DNA of 45,805 bases from a virus (Duplodnaviria; Caudoviricetes), in IMG/VR virus record IMGVR_UViG_3300017761_001556, positions 1 to 45,805 of that record; one strand, given 5' to 3'. Positions 1 through 45,805 of this stretch are shown piece after piece; the first letter of the stretch is position 1; each line of letters opens with the position of its first letter. The position numbers and the translations under genes are program-made. The notes beneath the pieces are model-generated. The model searched no databases. It saw only the letters and a list, made by a program, of their open reading frames with translations, and was not told the origin of the DNA.

Positions 1-81
1 AGTAGAACCCGCAAATACCTGACCTCCGATCAAATTGACCGGCTGTAGCCCGTAAGGGGCATCTACAACAGGATATGCCAT
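1..81 (-). CDS. N-terminal part (truncated by window edge) of a conserved head-region protein, MAYPVVDAPYGLQPVNLIGGQVFAGST...
   Basis: ATG at 81 preceded by GGAG; open to the window edge; N-terminus resembles proteins found next to the major capsid gene in uncultured freshwater podoviruses (recollection, not searched). Confidence 0.7.
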   Translation of the reverse strand, partial: MAYPVVDAPYGLQPVNLIGGQVFAGST

Positions 82-105
82 AATTTACTCCAAAAAAGTT
101 TTAAA

Positions 106-561
106 TTAACCTTTACCAAACGACGTCGATGACTTCCGCTCAGTGAACAGAGGCATACGGGGGTCGTTTTCACGCATAAAACTATTATCTACTGCAAGAG
201 TTTGCGCCTGAGTTTGGTCTTCGTAATGTTTATTACGCTGCTCAACAAATTCAGTCGGGGTCTTACACAACAATAATCCACCAACCTCAATACTGTCACT
301 AAAGCGACTAGCTGGGTCGATTAGCAGTTGAAACTTAGGTTGCTCCGTAACCTTTACAGGTTCCCAACCTTCGCGTAGCTTGCCTGATAAGTTCCGTGGG
401 TCAGCATTATTTAATGTTGAGACACGAATCCATCTATAGCTAAAACCCGGCTGCTTATCTGGTTCAGGTAGCAGCTCTGCTGGTGCCCACTGCTTAGGGC
501 GTTCCTGCAATGAAACTTGTGCACGGGTTTCTAATTCACGAGTAAGTCGATTTTCAGCCAT
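106..561 (-). CDS. conserved phage head-region hypothetical protein
   Basis: 151-aa ORF coupled to the upstream gene; YRWIR...REGWEPV...GGLLLCK pattern typical of this phage group. Confidence 0.75.
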   Translation of the reverse strand: MAENRLTRELETRAQVSLQERPKQWAPAELLPEPDKQPGFSYRWIRVSTLNNADPRNLSGKLREGWEPVKVTEQPKFQLLIDPASRFSDSIEVGGLLLCKTPTEFVEQRNKHYEDQTQAQTLAVDNSFMRENDPRMPLFTERKSSTSFGKG

Positions 562-1541
562 TATCTGTTCTCCAATTTGAGGACTTCGCGAGCATACTGC
601 TCCGGTGTGAGTTTAAATTTCTTAGCTAGCGCAGCTTGGGTAGCCGATAACTTAATACTCTTCGGAGCCGTGCTCCGCTTAGCTGAAGCTACGACCGTAC
701 TAGGTTTTTTAGCAGTCGCCTGTTTGGGCGACTCTGACGCGTCTTTGTCAGCGTCTATTTGGAAGGCTTCTGGAAACCGCTTGCGGATTGTTTTGTCAAT
801 CCGTTCGTAATAATCGTCAGTACCAATATATTCGGGGCCGTACTCACGTTGCAGTTTCATGTGCAAGCCTTTGGCTGCCTCAGTCATCTCCTCGTCTTTG
901 TTGAACCAATTCGAGTTTCGACGCTGCCATGATGCAAACTTTGGATCAACTTGCTGCTGTCTGTTGTCAGCTTGTGATCTTTGCGGCAGTTGTACCTCAT
1001 TTTCGTCGATTTGTACAGAGGGTTTGAAATTTTTTGCTCTGTCTAACTTTAAACTAGCATTAGTTAGCTTAAATTGTGCCTCTGCTAGCTTCTCTGAATC
1101 CCCGCTGTCATAGGCTTCACGGTACTCCCGTTTAGCCATTTCAACCTCATTTTCAGCCGATTCCTGCACGGTTGAAGCGTAGGCTTGCTCTCCAGAAGCC
1201 AGAGTAGCCTTAAGTTTTTTATTTTCCTCAAGAATATTCTTGGCTATACGTAAAGCTTCTTCTTGCTCTAGGTAAGCGGCTTCTTTAGCGCGGCGTTCGT
1301 CATGCCAAGCCCGTTTGTACTGTTTAAATTTGTTAATTACATCTTCTGGATACTCGCCACCATCCTCGGGTTTTTCCAAAGCATTAACAATATCAACCGG
1401 GAGGGGTTCCTTATTACGGTCTTCTGGGGGAGTGTCGTCCTCAATTTCAACAGTAAACTCCTCTTCCTCATCTTCAGGACGGGACATCTCTGTCTCTAGC
1501 TCATCAGGGAACTTATACTCAGTTTTTTCAAATTCAGGCAT
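561..1541 (-). CDS. putative capsid scaffolding protein
   Basis: Acidic N-terminus, long coiled coil, short basic C-terminal helix pair (LAKKFKLTPEQYAREV); lies between portal/GroES and head genes; AAGGAG RBS. Confidence 0.6.
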   Translation of the reverse strand: MPEFEKTEYKFPDELETEMSRPEDEEEEFTVEIEDDTPPEDRNKEPLPVDIVNALEKPEDGGEYPEDVINKFKQYKRAWHDERRAKEAAYLEQEEALRIAKNILEENKKLKATLASGEQAYASTVQESAENEVEMAKREYREAYDSGDSEKLAEAQFKLTNASLKLDRAKNFKPSVQIDENEVQLPQRSQADNRQQQVDPKFASWQRRNSNWFNKDEEMTEAAKGLHMKLQREYGPEYIGTDDYYERIDKTIRKRFPEAFQIDADKDASESPKQATAKKPSTVVASAKRSTAPKSIKLSATQAALAKKFKLTPEQYAREVLKLENR

Positions 1542-1550
1542 GGTGTCTCC

Positions 1551-1943
1551 TTATGCTCGTGAAATACCGCGCGGGTCTTGGACAACAGCCTCTACTGAGT
1601 CATCATTAATAAGACGGAATTCCTTACCATGAATCTTCAAACGAGTGCCGCTGTTCGGACGCGCGAGAATAAAATCGCCTTCTTTGCACCAAGGGCCAGT
1701 TTTAAATCTGTCGCCTTTATATGCCTCAGGACCTAATTTCACGACAAAAAAGACCGTGCTAAGGACTTCCTCGTAGTGCATTGTTGTACCGGCTTTTGCT
1801 AGACCGCTGTCGTACTTGTCATCAATTTCCGGTATGGTTACTAGTATGTGGTAGCCAGAAGGTTGTGGCAGTTGTTTTGCTTTATCTTCGGCATCTTGCG
1901 GAACTTCACCGCTTTCTGTAGCGATTACTAGTTCAGTCATCAT
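1551..1943 (-). CDS. groES: phage-encoded GroES-like co-chaperonin (Cpn10)
   Basis: PSGYHILV...VVKLGPEAY...KEGDFIL...GKEFRLINDDSVEAVV matches the Cpn10 pattern. Confidence 0.85.
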   Translation of the reverse strand: MMTELVIATESGEVPQDAEDKAKQLPQPSGYHILVTIPEIDDKYDSGLAKAGTTMHYEEVLSTVFFVVKLGPEAYKGDRFKTGPWCKEGDFILARPNSGTRLKIHGKEFRLINDDSVEAVVQDPRGISRA

Positions 1944-2121
1944 TTTGCTCCATTCGTTTTGCGAGGTTTAAAAGATACGACTCTATGGCAGTGAGTCCTC
2001 GTATTTCACCACACATAAATTGATACTCATCAAAGGTTTTAGCCGCTCTGTCAGCTACTGCGTCGGATAGTTGTACTCGACGCTCCCTTAATTCTTTAAT
2101 TGCCGCTTCTATCGCGTTCAT
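1933..2121 (-). CDS. small conserved hypothetical protein downstream of portal
   Basis: 62-aa helical ORF (EYQFMCGEIRGL) overlapping both neighbours. Confidence 0.7.
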   Translation of the reverse strand: MNAIEAAIKELRERRVQLSDAVADRAAKTFDEYQFMCGEIRGLTAIESYLLNLAKRMEQNDD

Positions 2122-4591
2122 TTGGTTTATCCTTCGGTGGTGTTGATTTTGGTTTTAACTTCATCTTGTGTAAGTCCATACCTTGACGGAAGCCTTCTAT
2201 CTCCATTTGTGTGTCATTGCGAGATTTATCAGCTGTGTGTTTCATTGCCATATTTGCTCCGGCAATCTCTTTCTGTGCGTTGATGCGCTCCATTTCAACC
2301 TGCAATTGTTTGTCTTTCGCGGCTGCGTCGAGCTTATCTTTAGCAATCTTGCGCTGAACCTCAGCTTGTTTAATCTGTAGTTCTTGCATCTGCATCTGAA
2401 TAATTGGGTCTTGCATCTGTTGCTGGTTCTGTTGCGCTTGAGCTTCTTGCATGTGTTGTTGCAAGATTTGCTGGCTCGCCATAGCTGCGCGACGAGAAAT
2501 CTCAAGCTCCATCTCTTGAGAAATTTCTTCTTGATCGTCCTCGTTACCCTCTTCAAAACTCGGTATCTCCATACCGATGGCTTGTTCAATCTGGTTCCTA
2601 TACTCAAACGCTGCGTGCTCATTAATATGAGCGTCCATAGCTGCCACTAACTGCTGCGCTATCTGTGGGTTTTGTCCAACTAACGCTTGCACTTGTGGGT
2701 CATTTTTAGCTGATGCGTGTACAGCTATGTGTGCCCTATGATCTTGATACGCAAACGCTTTGACAGGTTTGCCACGCAACAAGTCCATGTTTTCTGTAAC
2801 AGGATCGCGGGGTTTCCTATCGTCTTGCATCGGTACTAATTTAGCCGCGTTCTTAACACCTAAGACCTCAATCATCTGACGATGTAAAACAGGTAGGTCG
2901 TATATCTGAGGCGCTGACTGCGCTAACTGCAATACCGCTTGATACTGAACAACCTTTTGACTCATCGTTGCAGCGTTAGGGTCGCTGACAGGAATCACAT
3001 CTACTTGGTCATAGTCACTTTGCTTTGCGCGACGGTTGCCGTAGTCTGGCTCGTAGCTGTACTCGTCTGGAGTAAAGTCGCGAATAATGCCTTTTAATAG
3101 ACGAAACTCTTCGTGCATAGCGTAGTGAATCCTTGCTTGCACAGCCGACATAATCTTTAAAGTTCTCTCAAGAATAGCCAGCGTTGTACCAACAGGACTC
3201 TGTGCAGACATATCACTAACTTTTAAGTCAGCCATGTTTGCAAACACTTTACCTTCTTCAATAATCTGGTTCATCAAACCAGCAAGAACTTGCGAAGGCT
3301 CTTTGTATGGCAACATCATAATGTTGTCTTTGACGCTGCCGCTAGGTATATCTACGTCTCTAAATTCACCCGGAGAGATTGGTGTGTCGTCTCCTTTGAT
3401 TCGTAGTCCTCTAGCTTTAAGCCCACCCGGAAGATTGGAGAGGGTACCTGCATCAACGAGTTGACGCAAAATGGACGTGCCGGACTTTGCAAAAGCTCCG
3501 ATAAGATGAATAAGGCCGAAGTAGTAGAACCCAAAGCCCGGGACGTAGCCGTAGTGTACGAAGTGGTTGCGCTTTTGTTTGGTTTTGTCATCGGGTTTCC
3601 AATTCCGACGTATAGCTAAAACTGTCTGCGTATGTTTTTCAATGGTAATGATATACGGCAACGCGATGCCCGTCTCTTCTCCATCCTCGTCAACATCCTC
3701 GTAGCCGGGTAAGTCGACATCAACATGCATCTCAAGTATGCGATATCGGTCATCAGTAACCGCTCTGAAGCCAAGTTTCTCTGCAATCTTTTTCTCAACC
3801 TCTTCGATAGTATTAACCGGGTCGCCAAGATCGCAATCGAGGTAAAAGCCCGATACTTGAAGCTTTCGTAATTCATTCTCAGTTTTCCTCATCACATGTG
3901 TAACGCGCTCGCATGTTTTTAACGACGACGCGCCGTAAGGTACTACTACGTCTTCAGCTGGCACGTAAATAGACACTTGACGGTTTAACGACGGGTCAAA
4001 ATACACTTTTTTAAATGCATTACCAGATAAACCCAAGCCCCACAACATGCGCTCATGCTCTGGACGATACTCAGGCATCTCTTCTGTCAAGCGGTAATTC
4101 ATATCCTCTTGAACCCGGCTCGCTGCTTCCTTCTTTGCCGTCGTTTCTTTGCCAATGATCTTTGTTTTAACAGGCCCAGCCGCAGGGAATGTTTCCATGA
4201 TCGTCTCGCTTTGGAACTTAACAAGCGCCTCAGAGAGTAAGGGATGTGTAACACCACAAGCACCCGCCCACGGTTCTGTTCGTTCATCAAGTTTCATCCC
4301 TAAAAGATCAAGGCCATCTACATACGTCTGTATCCAATCTTTGCGCGAAGACACGTCCTCTTCATATGCATCAATTAAGTCGTTGGCTATTAACGACAGC
4401 ACAGAGTCTGGGATATATTCAGCTAAGTTAGCCTCAAACTCCTCATCACCCATGTCTTGTGGCTCAATATCAATCTCTAACCCGTCCGTTATAATACGCA
4501 CGGCCTCTGGGTCTTCAATCTCAATCTCCAGATCAGGTTCGTCGTCCATAATGCCCTGCGGCGCTGCATAAAGCGCTTTGTCAATACTCAT
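2096..4591 (-). CDS. portal protein (P22-like, with Gln-rich C-terminal coiled coil)
   Basis: 831 aa directly after TerL; HPLLSEA, GNAFKKVYFD and GFYYFGL motifs; long QMQ-rich C-terminal helix like the P22 portal barrel. Confidence 0.85.
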   Translation of the reverse strand: MSIDKALYAAPQGIMDDEPDLEIEIEDPEAVRIITDGLEIDIEPQDMGDEEFEANLAEYIPDSVLSLIANDLIDAYEEDVSSRKDWIQTYVDGLDLLGMKLDERTEPWAGACGVTHPLLSEALVKFQSETIMETFPAAGPVKTKIIGKETTAKKEAASRVQEDMNYRLTEEMPEYRPEHERMLWGLGLSGNAFKKVYFDPSLNRQVSIYVPAEDVVVPYGASSLKTCERVTHVMRKTENELRKLQVSGFYLDCDLGDPVNTIEEVEKKIAEKLGFRAVTDDRYRILEMHVDVDLPGYEDVDEDGEETGIALPYIITIEKHTQTVLAIRRNWKPDDKTKQKRNHFVHYGYVPGFGFYYFGLIHLIGAFAKSGTSILRQLVDAGTLSNLPGGLKARGLRIKGDDTPISPGEFRDVDIPSGSVKDNIMMLPYKEPSQVLAGLMNQIIEEGKVFANMADLKVSDMSAQSPVGTTLAILERTLKIMSAVQARIHYAMHEEFRLLKGIIRDFTPDEYSYEPDYGNRRAKQSDYDQVDVIPVSDPNAATMSQKVVQYQAVLQLAQSAPQIYDLPVLHRQMIEVLGVKNAAKLVPMQDDRKPRDPVTENMDLLRGKPVKAFAYQDHRAHIAVHASAKNDPQVQALVGQNPQIAQQLVAAMDAHINEHAAFEYRNQIEQAIGMEIPSFEEGNEDDQEEISQEMELEISRRAAMASQQILQQHMQEAQAQQNQQQMQDPIIQMQMQELQIKQAEVQRKIAKDKLDAAAKDKQLQVEMERINAQKEIAGANMAMKHTADKSRNDTQMEIEGFRQGMDLHKMKLKPKSTPPKDKPNERDRSGN

Positions 4592-4622
4592 AGTGAAATA
4601 TCCTTAAATATATAAATAGTCA

Positions 4623-6149
4623 TCAGTAGTACGCCTTTCTGCGCTTAGATTTAAACAACTGAATCTCATCTGGCTCATCACTTGGCAGACGTATAAACCC
4701 GCCTTGCCTAAACCTCATCAATGCTAGTGTCGTTGAGTCAACTAAGTCGTCGTTGATACCACTAGGAAAGTCGTTGCACTCTTCAATAACCTCCATCGCC
4801 CAGCGCCTATGGGGTGCCCACACAATGCCAGAGCGGAACAGATCGCTAACAGCGTTAACGCGGCTTGTCTTGTCATTACCTTTACCGGGGGTAAACTCTC
4901 CGATTGGCACTCCCATTCTCCGTAGCTCTTGGTATAAAGCCGCGCCGTTTGATTTTTTCTCCACAATGAATGCATCTGGTTGCCACTCCCTATATTCTTC
5001 TAGTACAAGAGCTTTAAGGTCTGGGAACTCCATACGCTTCTTAATAGAGTTCAACAGTATGATGTTGTAGTTATTTACTTCTTCGTTGAAGAACACGCCC
5101 CACGTAGTTAACGCGTTAAAGTCGGCTCTATTGTTCGTTTCTTGTGCAGCGTCCAAGCTCATAATGGTAAATTCACACGGCGGTGGGTTATCTGAATCCC
5201 ACATCTGCCACCAATCGCGCTTTATTAACGCTCCTTCTTCTGATGTTGGCTCCTGCATGTACTGAGCATTCCAGTATCGAATATCCAGTGATGCTTTTTT
5301 TGCCAACAATTCTTCGATAGGCCAGAACTCAGGCCAGAGCGGTTGGTCATTCTCATCAATTGCAGGAAACTGTACAACTTCCCACGGATCAACATCTTCA
5401 TTTCTCTCCATCTGCGTAACAATCTGTCCGGTCAAGTCAAGTTTTGACCATCTAGTCATCACTACAATAATTGCGCCGCCCGGCATGAGACGCTGGATAG
5501 GCCCGCTCTGAAACCATTCCCATGCTGGTAGAAACACTTCAGGTCGTCCGAGCTTGGCTTCTTGCTCAGAATGGGGGTCGTCAATAATAAATAGATCAGC
5601 ACCACGACCAGCCAAAGCACCGCCAACACCGATGGCGAAATACTCCCCACCAAAGTTAGTTCCCCACCGCGACGCGGATTTTGAGTCCGCTTGTAGCTCA
5701 ATCTGCGGAAAAATGTCATGATAATTCTCCGATCCCACTAAATTACGGACTCTTCTACCAAACTGGACAGCTAAGTCGGCAGTATGTGAGGCCATAATGA
5801 CCTTCTTATTAGGATATTTCCCCAAAAACCACGCTGGGGCTAGATAAGATATGAGTTCCGACTTGCCGTGGCGCGGCGCAATGTTCACAATCACCCGTTT
5901 TTTCTTGCCAGCAGCTATTTCTTCAAAGATTTTTGCTAATTTATAGTGATGCGGACCCACTTTATAGCCCGGATACACATGTTTTACGAAATCAAGGAAC
6001 GATTCCTTACTAACTTCGCGCGTTACTTCCTCTTTATACTTCTTTAATAGCTCAGCAGTACGCCTTTTTTGCTTCTCAGGCATCGTGGGTAGTGCCGCGC
6101 GCAGCTTATTTATGTCATTTGCGGACAGTTTTATAGTGTCAAGCACCAT
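4623..6149 (-). CDS. terL: terminase large subunit
   Basis: Walker A IAPRHGKSE, Walker B LFIIDDPH, VMTRW motif, nuclease acidic residues SLDAA and DDLVDS. Confidence 0.95.
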   Translation of the reverse strand: MVLDTIKLSANDINKLRAALPTMPEKQKRRTAELLKKYKEEVTREVSKESFLDFVKHVYPGYKVGPHHYKLAKIFEEIAAGKKKRVIVNIAPRHGKSELISYLAPAWFLGKYPNKKVIMASHTADLAVQFGRRVRNLVGSENYHDIFPQIELQADSKSASRWGTNFGGEYFAIGVGGALAGRGADLFIIDDPHSEQEAKLGRPEVFLPAWEWFQSGPIQRLMPGGAIIVVMTRWSKLDLTGQIVTQMERNEDVDPWEVVQFPAIDENDQPLWPEFWPIEELLAKKASLDIRYWNAQYMQEPTSEEGALIKRDWWQMWDSDNPPPCEFTIMSLDAAQETNNRADFNALTTWGVFFNEEVNNYNIILLNSIKKRMEFPDLKALVLEEYREWQPDAFIVEKKSNGAALYQELRRMGVPIGEFTPGKGNDKTSRVNAVSDLFRSGIVWAPHRRWAMEVIEECNDFPSGINDDLVDSTTLALMRFRQGGFIRLPSDEPDEIQLFKSKRRKAYY

Positions 6150-6714
6150 CGTTAGCCCCTAAACCCTGCCCTATTTCCCTAACTTCGACGTCCATTACCT
6201 GATCTTCAAGCATATTTAAGGTTTCGATAAGTTCTTTTTCTACTTCCTCAATACTCTGTATCTTTACAGTCATCTCGCTACGCTTCTTAAATGCATCAAC
6301 CCCGTCTACCTCACCTAGTTTTGACAAAGCGGCAATCCTTGCCTTCGGGTCTTTGACATTTTCAATCTCTGCAACAAGCTTATTGACCACGTAGAGCTTT
6401 AAATCAGACAACTCTTCAACGATCATACAGTTAGACTGAGCCACCATACCTGCAAGGTAGGCCATTACTTCATTAGGGTATTTAGCAAACTCCGGGCGGT
6501 GTGCCGGGTTCTCTATCATTTGTCTGGCTATTTGACGTGCAACATCCATGTGTTCTGGAGTTGGTTCAATCGGCTCGTGATTAAGATCGGAAATGAGTTT
6601 TATTGTCTTAGCCCTCATCTCAATCTCTTGTTGCGGAGTGAGTTCGGGTAACGCTTCCATCGCTGATGATGGTAACGGAATATCTTCTTCTAAATTGGGG
6701 ACAATCACATTCAT
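6139..6714 (-). CDS. terS: putative terminase small subunit
   Basis: 191-aa helical protein immediately upstream of and overlapping terL; RIAALSKLGEVDGVDAF motif; assignment is mainly positional. Confidence 0.6.
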   Translation of the reverse strand: MNVIVPNLEEDIPLPSSAMEALPELTPQQEIEMRAKTIKLISDLNHEPIEPTPEHMDVARQIARQMIENPAHRPEFAKYPNEVMAYLAGMVAQSNCMIVEELSDLKLYVVNKLVAEIENVKDPKARIAALSKLGEVDGVDAFKKRSEMTVKIQSIEEVEKELIETLNMLEDQVMDVEVREIGQGLGANDGA

Positions 6715-6744
6715 TGGGCTTCCTGTGGCCTATGTGATTTGCAG

Positions 6745-6772
6745 ACTATAACACGAATTTCTACTTTGTAAA
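6745..6772 (-). promoter_or_regulatory. sigma70-like promoter for terS-terL-portal
   Basis: Minus strand TTTACA-16 nt-TATAGT with a TGn extended -10, about 30 nt upstream of the terS ATG. Confidence 0.5.
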
Positions 6773-6799
6773 GGCTTGTTATTTTGTTAACTAAGTTTT

Positions 6800-6963
6800 G
6801 GAAAAATTTTTGCGAAATTTGTATACATTCTTCGGACAAAAATGAAGGGGGGTGGTTTCTGAGATTTGGAATTTGGTGGAGTTATTTGTGCGTATCTTGG
6901 GGTATGGGGGAGGGATGGTACCAAGCTGTAGATTTGGGGGATGGGGGGCCGATTGGTAGGGTG
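6800..6963. other. G-tract-rich non-coding segment between divergent late and early arms; candidate genome end / packaging region
   Basis: Seven runs of 3-6 G on the top strand (6847, 6899, 6906, 6912, 6936, 6943, 6959) plus AAAAATTTTT at 6802-6811. Confidence 0.4.
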
Positions 6964-6969
6964 GAAAAC

Positions 6970-6999
6970 TTTACTTATGCCCCTACTATCAGCTATAAC
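6970..6999 (+). promoter_or_regulatory. early promoter P1
   Basis: TTTACT/TTACTT...TATAAC; shares TATCAGyTATAACTATTCTAyCGGAT with P2. Confidence 0.55.
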
Positions 7000-7055
7000 T
7001 ATTCTACCGGATGAAATTAGTGCCGGTCTGTAGTATCTTCAATGAAAGGTTCATC

Positions 7056-7526
7056 ATGAACTCCAAATCTGTCGCCGATGTAATCGGCTCTGCTGTTGCT
7101 TCACTCGATTCACGTATCGCTGACGTCAAGCGTGATAAGTCACTGCTCAAGTCTGCCAAGATTCAAAAGCGTTTGACTCAGTTGGTCGCGCCACTGCTGT
7201 ATATACTTGGTGGTCTGAGTAATATCCGCATTGAAGTCTACTGCGGCAAGCCTGTTGTCTACGTCAGCATGTTCAGTATTGACAGCTTCAAGCAGGACGA
7301 GTTGGTCAACGCTCTGGGCTATCTGACTGAGATCACTGAGAAGGATAACGGCAAGATCACTACTGAAGATTGGGCAGTGGCAGTGAACCGAGACTTCAGG
7401 TTCGAGACTGAAGAGTGGCGCGTATGTGTACATGCTTACGTGAAGGACGACAGTCCTACCTGCCGCAAGATAGCAGTAGGCACTGAGGTGATCGAACGCA
7501 CCAAGTACGAAATCGTGTGTGACTAA
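7056..7526 (+). CDS. hypothetical early protein
   Basis: Track ORF 7011..7526; start moved to the ATG at 7056 after a GAAAGG RBS. Confidence 0.75.
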   Translation: MNSKSVADVIGSAVASLDSRIADVKRDKSLLKSAKIQKRLTQLVAPLLYILGGLSNIRIEVYCGKPVVYVSMFSIDSFKQDELVNALGYLTEITEKDNGKITTEDWAVAVNRDFRFETEEWRVCVHAYVKDDSPTCRKIAVGTEVIERTKYEIVCD

Positions 7527-7532
7527 ACCAAC

Positions 7533-7550
7533 TGGGGGCCTCGGCCCCCA
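7533..7550 (+). other. intergenic GC stem-loop without U-tract (RNA stabilising/processing hairpin)
   Basis: TGGGGGC-CTCG-GCCCCCA. Confidence 0.55.
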
Positions 7551-7569
7551 TTACTGAAAGGTAATAGCT

Positions 7570-7788
7570 ATGAGACTAGTATATGACGAGAGCGGCGACG
7601 CTCCGGTTGAGGTGGGTGATGTAGTACATGTTCGCGGCATACCTTATACAATCTTAGGTATACGTGAGCCACACAAGCCTAGCAGCACAGGACGTGTGAT
7701 CTGTCAGTCGATGACAGAAGAGAAGTGGTTAACTGAATGGTTTCCTAATGTAGTCCATGCACATTGGATCGAGCGAGACGATCAGTAG
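7570..7788 (+). CDS. small hypothetical protein (beta-rich)
   Basis: 72-aa ORF with GAAAGG RBS; PHKPSSTGRV motif. Confidence 0.75.
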   Translation: MRLVYDESGDAPVEVGDVVHVRGIPYTILGIREPHKPSSTGRVICQSMTEEKWLTEWFPNVVHAHWIERDDQ

Positions 7789-7794
7789 TAGTTC

Positions 7795-7822
7795 AGAGAG
7801 AGCTTCGGCTCTCTCTTTTTTT
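7795..7822 (+). terminator. intrinsic terminator T1
   Basis: AGAGAGAGC-TTCG-GCTCTCTCT followed by a T-tract. Confidence 0.9.
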
Positions 7823-7925
7823 GCGCCCATGTTTTTGAAACCAGTTATGTTGTCGCGCGAGCCTAAGCGCGTGAGTGCGGTCGTGAGCGCGTCATTAAAT
7901 AGTATTCCGTCCTATGCCGGAATCG

Positions 7926-7954
7926 TTGACTTATAGCTACGTATCAGTTATAAC
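7926..7954 (+). promoter_or_regulatory. early promoter P2
   Basis: TTGACT-17 nt-TATAAC upstream of the 8012 gene. Confidence 0.7.
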
Positions 7955-8011
7955 TATTCTATCGGATAGATACCGATCTTTTCTTTTAATCTTAATGTAA
8001 GGGGTTTAAAA

Positions 8012-8638
8012 ATGGATAATTCCATTTCAGTAGTACCGGCGTCACTCGCCGATTGTGGTTATCAAGCGGGTCGTAATTCTGATGCACTAAAAGAAAATGC
8101 ACTTTATCTAATGGATAATTGCGTGAATTTTCCTGATGAATTGCAAAACTTAGAGAAAGAACAGATTACTCAGGGTTTGCTACAGTATCGCTCAGAAAAG
8201 TATCCTGCTATCGAGTACGCTGTTATCGATGGCAACTATATCCCAGTAGATCAATTACCGAAAGACGCTAAGATTATCGAGCGTAAAAAAATCGGTATCG
8301 ATTTTGCTTATAGTTATTCTCAGCATGAAGTAGGACAGCTTGTTAAGATTGACAAGGGTTTACACGCCATCGTGACTAAGATTCGAAAATCAGGTAATAG
8401 TTATATATCTGACAGAATCAAAGACTTGCAAAAGAAAGCCCGCGAGATTATCAAGGATCGTAATGGCGAAAAGAAAACCCGCGAGCAGGCTGTCAACTAT
8501 GATAAGTGGATGGGCGATGTACTGGTTAGCTTCAAAACTAGAGCTAAGACAGCGACAGCGCGAGGTGATGCGACTGTACCTGATCCTAAAAAACTTGACG
8601 CTGCAATCATAGCGTTTAAAACTAAGCTAGGAATGTAA
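8012..8638 (+). CDS. hypothetical early protein (monocistronic)
   Basis: 208-aa ORF with AAGGGG RBS, bracketed by P2 and T2. Confidence 0.8.
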   Translation: MDNSISVVPASLADCGYQAGRNSDALKENALYLMDNCVNFPDELQNLEKEQITQGLLQYRSEKYPAIEYAVIDGNYIPVDQLPKDAKIIERKKIGIDFAYSYSQHEVGQLVKIDKGLHAIVTKIRKSGNSYISDRIKDLQKKAREIIKDRNGEKKTREQAVNYDKWMGDVLVSFKTRAKTATARGDATVPDPKKLDAAIIAFKTKLGM

Positions 8639-8647
8639 TACCTCAGA

Positions 8648-8679
8648 CCTCAGACCGGAAACGGTCTGGGGTTTTTTTT
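8648..8679 (+). terminator. intrinsic terminator T2
   Basis: CCTCAGACCG-GAAA-CGGTCTGGGG followed by T8. Confidence 0.9.
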
Positions 8680-8742
8680 CGCCCGATGTTTTGAAACCAG
8701 TTGTTAATTAGAGCGCGCGCGTTGAGCAAGGGTGGTCTCTAT

Positions 8743-8769
8743 TTAGCGTTCCGGCTGTAGCCGGAATCA
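8743..8769. repeat. palindromic operator-like site, copy 1 (TTCCGGCT-GT-AGCCGGAA)
   Basis: 27-nt match to 9361-9387 except the central 2 nt; degenerate copy at 7905-7922. Confidence 0.75.
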
Positions 8770-8804
8770 CTACATCATTTAATTTTCTACTAAATGACGC
8801 TGAA

Positions 8805-9290
8805 CCTGTCTAGTCTGACAGAAACCTGACAAAAACTGTTCTGACAACTAGTTGTTTGTTCCGTAACGGAACAAGATTTCGCCCTTTAAAATCAAGGACT
8901 TACAGCATTGTTCCAATGTTCCAGTGATTTTAGGGTATATGTCCGGAAAACAGAAAAAACGCAGCGAGCGCGAACGGTTTGGCAAGTGCGTAATAAAAAT
9001 CGAATCCAAGCGGAGCCATATACCCATACCGGAACAGAACACACTTTTATTTATATATTTATATCTATAAAAAATAATATACTCTAATGTTTTCAACGGT
9101 TTTCAGCCCTTCGCTTTTCAAAAAGTTTGTTCCGACACCCTTTTTTCACCGGAACAAAATAGTACCTACTATCACTAAACCCCGCATACCTACGTCAAAA
9201 TTTGTTCCAATTTGTTCCAATTCAACCCCGCCAAACCAGAACAGCCAGAACAAATCAGAACAAAACCTCTATCGAACAAAGTTACCCAGA
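8805..9290. other. putative replication origin with TGTTC/GAACA iterons, AT-rich core and IHF site
   Basis: About 15 TGTTC/GAACA copies in both orientations; perfect IR TTGTTCCGT-A-ACGGAACAA at 8856-8874; tandem (TTTGTTCCAA)2 at 9201-9220; AT-rich tract about 9045-9088; AATCAAGGACTTA at 8890-8902 fits the IHF consensus WATCAANNNNTTR. Confidence 0.6.
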
Positions 9291-9294
9291 GTTC

Positions 9295-9323
9295 TTGCTT
9301 AATATGTCAACTTATAGTATAAT
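9295..9323 (+). promoter_or_regulatory. early promoter P3
   Basis: TTGCTT-17 nt-TATAAT; spacer begins AATATGTCAA as in P4. Confidence 0.75.
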
Positions 9324-9360
9324 ATAAGTGTTGGGTGAGGCGTTCCTCATACAACTGTAA

Positions 9361-9387
9361 TTAGCGTTCCGGCTACAGCCGGAATCA
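9361..9387. repeat. palindromic operator-like site, copy 2 (TTCCGGCT-AC-AGCCGGAA)
   Basis: Matches 8743-8769 with the central dinucleotide inverted. Confidence 0.75.
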
Positions 9388-9391
9388 ATCA

Positions 9392-9613
9392 ACTAACAAA
9401 GAAAGGGCATCATCATGGATCAAGAAGCAATGCGACAGCTACATGTAGCAATCGCTCACCTAGTAGCACGTCATGGTAGCCAAATAATAACTGACCTTGA
9501 GTTTGCTGCCGCAGTAGCAAAAGAGGCACAAGCATTTAAAGACAAAGACTTGTCTGGTCTACTCGATTACAACACAGGCTTACGTTACTAACAAAGAAAG
9601 GGCATCATCATGG
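9392..9613 (+). repeat. perfect 27-bp direct repeat (9392-9418 and 9587-9613) containing RBS and start codon
   Basis: ACTAACAAAGAAAGGGCATCATCATGG occurs twice. Confidence 0.9.
9415..9591 (+). CDS. 58-aa hypothetical protein (not in ORF track)
   Basis: MDQEAMRQLHVAIAHLVARHGSQ...GLRY*, with GAAAGG RBS downstream of P3. Confidence 0.7.
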   Translation: MDQEAMRQLHVAIAHLVARHGSQIITDLEFAAAVAKEAQAFKDKDLSGLLDYNTGLRY

Positions 9614-9900
9614 GCAAGCTAAAAAACAAAACCATCATTGATGGCGAAAACATGCCAGACATGACTACGGATGAACTCATCCGCGAAGATATATTTTTCC
9701 GTTACGGCGTAGACCTAACCGTTGCCAAGCGCATTCTGTCTCTAATGAAGCTTTCGCGACCACCCGAAACGCTATACGCTCATAATCCAGAGATGTATGA
9801 CATATGGTATAGAGAATTTTTAATTGACGATGGTTTTAACGCCCAGCTAAATTTGTTCGATAACATTGAAGGCGATGCGCTGTGGACATGGGAGAAATAA
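9610..9900 (+). CDS. hypothetical protein
   Basis: 96-aa ORF with the same RBS as the 9415 gene. Confidence 0.7.
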   Translation: MGKLKNKTIIDGENMPDMTTDELIREDIFFRYGVDLTVAKRILSLMKLSRPPETLYAHNPEMYDIWYREFLIDDGFNAQLNLFDNIEGDALWTWEK

Positions 9901-10112
9901 TGCATACACGATCTTGCATAATATGTGATGCACCGGTGGCTCATGAGCGGTGGGCGTTGGGCTATAAGACTTGCTTGCCATGTGGGGAGATAGCGTCACT
10001 TGCCGTCAAGCGTTCGCGCACCATAGCACCGATGCACAAGAGCAACTACATGCTGATAACGGACTTAGATGACCTGAAGGGCATCAACAACAAGGGAGGG
10101 TTAATTAAATGA
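9900..10112 (+). CDS. DksA/TraR-type C4 zinc-finger protein
   Basis: CIIC-x15-CLPC with an ERW-x2-G spacing typical of zf-dskA_traR; GGAG RBS before the ATG at 9900 (track start 9882). Confidence 0.6.
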   Translation: MHTRSCIICDAPVAHERWALGYKTCLPCGEIASLAVKRSRTIAPMHKSNYMLITDLDDLKGINNKGGLIK

Positions 10113-10252
10113 AAGGTTATGAAGTGAACTATTTAGACTATCAGCGAGGGACTATCTGCGTCGAGCGTTCGTGGATGGGTCATCCTTGGTGGTTAGCGTT
10201 AGAGGAACAACATCAGTATGAAGAGTGGGTTGGCTGCTTTTCTATTTTATGA
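10109..10252 (+). CDS. 47-aa hypothetical protein (not in ORF track)
   Basis: ATGA overlap with the previous stop, GGAGG RBS; MKGYEVNYLDY...CFSIL*. Confidence 0.55.
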   Translation: MKGYEVNYLDYQRGTICVERSWMGHPWWLALEEQHQYEEWVGCFSIL

Positions 10253-10263
10253 GGACAGTATTG

Positions 10264-10446
10264 ATGGATACACCATTATTTCTTAGACCACGGAACCATA
10301 TCGTGCGTAACTCGAAGAAGTCAGGGTCAGCAGCAGGTAGGCATGACACCACCGAGCGCAAACGCAAGCGTAGTGAGATAGATAACTTTAACGACATGAT
10401 ACTGAGGTGGAATCAGCATACAAGGAAGGCACGAAACGATGAATAG
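10264..10446 (+). CDS. small basic hypothetical protein
   Basis: Track ORF 10225..10446; probable start MDTPLF after GAGGA. Confidence 0.55.
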   Translation: MDTPLFLRPRNHIVRNSKKSGSAAGRHDTTERKRKRSEIDNFNDMILRWNQHTRKARNDE

Positions 10447-10558
10447 AAAACTATTACGGCATGTGAAACAGATGCTTAGGCTATCTGATAATGATCTTGA
10501 TCGTGAGCAGTTATTTGCTTATTTGAACCATTTAAAAGGGAGGGCGCAATGGCGCTAG
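10439..10558 (+). CDS. 39-aa hypothetical protein (not in ORF track)
   Basis: [13 protein letters not shown]...; fills the gap and overlaps both neighbours. Confidence 0.45.
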
Positions 10559-10851
10559 ATATTATTGAGCCAAATGATGTTCGCATTGTTGAGGCAATAC
10601 AGGGAGTGCAGAAGTTGTACAGGTTCCCGAACGGCTACGGAGCGTCAGTCGTCAAGGGGGCGCATTCTTACGGAGGTGAAGATAATCTGTGGGAGTTGGC
10701 TGTGCTTACCTTTACTGACAAGAACGGCAACACGTTGGGGGACTATGACTTTGAGATGTGCTATACGACAGGCATAACTGAGGATGTACTGGGTCACTTG
10801 TCCGATGAAGAGGTAGAAGAGTATCTACACAAGATAAAGGAGTTGCCATGA
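10549..10851 (+). CDS. conserved phage hypothetical protein
   Basis: [12 protein letters not shown]...SYGG...LWELAVL motif; GGAGG RBS. Confidence 0.8.
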
Positions 10852-11057
10852 ATTTTTATGAGGGAGCAACGGTATGCTTAGGGTTATTCGCAATCGTAAT
10901 GTACATAAGAGTAAAGAGACTAGAAGACCAACTGTACCGATCAACAAGGTGCTTACACATGGTCGGACTGAGCAAGTGGACAATCAAGGCAGACGACGAT
11001 GAGTTCACAGTCTTTGACGATGACGGTGACAAGTTGATGCGAGTGAGTCGGAAATGA
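10848..11057 (+). CDS. small protein with N-terminal membrane anchor
   Basis: ATGA coupling, AAGGAG RBS, hydrophobic [14 protein letters not shown]. Confidence 0.7.
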
Positions 11058-11194
11058 CTAAATACGACAATTGGCTTCTATTGTGCGCGGTGATATTGGG
11101 TGGCGTCGCGTTCATGTCGCTAGGCGCTTTCATAGCTCATACAATACTTTTTGAAGGGGGTAGCAAACTATGGATGATCTTGATCTCTGGGTAA
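11054..11194 (+). CDS. 46-aa membrane peptide (not in ORF track)
   Basis: ATGA coupling; WLLLCAVILGGVAFMSLGAFIA transmembrane-like. Confidence 0.55.
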   Translation: MTKYDNWLLLCAVILGGVAFMSLGAFIAHTILFEGGSKLWMILISG

Positions 11195-11256
11195 TGATGG
11201 GCATGGCGGTAATGGTGGGGTTTGTGGCTGCCATGTTGATGTTCCACATCATCTAA
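11170..11256 (+). CDS. 28-aa membrane peptide (not in ORF track)
   Basis: AAGGGGG RBS; MDDLDLWVMMGMAVMVGFVAAMLMFHII*. Confidence 0.5.
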   Translation: MDDLDLWVMMGMAVMVGFVAAMLMFHII

Positions 11257-11280
11257 AACTTAAATACTTGAGTAAAGCCC

Positions 11281-11309
11281 TTGAACAATATGTCAAGTTG
11301 TGTTATACT
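11281..11309 (+). promoter_or_regulatory. early promoter P4
   Basis: TTGAAC-17 nt-TATACT; spacer begins AATATGTCAA; downstream hairpin CCCGACA...TGTCGGG. Confidence 0.75.
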
Positions 11310-11397
11310 TATAGGTGTAGTGAGAGAGTAAATTGCGCCCGACAGTAATTAACATGTCGGGTTCGGACGAAGTTCTATTTAATAAATGAGGTCAATT

Positions 11398-12309
11398 ATG
11401 TTAAGCAAACCGCAGCACATTACGTCACTTGCGACAAGTGGCATTTTAGTAACCCTTGAGGTCAACGTCTGGTCGGCAACGAAACAAGATCGTGAGATCA
11501 GCAATGAGGTTACTACATCAAAGAAAGCCGATGAGAGCGCAGGCAGATTCGTTAAAAATCTACTCGCTAACAATGCGGAACACAAAGCGCTTTCCAACTA
11601 TCGGCAGACTATCTACAACTGGATGACTCGCGCAACGTATGGGTGGAACAAATCACAGTCATATCTTCCGGCTGTGTCGCTACCCAAGTTCATGCAAGAG
11701 TTCGCTGGGCATCAAGATTCGTTCAATGATCTGTTAGAAAAGTTCTTAGCGAAGTATGACGACATTGTCTCGGACATGGCGTTCAAGCAAGGTGATATGT
11801 TCAACCGCAGGGACTATCCAACGGTGGATGAGGTGCGTCATAAGTTCGGCATCAAGCTCTACCGCTATGAGGTTCCTCAGGCAGACTATCGTTGTCAGAT
11901 AGCGCAGGACTTAGCTGACGACATGGCGGCACACTACAACCGCCAAGCGCAAGAGATCGTGCAAGGCATAGTGCAGGAGCAGTACGACAGACTCGCTGAT
12001 GTCATGGATAGTTTATCTCATTGCTGTGGCTACGATGAGTTTACCGGCAAAGATGGTGAGTTGAAGCAGAAGAAACGCAAGATATATGAAGGGACATTGG
12101 CGAAAGCCAAACAGTATTGCGATGACTACAAGAAGTTTAATCTCACAGATGATACGAGGTTGACTGACATAGTAGATCAACTAGGGATTACATTGCGCGG
12201 CGTTGATGCTGAGATGCTACGAGAGTCAGAGGCAACAAGAGCGCATGTGAAAGACGGTGTGGATGACATCCTCGCCAAGTTTGCACCACGTAACAACACT
12301 TCTATTTAA
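11398..12309 (+). CDS. DUF3150-like protein
   Basis: About 300-aa helical protein (LEVNVWSATKQD...YPTVDEVRHKF) located just upstream of an AAA-VWA pair, as DUF3150 family members usually are; track start 11386. Confidence 0.55.
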   Translation: MLSKPQHITSLATSGILVTLEVNVWSATKQDREISNEVTTSKKADESAGRFVKNLLANNAEHKALSNYRQTIYNWMTRATYGWNKSQSYLPAVSLPKFMQEFAGHQDSFNDLLEKFLAKYDDIVSDMAFKQGDMFNRRDYPTVDEVRHKFGIKLYRYEVPQADYRCQIAQDLADDMAAHYNRQAQEIVQGIVQEQYDRLADVMDSLSHCCGYDEFTGKDGELKQKKRKIYEGTLAKAKQYCDDYKKFNLTDDTRLTDIVDQLGITLRGVDAEMLRESEATRAHVKDGVDDILAKFAPRNNTSI

Positions 12310-12341
12310 CAGTTCGTCAACAACCGAAGGGGTAATTAATC

Positions 12342-13442
12342 ATGGCAAAAGTAGACTTCCGTAAGACAGTAACAATCAATCAACTAGCTAACTTGATACC
12401 GACAATATCAGCAACGATTGAGGGAGAAGACTCACACGTCACACCGATCATACTTAGTGAACCGGGTTGCGGCAAGACGTCGATCTTAAAATTGCTTGAG
12501 CAAAAACTTGGCAACAAGTACGACTACATCTACGTTGACTGTCCGTCAAAAGATTTACTAGACATCGCAGCAACAATACCGAATCACGGGGAGAAGTCAC
12601 TCGATCAATACGTAGGGTCTTTATTCAAGTTGGATAACAGCAAGCCAAAGGTCATCATGCTTGACGAGATATTCAAAGTTCCTAAGTTGATGGGCGTGAT
12701 CTGGACTAAGCTAATGCTAGAGCGAACAGTAGGGGACAAAGCGCTACCGCTTGGGTCTATCGTGTTTGGTACATCTAACAACGGAAGCGATGGTGTTGGC
12801 GACTACGTTGAGGCACACAAAGGCAATCGTGTTTGCTTCTATCACATGGAGAAACCCAACGCTAAGTCATACAACCTGTGGGCGGGTGAGAATGGTATCA
12901 GTACAATCATTCGTTCATTCGTTGCAATGAATCCTCGGGTGCTTCACTCATACCTTGACGGTGGGCAAGAAGATAATCCGTTCATATTCAACCCGACCAA
13001 GCCATCACAAAGCCTGTCGTTTATTTCACCACGTTCGCTCACTAAGTGCAATCGGATCGTCATGAACAAAGATAGTTTTAGTAGAGACGAGATCGAAGCA
13101 ACGCTCGCTGGAACTATTGGTTCGTCAGGAGCCGAACAGTTATGTACGTTCATTGACATGAACAGTCAGGTGTTAATGACTAGTGAGATCATCGCCAACC
13201 CAGAAGGCGTTGCGGTTCCGACAGATGTTGCTGCGCTGTGCATGGTGATGTTCAATGCGATTGACGACATCGTAACGCAAGATGATCTGTCGTCATTTAT
13301 GAAGTTCATTAAACGTGTCAAGCACACCGAGATTCAAAACATATTCTTTACTATGTTGATGGGTACTAAACGCACCGTAAGCCTTGCGAAAAACAATGCT
13401 GAGGTCAGCGAGTGGTGCAAAGATAACTACAAACTACTGTAA
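12342..13442 (+). CDS. MoxR/CobS-like AAA+ ATPase
   Basis: Walker A SEPGCGKTS, Walker B IMLDE, sensor GTSNN, NR arginine finger, SPRS sensor 2. Confidence 0.85.
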   Translation: MAKVDFRKTVTINQLANLIPTISATIEGEDSHVTPIILSEPGCGKTSILKLLEQKLGNKYDYIYVDCPSKDLLDIAATIPNHGEKSLDQYVGSLFKLDNSKPKVIMLDEIFKVPKLMGVIWTKLMLERTVGDKALPLGSIVFGTSNNGSDGVGDYVEAHKGNRVCFYHMEKPNAKSYNLWAGENGISTIIRSFVAMNPRVLHSYLDGGQEDNPFIFNPTKPSQSLSFISPRSLTKCNRIVMNKDSFSRDEIEATLAGTIGSSGAEQLCTFIDMNSQVLMTSEIIANPEGVAVPTDVAALCMVMFNAIDDIVTQDDLSSFMKFIKRVKHTEIQNIFFTMLMGTKRTVSLAKNNAEVSEWCKDNYKLL

Positions 13443-13459
13443 TAAGAAAGGGTTAGATC

Positions 13460-14662
13460 ATGGCATATCTTACAGACGAAGAAAGACTGAAGAAGAATCA
13501 CATTGTGTTAATGCGACATCCTGAGACTGCGTTGTACTCGGGCATCATTATGATGGGAGATAGTGAGGTAAGTGATGAATCTTTTACGGCGTACACCGAT
13601 GGAGTCAACAAGAAATATTCTCGCTCATTCATGCAAAAGCTCAAAGATGTTGAGTTGCGAGGTCTTATCTTACATGAGAATTTACATGTCACACTCATGC
13701 ACATACCGAGACACACCGACTTGATGAAAGAGAATCATACCCTAGCCAACATTGCTATGGACTTGGTTGTCAACGACATCATTATGAATCTGTCCGATAA
13801 GCAGTTGGCTTCATTACCTGAGGGCGCTGTGTATGACGAGAAGTTCCACGGTTGGTCTGTACGTGAGATTTACAACCATTTGAAGAAGGAAAATCCTAAG
13901 TGCAATCCACGGGCAGGTAGCGGTTCGGGGACAACCGAAATAGTAATTAACGGTGTCAAGCGCGAAGTGACAGGCGATGAGCATGACATGGGCAAGACAC
14001 CTTCTACTCCAGAGGAAGGTGAGAAGTTGGAGAAGGCTATCAACCAAGCCATACGTGAGGGCGGTATGTTGGCGGGTAGGCTTGGCACTAAGGTTCCTCG
14101 TCAGGTAGAACAATCGTTGGACAAACCACTACGTTGGGAGGATGTGTTACGAGAGTTTTGGACGAGTTCGGTACGCGGTAAGGACGAGTACACATGGCGT
14201 AGGTTTAACCGAGCGATGCTAGCCAATGACATCCTTGCACCGAGTACAGAGAATGAAACATTGACAGAGGTAATCATATCCATTGATACGTCAGGCTCGA
14301 TAAATCAAAAGATGATTGCCAAGTTCGCAGTTCAGGTGCAAGCGATTTGCGATTCGTGTACGCCCGAAACGGTAAGGATTCTATGGTGGGATACAGAGGT
14401 ACATGGTGAGCAGGTGTTTGCAGGTGACTCGCCCAACATCAAAGATATTCTTAAACCAATAGGCGGCGGCGGTACGCTGGTATCTTGTGTAGCGCAATAC
14501 ATCCTTGAGAAGAGATACAAGCCAGACTGTGTTGTAGTGTTTACTGATGGCTATGTTGAAGATAATGTTAAGTGGAATATATCCGCCGATACATTGTGGT
14601 TAGTGACGGAGAACGAGCGTTGGTCTCCACCGAAGGGCAAGAAAGTAATTGTTAATAACTAA
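13460..14662 (+). CDS. DUF2201-type metallopeptidase-VWA protein
   Basis: TAYTDG, HENLH (HExxH), ANIAMDLVVN; C-terminal MIDAS DTSGS...GGGGT...FTDG. Confidence 0.85.
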   Translation: MAYLTDEERLKKNHIVLMRHPETALYSGIIMMGDSEVSDESFTAYTDGVNKKYSRSFMQKLKDVELRGLILHENLHVTLMHIPRHTDLMKENHTLANIAMDLVVNDIIMNLSDKQLASLPEGAVYDEKFHGWSVREIYNHLKKENPKCNPRAGSGSGTTEIVINGVKREVTGDEHDMGKTPSTPEEGEKLEKAINQAIREGGMLAGRLGTKVPRQVEQSLDKPLRWEDVLREFWTSSVRGKDEYTWRRFNRAMLANDILAPSTENETLTEVIISIDTSGSINQKMIAKFAVQVQAICDSCTPETVRILWWDTEVHGEQVFAGDSPNIKDILKPIGGGGTLVSCVAQYILEKRYKPDCVVVFTDGYVEDNVKWNISADTLWLVTENERWSPPKGKKVIVNN

Positions 14663-14679
14663 TTGAAAGGGAATAAAAA

Positions 14680-15648
14680 ATGTTAGTTCATCCTATTGCT
14701 GTAGATAACATTTCGGAAGCATCCGTAGTAACAAATAAAGCATACCCATTATTGCGTGAGTTGGTATATCACTATGACGTTAAGGTAATAGGCTATCAGC
14801 ACCCGCCACATACCGATAACATGGACATAGCGCGATTGATAGTTGCATGGAAAGATATACCTGTAGGCGGCGTGTACTATGACATGAATACACATCAGTT
14901 CGCATTCCGTAGTGTTATGTCCCCAAAAGAAAGAGGTAGGACACACGATGACAAGTACACTTACGTTGCGACAAAAGTTTCTGTACTGATGCGAAGCATA
15001 AAGAGGTACAAGCTAATGCCCGAATCAGCAGACGATCTAATAAATGCACAATACCATAATGACTTTTACGCTATACCAAACTTTGTTGCTAGAAGTTTTA
15101 CCGGCAAGACAAAGCATAATGAATTGACTAGTGAAGAAACTCATACGCTACTCAATATAGTTTTTAACAATCAAGATGTAGAGAGTCTATCAAAACAATC
15201 AATCGACAAATATAAATCTTTACTTGACATATTTATTGACGTTGATAAAGTAAGGGCAAAACAAACAGACGAATTAATGGATATTTTCTCTAACCCTGTA
15301 TGGGCTATTGGATACGACAAAACTAATTCGTTCATAGTAGGCAAGATGCGGTTTGATTTTGAGTTGGATAGCGATCACGATCTGCTGAATATTAAGTTTA
15401 GTGTTGATACGCCGTTCGTTCGCACCAAAGACATAGATCATATACAAGAGTTGATACCAACATTAACGATGACTAAGGTACACATGCAACAGTATCACCA
15501 AGATAAGGTCACTTCGTTTGGGTTTGTAGGCGAGAGTCAACTAGTACCTAAGCGCCTTGAGATGTACATACCTGAGCTACGTGTAATTGGTTGCAGAATA
15601 GATACATGGGGTACGTTGTCTGACATGCGTTGGTTCTTTGTACTATGA
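14680..15648 (+). CDS. hypothetical protein
   Basis: 322-aa ORF with GAAAGG RBS. Confidence 0.75.
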   Translation: MLVHPIAVDNISEASVVTNKAYPLLRELVYHYDVKVIGYQHPPHTDNMDIARLIVAWKDIPVGGVYYDMNTHQFAFRSVMSPKERGRTHDDKYTYVATKVSVLMRSIKRYKLMPESADDLINAQYHNDFYAIPNFVARSFTGKTKHNELTSEETHTLLNIVFNNQDVESLSKQSIDKYKSLLDIFIDVDKVRAKQTDELMDIFSNPVWAIGYDKTNSFIVGKMRFDFELDSDHDLLNIKFSVDTPFVRTKDIDHIQELIPTLTMTKVHMQQYHQDKVTSFGFVGESQLVPKRLEMYIPELRVIGCRIDTWGTLSDMRWFFVL

Positions 15649-16031
15649 AAGACCACACCCTAAATCAATACGTGTTCAACGCGCTTACTGACTTGTCACC
15701 TGTAATGGCTGAAGATGGAATTAACTATCGCGTGCCTGTGCAGGTGGCAACTGAAACATCTAACAAGTATGTTGTACATGTAGGGAACATGTCGATAAGA
15801 GTATTCACTGATGATACTTTGCCTGATTTTATACGAGTGCGACTGTCTATGATTAAGGCATCGGGTGTAGGCGAAACGCTAAATACAAAGTTAGACGACA
15901 TCCTTACTACGTTGGAATTGTTCAGGACTAGGAAGGGTAACTTGGAGACTGTGGGGTGGCAAGCATCAAGCACCATGTTCATAGTTGTTATGGGTGACAA
16001 GGAGTTAGCCTCTCTCAAAGGTATGACATGA
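15645..16031 (+). CDS. hypothetical protein
   Basis: ATGA-coupled start at 15645 (track 15630). Confidence 0.7.
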   Translation: MKDHTLNQYVFNALTDLSPVMAEDGINYRVPVQVATETSNKYVVHVGNMSIRVFTDDTLPDFIRVRLSMIKASGVGETLNTKLDDILTTLELFRTRKGNLETVGWQASSTMFIVVMGDKELASLKGMT

Positions 16032-16327
16032 AACCTGAAGCAAAAGTCAAGAAGAAAGTCAAGGCAACACTTGATAAGTTAGGAGCTTATTATTTCATGC
16101 CCTTCATGGGCGGCTATGGCGCAGCAGGTGTACCAGACATAGTGGCTTGTTACAAGGGCAGGTTTTTAGGCATTGAGTGTAAAGCGGGCGGCAACCGAAC
16201 GACTGCGCTTCAGGTAAAAAACTTAAATGAGATAGGTAGGTGTGGTGGCGTAGCGCTTGTGGTCAATGAGGATAATGTAGATCAACTAGAGGGGATAATA
16301 AATGATGAAGTTCAAAGTGGTCGGTAA
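16028..16327 (+). CDS. VRR-NUC domain nuclease (Holliday junction resolvase-like)
   Basis: PEAKVK...GVPDIV...GIECKAG...TALQ PD-(D/E)xK pattern. Confidence 0.85.
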   Translation: MKPEAKVKKKVKATLDKLGAYYFMPFMGGYGAAGVPDIVACYKGRFLGIECKAGGNRTTALQVKNLNEIGRCGGVALVVNEDNVDQLEGIINDEVQSGR

Positions 16328-16502
16328 AGAAAATCTAATTGTGCCTGACGTTTATCAGGGCGAACAACGCATGAATCCGCTAGACAATTTTAAGTGGACG
16401 TCGGGCGCTAATGTTCAGGCTGTCTGGCGTAAGTATGGGTGGACGCCGCCGAGTGAGTACAGAGACGATTATCTTTTTGGTCGTAATCGCGGTTTCAAAT
16501 AA
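16302..16502 (+). CDS. small hypothetical protein
   Basis: FKWTSGANVQAVWRKYGWTPPSE motif; GAGGGG RBS. Confidence 0.65.
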   Translation: MMKFKVVGKENLIVPDVYQGEQRMNPLDNFKWTSGANVQAVWRKYGWTPPSEYRDDYLFGRNRGFK

Positions 16503-16509
16503 TTTTATT

Positions 16510-16543
16510 TAGCAGTTCGGGGCAACCCGAACTGCTATTTTTT
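16510..16543 (+). terminator. intrinsic terminator T3
   Basis: TAGCAGTTCGGG-GCAA-CCCGAACTGCTA followed by T6. Confidence 0.9.
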
Positions 16544-16587
16544 GTGTCTAAATAATTCTCTAAATAGGGACAACTGGTTTCAGGTCT

Positions 16588-16824
16588 ATGAATAAAAATC
16601 GGCACATACGCAAAGAGAAAAAGATTTTTAATTTTTTAATGCGAACAAATAACTTTCAGACTGACGCGCAACTAGCTAATTTTTTGTATTGCTCCACGCC
16701 TGTCATTAGCCGCATACGCAACGATCAGATGAACATAACACCACGCATGATATTAATTATTTATGATAAGACCACGTTGACGATTGAAGAGATTAGGAAG
16801 ATGGGCAAGGAAGATGTTGAATAA
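16588..16824 (+). CDS. XRE/Cro-like HTH protein
   Basis: TDAQLANFLYCSTPVISRIRN helix-turn-helix pattern. Confidence 0.7.
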   Translation: MNKNRHIRKEKKIFNFLMRTNNFQTDAQLANFLYCSTPVISRIRNDQMNITPRMILIIYDKTTLTIEEIRKMGKEDVE

Positions 16825-17236
16825 GGAGAATGTAATGCACGACCCGCAACGTATCTATGACGCTATGTTGATAAAGGCATTCAGGGCAGACATAACTCTT
16901 ATGCAGATGTGGTACTGGTTAAAGCCTTATAACATACGCATCCCTAACAAGACCCTAAAACGGCAACCGCCAATACTTAAAATGCGCGTACAAGCTTTTG
17001 TTGGTTCGCATTTAAAACCTTTAGCAGATAGGTTGTGGGATACCGATAAAACGCAAGATATTAAAACATTAGATTGGATGGCAAACTTAAACAATCAAAA
17101 CACAGCACAAAGAATATCTAACGACATAACCAAACTTAAAAAGCAGAACACAAACGATCGTAGGAGAAGCGCGATACTGAGAGAAAACCTAGAAGGTCAA
17201 AGACGAAGCAACCAATGGAACGTAGTCAAATTATGA
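16814..17236 (+). CDS. hypothetical protein
   Basis: Track ORF 16784..17236; start uncertain (16814 or 16835). Confidence 0.6.
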   Translation: MLNKENVMHDPQRIYDAMLIKAFRADITLMQMWYWLKPYNIRIPNKTLKRQPPILKMRVQAFVGSHLKPLADRLWDTDKTQDIKTLDWMANLNNQNTAQRISNDITKLKKQNTNDRRRSAILRENLEGQRRSNQWNVVKL

Positions 17237-17267
17237 ACAAAGAAGCCGAACAAAATGGGGAGGAGTT

Positions 17268-17531
17268 ATGAGCGAACCAGTAGCATGGATGTGGGATATA
17301 GATAACGGCGGCGGGTATTCAAGTAGGGGAATAGGCTTTCAAAAAACAGACATTCCATTCGCTAAACATACGCCGCTCTATGCCACACCACCAAACCGCG
17401 AATGGGTAGGGCTGACGGACGAGGAAATACTTGCAGCAGGACTTAGTGCAGGTTTCAAAGCGGGTTCAGTTCGTTTCAACTTAATCGTACAGTCTATAGA
17501 AGCCAAGCTAAAGGAGAAGAACGGTGGATGA
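17268..17531 (+). CDS. small phage protein of the EPVAW...WVGLTDEE...IEAKLKEKN type
   Basis: Characteristic N- and C-terminal motifs; GGAGGAG RBS. Confidence 0.75.
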   Translation: MSEPVAWMWDIDNGGGYSSRGIGFQKTDIPFAKHTPLYATPPNREWVGLTDEEILAAGLSAGFKAGSVRFNLIVQSIEAKLKEKNGG

Positions 17532-17724
17532 CGAAGATTGGCGCGACATATGGGAGCAGTTTGATGAACATTATTTTGACATAGGCGAAGAGTTCCAAAA
17601 AGAAATGGTTGCGAAGCACGGTGCGGGGCACTATTACATGCACGGTGATGAGGATTGGAAAAGACAAAAAGCCTTAATTCAAAAACTTATTGAAGTCAAA
17701 CTAAAGGAGAAGAACAATGGTTAA
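17524..17724 (+). CDS. small hypothetical protein ending IEVKLKEKN
   Basis: GTG start after an AAGGAG embedded in the upstream gene end. Confidence 0.65.
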   Translation: MDDEDWRDIWEQFDEHYFDIGEEFQKEMVAKHGAGHYYMHGDEDWKRQKALIQKLIEVKLKEKNNG

Positions 17725-17872
17725 CCATAATAGAGACTACGAAGACTACGATACACAACGTCTAATTCTAATTGAGTACATGCGCGTGATGATTGCGCGA
17801 GGTGATTGGCATGGTGTATCTGATGTTGCTAACGACTTGCGTGTACTAGAAGCAGAAGAAAAAAATGCCTAA
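17717..17872 (+). CDS. 51-aa hypothetical protein (not in ORF track)
   Basis: AAGGAG RBS; MVNHNRDYEDY...DWHGVSDVANDLRVLEA. Confidence 0.65.
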   Translation: MVNHNRDYEDYDTQRLILIEYMRVMIARGDWHGVSDVANDLRVLEAEEKNA

Positions 17873-17880
17873 GCAAACTT

Positions 17881-18102
17881 ATGAAAACAATCATACATGT
17901 TAACCAACACAAAATACGCTCGAACATAAGTAGCGCGCATAAAGAACCTGTGCTAACAGTAAAGACCTACAAGTCCAACGACTACGCGCATGAAGTATCT
18001 ATTAAGGGCGACAGTAAGATTGTGTACTCACCAGATAAACCGTTGTCATGCGGCGCTAGGGTATGGATTGAAACCGAAGGGGAAGTGGAAATAATACGAT
18101 GA
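17881..18102 (+). CDS. conserved phage hypothetical protein
   Basis: IHVNQHKIR...PLSCGARVWIET motif. Confidence 0.75.
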   Translation: MKTIIHVNQHKIRSNISSAHKEPVLTVKTYKSNDYAHEVSIKGDSKIVYSPDKPLSCGARVWIETEGEVEIIR

Positions 18103-19964
18103 GCTTAATAACATTGGACTTTGAGTCGTACTACACCGACAAGTGTGGATTTAAAACACAAACAACTGAGGAATATATAAGAGATAAGGATTTTCAAGTC
18201 ATTGGTGTCGGCGTCAAGGTCGATGACGGGGAATCAGTATGGGTTACCTCTGATATAAAAGAATACCTATCGAAGTTTAATTGGGACGATTGCGCGTTGT
18301 TATGTCACAACACTCTTTTTGATGGCGCGATACTTGCTTGGCGCTACGGTATCAAGGCAGGATTATATATCGACACTCTGAGCATGGCGAGAGCGCTCCA
18401 CGGCGTTGATGCGGGCGGTTCACTGAAGGCTTTGGCTGAGATATATAAGCTGGGAGTCAAAGGCGACGAGGTTGTGGCTGCGAAGGATAAACGCCAAGAA
18501 GACTTTACGGCTGAGGACTTAGCGCGTTACGGTGCGTACTGCAAGAATGACGTTGAGCTAACGTACAAGTTGTTTAATACGATGGTTACTGAATTTCCGG
18601 GCGATGAGATAAGACTTATTGATATGACGCTAAGGATGTTTATTGACCCGGTATTTGAGGTTGATGATGCGTTGCTAGTTGAACGCTTAGAAGAACTAAA
18701 GATAGAGAAGAATGATCTGCTTGCTACATTAAAAGAAAGGTTGGAGTGCGATGATGAAGAGTCTGTTCGCAAGAAGTTGGCAAGCAATAAACAATTTGCT
18801 GCGATCCTTGAAGGACTTGACCCTCCTATTGAACCACCAACAAAAATTTCTCCGGTTACTGGGAGAACAACGCTTGCGCTTGCAAAAAATGACGAAGGCT
18901 TTATTGCACTATCGGAACATGACGACCCATTCATACAACAACTTTGTGCCGTGCGCCTCGGAACTAAATCGACTCTTGAGGAGTCGAGGATTACCAGATT
19001 TGTGGATGTTGGAAAACGGAACAAGGGAAAACTCCCTATACCACTCAAATACTATGGCGCTCACACTGGGCGATGGTCAGGTTCAGATAAGGTTAATTTT
19101 CAAAACTTGCCAAGTCGAGACAAGAAAAAGAAAACCCTCAAAAACGCCGTACTGCCCCCAAATGGGTGCGTGGTTATCAACTGTGACTCCTCTCAGATAG
19201 AGGCGCGTGTACTTGCGTGGTTGGCAGGGCAGGATGATGTAGTAGAACAATTCGCCAAAGGCGAGGATGTGTATTCAATTTTTGCATCTAAGGTATACAA
19301 CCGAACCATAACGAAAGCCGACCCTGTTGAAAGGTTCGTTGGAAAGACTTGTGTGTTAGGGCTTGGTTATGGCACTGGCTGGAGAAAGTTACAGCACACG
19401 CTAAAGACACAACCGCCCGGGGCTGTCATTGAGGATGAAGAGTGCCAACAGATAGTAAAACTTTATAGAGATGTCAATAGCGATATTATTTCTTTATGGA
19501 GAGAGTCTGACAATGCGCTAACTGAACTTGCCAACTGGGATGCTAAGAGCAAGCCGTTTTATCTAGGACTAAACGAAGCGCTGCGCGTTGTTAAAGAAGG
19601 GATTGAGCTACCGAATGGGTTATTAATTCGCTACCCAGAGTTATACCTAGATACGGAGGAAGTCAACTCCCAATACAAGTACAAGTCTAGGAAGGGCACG
19701 ATAAGTATTTGGGGTGGGGCAGTCGTTGAGAATGTGGTTCAAGCGTTAGCTAGAATAGTTGTAGGCGAACAGATGTTGGCGATTAATGAGCGGTATAGAG
19801 TAGTCCTGACTGTACATGACGCAGCAATTATCGTTGTACCAGAGGAAGAGAAAGATGAGGCTATGAAATTTATCATTCAGGCAATGTCTACACCGCCTAG
19901 TTGGGGGGCGACTTTACCTGTTGCATGTGAAGCAAAATGGGGGCATAGTTATGGAGAATGTTAA
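18099..19964 (+). CDS. polA: family A DNA polymerase with 3'-5' exonuclease (Leu762 type)
   Basis: ExoI LDFES, ExoII HNTLFD, ExoIII YCKND; TGRWSG, NFQNLP, motif A DSSQIEAR, motif B RFVGKTCVLGLGYG, motif C VHDA. Confidence 0.95.
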   Translation: MSLITLDFESYYTDKCGFKTQTTEEYIRDKDFQVIGVGVKVDDGESVWVTSDIKEYLSKFNWDDCALLCHNTLFDGAILAWRYGIKAGLYIDTLSMARALHGVDAGGSLKALAEIYKLGVKGDEVVAAKDKRQEDFTAEDLARYGAYCKNDVELTYKLFNTMVTEFPGDEIRLIDMTLRMFIDPVFEVDDALLVERLEELKIEKNDLLATLKERLECDDEESVRKKLASNKQFAAILEGLDPPIEPPTKISPVTGRTTLALAKNDEGFIALSEHDDPFIQQLCAVRLGTKSTLEESRITRFVDVGKRNKGKLPIPLKYYGAHTGRWSGSDKVNFQNLPSRDKKKKTLKNAVLPPNGCVVINCDSSQIEARVLAWLAGQDDVVEQFAKGEDVYSIFASKVYNRTITKADPVERFVGKTCVLGLGYGTGWRKLQHTLKTQPPGAVIEDEECQQIVKLYRDVNSDIISLWRESDNALTELANWDAKSKPFYLGLNEALRVVKEGIELPNGLLIRYPELYLDTEEVNSQYKYKSRKGTISIWGGAVVENVVQALARIVVGEQMLAINERYRVVLTVHDAAIIVVPEEEKDEAMKFIIQAMSTPPSWGATLPVACEAKWGHSYGEC

Positions 19965-20629
19965 CTAAAAGGTTCCCTATGAAATGGTCTTTCTCAAGTC
20001 TAAAACAGTACATTAATTGTCCGCGACAGTACAACGAGGTTAAAGTCTTAAAGAACTACGCGATAAAGCCAACGCATCAGATGCTCTATGGCACAGACGT
20101 ACATGAGGCGTTAGAGAACTATGCGAAGACGGGCGCAGAGCTACCACAGAACTACAAGCGATTTGCTGCTTTAGTTGACCCGTTGTTGGAGATTGATGGC
20201 GAGAGATTCATTGAGCATAAGATGGCGCTTAATGCAAGTAAGGAAGTATGTGGGTTTAACGACAGTGATTATTGGGTGCGCGGGATTGTTGACTTGATGA
20301 TTATCTCAGGCGATACAGCGTTCATCGTTGATTACAAGACGGGCAGTGACAAGTACCCTGACATGAAGCAGTTGAAGTTAATGGCTTTGATGACGTTCAT
20401 ACATTTTCCTGAAGTACAACATGTTAAGGCGGGTTTGTTGTTTATGTTGCATAACAACTTTATGCCAGATGAATACAGCAGGGTGGATATAGATAAATTA
20501 TGGAGTGCGTTTGCTCCAGACTTAGAAAGGTTAAAGATGTCGTATGAAACTAATAAATGGCAAGCTAACCCAACGCCGTTGTGTGGCTGGTGTCCTGTAA
20601 CTATATGTGAGCACCACAGAAGCCGATGA
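19958..20629 (+). CDS. PD-(D/E)xK Cas4/RecB-like exonuclease
   Basis: WSFSSL...CPRQY, GIVD, VDYKTG, QL, C-terminal CGWC-x4-C (Fe-S staple pattern). Confidence 0.85.
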   Translation: MLTKRFPMKWSFSSLKQYINCPRQYNEVKVLKNYAIKPTHQMLYGTDVHEALENYAKTGAELPQNYKRFAALVDPLLEIDGERFIEHKMALNASKEVCGFNDSDYWVRGIVDLMIISGDTAFIVDYKTGSDKYPDMKQLKLMALMTFIHFPEVQHVKAGLLFMLHNNFMPDEYSRVDIDKLWSAFAPDLERLKMSYETNKWQANPTPLCGWCPVTICEHHRSR

Positions 20630-20841
20630 AAATAATAAGACTTATGAAAGTAAAAGGGGCTTTGCGGTCGGCGATGTTGCCGGATGAGGCTTTAAAATAT
20701 GGGCAAGGAGCCGAGATAGCTGCTAAGTGGGAACCCGCGCACATACGAGCGGTGTCTTATTGGAGCTTAGACCATGAAGTTCATAACGATGAGATACACG
20801 GGGTAAAGAATGGCAATATTAACCGCCGCAACTATGAGTAA
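20626..20841 (+). CDS. small hypothetical protein
   Basis: ATGA-coupled 71-aa ORF. Confidence 0.5.
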   Translation: MKIIRLMKVKGALRSAMLPDEALKYGQGAEIAAKWEPAHIRAVSYWSLDHEVHNDEIHGVKNGNINRRNYE

Positions 20842-21022
20842 TGAGGCAATGAAAATACTTAACCAAGCTTTGGATGACGCATACAATGGCAAAGACAGAG
20901 AAAAGAGAGAACGAATCGGAGGCAACAAAGTCGCTCACGGCGCTCACGGCGCTCACGGCGCGCAACTTAGAAAATGTGAGGCGCAGCCTTCAAAAGCTGA
21001 CGAGACAGAGCAAAATATCTAA
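20810..21022 (+). CDS. small hypothetical protein with (AHG)3 repeat
   Basis: Start and stop both lie in the flanking direct repeats. Confidence 0.45.
   Translation: MAILTAATMSNEAMKILNQALDDAYNGKDREKRERIGGNKVAHGAHGAHGAQLRKCEAQPSKADETEQNI
20932..20961 (+). repeat. 9-bp tandem repeat (CGCTCACGG)x3
   Basis: Seen directly. Confidence 0.9.
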
Positions 21023-21045
21023 CGATGAAATTCACGGAGTAAAAC

Positions 21046-21300
21046 ATGGCGTACACGAACAAATCAAGACCCTATAAGAAAGAATACCAACAGGAGTTGG
21101 CTCGGGGTGAACATGATGACCGCATGGAGCGCCAACGCGCACGGCGTAAGTTAGACAAGGAAGGCGTAGCTCGTAAAGGCAAAGATGTGGCACATGTCAA
21201 AGCGCTTTCAAAAGGTGGTAGCAATGCAGACGGAGTTCGTTTAGAATCGCCGCACAAGAATCGTAGCTTTAAACGTAAGTCAGACGGTTCAATGAAATAG
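21046..21300 (+). CDS. small basic HNH-like protein
   Basis: GKDVAHVKALSKGGSN...NRS, a degenerate HNH (A replaces the usual D/H before His). Confidence 0.65.
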   Translation: MAYTNKSRPYKKEYQQELARGEHDDRMERQRARRKLDKEGVARKGKDVAHVKALSKGGSNADGVRLESPHKNRSFKRKSDGSMK

Positions 21301-21316
21301 TTTCCCCCAACCGTTA

Positions 21317-21442
21317 GATGTGAGTGGGCGAGGGTTTTAATCTATTTTTTTCCCTCATAAACCGCATCAGTTACTTAGCGCCGACCCTTTCGAGTTCCAC
21401 TTTTGGCGACGGATGTAACCGACTAACCCCCGTAAGGGGTTA
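21317..21442 (+). ncRNA. putative structured leader RNA upstream of the SNF2 helicase
   Basis: Nested pairings GATGTG/CGCATC plus GAGGG/CCCTC; GTTAC/GTAAC plus CGCC/GGCG; hairpin TAACCCC-CGTAA-GGGGTTA. Confidence 0.4.
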
Positions 21443-21466
21443 CGTTAACTATTAAGTGAGATTAAA

Positions 21467-23056
21467 GTGATAGACACTAAATTTGAAATACTAGATGATT
21501 GTGCGCTGCGTTTTAAATTACCCAATGCCTCAGCAGACTTTGCGTTAAAGTATATCGAGAGATGCGAAGCGCTATTTAAGACCCCCACTGATACTGAATT
21601 AGTTGTTTACTGGGGGCACGAAGAAGTTAACTTCCTTGCCGAAACCTTTGGCTTAAATAACATACCTTCCCCCATACTACGTGACTACAACTGGCCGGGT
21701 TTGTTTACGCCGTTCGCCCACCAGAAAACTACTGCATCATTCCTAGCTTCTAGACGGCGCGCGTTCTGTTTTAATGAGGCGGGTACAGGCAAGACGTCCT
21801 CTGTTATATGGGCAGCGGATTACCTTATGACTAAAGGGCTTATCAAGCGTGTGCTAGTAGTTTGTCCACTGACGATTATGTATTCAGCATGGCAGGCAGA
21901 TGTGTTTAAGACCGCTATGCACAGAACAGTTGGTGTAGCTTACGGACCCGCAGCTAAACGTAAAAAGATTATTAACGGAGAGTATGAGTTTATCGTCACC
22001 AACTACGACGGCGTAAATATATTAGCCGATGATATAAATAATGGCGGCTTTGATTTAATTGTAGTAGACGAGGCAAACGCATACAAATCAACAACTACCG
22101 TGCGTTGGAAGATACTCGCAAAATTAATTAAGCCCGATACTACTTTATGGCTTTTGACAGGCACACCCGCATCACAGTCCCCGCTTGACGCATTTGGCTT
22201 AGCGCGTTTGGTCTCGCCCAACAAAGTCCCCAAGTATGCTACAGCATGGCGGGATAAAGTCATGCAACAAATTACACGGTTCAAGTGGATACCCAAGCCC
22301 AGAGCAAAAGAGATTGTGTTTGATGCGCTGCAACCTGCGATTAGATTTAATAAATCAGACTGTCTTGATCTACCAGATGTCTTATACCAGACGCGAGAGA
22401 TACCACTCACTCAACAAGCCGCAAGATACTATAAAAGATTAAAAGACGACATGTTGATTAGCGCCGCTGGTGAACAAATAAGCGCAGTAAATGCAGCCGC
22501 TATGCTTAGTAAATTACTTCAGGTGTCGGGCGGAGCTGTGTATTCAGATACGCATGAGGTAGTAGAGTTTGATGTAAGTCCACGCATAACTGCGTTAGAA
22601 GAAGTATTAGAAGAAACTGAACATAAGGTGCTGGTGTTCGTACCATACACACATACGATTGAGCTGGTCAGTAAACATTTATCAAGTATTGGAGTATCTA
22701 ACGAAGTAATCAATGGCGCAGTGTCAGCTAATGCGCGACAGCTTATCGTAAATAAATTTCAAACTACACCTGATCCACGGGTGTTAGTCATTCAACCACA
22801 GGCAGCATCCCACGGTGTAACACTAACGGCTGCCGATACTATAGTTTTTTGGTCGCCTGTGATGAGTGTAGAAACGTACCTACAGTGTATTGCCCGAATT
22901 GATCGCGTAGGTCAGGTCAATAAGATGACGGTAGTGCATTTGCAAGGTTCAGAAGTGGAGAGGAAGATGTATCGCATGTTGCAAACTAAAGTAGATTCAC
23001 ATGAGCAACTTGTCGATCTTTATAAATCAGAAATAGAAGGGATTGATAATGAATAA
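21467..23056 (+). CDS. SNF2-family SF2 helicase
   Basis: FAHQ Q-motif, EAGTGKT, VVCP, DEAN, LTGTP, HGVTLT, QCIARIDRVGQ. Confidence 0.9.
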   Translation: MIDTKFEILDDCALRFKLPNASADFALKYIERCEALFKTPTDTELVVYWGHEEVNFLAETFGLNNIPSPILRDYNWPGLFTPFAHQKTTASFLASRRRAFCFNEAGTGKTSSVIWAADYLMTKGLIKRVLVVCPLTIMYSAWQADVFKTAMHRTVGVAYGPAAKRKKIINGEYEFIVTNYDGVNILADDINNGGFDLIVVDEANAYKSTTTVRWKILAKLIKPDTTLWLLTGTPASQSPLDAFGLARLVSPNKVPKYATAWRDKVMQQITRFKWIPKPRAKEIVFDALQPAIRFNKSDCLDLPDVLYQTREIPLTQQAARYYKRLKDDMLISAAGEQISAVNAAAMLSKLLQVSGGAVYSDTHEVVEFDVSPRITALEEVLEETEHKVLVFVPYTHTIELVSKHLSSIGVSNEVINGAVSANARQLIVNKFQTTPDPRVLVIQPQAASHGVTLTAADTIVFWSPVMSVETYLQCIARIDRVGQVNKMTVVHLQGSEVERKMYRMLQTKVDSHEQLVDLYKSEIEGIDNE

Positions 23057-23453
23057 TATGGAGGAATTAGTTAAAGCTTACTTGACTATTCGGAACGAAC
23101 GTGAAAAGATTGAGTCCGAATACAAAGATAAGGATGCTGCATTAAAAAGTGAGATGTCTGTATTAGAACAAGCCATGCTTGCTAACTGTAATTCCGTTAA
23201 TGCAGAAAGTATTAAAACCCCCGCAGGTACAGTATTAAAGCAGTTGAAGGAGCGGTATACATGTTCAGATCGCGATAACTTTAATAAGTTTGTAATTGAG
23301 CATGGTGCAGTTGAATTATTTGAAGGTCGTATTCACCAAAGTAATTTTAAAGAATTCATGTCCGAGCGTCATGAGGATGGTTTGCCGCCCGGCGTGAACG
23401 TGATGCGTGAATTTGGTATCACAGTAAGAAAACCCACAGTCAAATTAAGTTAA
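23049..23453 (+). CDS. conserved replication-module hypothetical protein
   Basis: Coiled-coil N-terminus, SIKTPAGT, LPPGVN motif; track start 23043. Confidence 0.75.
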   Translation: MNNMEELVKAYLTIRNEREKIESEYKDKDAALKSEMSVLEQAMLANCNSVNAESIKTPAGTVLKQLKERYTCSDRDNFNKFVIEHGAVELFEGRIHQSNFKEFMSERHEDGLPPGVNVMREFGITVRKPTVKLS

Positions 23454-23465
23454 AAGGAAATAATC

Positions 23466-24308
23466 ATGAGTAACGAACTCGCAACCATTATTGCAAATAA
23501 CCCTTCCCTTATTCAAACCGGACTCGACGCAGACACACTTGCCGTAGCTGGCGCAGGAGCGGGAGCAAATCAAACTAAGCGCCTTTCAATCAAAGGCGGC
23601 GTATTCCGTAAGATGGTTGGCGGTAAAGAAGTTGGCGCTATAGAAGACCGTCACATGAATATTATTTTTGTGAAGATGGCACACGCTGCTTCGCGTCAAT
23701 GTTATGAGGGCACGTATGTTGAAGGACAAGCTTCCTCCCCAGTATGTTGGTCGAACGACTCCGTTAAGCCTGACGCAGATGTTGAGCACCCTGCCGCCCC
23801 GACGTGTGACGTATGCCCAAACTCAGCTAAGGGGTCAAATGATTCGGGAGTAGGCGCGAAATGCAAGTTGTCATGGCGTACCGCTGTCGTCTTACCAAAA
23901 GACCCTAGTGGTGACGTATTGGAATTTGTTATCCCCGCAGCTTCGTCTTTTGGCAAAGAAGAAAACGGAAGATGGCCTTTCAAATCTTATGTATCCATGT
24001 TAGCAAGCAACAACATCGCAGCAGGTCGTGTGGTAACGAAGGTTCAGTTTGATACTAAAGTCCAATTCCCAAAGGTTCTGTTCTCCCCTGCGGGCGCAGT
24101 AGACCAAAACGATTACGACATAGTTACACGTCAAGGTAAGAGTCAGGCAGCAGAATCAGCAGTCAAACTTTCTGTTTACAAGAAGAAAGAAGATGGCGAG
24201 GCCGCACCTGAAGTATCTGAGCCGACTGTCCGTGAATCCGCTAAGCGCGTTTCGTCCGAGAAGGCGACCGATGCTACGGATGTTATTAAAAAATGGACTA
24301 AGAAGTAA
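23466..24308 (+). CDS. putative single-stranded DNA-binding protein
   Basis: KRLSIKGGVFR, PVCWSND, CDVCP, beta-rich core, flexible C-terminal tail; lies between helicase and primase. Confidence 0.55.
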   Translation: MSNELATIIANNPSLIQTGLDADTLAVAGAGAGANQTKRLSIKGGVFRKMVGGKEVGAIEDRHMNIIFVKMAHAASRQCYEGTYVEGQASSPVCWSNDSVKPDADVEHPAAPTCDVCPNSAKGSNDSGVGAKCKLSWRTAVVLPKDPSGDVLEFVIPAASSFGKEENGRWPFKSYVSMLASNNIAAGRVVTKVQFDTKVQFPKVLFSPAGAVDQNDYDIVTRQGKSQAAESAVKLSVYKKKEDGEAAPEVSEPTVRESAKRVSSEKATDATDVIKKWTKK

Positions 24309-24316
24309 GGAGAATT

Positions 24317-24625
24317 ATGCCGCGCCCATATAGTCAGAAGTTCATTGAGGGATTGAAGAAGGACACCCATCGCATAGGTGTGTTGTTAGCAAGGGAATGT
24401 GTAAGAGCTAATTTACCCGCCAAGTATGTAGCAAAAGCGATGAAGGTGTCCCGCGCTACAGTCCACAATTGGTTTCGCGGCAGAATTCTTCGTGACAATC
24501 ATGAGGAGTTAGCTTTAGCTTTCATATCAATAATTCAAAAGGATACACGTAGCGGTGTATTACCAGCGAAGTCAATGAAGGAAGCTAAAGCTTATATCGA
24601 AAGTGTAATAGGCGAACCGATCTAA
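24317..24625 (+). CDS. Cro/XRE-like HTH protein
   Basis: VAKAMKVSRATVHNWFRG. Confidence 0.75.
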   Translation: MPRPYSQKFIEGLKKDTHRIGVLLARECVRANLPAKYVAKAMKVSRATVHNWFRGRILRDNHEELALAFISIIQKDTRSGVLPAKSMKEAKAYIESVIGEPI

Positions 24626-24656
24626 CGGGTACATAGCAAGTGCCCAACCCATTAAC

Positions 24657-24678
24657 AAGGCAGGAGAAATCCTGCCTT
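24657..24678 (+). other. GNRA stem-loop just upstream of the primase-helicase (weak terminator or translational control)
   Basis: AAGGCAGGA-GAAA-TCCTGCCTT with no good U-tract. Confidence 0.5.
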
Positions 24679-24694
24679 TCTTGCCTCTGCGGAT

Positions 24695-27550
24695 ATGATA
24701 AAACAATTTTATGAGAAAACACTGCCTTCGCAGGGCGTTTACTGTGTAGCTGGGATAAAAAATAAAAGAACAACACAACGCTTTGCAGAGACGCTAGATG
24801 AAGTAGTAACACTTACAGAGAACTTTAAAAAACAAGGGATAGACGTTTATGTAGCAATGGCATCGTTTGAAGGATATAGCCGTAAAGCTAATGATGCCCA
24901 GTATCTCCGATCATTCTTTATTGACTTAGATGTTGGCGAAGATAAAGCCACCGCTAAGAAAGGGTACTTAACCAAAGAAGAAGCGTATGACAACTTACTT
25001 ATCTGGTTGGAAAAGAAAGAGTTACCACCGCCAATTATCCTTGATTCGGGTACGGGCATCCACGCCTATTGGGCATTTGAGGAAGATGTTGCGGTCGATG
25101 AGTGGAAGCGTTATGCGGAGAAATTTAAAACTTTTTGTCTTCAAGAACTATACATTGACCCCGCCCCAACTGCGGATGTGGCGCGCATTATGCGCTGTCC
25201 GGATACCCTTAACTATAAAACTCAACCCCCGTCAAAAGCGGCAATCATTAGCAATTGCGAGGGCGTCTATAGTTTCGAAGCGTTCAAAGAATTTCTTGGT
25301 GTGGAAGAGCCGACGACTGAAAACATACTCAAACATTTACCAAAAGGTTTGGATGAAGACACCAAGGCAATATTAAAACTAGACAACGTAGAAACTGTCT
25401 TTGACAAAATAGCTACACGCAGTATAGAGGGGGATGGATGTGAGCAGATCAAATGGGCGATTGAAAACAGGGAAAATTTACCAGAGCCAATCTGGGTCGC
25501 AACGCTTTCCATCGCACAACACTGTGTTGACCGAGACACTGCAATCCACGCTATATCACAGGACTACCCTAAGTATAGTTGGCAAGAAACAGAAAACAAA
25601 GCGAACCAACGACAAGGTAAACCATTCTCCTGCGATAAGTTTAATGAGAACAACCCCGGCATCTGTGATACCTGTAAGTACAAAGGCCGCTTCACTAATC
25701 CGCTTGCGCTCGGCAAGTCTATTAAAATTGCCAAAGCGGAGCCAGTACGGAAAGATGAGGATACCGAAGTTTCTGAAAAAAGTTTAATACCTGACCATCC
25801 TGATTATTTGTTTCCGTACTTCAGGGGTGAACAAGGGGGTATTTACTTTCAACCGCCGCAAAAGATAGATAAAAAGGGTAACAAGACACAAGAAGACCCG
25901 TTTTTAATTTACGAGCACGATCTGTTTCCTATCGCTAGGATGTTTAGCAAGGTGGAGGGTAGCTTGTTACAGATGCGGTTGATACTACCAAAGGATGAGG
26001 TACGTGACTTTACTCTTGCTACAAAGATTATCCAATCAACCGACAAGCTTAAAGAAGCTTTGTTGTTCCACGACGTAATACCTTCACCTAGGAACATGCC
26101 ACATCTTATGGAATACGTAAACAAATGGGGTAAATATTTAGCTAGTACCGTGCAAGCTGAGATTGTTCAGATGCAAATGGGATGGACAGAAGCTAAAGAA
26201 GATAAGCGCTTGGGTAATGAGTTTGTTATTGGTAACCAGATGGTTAAGTCAGATGGTACAGTACACAAAACTCCGGTTGCGCCAATCATAAGAAGCATCG
26301 CTAAGATGTTTAATCCAAAAGGAACCTTTGAGAAATGGCAAGAGTGCGTACAAGAACTGAACACACCGTCGATGGAACTTCATGCGCTAGGGACGCTTAC
26401 TGGCTTTGGTGCGCCGATAATGAACTTGACGTCTACAAGTGGCGTGACCTTGTCGTACACGGGGGAGTCAGGCAACGCAAAAACGGGCGCTCTAATGGCG
26501 AACTTGAGTATATGGGGGAACCCGAAGGATATGTGGGTGCTGGAGGCCACGAACAATGGGTTAGTGACACGTTACGTGACTTTCAAAAACATTCCTTATG
26601 GGGTAGACGAAGCACATCAGAAATCGCCAGAAGAATTGGCTAAGTTAGTCCACGCTGTATCTCAAGGTAAAGCCAAAATTAGGATGATGGGTTCTGTTAA
26701 TGCAGAACGTGAACACGAGTTCAGCGCGTCGTCTATCGCTATGATGACTTCTAATAGGCCGTTGTTTGACATCATCATGGAGAAGAAAGCCTATGCCAAC
26801 GGTGAGATGGCAAGGATGATTGAAATAGTAGTTAATAAACCACAGGCTATGATAGCTGACCCCGGCTTAGGTCGTCGCGTGTTTGACCCGTTGAAGTATA
26901 ATTACGGACACGCAGGTGTAAAGATAATGCAGGGGTACTACACACTAGGTGAAGCTGACTTATTGGATCGTATTTCTTATTGGTTAAACCGCATTCAACA
27001 TGACTTTGGCACGGATGACATCTATAGATTCTATTTGGATTATGTTTGCGCTACGTTTACAGCGGGTATGGTAGCCAACGAGTTTAAAATTATTAACTAT
27101 GATCTAGAGCGTATCTACCGTAGACTTGTGGCAGAGATGATTTATCTGCGCGACAACGTGGTTAAGTTAGGGCAAATGGATTACGAGGGATTAGTCGGTG
27201 ACTTCATCAACAAATACTACACAGGGTTCCTCGGAATCAACGACGGAAAAGTCAGCTACGAACCGAGAACAAGCCTTGTCGGACGCATGGATGTTGCAGC
27301 GGGTCAGGTCCTCGTATCCACCACGGAGTTCAAGAAGTATCTTAGCGAGAAACAGGTTAGTTCACGGGAGTTCGAGATAGCTATGAAGGCTAAGGGGATT
27401 CTTTTAGAAACTAAGAAAACGAGGCTGGACGCTGGGTGGAAGAATGCGTTTAGTATGTTAGACAAAAATATGAATGTAAACGCCTATGTCTTCGCAACCC
27501 AAATCCCTAGTGAATTCTTTGATGCAACCAGAGATGACTCAGGAGCCTGA
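24695..27550 (+). CDS. AEP (RepB-like) primase fused to DUF927-type helicase
   Basis: FFIDLD, SGTGIHAYW and RIMRCPDTLNYK primase motifs; Cys cluster (GCEQ, QHC, FSC, CDTC); QMGW, Walker A GESGNAKT, Walker B VDE, NYGHAG. Confidence 0.85.
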   Translation: MIKQFYEKTLPSQGVYCVAGIKNKRTTQRFAETLDEVVTLTENFKKQGIDVYVAMASFEGYSRKANDAQYLRSFFIDLDVGEDKATAKKGYLTKEEAYDNLLIWLEKKELPPPIILDSGTGIHAYWAFEEDVAVDEWKRYAEKFKTFCLQELYIDPAPTADVARIMRCPDTLNYKTQPPSKAAIISNCEGVYSFEAFKEFLGVEEPTTENILKHLPKGLDEDTKAILKLDNVETVFDKIATRSIEGDGCEQIKWAIENRENLPEPIWVATLSIAQHCVDRDTAIHAISQDYPKYSWQETENKANQRQGKPFSCDKFNENNPGICDTCKYKGRFTNPLALGKSIKIAKAEPVRKDEDTEVSEKSLIPDHPDYLFPYFRGEQGGIYFQPPQKIDKKGNKTQEDPFLIYEHDLFPIARMFSKVEGSLLQMRLILPKDEVRDFTLATKIIQSTDKLKEALLFHDVIPSPRNMPHLMEYVNKWGKYLASTVQAEIVQMQMGWTEAKEDKRLGNEFVIGNQMVKSDGTVHKTPVAPIIRSIAKMFNPKGTFEKWQECVQELNTPSMELHALGTLTGFGAPIMNLTSTSGVTLSYTGESGNAKTGALMANLSIWGNPKDMWVLEATNNGLVTRYVTFKNIPYGVDEAHQKSPEELAKLVHAVSQGKAKIRMMGSVNAEREHEFSASSIAMMTSNRPLFDIIMEKKAYANGEMARMIEIVVNKPQAMIADPGLGRRVFDPLKYNYGHAGVKIMQGYYTLGEADLLDRISYWLNRIQHDFGTDDIYRFYLDYVCATFTAGMVANEFKIINYDLERIYRRLVAEMIYLRDNVVKLGQMDYEGLVGDFINKYYTGFLGINDGKVSYEPRTSLVGRMDVAAGQVLVSTTEFKKYLSEKQVSSREFEIAMKAKGILLETKKTRLDAGWKNAFSMLDKNMNVNAYVFATQIPSEFFDATRDDSGA

Positions 27551-27728
27551 ATGGATTTTCCCGTATGAGTATATGCAGGTTGGGGAGAGCTTCTTTATCC
27601 CTACCCTGCGCCCAGCGCAAATGATCTATGCGGCGGACAACGCGGCTAAGAAGTCACGTATCAGGGTGAAGATTTATACAACAGAGAAAGAAGGCCACCT
27701 AGGCGTCCGTGTTTGGCGGGTTGCCTAG
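27486..27728 (+). CDS. small putative DNA-binding protein
   Basis: FPYEYMQVGESFFIP...GVRVWRVA motif; true start probably 27522 or 27534. Confidence 0.7.
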   Translation: MSSQPKSLVNSLMQPEMTQEPEWIFPYEYMQVGESFFIPTLRPAQMIYAADNAAKKSRIRVKIYTTEKEGHLGVRVWRVA

Positions 27729-30700
27729 GGGTTTACACCCATAGCCTTATAAAGCTCAATCAGTCTGTACTTCTCAAAGTTCTCTTGTTGGATGATAGTA
27801 TCTACAATCTGCTTGCGATCTTTGGGGGATAGCCCCGGCATATCACGATATTTATTAGCGTCTTCACGCAAATCTTTTAAGTACCCGTTTGCGTCATGGT
27901 TGTACATATTAACTAACATCTGATCTAGTGGATGCGCTGCTAAATAATTAGCGTATTGTTCTGGTTTATTCTCGAACATGTTAATTCTTTTTTCACGTTC
28001 TTTTAAATCATTTTCAACACGTTGCCATTCACGGGCGTCGAAGTTAGACTTAGTACCAACGAAGCTATCCAAAATTAATGTGTCAGTCTTAGGATTAAAG
28101 TCTTTCTCACCAGCCAACCACAGACCGATGTTTATGCCGTTGTGCATTAAGCGCGAAGCGCCATCCGCATAAGAATTAGCGAAGAAGTACAACGTATTAG
28201 GAGTAATATTTATATCACCGTTTGTAGCTTCTACTAAATAGCGCGCTGCCATCTTATAAGCTTCAGGGACACTATCGCCGCCTGTGTACGCATCGCCATA
28301 CCGTGACTGACGGTTGTTATAAATCTGACGACCCAAAGCATCTACGTTCATCACGTACTCAACTAGAGGTCTAACAATCGACGGCAGCGTCGAGTCAATC
28401 GCAAACTCCAACGGTTTCTCAGCAGGACTAATGCGCGATACAGGCAACGGCAAGAACGAGTCAAGAGTGATAGTCAGCATGTTAGCTAGAGAATCACCAA
28501 CCCGAGTATTGCCCCCCAACATAGCCGCCATCTGTGCACCCATAGCAGCGAACGAGCCAAGACCAAAGCCCCAAGGCAACTGGAACGGCTGCTCATAGCC
28601 GGGGATATAAAAACGGGCGAACTTAGTCCAGCGGGACATATCATCTGTCGCGACTTTGTTGCGCCCTAAATCGTCGTCGTCCGCTGCCGACTTAGCCATC
28701 TGATAGACAACAAACCCAACACCCATCAGTGCCATAGATACTATCTTAGCGTTCTGTTTGCGCTCGGCAAACGTCTTATCGAACTTGTCTAGCGCCTTCT
28801 CAGCGTCTTTTAACTGCGCCTCAAGTTTAGTTCTAGCGTCGCCTTTAATAGATTTATCTTGTAACTCTTTGCGCGCTGCCGCTGCTACGACAAAATCCGG
28901 CTGACGTATTCTAGCTTGTTGAGCATCCATAAACGCTGGCATCAAAGCATCTAATGCCCTAACCGCGCCTGTAGCAGACGGACGGAAGAACATATAGAAC
29001 GCGCCAAGCGCCTTACCCCATTGGCCTACCTGCTCAAAGTTAGCTAGGTTTTTAGCGTATGCAGCGCCGCGCACGGTAGCTTCTTTCTCTACATCGGGGC
29101 CTTTTCTACCTTCACGGGAAGCTTCTCCCATAGCGGTTTCTTTAGCGACCTTGAACGCAGAGACGCGGGCAGCTACCTCGAACATGTCAATCCAACCGTC
29201 GAAGAACTTAGTTATCTTCTTGCCGACTAGAACGCGCCCCGGCCCGGCTTCTTTGTATAACTCATCGAACTGACCCTTATTAGCGATACCTGCTAAGTAA
29301 GACACCCTACCACCTGTCTTAACGTAGTCCATTATCGCTTGGTAGTAACCTGACTTATCTGCTGCGGCTAGGCGCTCGATCTCAGCGATGTTGCCTTTTG
29401 AATAGAGGCGGTTGAAATTTAGCGTCTTGAACATCCCGCGAGTAACAATCCCTTTGGCTACAGAAGCTATGTAATCAAAAGCAGCTTTCGGGCCAAGCTC
29501 TGCGCCCATCGTGAATGCATTAGTTAATACGTCACGCACGAAGTTGACAGGCGCAAACGCAATGTTAAAGCGAGTATGAAGCTGCCCGAAGAAGCCAGTT
29601 GCCTTATTAAGAAAGTCCACCATCGAGTTGATCTCACGGTATGAACGTCTGATGGACTCAAGCAACTGCTTGTCTTTAATACTGATAATCGCTACTTTGC
29701 CGTCGGGCATGTAGTGGAATACTTTAGTCTCGCCGCCTAATGACTGAACAAACTTGTTATCTTGGCGCTGTTCAAAGTTAATAATCTGATCTACCTCGGC
29801 TGTTGGCAACACGCCAGAACCGTTGGGATTTTTATCTTTACTATACTTAGAAGAGTTATAGATAGACTCTGTTACGTTGTTCAAACTAACATACATGGCG
29901 GCTAACGCGCCATCAGCCATCACCTGAAGGATTGGGTTGTCAGGGATTTGGTGGTTACCTTGGAATGTATACACAGCATCTTGCAACTCACCACCTAAGC
30001 GTCGGCTGTCCAAGTTAAGAAGCTCAGCTTCCTCAGATACGTTCTTGCCCTTTAGAGGCACGTAGTTTTCCCAACCGTAGAACTTAATCCAATTCTCCGC
30101 ATACTTAGACATGCGGTTAGACATCTTATTAAGCTTCAGAATAGTATTGTTTAGTTGTTTAACTGTCTTAAAGATTGGGTCAACGTCAGCTTTGTTCTTG
30201 TCGTAGTCTTTTTTAATCTCGGCAATCTCTTGCGCTGTGTATGTACCGGCTACGTCAAATGATGTGCTATTAATGTTAGACGCATCTTTGCCTATAACGT
30301 CAGGGCTTAGATAAGTATTATTTTTATCGAAGACAATATTTCTGAGCGCTTTATCTAAGCTTGCAATTTCTGCATCAGTTAATTTTTCATTAGTGTTTAA
30401 TAGTTTAAAAATCTCTTCGCGCATGGCAGCGGGAGAAATATTGCTTATATTGCCTTTTGCGTCGGTGTATTTAATAATAGGCGCGTCGCTTAGCTTCACT
30501 TTCTTCATGTAAAGAGTTTCACGGCGTTCTTGCATGTGGCGATAGACAGCGTAGAGAGATAACTCTTGCAGGGCTTCTTCTACAGACAGACCTTTCTTTT
30601 TAGCGTAAGCCGCTACATCTTGACGGATGTCTTCATTTAGTGTCTGTACGTACTGCGTGTACATCCAATGCGCGTTGCCAGACGACAAGACAATCTGATC

Positions 30701-33700
30701 GTAGATATTATTCATACCCACGCCGTAAGCAATAACGCGCCCAGCGTAACTTAATTTCTCTTGCCAACGCTTTAATGGGGCACGATCATTGACGAACGTA
30801 GTCTCAGCCCAATTACCCAACTTACCTGACAGCATAGCGTTATATAACCGCTTAGGAGCCGCTGTCGATTTGCCTGTCTTCTGCTCCGACTTCATTTCCT
30901 CAAGGCTACGGTTCTGTATAGGGGCGGCTTGCTTAGACATGTATGACACGCCTACGGCAGGGGCAGTACGCTCAACCTTAATAATCTGTTCAATCTGTGT
31001 TAGCACGTCCCCAAGCACCGCGCCGTATGTACCACCAGCTTCTTCTATTTCTTCACGGCTGAGCATACGATTACGGAAGCCAAGTAACTCCATAACGCGC
31101 TTGGCAAACAAAGAAAATATATTTTGCTTTTTACCTTCTGTCTCCATAGGAGACAGATTGCCCATAGCCTTTTGAAACTCTGGATTAGAGAATGACTGCG
31201 CTATAAACTCTTTAAGGTTGCTAATATCAAATTTTTTGCCCAGCTTTGAATTAACATACCTATACAAATTATCTAATCTGTTAAGCGCGTTCTGTTGTTC
31301 TCTAGTTAAATTTTTACGGTTATCTACCACATGATCTGCTACGTAGTGCATTAGTTCATGCAGCGCCACAATATCTAGGCGTTCTTTACCCAGATTGTTT
31401 AGATCAATAGTAATAGTTTCAGTTGATGGGTCATACTTGCCCGGGTGACCGTCCTCTACTTTGCCTAAAACAATAGTAGGATATTGAGTTGTACCTTCAG
31501 GCAATTCATTTATAAGCCTTTCTCTTTCCGCTTCGTATTCTTTTATTACGGCTTTAGCATTTTTTTCTGCAACAAGTAAATTTTCTGGTGTTTTTTTATC
31601 TGAGTTTTGGCGCCTATATTTTTCAGCAGCATCTACATCTTTGCGCGCGGCCTCGTAATTTTTGTTATTGTGTTTTTCCCATGCGGCTAGTTTATTTTCA
31701 ATAGATTTTTTGACACTAGACAAACCAAGACTTTTAAGTACATCATGAATTTTTTTAGCGAAGTATGCTGTAATAGAATCATTAATCTTGTCATTAGAAA
31801 TAGCAGCAAATAAACGGTCAACTTCACCGCTCTCTAACGCTTTCTTAATAGCAGCGTCACGTTTTTGTTCAAGCGTTTCTATTTGAGTCGGGCCAGTTTT
31901 TTGTTTAGACGGCGTAACTTTGCGCGATGGTTTTTCAACAGACTCTAATAGTTTTTTAACTGCCTCTTCGGCGGCTTGTTCGCGATTTTTACGTTGATCG
32001 GACTCAGTAGTAGTCCTGCCTATGTTTTTGACAGCTTTTATTTCGCGCTGGAATAACTCAATTGCTTGATTACGTACTGCTTTTTGTTGTTCTTCAGTCA
32101 GGCTATTAATAAACTTAGTCCGTGCTTCCATTTGCGCACGGCGTTCATCAGTAAGTTTTTTTTCGTTTACGTTTTTCTTAAACAGGTTTATAAGTTCAAC
32201 TTCTGGCATCTTCTGCAAGATGTCAAGCGCAGTGATTTTTTCCGGCTTCGGTATTTTTTCGCCACGTTTTTTAGCTTTCTTAGCTTCATTGTATGCGGCA
32301 TCTCTTGCGTCGTTTTCTTGTTTGACGCGGTCTTTTAACGCCCGCTCTATGTTGCTGTATGCCGAATCGTAGAAGTCGAACGCTGATTCCGCCGCTGCAT
32401 AACCCATGCCTTCTTTAATAGACGTTGCTGGGGCAGCGCGGGTGCTGGTTTTCATGCCCAAATACGCAGCCTGATCTGGCGTGTGTTGCTCTACTGGCGC
32501 AGCTTTATCTTCTTCTAGTTTAATAGTGCGTTTTGGTGGCGCGGCTGGCTTAATAGGTTCACGTAATCCGTTTTTTGCTGCGCGTTCACGAATTGCCGTT
32601 TCTATTTCTGCGTCTGTTTTACCTTCTAACATCTCCGCATCAATAGGTACGTTAGTCGAAAAAACCATCCCGTTTTCGTTAGTAAGGGTGTAGTTTACAG
32701 TCCAATTACCGGCGTATGGAGTTATGGCTCCTAAAGTATATCCGCCAATTGTTTTTGGCAAAACACGTTCAAGTGTGGCTCGTTGTTGTACAATTTCTGG
32801 GCGATCAGATTTTGTTTCTTTTAATGCAGCACGCTGTTCTGCCGCTGCTTCTTGCTCCGCCAAACGAGCTTCTTCCGTAACACGGTTTTCTTTTAATTGA
32901 CTAAGCTCAGATTCAAACAACGCACGTTCTTTGGCACTTAAATTAGGGTTATTTAGTATCCGCTCAAGTTCAGCAATACGTATAGGCGCAAATTCCCCAC
33001 GACGGTCAAGTTCAGTTTTAGCGGCTTTATACTGTTCATAAGTGTTTGTTAGGTCTTCATATATATCTATAAGCTGTTGACTTGGCAATGAACCATAATC
33101 TAGTGCAGCACGCTGTTCTGCCGCTGTGCTATCAGTTGCGCTAGTAGTCCCTCCAGTAAGGTCCACTCCGTATACGTCAGATGTTGTAGCTTCTCCGGTG
33201 GATTCTCCCACCGTTGATACAGGGCTAGTAGCGCCAGACTCACTTCCTCCTCCGACAGTTTGACTAGATTGCTTGGCATTTTGATTATCCTTCCATTGTT
33301 GCTGCCATACTTTCTTGGCTGCGCGACCTTCTTTGGTGTTGCCTGTAGGAATATTAAGACTTTGACGTGCTTCTTCAATTATTGCTTTTTGTTCTTTTAC
33401 ATCTGTAATGCCCATAGCCTCAAGTTGAGGCTTTAACGCGTCTAATACTTTTTTACCACTGCTATGCTCTGCGTAGGCGTTGCCTACTAGTTGGGCAATT
33501 TCTTCTTTGCCTTTAGCTGCGGCTATTTCAGCTTTCTGTTCTTCATTAGCCACCATTGCTGCGGCTGTTTGCAAGCCTTTATCTACAGCAGTAGCATCTG
33601 ATATAGGCTCAAAACTTACAGACTGCACATTACCTTGCGCATCAGGCACAGCGGTAGTGCCAATCTTCTGCGCTTCGGCTTCTGCTTTTTGTGAGTCAAC

Positions 33701-34813
33701 TACACCTGACTCCATCTGTTGCTCAGCGTCTTGACGGAACTGCTCTTGTAGCTGTTGAGACTTTTCTTCTATACCCGCCATGCCACGAGTCTTAACCGCA
33801 CCACCAGCCGCAGGGACAATCGACATAGCGTAAGCAGCCGCTGCGCTATCAACATATTCTTTAATAGCTTCGGCATCTGACAAGGATAAGCGCGCGCCGT
33901 AACGCTCAGCGGTTGACTGTATAACTTCAACCGGGGCTTCTTTAGTACCTGTTACTACTAAGTTTTTACCAAAGTTTAATAAGAGGTTCTTCTGGTTGAG
34001 GTCAAGTTTATTAAACGCCCCCAGACCAATCTTATCCCCAATAAATTCAGCAACACCGTGCACTATGGCGGCAGGCACCACACGCCCCATCTCAATATCA
34101 GTAGCTTCTTTGCCTAAGCGCTGCGCCTCCTCAACAGCACGGGATGTAGTCTCGCCAGCGCCGTGGAACCCAGCTTGAGCAGCAAGTGCACTAGTAGCTG
34201 CTACGTCTCTCGCCACTTTTTTAGCTGCTGCTGCGGTTTTTTCTTCTACAAACTTCTTAGCTACTTCTTCACCTTCTTTTTCAAGAATCTCTTTAGCGAG
34301 TTTCTTTACACCTGTCTTTACAAGTTCTTTCTCAACAAGACCCAACGCACCGCCTACAGCCGTACCATAACCGGGTATTACGGAACCCGCCGCAGCGCCA
34401 GCGCCCATGACAGCAAGAGACTCAAGGATATTAGCCGCACCGGAACCTATTTGATAAGGGAGCCAATCAGTTAGCACCGCCCCCATGCCTTTATCAAGGG
34501 CTTCAGTGAACGAGTCAGTAGATTTAGATTTAGCGCGAAGAGCTTGCTTAGCCTCTTCCATAGTATTAAGGCCGCTCTTCATCAGAGCGTCAGAGCCAAT
34601 AGCTTTACCAGCTAATACCTTAGCTGCGCCGTATGACTCTTTTGTCTGAGGTAAATAGTTTTCAAAACCACGAACAAAGTCGCTACCTTCTGGCTCGGCT
34701 GGTTTACCATACTTAGGTAATATGTCTTTTTCAATAGCCTTTACTATGTCGGCATGGGACATATTATCAGGGAAGTTAACAGTGCCAACTCCTTGGACAT
34801 TAATGCTAGGCAT
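27725..34813 (-). CDS. giant internal virion / ejection polyvalent protein with zincin-like metallopeptidase motif and LPD38-like C-terminus
   Basis: 2362 aa; Gly/Ala hydrophobic N-terminal segments; GKYDP...ALHELMH...EFIAQSFSNPEFQ; C-terminal NFVRD, YMFF, LPWGFG, RPLVE motifs; P22 gp16-equivalent position. Confidence 0.75.
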   Translation of the reverse strand: MPSINVQGVGTVNFPDNMSHADIVKAIEKDILPKYGKPAEPEGSDFVRGFENYLPQTKESYGAAKVLAGKAIGSDALMKSGLNTMEEAKQALRAKSKSTDSFTEALDKGMGAVLTDWLPYQIGSGAANILESLAVMGAGAAAGSVIPGYGTAVGGALGLVEKELVKTGVKKLAKEILEKEGEEVAKKFVEEKTAAAAKKVARDVAATSALAAQAGFHGAGETTSRAVEEAQRLGKEATDIEMGRVVPAAIVHGVAEFIGDKIGLGAFNKLDLNQKNLLLNFGKNLVVTGTKEAPVEVIQSTAERYGARLSLSDAEAIKEYVDSAAAAYAMSIVPAAGGAVKTRGMAGIEEKSQQLQEQFRQDAEQQMESGVVDSQKAEAEAQKIGTTAVPDAQGNVQSVSFEPISDATAVDKGLQTAAAMVANEEQKAEIAAAKGKEEIAQLVGNAYAEHSSGKKVLDALKPQLEAMGITDVKEQKAIIEEARQSLNIPTGNTKEGRAAKKVWQQQWKDNQNAKQSSQTVGGGSESGATSPVSTVGESTGEATTSDVYGVDLTGGTTSATDSTAAEQRAALDYGSLPSQQLIDIYEDLTNTYEQYKAAKTELDRRGEFAPIRIAELERILNNPNLSAKERALFESELSQLKENRVTEEARLAEQEAAAEQRAALKETKSDRPEIVQQRATLERVLPKTIGGYTLGAITPYAGNWTVNYTLTNENGMVFSTNVPIDAEMLEGKTDAEIETAIRERAAKNGLREPIKPAAPPKRTIKLEEDKAAPVEQHTPDQAAYLGMKTSTRAAPATSIKEGMGYAAAESAFDFYDSAYSNIERALKDRVKQENDARDAAYNEAKKAKKRGEKIPKPEKITALDILQKMPEVELINLFKKNVNEKKLTDERRAQMEARTKFINSLTEEQQKAVRNQAIELFQREIKAVKNIGRTTTESDQRKNREQAAEEAVKKLLESVEKPSRKVTPSKQKTGPTQIETLEQKRDAAIKKALESGEVDRLFAAISNDKINDSITAYFAKKIHDVLKSLGLSSVKKSIENKLAAWEKHNNKNYEAARKDVDAAEKYRRQNSDKKTPENLLVAEKNAKAVIKEYEAERERLINELPEGTTQYPTIVLGKVEDGHPGKYDPSTETITIDLNNLGKERLDIVALHELMHYVADHVVDNRKNLTREQQNALNRLDNLYRYVNSKLGKKFDISNLKEFIAQSFSNPEFQKAMGNLSPMETEGKKQNIFSLFAKRVMELLGFRNRMLSREEIEEAGGTYGAVLGDVLTQIEQIIKVERTAPAVGVSYMSKQAAPIQNRSLEEMKSEQKTGKSTAAPKRLYNAMLSGKLGNWAETTFVNDRAPLKRWQEKLSYAGRVIAYGVGMNNIYDQIVLSSGNAHWMYTQYVQTLNEDIRQDVAAYAKKKGLSVEEALQELSLYAVYRHMQERRETLYMKKVKLSDAPIIKYTDAKGNISNISPAAMREEIFKLLNTNEKLTDAEIASLDKALRNIVFDKNNTYLSPDVIGKDASNINSTSFDVAGTYTAQEIAEIKKDYDKNKADVDPIFKTVKQLNNTILKLNKMSNRMSKYAENWIKFYGWENYVPLKGKNVSEEAELLNLDSRRLGGELQDAVYTFQGNHQIPDNPILQVMADGALAAMYVSLNNVTESIYNSSKYSKDKNPNGSGVLPTAEVDQIINFEQRQDNKFVQSLGGETKVFHYMPDGKVAIISIKDKQLLESIRRSYREINSMVDFLNKATGFFGQLHTRFNIAFAPVNFVRDVLTNAFTMGAELGPKAAFDYIASVAKGIVTRGMFKTLNFNRLYSKGNIAEIERLAAADKSGYYQAIMDYVKTGGRVSYLAGIANKGQFDELYKEAGPGRVLVGKKITKFFDGWIDMFEVAARVSAFKVAKETAMGEASREGRKGPDVEKEATVRGAAYAKNLANFEQVGQWGKALGAFYMFFRPSATGAVRALDALMPAFMDAQQARIRQPDFVVAAAARKELQDKSIKGDARTKLEAQLKDAEKALDKFDKTFAERKQNAKIVSMALMGVGFVVYQMAKSAADDDDLGRNKVATDDMSRWTKFARFYIPGYEQPFQLPWGFGLGSFAAMGAQMAAMLGGNTRVGDSLANMLTITLDSFLPLPVSRISPAEKPLEFAIDSTLPSIVRPLVEYVMNVDALGRQIYNNRQSRYGDAYTGGDSVPEAYKMAARYLVEATNGDINITPNTLYFFANSYADGASRLMHNGINIGLWLAGEKDFNPKTDTLILDSFVGTKSNFDAREWQRVENDLKEREKRINMFENKPEQYANYLAAHPLDQMLVNMYNHDANGYLKDLREDANKYRDMPGLSPKDRKQIVDTIIQQENFEKYRLIELYKAMGVNP
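32825..33126 (-). repeat. perfect 23-bp direct repeat (32825-32847 and 33104-33126), 279 bp apart, encoding AAEQRAA
   Basis: TGCAGCACGCTGTTCTGCCGCTG occurs twice. Confidence 0.9.
33100..33279 (-). CDS. putative nested (overprinted) 59-aa helical protein inside the giant gene
   Basis: GGAAGGA RBS 8 nt before ATG; MPSNLVKLSEEEVSLALLALYQRWENPPEKLQHLTYTEWTLLEGLLAQLIAQRQNSVLH; overlaps a low-complexity linker in the main frame. Confidence 0.5.
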   Translation of the reverse strand: MPSNLVKLSEEEVSLALLALYQRWENPPEKLQHLTYTEWTLLEGLLAQLIAQRQNSVLH

Positions 34814-34821
34814 GTTATTCC

Positions 34822-37194
34822 TTATTGAACAGGTACTAAACCTTTGCCCGGTACATAATTAAATGTACCTCCTCCACTAGCCGGAGCCGCTGCATCTCCC
34901 CCAATATCGGCAGGGACAGGTAGATTACTGCGGCGATAAGCTTCTTTTGCAGTTTCCCGAATATTTCTTTCTTCTTGCTTTAACCTGTCGTAGTCTGCTT
35001 TAAGCGGGCCTTTATCAAATTTTTCTGGGTTTATATTTCTAGCTGTTTCATACCCAGAAAGTTTTTTACCATCGTCACTTTTCTTCCAATCTTTATACAT
35101 ATTATAAGCAGCGGTGGTCTCTTTATTCGCTAAAGCATCTTCTTTATTAGCACCAGAAGCGCGCTCTCGCGCAGCGGCAATCTGTCCTCGGTTTTGAAGC
35201 TCTTGTTCTTTAAGCCTATATTTACCCTGCATTTCAGCCTTAGCGCCTTCAGTTACAGCACCAAGTTCAGCTTCACGTTGACGTTGACGCAACGTAGCTA
35301 ATTTATCGTTTAGCCCATCTACACGTTTCCAAGCATCGGCTTTAGCTGATTCAGCTTTATCCATACGTCCGATGCTAACCAAATACTCAGCGTGGTCAAT
35401 ATCATAGATGGCTTTGTTCAACTCGTTTATAGCTTTCTTACGAGCCTTAGTATCTTCCATCGTGTCGTTGATATAACCAGCCATAGCTTGCAGACCAACC
35501 TTTAGTAGGGGGCCGGGAGTAGAACCGAAGACCGCCCATGCTTGTGCACGGCGTAGATACTTTTGATCTTCCGCTTCACTAGCCATAGCGTCTAACTGCG
35601 TGGTGTATGTACGCTTAAGATTAGCCATGAAGTCAGTCTTAACACCAGCGGCTCTTTCTTTATCTTTTTGTTCTTGGATTAATTGAACGTCCGATTTCAT
35701 AATGCTTTTTAATGCTTCTTGGCGCGCTGCAAGAAGATCGTTTTGATACGGATCAGGTTTACGAGCATCTGCTATAGCAGCCGTTATGCGTCTTTGATAT
35801 GCATCAAAAAGCCCATCTTCCTGTGGCGCAGCGGCTTTAGTAGCAATACCTTCAGACTTAGGAGCTTTTTTAGGAACTTTACTAGTTGTATCAGTTGATT
35901 TGCCTTCGGCTAGGTCTTCCCTAATAGGGAACATACCTTTTGGTTTTTCATCTTTGAACGGGTTCTCTACTTCATCAATTGCTTTTTTACTTCCTTCGGC
36001 AAACGCAATGATGCCGCCCGAGGCCATACCACGAACTTCTTTACGACGCAGCTTTTCAGCCTCCATGACACCCATTGGATCGTCTTCTTGCCCTTCTAAC
36101 TGTGGGTCGGAAAGCTTTTTAGCCATACCAGCTAACTTGTATGGGTTAGTTATACCGCCGCTCGCCATCTTAATGATGCCGCCTTCTTTCTTTTGCTGCC
36201 CCATGTTCTGAAGCATCCCCGCTGCACCTAATATTGACTGCAAATTAGACGGTTGCGCTTGGTACATACTTGTGTTTACAGACTGCATAGGCAAGCCACG
36301 GGTCATAGCATTTAAAATGCCCAACTGCATGAACGGGTATTGCTGTGTTGTAGCGTAGTCTTGGATGATCTGGTTTAAGCGAGATTGTTCGTACTCTTGC
36401 TGTTGTTTACCTATAGCAGCTTGTTGTCCAAGCAATCCCATCTCTTGACCGTACTGCTGTTGACCCATTTCTCCTAGTGTTCTAGCGCCTTGAAGTGCTT
36501 GACCTTGACCTTGCAAATCAAGATTGGCACCGAACTGTTGCGCTTGCTGTGCGGCTTGGAATGCGTTCTGCATCCCTGTGCCATATATTTGGCTTTGTAA
36601 CTGTCCAAGATTACGTTGGCGTTCGCTTTCTAACGCAAAACGTCCGCTACCGCCAAACGCTCCGGCTTTAATAGCGTCTGCTTGGTTTTTTAATCCTGTA
36701 ATACCAGATTGGCGGCGGGCTTCTTCCATTTGCGGATTAAGCGCACCTTGAATGTACGGCGACATGTAGGCTTGGGTAGCCATAGGGTTGGTCGCCATGT
36801 TCTGATAATTCTGCCCAGCCATCATGGAGTTAAGACCAGCGTATCCAGCCATTTCAGACGCTTGCCCAGTTTGCCCCGGTAGTTGATAGTTCTGAATACC
36901 ACGCATAGACTGCTCTTGCATTGGGGTAAAGCCCGCTACAGACTCACCTGTACCACCGCGTTTTTTGTCGTATTCAGAATAAGATTGAAACGGTTTAAAC
37001 CCTGTAGGTTTGCCAGAAGCGTCTGTTGTATAGATTTGCTTCTCAGTAGCCCCCATCATTGTTTCTACATAGGGGCGTAGATACGCGGGTATGTTTGTCT
37101 GATAGGACGTGGTTTGTGAAGGGCCACCGCCGCCCATGTTATAGGTGCGACGTCCGTCGGCAGCATAACCGTTAAATTTATTGCGGATAATCAT
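34822..37194 (-). CDS. internal virion / ejection protein B with 19-aa leader then MGGGG
   Basis: 790 aa, Gln/Ala/Gly-rich N-terminal half, MASGG repeats, coiled-coil C-terminal half; P22 gp7/gp20-like position. Confidence 0.7.
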   Translation of the reverse strand: MIIRNKFNGYAADGRRTYNMGGGGPSQTTSYQTNIPAYLRPYVETMMGATEKQIYTTDASGKPTGFKPFQSYSEYDKKRGGTGESVAGFTPMQEQSMRGIQNYQLPGQTGQASEMAGYAGLNSMMAGQNYQNMATNPMATQAYMSPYIQGALNPQMEEARRQSGITGLKNQADAIKAGAFGGSGRFALESERQRNLGQLQSQIYGTGMQNAFQAAQQAQQFGANLDLQGQGQALQGARTLGEMGQQQYGQEMGLLGQQAAIGKQQQEYEQSRLNQIIQDYATTQQYPFMQLGILNAMTRGLPMQSVNTSMYQAQPSNLQSILGAAGMLQNMGQQKKEGGIIKMASGGITNPYKLAGMAKKLSDPQLEGQEDDPMGVMEAEKLRRKEVRGMASGGIIAFAEGSKKAIDEVENPFKDEKPKGMFPIREDLAEGKSTDTTSKVPKKAPKSEGIATKAAAPQEDGLFDAYQRRITAAIADARKPDPYQNDLLAARQEALKSIMKSDVQLIQEQKDKERAAGVKTDFMANLKRTYTTQLDAMASEAEDQKYLRRAQAWAVFGSTPGPLLKVGLQAMAGYINDTMEDTKARKKAINELNKAIYDIDHAEYLVSIGRMDKAESAKADAWKRVDGLNDKLATLRQRQREAELGAVTEGAKAEMQGKYRLKEQELQNRGQIAAARERASGANKEDALANKETTAAYNMYKDWKKSDDGKKLSGYETARNINPEKFDKGPLKADYDRLKQEERNIRETAKEAYRRSNLPVPADIGGDAAAPASGGGTFNYVPGKGLVPVQ

Positions 37195-37598
37195 AGCCCG
37201 ATCCTCATAACTTGATGGGTATTAGTCATACCCATTTTTTCATACATTTGAACTAAAGTTCCTTTAGCCCAGCATTGTGCGGTTGTCGCGCCCATTAAGC
37301 GCATCCAATTTTTAGCTTCATCAAACACATGTGTACGCACGATCCCTTTACCACCCATTAAGTTCACATGCGCTACGCGCTGACGTGGGTAATCAATAAT
37401 GCCTACAGTTACAGCACCTGTAATGCCCTCGTCCGGTTCATCCCAAACCAACAAGTAAGTACGCCCAGTGCGTACTGAGTATTCAACTTGTTCTATAGTT
37501 ATTTCGTTTGGATCAAGATCAATTGCTCTTTGAAGCATAGGAGCGACAATGCCCCAGACTTGGGGCAGTTGCGCAGGAGTAATTTGATATAGAGCCAT
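37191..37598 (-). CDS. GNAT-fold putative acyltransferase 2
   Basis: 135 aa alpha/beta; GAVTVGIIDYP, HVNLMGGKG, and QMYEKMGM resembling the GNAT YxxxGF motif. Confidence 0.55.
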   Translation of the reverse strand: MALYQITPAQLPQVWGIVAPMLQRAIDLDPNEITIEQVEYSVRTGRTYLLVWDEPDEGITGAVTVGIIDYPRQRVAHVNLMGGKGIVRTHVFDEAKNWMRLMGATTAQCWAKGTLVQMYEKMGMTNTHQVMRIGL

Positions 37599-37600
37599 CT

Positions 37601-39235
37601 TTACGCAGGTAAGTGTTTTTTAGCTTTAGAGTCTACAGCTACCTTGTTCTTACCTACAGACTTGCGACGGCCTTTTTGTATGCGCTCCATCATGGCATAG
37701 AGTTGTCTTGCTCCAGCTTCTGTTGATCCATTTCCCAACTCTGATACGATACGTGCAGGCACCACGAACTCACCATCAGCAAGACGAGCGGGCTGATTAC
37801 GCCCAATAACAGCAGGAATAGAATCAGATACGCCATCGCCCGGCCCTTTCAATAAACGCCCGCCAGAAGCATAATCAGAATACCCCCCTAAACCGCGCAT
37901 AATCCCACCACGTGCAGCAACGATTTCTGCCTCTGGGTCACCCATCACGTCTACGCTAGTCTTGGCAGGCGCAACAACTGGTATCTTGTATTTCTTACCT
38001 AATGCTTGAAGGTCTTTTATTGCGGTCTCGTATGGTGAAGAAGTTAATTGTGTACGTGTACGATCTCTAGTTGATCTGGCAGCAGCAGCGCCTTTTGACT
38101 GCATAGACTCATACATAGATTCAGCTTGTTCTTTGCGTTCTTTTTCTTCTTTCTTTAATTGTTCTAAATACGGATTACCGCCCTTAGAGAACTTTTGTTC
38201 GCCTGTATAAGGGTCAACATTATTGCCAACACCTTGATTAACCACGTCCGCGTTTACAGGACGCTGCGTCATTGGATTGTTGTACATAGGGGTGTTTAGC
38301 CCCGCTTGAGGATACATAGTATTGCCGCTAGTTGAATTAATAGCCGACATAGTTTCTACAGGGCCGCCAACAGCTAAATAAGAAGTAGGTTGATATATAG
38401 GGTTGTAAACGGCTGTTGAAGGCGATGATGCACTAAAACCAGACATATCTTTGCGCTTATATTTTTCTTCTTCAGGCTTGTCTTGGAAATATTTTTGCGC
38501 AGCACTAATGCCTACAGATGTTAAAAGAGGATTCTTTTGCGCAAAATTCATCGCTGTATCAAAGCCAGACGACAGGGCGTCATACCCAGTTTTAGCCGCG
38601 TCCATAATGCCGTTCGCACCGCCGGTTGATGCAGGGGAAGTTACAGCAGGTGTAGAAGCGTTAGGAGGCACGCCACTCCAAGGGCTAGGCGCTTCAGGTA
38701 TTGGTTGCTCACCAAACGGAGTATGTACAGTTGTTGGCGCAGGTGTAGTAGACGGTGTAACAGGCGGTGTAACAGGCGGTGTAACAGGCGCACCGGGCGT
38801 AAAGGCAGTAGCTTCTGGAACAACCCCCGGACTAGCCGTACTTACTTGCCCAAGAGTTTGCGCAGCGGTAACGTCCGCAGCGGCAGGGGCAGCGGATTGC
38901 ATAATGCCTTGCGCAGCGACCGCTTCAGGAGCAAGTGCTGTAGGAGCAAGTGCTGTAGTAGTGCCAGCCATAGTGCCAGTACCAAGCCCAGCGCCAGCGC
39001 CAAGACCAAGCCCCGCGCCCCCAGCGGCAGCGGCAGTACCAGCGGCACCAAGAGCGGCGCCTGTACCAGCGGCAGCGCCAGCAGTACCAAGAGCGGCGGC
39101 TGTACCAAGAGTAGTACCAGCGGCAGCGGCACCAAGCCCACCTGCTTGTGTAGCCAAAGCAGCAAGCGTAACAGGGTCGTTGTACAAGCGGATATTGTCC
39201 GCACTGTAGCCATTAAATTTATTTGGTATTCTCAT
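37601..39235 (-). CDS. internal virion / ejection protein A with 19-aa leader, Gly/Ala hydrophobic core and C-terminal GPGDGVSDSIPA...GEFVV domain
   Basis: 544 aa; DPVTLAALA followed by a Gly/Ala zipper; PVTP repeats; C-terminal motif also seen in tape-measure C-termini. Confidence 0.7.
   Translation of the reverse strand: MRIPNKFNGYSADNIRLYNDPVTLAALATQAGGLGAAAAGTTLGTAAALGTAGAAAGTGAALGAAGTAAAAGGAGLGLGAGAGLGTGTMAGTTTALAPTALAPEAVAAQGIMQSAAPAAADVTAAQTLGQVSTASPGVVPEATAFTPGAPVTPPVTPPVTPSTTPAPTTVHTPFGEQPIPEAPSPWSGVPPNASTPAVTSPASTGGANGIMDAAKTGYDALSSGFDTAMNFAQKNPLLTSVGISAAQKYFQDKPEEEKYKRKDMSGFSASSPSTAVYNPIYQPTSYLAVGGPVETMSAINSTSGNTMYPQAGLNTPMYNNPMTQRPVNADVVNQGVGNNVDPYTGEQKFSKGGNPYLEQLKKEEKERKEQAESMYESMQSKGAAAARSTRDRTRTQLTSSPYETAIKDLQALGKKYKIPVVAPAKTSVDVMGDPEAEIVAARGGIMRGLGGYSDYASGGRLLKGPGDGVSDSIPAVIGRNQPARLADGEFVVPARIVSELGNGSTEAGARQLYAMMERIQKGRRKSVGKNKVAVDSKAKKHLPA
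38753..38790 (-). repeat. 12-bp tandem repeat x3 (PVTP linker)
   Basis: (CGGTGTAACAGG)3. Confidence 0.9.
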
Positions 39236-39609
39236 ACGTAATTACTCCTGTCGCAACGTAGTAGTATTGTACCGTTTTGTGCGCCAAATTTAACAAATCC
39301 TAGTCGTTCACAGAACCGCAACCCAGCGAGGTTATCTTCTCTTACTTGGGTTACTGCCCAGCCATATTTATCTACTACGCCACCAAGAATAGCCCGAATA
39401 TATGCCCGAATAGACCTTTTTGGCCTAACCCCGTACCCTACGTGAATCTCATTGCCTTTTAACAATACACCACCGATTACTTGCCCATCTTCGGTAAGCG
39501 GCACCACATCCCAATCTTTTAATGCTTCCAGATACTCAACCATACCAACGGTCAAGCGGTGCTTTACAGACTCATACACCATAATAAGAGCACGGTCTTC
39601 AGGAGTCAT
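39232..39609 (-). CDS. GNAT-fold putative acyltransferase 1 (P22 gp14-like position)
   Basis: NEIH, and VREDNLAGLRFCERLGF matching the GNAT NxxAxxFYxxLGF motif; start MTPEDR coupled via TAATG (track start 39624). Confidence 0.7.
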   Translation of the reverse strand: MTPEDRALIMVYESVKHRLTVGMVEYLEALKDWDVVPLTEDGQVIGGVLLKGNEIHVGYGVRPKRSIRAYIRAILGGVVDKYGWAVTQVREDNLAGLRFCERLGFVKFGAQNGTILLRCDRSNYV

Positions 39610-39941
39610 TACCCTACTTTCCAATTAGTACCGTCTGAATACACGGGCACTTTTGTAGAACCGCCAGCAGCCACTGTCGAGCCGAATGTTGAAACAGATG
39701 AATTTGTGACAAACGCCCTTGCACCTACTCCGGCATTTGAAGCGTCGGGTAAATCCGCTACTTCATAAACGCCGCCTAAAGTCAACTGATTCACTAGTGA
39801 ATCAAGCTGGTTAAAGTACAAACGTAAAACATTAGCAACGTCGTCTTGGTGTTTTTGTTGGTACTCGGTAGGAGCTAACGGCAACGTAGGCGACTTTACC
39901 CGCGTTAACGTCGTTTTACTAACTAAAACAACACTGGTCAT
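39609..39941 (-). CDS. small tail protein (tail needle/plug position)
   Basis: APTEY...LRLYFNQLD helix plus a C-terminal VPVYSDGTNW beta knob; between the gp10-like and gp14-like genes. Confidence 0.55.
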   Translation of the reverse strand: MTSVVLVSKTTLTRVKSPTLPLAPTEYQQKHQDDVANVLRLYFNQLDSLVNQLTLGGVYEVADLPDASNAGVGARAFVTNSSVSTFGSTVAAGGSTKVPVYSDGTNWKVG

Positions 39942-39943
39942 GT

Positions 39944-42169
39944 TTATCTCCGCCCATCCGGTCTGACATTAATACGTGGTGTACCTAACTGCCATTGAGT
40001 GCCTATTGAGTTCGACTCTATCTTAAACGCCATTTGACGACCACGTACTCGGGTATACACAAGTTCAGTAAACTGCTGCACGTTATAGATTTGTTGTTGG
40101 GCGTATGAAACGGTCGAAGCGACCGCCGGTGTATTTGCACTGCCGTAATTTGAACCCGGATTTTGTCTTGGTCGGACAATAAAGTTTACCGTTGGGTAGT
40201 TTGGTTCGGGTGTTGTTGACCCATCAAACGTAATATCAGGCACGATCTGCCACACAAACCCGTAGTTATGTCCGTCGCCAATGTCAAAGTCAGACGACTG
40301 AATATAAGAGTTAATAGCTGTTGGTGGGTTGGTACTGCCGTCGTCAACCGCCGCTTCGTGATACACAATTAAATTATTAAGCGTTGCTGCTTGCGGGAAT
40401 GGACGGAGTGGGCTGTCTAACCATGCAGAACGCGGCATCGTGCCGTAATACCAAACACGATCTAAGTAATTAAAGATGACGTAGCGGTCAATAACTTCGC
40501 TATCCTCAGAACAATAGAACCACCATATTTCACTATAAGCTTCGTTAGTCCCAGAAAAAAATTGAAACGCTTGGGACATGTTTATGTCCTCAAACACATA
40601 CTGACGCAACGAGCAAGGCAACGTCTCAACGCGCCCAGAGTATACGTAAAATTTATCTGTACCCATCCAGTAAGTAACGCCGTTAGCTGTTACTTTAGCG
40701 TTAGGAGAAATAATGGATATATTCTCGGCGAGAATAGTAAACCCGTACACAATCGGGGGGCCAAGATACTGCATTGAATAAAGCGCGGCGTCTGTCCACA
40801 CAAGAATCTCTTGTCGTGTTTGAATTGCGCCTACAATATATGAGCCGCTAGAGAGAAGCGTAAATCCTGCTTGAGTATTGGCAGGGTCATAGGCCCAGCC
40901 TGTTGTCGTGTAATCTTCTACCCCTGTCCAACGAATAAGCATTGGATTTTGTGGTTGGGGATAAGCCCCGTAGTCGCTGCAACCAAACGCAATAGTGATA
41001 CGACTTGAATCCGACACCATTATTTGATTAATGAACGCAGGCACGTCCGTGCCAGAAACTACTGTGCCCCGAGTGCCATATGCGGGGGTTGTTCCTGCAC
41101 CGGGCGCCCACTTATAAAGAGCGCCACCACGCGGAGAAAATAATAATTCTTCACCAAAATTAGCTTGTGACCATAGACGCAGTTGCAGGGGTAGCCCCGC
41201 AGCAAAACCCACACCCCATCCACGGTTGTAACTTGCAACGACTGCATAGTTAGGATAATTAACAACGACCGTGCCACCTTCAGACGCACTAGTAGAAGTC
41301 GCGTTGTATGTAAGAGAGCCAATAACAGTTGAAATGGTGTAGCTGTTGTTATTTACTTTGGTTATCTGAAAACCCTTTTGCAGCACTACGTTTGAAATAC
41401 CGCCAACACTTGTGTCGCTAATCGAAACAAACGAAACGTAGTCCCCAGTGGCTAACCCGTGGCTTGCTTGCGTGACTGTGATTGTAGTGGGGGTTGATGT
41501 GTTTGTAGCAAAAGGGTTTGTTAGTGTGGTAGTTAAATAAGGCGACCAAGGGCCTGTACCCCACCCCGTGCCAATAGTAGCAATGTCTTGGCCTGTACTG
41601 ATTTGGTATGCTGCTACAACAGACGCGCCCCCATTACCCACATCAGATGCGTTAGCGGTTGCCGTTGCTGTAATTGTATAAACAGAACTCGATATGACAC
41701 TAGTGATTTGATATTCTTTATTAAGCACTGCGGCAATTATGTTGCCGCCTAGACTTGCTGCACCGCTAAAGGTTACGAAATCGCCCGCTTGTAGATTAGA
41801 TACGCCTGTATCTGTTACCGTAATAGTTGAGGAATAAGGGGATGTGGTAACTGCCGAAAATGTAGCTGTGCCGGTCGTAGTTGTTTTTATTGGTGTGATG
41901 TCGTAATAATCGCCACCCGTGGTTTCTATGTAAAACTTTAAGTTCGTGCCAATGCCAAGTAAGTTGTATTGATTCAGCGTTATCCAATTCCACAAGGAAC
42001 GCGCCGTTCCAAGAAAAGCAGTGTATGACAACGCTGTCCAACCGCCAATTTTTTCAGGGTAGCCAGAACGAAAGCGCACTTTGTCACACTCAAACCAACC
42101 GCCTTCATTGGCAAGCGTTGTGCCCTCTCTATTAACGCCGGGGCGAAATTGGAGTTTTTGTAAAGGCAT
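39944..42169 (-). CDS. tail hub / head-closure protein (P22 gp10-like beta-propeller) with inserted beta domains
   Basis: 741 aa; VRFRSGYPEKIGGW, LIRWT, ILVWTD, EIWWFY, RVRGRQ motifs. Confidence 0.7.
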   Translation of the reverse strand: MPLQKLQFRPGVNREGTTLANEGGWFECDKVRFRSGYPEKIGGWTALSYTAFLGTARSLWNWITLNQYNLLGIGTNLKFYIETTGGDYYDITPIKTTTTGTATFSAVTTSPYSSTITVTDTGVSNLQAGDFVTFSGAASLGGNIIAAVLNKEYQITSVISSSVYTITATATANASDVGNGGASVVAAYQISTGQDIATIGTGWGTGPWSPYLTTTLTNPFATNTSTPTTITVTQASHGLATGDYVSFVSISDTSVGGISNVVLQKGFQITKVNNNSYTISTVIGSLTYNATSTSASEGGTVVVNYPNYAVVASYNRGWGVGFAAGLPLQLRLWSQANFGEELLFSPRGGALYKWAPGAGTTPAYGTRGTVVSGTDVPAFINQIMVSDSSRITIAFGCSDYGAYPQPQNPMLIRWTGVEDYTTTGWAYDPANTQAGFTLLSSGSYIVGAIQTRQEILVWTDAALYSMQYLGPPIVYGFTILAENISIISPNAKVTANGVTYWMGTDKFYVYSGRVETLPCSLRQYVFEDINMSQAFQFFSGTNEAYSEIWWFYCSEDSEVIDRYVIFNYLDRVWYYGTMPRSAWLDSPLRPFPQAATLNNLIVYHEAAVDDGSTNPPTAINSYIQSSDFDIGDGHNYGFVWQIVPDITFDGSTTPEPNYPTVNFIVRPRQNPGSNYGSANTPAVASTVSYAQQQIYNVQQFTELVYTRVRGRQMAFKIESNSIGTQWQLGTPRINVRPDGRR

Positions 42170-42172
42170 TTT

Positions 42173-43768
42173 TTACCTTATAACCATTATGCTTGCAAAT
42201 GCTCCAGCGTCAGTACGACCATCATTAGCATTACTAAATTGAATTTGAACAGCGGTAGTAGTTTGCGATAATACGTGTGCAAATAATTCGCCATCTATAC
42301 CTGTGTTGTAACCACTTGTGGAAACAGCGTAATTTGCATCTTCCATTGCTGTTGTAAAAGTTATTGTGTATCTACCAGTAGCAGTTCGTGCCACGGAGGC
42401 AACATTGCCTGCGGCATTAACAGTCCCTCCAGATGCTCCATTGAAAGATGCCCATGCTCTAACCCCATATATAGGAGCGTCTCCGGTTTGTGCACCATTT
42501 AATTTTGCTGCGGTTATATTAGCGTTTTTAATTTTTGCTGTTTCAACAGCATCATTAGCTAATTCTGTGACTGTAACTAGGCCACTAAGAATTGCATTCC
42601 AAGACATCGCAGTAGTTCCAAGCGTGTCCGTAGATTTAAAATTAGTAATAAATGTTTTGCCGCCGTTGTCTGTCCCTTTAAGAACAGGCACTTGAGCAGC
42701 AGCAATTTCGGTAGCCGTATTAGCATCAGTAGAGCGCGACCACGCGCCAGCAGCCACAACATACACACCATTGTTTTGCGCGGACGTTTGGTTTTTTACA
42801 AGAACCCTATCATCAGCAACGAGGGCTATGCCATCAATTGTTTGTGTAGCAGACAAAGTAATATTTTCCGTAGTAGCCGCAACTACTGCCGTTAAAGTTT
42901 GATACACTTTATCACTCGGAATAGCTGCAATCGCGCTAGTTACAAAACCTGTCGTTGCAAGTTGTGCAGAGTTTGATCCAGCAGCTGCCGTTGCTGCTGT
43001 GGGAACTGTTGATACTGTGTGGGTTCCAGACTGCGTTCCATCAAGTGTACTAATAGATGCGCCGCCAACAGAAGTAGCAACTCTAAAAGTAGTAGCAGTT
43101 CTGCTCACTACATAGTAAAGCGCGCCTGCTGTAATGTTTGCAGGTAATTCGCCGGTAGTGGTGAATGAAACTGTAGTATTGTTCTGGGGCGCGTTAGCTA
43201 CTGTTATTACTGCGGGGTTTGCCGTTGTGATTGTCGCGGTCTGAGAAACACCAAAAGCAGCAGAACCTGTAACCGACAAATTGTTTGCGACACTTAAACC
43301 ATCTCCAAGCGTTACTGCATCTTCAACAAACAGCGTACCCGATATATGGTCGATTGCATCCCGTATATTAGTGCCATCACACCGCACAAAACAGGAAGAG
43401 TTAGCGGCAAGGGAGACACCTGATCCAGCAGGGGTTGTATTACCAATAGCAGAACTTGCATAAATGGTTGCTGCATACACGCTGCTATTAATAATTACGT
43501 ACAACTTTGTAACTGGAGGAACGTAGATGTTAAACGGTGCCACTGTCGTAGTGGTTAAGTTAATCGCCGCGCATCGCGCTTGGTCTGCTACGCCGTTGAA
43601 AGCGGTTAAGGCTTGGTTAGCACTAGTAATACTTACGTTTGCAAGACCGGAAATCGCGTCTTCGATTAGTGTTCCAAGGTTATTATTAGTGGTTGTGCCC
43701 CACACACCGGATTGCTCACCGTTGCCGACAAGCTCAATACGTAAGTCTGTTGAATATGAACTAGACAT
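42173..43768 (-). CDS. tail fibre protein
   Basis: Thr/Ala-rich mosaic; N-terminal GVWGTTTNNNL anchor; IDG...DRVLVKNQ...NGVY module; C-terminal RAWASFNG...GRYTITF module. Confidence 0.75.
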   Translation of the reverse strand: MSSSYSTDLRIELVGNGEQSGVWGTTTNNNLGTLIEDAISGLANVSITSANQALTAFNGVADQARCAAINLTTTTVAPFNIYVPPVTKLYVIINSSVYAATIYASSAIGNTTPAGSGVSLAANSSCFVRCDGTNIRDAIDHISGTLFVEDAVTLGDGLSVANNLSVTGSAAFGVSQTATITTANPAVITVANAPQNNTTVSFTTTGELPANITAGALYYVVSRTATTFRVATSVGGASISTLDGTQSGTHTVSTVPTAATAAAGSNSAQLATTGFVTSAIAAIPSDKVYQTLTAVVAATTENITLSATQTIDGIALVADDRVLVKNQTSAQNNGVYVVAAGAWSRSTDANTATEIAAAQVPVLKGTDNGGKTFITNFKSTDTLGTTAMSWNAILSGLVTVTELANDAVETAKIKNANITAAKLNGAQTGDAPIYGVRAWASFNGASGGTVNAAGNVASVARTATGRYTITFTTAMEDANYAVSTSGYNTGIDGELFAHVLSQTTTAVQIQFSNANDGRTDAGAFASIMVIR

Positions 43769-43777
43769 AATCGTTCC

Positions 43778-44254
43778 TTAACTTATATACAGCGCACGTT
43801 CATCGTTACGCCTGTTCACCAACCCTTTGAGCACTTTGCCCCCGGCCTTGGTGTATTTCAAGAATTCTTTGGCGGTTCCTGCATGGTCGCCCCGGTTGTG
43901 TTTCTGTCGCAGAGTGCTGCGTTGCAACGTGCCCAATCCTAAGTTAAAACTAAAGCTTACAAGAGCGTCAAGCCAGCTTTGATTATTAATAGCGCTAGGG
44001 CAATAACGCAAAACTCCCGCAACAAAACGATCAAGGTCTTTTGCAAGTATGGCATCTACTTCCTCCATTGTAAATACACGATTCCAGCCCTCTGGGCAAG
44101 GCAAACTTAGCCTGTCTTCAAACGGCACTTTTGCGTGATTCGCTTCGATTACATGACCCGCGCCGATTGTCCAGAGTCGAGCAGGGCATCGGTAAGGTTT
44201 ATTCCTTACCCCCTCGTGATGCTTAATCATGTCTAATGCTTTTTTGCTAATCAT
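43778..44254 (-). CDS. endolysin, GH24 phage lysozyme
   Basis: Catalytic E-x8-C-x5-T (HEGVRNKPYRCPARLWTIG), ALVSFSFNLG, GLVNRRNDE. Confidence 0.9.
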   Translation of the reverse strand: MISKKALDMIKHHEGVRNKPYRCPARLWTIGAGHVIEANHAKVPFEDRLSLPCPEGWNRVFTMEEVDAILAKDLDRFVAGVLRYCPSAINNQSWLDALVSFSFNLGLGTLQRSTLRQKHNRGDHAGTAKEFLKYTKAGGKVLKGLVNRRNDERALYIS

Positions 44255-44766
44255 TTGCCAAACGCTCTGCCGCCAAAGTGGAACGCTATGATGCTGGCAA
44301 ACAAAGCCTGAGTCTCGTCATCCCATAATTGTTCAGCTAACTGAACAAAATCTACCCCAGTTGTCAGCCCCTTGTAAGCTATCACAGCGTCGATACCGAC
44401 TAGCAAGAAAAAGAAACCATACGTAATTACGGGGCGCACAGATGCGCGTAGGTCTTTCATCCACGTAGATGTACCTTCGTTTAGGCTTGTATCATGGGCA
44501 TAGATTGCATTCATCTCCGCTTTTTGTGCGTCGATTAGCGAGACTTTCTCCGCAGATTGTGTCTGGGTCTTAATCTCGTCTAACTTAATTTCTTCTATGC
44601 GCTGCTGCGCAACATATCCTGCGGCGGCTAATTGTAGCTCGCGTTCGGTTTGCATTTGAGCCAGCTTTAACTCGTGAGACTTGTCTTGTCTGTCTTGGAA
44701 AAAGTCGAGTAGTTTAGGCAAACCACCCATCAAAAACGACAAAAATGTTGAAAGTAGTGTAAGCAT
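44251..44766 (-). CDS. putative holin (3TM GTA-holin-like)
   Basis: N-terminal hydrophobic helix, coiled coil, LRASVRPVITY TM, IIAFHFGGR end; ATGA-coupled to the lysozyme. Confidence 0.7.
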   Translation of the reverse strand: MLTLLSTFLSFLMGGLPKLLDFFQDRQDKSHELKLAQMQTERELQLAAAGYVAQQRIEEIKLDEIKTQTQSAEKVSLIDAQKAEMNAIYAHDTSLNEGTSTWMKDLRASVRPVITYGFFFLLVGIDAVIAYKGLTTGVDFVQLAEQLWDDETQALFASIIAFHFGGRAFGK

Positions 44767-44792
44767 TATTCCTGTACCCCTAATTTATTTTC

Positions 44793-45805
44793 CTATTGAC
44801 TCTGCAATTGCGATGTTGGTAGTGTGAAGTTTGCTGTGTACCGCGCTACGCCTTTGGTTACTCTCAAGTCATCTAGGTATCCGTTTAAAAAGCTAGTAGC
44901 GCTATCCGCGTATCTTCCTATAACACAACTAGAAGTAGAAAAATTAGTTGAATTGGTAATACTTACTCCAGAAACGCCATTTACATAAATATTTATTGTA
45001 CTTCCACTCCTGACCATTGCAATATGATTCCAAGTGTTTATTGTTATAGAATTTGATGTAGCAGAACTATAAGCAGAATTTGTATAAATTCTAAAAGTGC
45101 CTGACGTAGTAACTACCAAAACAAAAGATGCTGTTCTTGAAGCCGCGCCACCTAATGTTTGAGTATCAAATACTGCTTGCTCAGCAGAAAGACTTGCGGT
45201 ATTTATCCAGAACTCAACAGTAAAATTGCCTGTTCCAAAGCTAAAGTTTTGTTCCACGGAATCTTGACTAACCAAATAGCCCGTAGTTCCATTAAACAGC
45301 ATTGAGCTACCGCCCCATTTACTCAGCACTGTGCTTACAGATACACCACCTACAGTCTCTAATACGTTCTTAGCTGTGTTGTCGATGATGCCAGCGTTGG
45401 TGTAATTGAGTAGAAGCGAGGTTCCTAGATATACATTCCCCGCGCTGTACGCACCAGAAGCAGTTGTAATCCAGAATGGATGACCAGTAGCATTAACATT
45501 GAACGTGTACGTCTCGCCTCTTACCAATGTCAGGGTAGGATTAGATGCACCATTTATTACATAGTTGCTTGAGCCATTGGCTGTTACGGCATAGACTTTT
45601 TCAGACGTTCCTGAGTTAACTATATTAATAACCCCTGCCATTCCTGAATGGTATTGGCAAACGTAGTACAACGTATTTGGTGCATCACTACCTACTACAA
45701 ATGTAAGTGTGCCTGACTGCGTACCGTTATTGGTTAGTTTTGTAGGCGTAGGTGGAGCTGTTGGTACAGTTGAAGAAGAACTGCCTGTTCCTACCAATAC
45801 TTGCA
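44793..45805 (-). CDS. LamG/concanavalin A-like tail protein (5' end outside window) with cupredoxin-like insert
   Basis: NFTVEFW, WNHIAMVR, GYLDDLRVTKGVARY LamG motifs; frame open to the window edge. Confidence 0.85.
   Translation of the reverse strand, partial: QVLVGTGSSSSTVPTAPPTPTKLTNNGTQSGTLTFVVGSDAPNTLYYVCQYHSGMAGVINIVNSGTSEKVYAVTANGSSNYVINGASNPTLTLVRGETYTFNVNATGHPFWITTASGAYSAGNVYLGTSLLLNYTNAGIIDNTAKNVLETVGGVSVSTVLSKWGGSSMLFNGTTGYLVSQDSVEQNFSFGTGNFTVEFWINTASLSAEQAVFDTQTLGGAASRTASFVLVVTTSGTFRIYTNSAYSSATSNSITINTWNHIAMVRSGSTINIYVNGVSGVSITNSTNFSTSSCVIGRYADSATSFLNGYLDDLRVTKGVARYTANFTLPTSQLQSQ

Follow-up and report, generated by a model that had tools for sequence, protein, structure and literature searches.

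The window analysed here, the whole 45,805-nucleotide stretch of the uncultured Caudoviricetes phage record IMGVR_UViG_3300017761_001556, carries on its minus strand four consecutive genes, GNAT1, protein A, GNAT2, and protein B (table 1). The stop of each small gene, GNAT1 and GNAT2, overlaps the next start in an ATGA, and the ORF coordinates confirm both this repeated coupling and the gene order that an earlier note, made from the sequence alone, had described. Shine–Dalgarno-like sites precede M1 of A (AGGAG) and M1 of B (GAGGA), and none precedes M20 of B, which disfavors translation of B from that codon. The order of the 741-aa and 110-aa genes upstream of GNAT1 is the same in relatives.

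Table 1. Features of the module and its surroundings, in window coordinates
Feature	Position	Strand	Remarks
Upstream context	39609..42169	-	741-aa virion structural protein and 110-aa gene
741-aa virion structural protein	39944-42169	-	phrog_3287, E 1e-60
110-aa gene	39609-39941	-	TAATG overlap with GNAT1
GNAT1	39232..39609	-	125 aa from ATG at 39609; IVP-A-like (T7 gp13/P22 gp14 slot); Asp-Pro N-termini in relatives
AGGAG Shine–Dalgarno-like site for protein A	39245..39249	-	within GNAT1 3' end
Protein A	37601..39235	-	544 aa; presumed from position only to be an internal/ejection protein
19-aa NKFNGY-type leader of protein A	39179..39235	-	13/19 identical to leader of B
DPVT, predicted mature N-terminus of A	39167..39178	-	D1-P2 invariant in 25 aligned GNAT1 partners
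GNAT2	37191..37598	-	135 aa; associated with Gly-run starts in relatives
GAGGA Shine–Dalgarno-like site for protein B	37202..37206	-	within GNAT2 3' end
Protein B	34822..37194	-	790 aa; DNA-ejection-type protein; phrog_4287
19-aa NKFNGY-type leader of protein B	37138..37194	-	exchanged as block in relatives
MGGGG, predicted mature N-terminus of B	37123..37137	-	post-leader Gly run in GNAT2-type cases
Giant protein, LPD38	27725..34813	-	2362 aa; likely large third ejection protein; without leader motif; no small gene in front

Both A and B are likely DNA-ejection proteins. Residues 82–327 of B match the "DNA ejection protein" family phrog_4287 (e value 9e-5), and A is composed of a Gly/Ala-rich N-terminal region, a Pro/Thr linker, and a conserved C-terminal domain; its C-terminal 99 aa are very common in IMG/VR (confirmed in 585 of 600 scanned stretches). 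B, with this ejection-family match, combines a short leader and a Gly-rich start behind it, and its leaderless relatives begin with MGGG or MSGG; A has DPVT and no family match.

Pfam and PHROG scans returned no matches for GNAT1, GNAT2, or protein A. The GNAT label draws its support from AF2 models of the two small proteins (pLDDT 91.6 and 91.9), compared by VIA-align with rows within 1 Z treated as tied, in which the best match of GNAT1 is SpNatD (Z 12.0, rmsd 2.6 Å over 125), that of GNAT2 is SSAT2 (Z 12.9, rmsd 2.8 Å over 127), and both top-50 lists consist of GNAT-fold entries. These confident predictions place GNAT1 and GNAT2 in the GNAT alpha/beta fold, as the earlier note had proposed. 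Given such ties, the top ranking of N-terminal acetyltransferases for GNAT1 is not counted as evidence. The nearest named Atlas clusters (0.93 in each case) are DUF2824 for GNAT1, taken as a lead only, and for GNAT2 a cluster with Acetyltransf_1 on 10% of its members. PF11090 is matched weakly by 4 of 26 GNAT1 family members (best e value 0.0043), and none of the window proteins passes the cut-off for PF11090 or PF11039. A profile comparison (5.6% for GNAT1 against GNAT2, 3.1% for GNAT1 against a short GNAT-like class of relatives) is uninformative, given that the predicted structures of GNAT1 and GNAT2 show the same fold. The canonical acetyl-CoA pyrophosphate loop of GNATs is R/Q-x-x-G-x-G/A; in our alignments this motif is conserved in neither family, and the strand is followed by VRPKRSIRAY in GNAT1 and MGGKGIV in GNAT2. 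GNAT1 has the invariant, catalytic-looking residues E54/H56.

The setting resembles that of IVP-A/IVP-B pairs, in which T7 gp13 (PF11090) precedes gp14 and P22 gene 14 (PF11039, DUF2824) precedes gene 7; excerpts of the source describe IVP-A as an acetyltransferase-family, non-virion morphogenesis factor whose slot is filled in phiRIO-1 by the unrelated protein gp39 (Hardies et al. 2016, PMC4819975). As in those pairs, small acetyltransferase-fold genes lie after the tail genes and directly before ejection-protein genes; both GNAT1 and GNAT2 hold this position, but here there are two helper–partner pairs and the helpers fall below Pfam cut-offs. The locus is best explained as an ejection operon of the podovirus type with two IVP-A helper slots. 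According to excerpts of two further papers, a 20-residue pro-sequence of P22 gp7 is removed by host OpdA before assembly, exposing KGGKG (PMC8402733, PMC4992974), and phage with this leader deleted still give about 60% of the burst (PMC8402733), which shows that P22 can do without the processed N-terminus. In layout, the two systems share a leader of about 20 aa that is apparently dispensable, a Gly-rich ejection-protein start, and an adjoining GNAT-fold gene, which bears out the analogy to P22 genes 14 and 7 drawn in the earlier note; they differ in that the NKFNGY leader belongs to a set of several exchangeable families and, in this phage, is carried by two proteins.

The leaders of A and B are identical at 13 of 19 positions without gaps and form the sole significant alignment between these proteins (e value 3.7e-4; every other segment 0.45 or more), and the similarity ends sharply after YN, as had been noticed earlier. 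On the DNA, the copies differ synonymously at I3, N8, G9, Y10, A12, and Y18, and pS is 0.85 against a pN of 0.27; these values refer to the pair in the window, those over 78 leader copies being partly circular with the search pattern. Both the identity and the six synonymous codons agree with the earlier count and support its view that the peptide rather than the DNA is conserved. Two sites in the window, and no others, match the NKFNGY codon pattern (chance expectation 0.20 at up to two mismatches), and the leader motif is absent from the 2362-aa third protein.

Among relatives the leader is not tied to one kind of helper. We collected 97 distinct N-termini with an NKFNGY-type leader, of which 31 follow GNAT1, 38 a GNAT2-type gene, 13 a gene for a DDxxD protein, and 15 no recognized enzyme gene; a slot gene is directly upstream in 82, and 69 of these are GNAT-type. 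Conversely, the genes behind a single GNAT2 clade have leaders of five unrelated families or no leader at all (23/17/16/9/8/5 of 78). Leader family changes 31 times on the 83-row GNAT2 tree, fewer than with shuffled labels (mean 48.7, minimum 42), which means that it still tracks this tree better than chance, and differs in 43 of 141 pairs with at least 88% GNAT2 identity, with breakpoints of the swaps at the ATGA and at the Gly run. In the 15 genomes with the leader on A, B shares it in 6 and is without it in 9, compared with sharing in 19 of 116 otherwise (Fisher p 0.04, uncorrected and with the window genome included). These comparisons identify the leader as a swappable module, independent of helper class, that would be drawn from a small pool. 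Some leader families are strongly hydrophobic. Of 74 partners without a leader, 73 begin with Met followed by a small residue (one mis-picked start dropped), and all 44 GNAT1 partners of the same count have a leader. Natural leaderless starts fall at or beside the junction (MGFLS against TGLPEA/GFLS; MGGGG and MSFGG against LYP/GGGG and YN/FGGG, the slash marking the junction).

What the helper gene does track is the residues behind the leader. Asp-Pro directly follows the leader in all 31 N-termini behind GNAT1 and in none of the 66 behind all others. A GG within four post-leader residues is present in 37 of 38 GNAT2-type cases, the remaining one being truncated, and Gly at +1 in 27 of 37 GNAT2-type cases against 0 of 13 behind DDxxD genes, which go with Cys, Phe, Ile, or Leu; a cupin or short GNAT-like gene goes with Pro. 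The GNAT2 and DDxxD classes overlap in Leu, Met, and Phe. DP is retained behind GNAT1 when the leaders are of unrelated types and on each of three protein bodies (21, 6, and 14 of 41), and this persists at 40–50% GNAT identity on unrelated bodies; the cases include cultured phage PBR31, whose homolog precedes an annotated internal protein A. The two most distant GNAT1 matches (33% identity, L123/L124), which are outside the counted partners, precede a leaderless MGIETA protein without DP. A Gly/Cys-type start is seen in 116 of 120 B proteins with a filled slot in front and in 0 of 10 with an empty one; in the latter, leader and Gly run are lost together. Fisher values ignore relatedness among the sequences; independent pairs on well-supported branches number four for GNAT1/DP and five for MP, all or almost all of them agreeing in direction but too few for significance. 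On the DNA, the helper gene is followed first by the leader and only then by the mature end, so that plain linkage would favor a match to the leader, the opposite of what is observed. Enzyme specificity thus appears, from these comparisons, to lie behind the leader, in the post-leader residues, and each small gene pairs with the next protein, as proposed earlier. This match between helper enzyme and mature end, which is not described for IVP-A in the excerpts of PMC4819975, is the new contribution of the present analysis.

The relatives contain at least eight helper classes matched in this way to the partner's post-leader residues, with folds as different as GNAT, cupin, and the DDxxD protein. 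Two slot classes are bona fide members of Pfam Acetyltransf_1 (e values 9e-12 and 8e-9), and the short GNAT-like class, named by eye only, has no Pfam support. Catalytic-looking invariants are WDDLxD in the DDxxD protein and a His-rich motif in the cupin. PDB sequence search and Pfam assign no fold to the DDxxD protein (phrog_21390, unknown), and the best 120 of its 1647 homologs have no Pfam match; going by its motif, it may be prenyltransferase-like. The same helper–partner pairs are carried by cultured phages PBR31, Venkman, and CF418P1.

Because the leader swaps freely while the enzyme tracks post-leader residues, the enzymes likely act on the end exposed after leader removal. We favor, with about even confidence, a scheme of two steps, proteolytic removal of the leader and then acylation of the exposed N-terminus by the GNAT of that pair. 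Enzyme and substrate would be made together through the ATGA overlap, and the leader would be a generic pro-sequence cut off before assembly, likely by a host protease by analogy with P22, exposing a defined alpha-amino residue. The leader would then always be present where Met-aminopeptidase could not expose the end (Asp) and need not be present where that enzyme could (Gly, Ser, Pro, Cys). GNAT1 would recognize, and probably acylate, the Asp-Pro end of A, and GNAT2 the Met/Gly-Gly-Gly end of B; the donor may not be acetyl-CoA, and the cap may help the protein to be loaded, to remain stable, or to enter the membrane. That the new N-terminus is acylated, as already suggested in the earlier note, remains plausible. 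The literature searched, with most subscription papers outside its coverage, yielded no acylated or prenylated ejection proteins and no swappable leaders, and no substrate or reaction of IVP-A proteins was found in it.

The helpers could instead act without catalysis or any acylation, as chaperones or loading factors that hold the mature N-terminal segment and pass the ejection protein on to the procapsid. We consider this rather unlikely, although it accounts equally well for the match between helper and mature end and is consistent with the missing CoA loop, with the diversity of slot folds, and with IVP-A being a non-structural assembly protein whose slot can take unrelated proteins (excerpts of PMC4819975). 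The catalytic-looking invariants of the slot occupants, the two Acetyltransf_1 classes, and the restriction of specificity to the first residues argue against it. It is less probable still that helper gene and N-terminal region are a co-travelling recombination cassette in which the GNAT has another target, in the host or the tail, and its match to the mature end merely reflects history: neighboring genes are indeed co-inherited and independent contrasts are few, but the intervening leader is exchanged while its flanks remain matched, GNAT1 and DP hold together at 40–50% GNAT identity on unrelated bodies, and an empty slot coincides with loss of leader and Gly run. Slightly more doubtful again is a leader retained as a functional module for membrane or portal contact, with any acylation on internal residues. 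The hydrophobic leader families would suit such a role, and the module has no linked protease gene, the putative metallopeptidase (DUF2201) lying far away in the early region; however, P22 gp7 loses its corresponding segment according to the excerpts cited, and natural leaderless variants start at or beside the junction.

In RiPP systems a leader directs modification, including that of GNAT-acylated lipopeptides, and the T4 capsid-targeting sequence and the propeptides of giant-phage ejection proteins are removable N-terminal segments on internal head proteins. The module resembles the former in having a leader and an adjoining, translationally coupled modifying-enzyme gene, but its substrates would be 525 and 771 aa (of 544- and 790-aa proteins) rather than short, and its enzyme tracks post-leader residues. 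No dedicated leader peptidase or recognition element was found among the ORFs scanned beside it in this 71%-complete record. The module resembles the T4 and giant-phage cases in its shared, and here predicted to be removable, N-terminal segment, but the segment is not on all internal proteins and is mismatched in most relatives; no prohead protease was seen in the record, which is 71% complete. The main claim of the earlier note, that the leader recruits its cognate GNAT as in a RiPP system or else serves as a shared capsid-targeting tag for head packaging, is the least probable of all and largely refuted by the comparisons, since, for all its conservation as a peptide, the slot gene upstream in most cases, and the nominal excess of shared B leaders, the same leader stands behind GNAT1, GNAT2-type, DDxxD, and helper-less genes, near-identical GNAT2s precede unrelated leaders or none, A and B are mismatched in 9 of 15 genomes, the giant protein has no motif, and in P22 it is gp7 residues 21–154 that bind procapsids (excerpts of PMC8402733).

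The comparisons yield predictions at the level of residues: Asp-Pro for GNAT1, Gly runs for GNAT2, Cys, Phe, Ile, or Leu for DDxxD proteins, and Pro for cupin or short GNAT-like proteins. More tentatively, short-tailed phages may possess a modular N-terminal tailoring code, with T7 gp13 and P22 gp14 as members, in which interchangeable pro-sequences would each expose a chosen first residue and a matched enzyme from the swappable slot, be it one of several GNAT classes, a prenyl-synthase-like DDxxD protein, or a cupin, would add an acyl, prenyl, or other group that aids envelope entry. If the ends are chemically capped, the genome-injection machinery would undergo a widespread step of maturation that has gone unrecognized; if they are uncapped, the recurring leader pattern would still be explained as modular pro-sequences rather than a RiPP-like system.

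On the window sequence, the four ORFs reported by the earlier note (GNAT1, protein A, GNAT2 and protein B) and both ATGA overlaps were confirmed, as were the 13 of 19 identical residues in the NKFNGY-type leaders that open A and B and the six leader codons that differ synonymously. A and B are otherwise dissimilar, the leader being the only significant similarity between them (E = 3.7e-4), and the window contains two occurrences of the leader core pattern versus 0.20 expected. Because synonymous sites are near saturation (pS 0.85 and pN 0.27 between the two copies), the pair is not a recent duplication. SD-like sites precede the M1 codon of both A and B, and a check for a downstream start found none in front of M20 of B, the first residue after the leader. 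A leader common to A and B is a minority case: it is present on B in 6 of the 15 genomes having it on A versus 19 of 116 otherwise (P = 0.04, uncorrected and with the window's genome included). Rare variants common to A and B of one genome (IGTK in L028 and L098, MIIRNKF in L128) may hint at copying between both genes within a lineage.

The window spans an entire virus record of the IMG/VR type, with an estimated completeness of 71%, in which Pfam and PHROG scans found terminase, portal, DNA polymerase A, lysozyme, and tail genes. B matches phrog_4287 "DNA ejection protein" (E = 9e-5) and is followed by a 2362-aa LPD38 protein; A matched no family in these scans and is a putative ejection protein by its position. 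B may be a fusion, because three relatives have two separate genes (table). Motifs of the form (M/Y/F/L)(A/S)xGG are dispersed in A (residues 287, 349, and 455) and B (343 and 390), with none in the window's giant protein. GNAT1 and GNAT2 match no Pfam or PHROG model; their predicted structures are confident and match GNAT folds (Z = 12.0 and 12.9, respectively), in agreement with the assignment first made from sequence. Relatives of GNAT1 lean weakly toward T7 gp13 and DUF2824, and in family alignments the canonical CoA loop is kept in neither family.

Features of the window and of related loci (L-numbers)
Feature	Location	Remarks
Module ORFs, minus strand	window 39232-39609 (GNAT1); 37601-39235 (A); 37191-37598 (GNAT2); 34822-37194 (B)	
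WDDLxD (DDxxD) protein, 148-167 aa	L082:10252-10698; L158:6279-6779; L399:3992-4465	invariant WDDLxD; replaces GNAT before B or stands beside it
His-rich cupin (Cupin_2, E 5e-6) or ~100-aa GNAT-like gene	L008:2249-2563; L002:406-705	in place of GNAT1
54-aa pro-domain on helper-less A	L020, L050, L058 (A N-termini); L283:6405-7313	ends TINPxTGLPEA, then GFL
Tandem helper genes before B	L044:7169-8405; L021:8001-8827; L250; L346	three GNAT-like, two GNAT-like, or GNAT + DDxxD
320-336-aa protein, then separate 560-600-aa gene	L082, L087, L097	first matches N-terminal half of B
A C-terminal domain (GPGDGxSDSIPA..LADGEFV)	window 37601-37900	~2300 IMG/VR stretches estimated; no match in Pfam scan
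AAA ATPase adjoining DUF2201 putative metallopeptidase/VWA gene	window 12342-14662	early region
GroES-like co-chaperonin gene	window 1551-1943	adjoins portal gene

A motif scan for the leader, independent of the enzymes, gave 127 matches in 115 stretches with 97 distinct N-termini, and the gene upstream of these was GNAT1 in 31, GNAT2-type in 38, DDxxD in 13, and no recognised slot gene (the small gene directly before A or B) in 15, nine of which had a full flank and six 300 bases or less (one of these not judgeable). In counts that ignore relatedness, DP directly follows the leader in 31/31 GNAT1 cases and in 0/66 of all other classes, GG lies within four residues of it in 37 of the 38 GNAT2-type cases, and in the DDxxD class the next residue is Cys (5), Phe (6), Ile (1), or Leu (1), never Gly. 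Linkage alone predicts the reverse pattern, because on the DNA the leader is flanked by the helper gene on one side and the mature end on the other. A tree-aware test had only 4 and 5 independent pairs, which were concordant and not significant.

The leaders of GNAT1 partners are NKFNGY (29) or GDP-containing (15); DP was found by pattern in 44 of 46 partners and the remaining two read RLYF-DPVT. GNAT1 with DP occurs on three protein bodies (n = 41: A-type 21, short 6, others 14), and L109, the only one scanned among the 14 others, matches phrog_598, as does the PBR31 protein. In cultured Xanthomonas phage PBR31 a GNAT1 homologue (40%) sits before an internal protein that has only NDPVT in common with A. 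The exception is two GNAT1 matches at 33% identity that precede a leaderless protein without DP.

At the best 80 of 110 confirmed GNAT2 loci (GNAT2 identity 63–100%), the following protein either has no leader or opens with any of several that are unrelated to one another, and a Gly run nearly always comes next. By pattern-based classes, the 78 distinct partners from all loci comprise NKFNGY (23), hydrophobic (17), YSRR (16), IPDLP (9), KRKL (8), and leaderless (5) forms. An 83-row GNAT2 tree, itself weakly resolved, shows 31 changes of leader family (shuffled labels: mean 48.7, minimum 42), and the family differs in 43 of 141 pairs with GNAT2 identity of at least 88%. In DNA alignments the exchanged block begins at ATGA and extends as far as the Gly codons, and the sequences on either side are similar.

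We surveyed the A slot by anchoring on the A C-terminal domain (best 80 of 585, combined with earlier loci to give 127 distinct A proteins; five poorly parsed rows excluded). A has leader and DP behind GNAT1 (15/15), starts with Met-Pro and without leader behind a cupin (13/13) or short GNAT-like gene (20/22), and behind an empty slot carries the 54-aa pro-domain in 57 cases and has a different start in 20. The end of this pro-domain is where leaderless MGFLS variants begin, and in cultured phage Venkman the partner of GNAT2 has a 54-aa-type pro-domain followed by KGGGG. The start of B is Gly/Cys-type in 116/120 cases with the slot filled and 0/10 with it empty. Met plus a small residue opens 73 of 74 leaderless partners (L246 excluded), which is modest evidence because many bacterial proteins start so. 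The WDDLxD protein (1647 homologues; phrog_21390), which occurs in cultured Achromobacter phage CF418P1, may be prenyl-synthase-like, judging by motif only.

The reading we favour, at roughly even chances, treats the leader as an interchangeable pro-sequence that can be removed: its removal would expose a new N-terminus on A or B, and each GNAT would recognise the exposed end of its own partner and cap it. That the GNATs act as non-catalytic chaperones is compatible with the same helper-to-mature-end associations and seems to us unlikely. Recruitment of a cognate GNAT by the leader, proposed in the earlier note, is very improbable given that the same leader stands behind GNAT1, GNAT2-type, DDxxD, or no slot gene.

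In the available text of Hardies et al. (PMC4819975), IVP-A is an acetyltransferase-family, non-virion morphogenesis factor that precedes IVP-B, its members include T7 gp13 and, in P22, the gene that precedes gene 7, an unrelated protein substitutes for it in phiRIO-1, and MS did not sample 43 residues at the N-terminus of phiRIO-1 IVP-B; accessible parts of a cobavirus paper also link GNAT to gp13 (PMC6775973). According to excerpts on P22, mature gp7 begins KGGKG once OpdA has cleaved, residues 21–154 bind procapsids, burst without the gp7 leader is ~60% (PMC8402733), and cleavage precedes assembly (PMC4992974). A 2026 in situ structure, in the portions available, describes a gp7 hairpin folding back, with residues 35–181 resolved in one map and residues 40–45 bonding to 155–165 (10.64898/2026.09.03.749273); on our own reading the unresolved N-terminus would point toward the membrane, which allows a lipid cap without showing one. 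The terms "acyl," "lipid," and "gp14" are absent from the text of that work, and nothing further on modification appears in available portions of PMC9728967, PMC8954989, PMC6918029, PMC11440229, and PMC10975493 or, by term search of the accessible text, in 10.64898/2026.05.18.726046. The window module is a variant of the known IVP-A/IVP-B arrangement, and it yields testable predictions for an old question.
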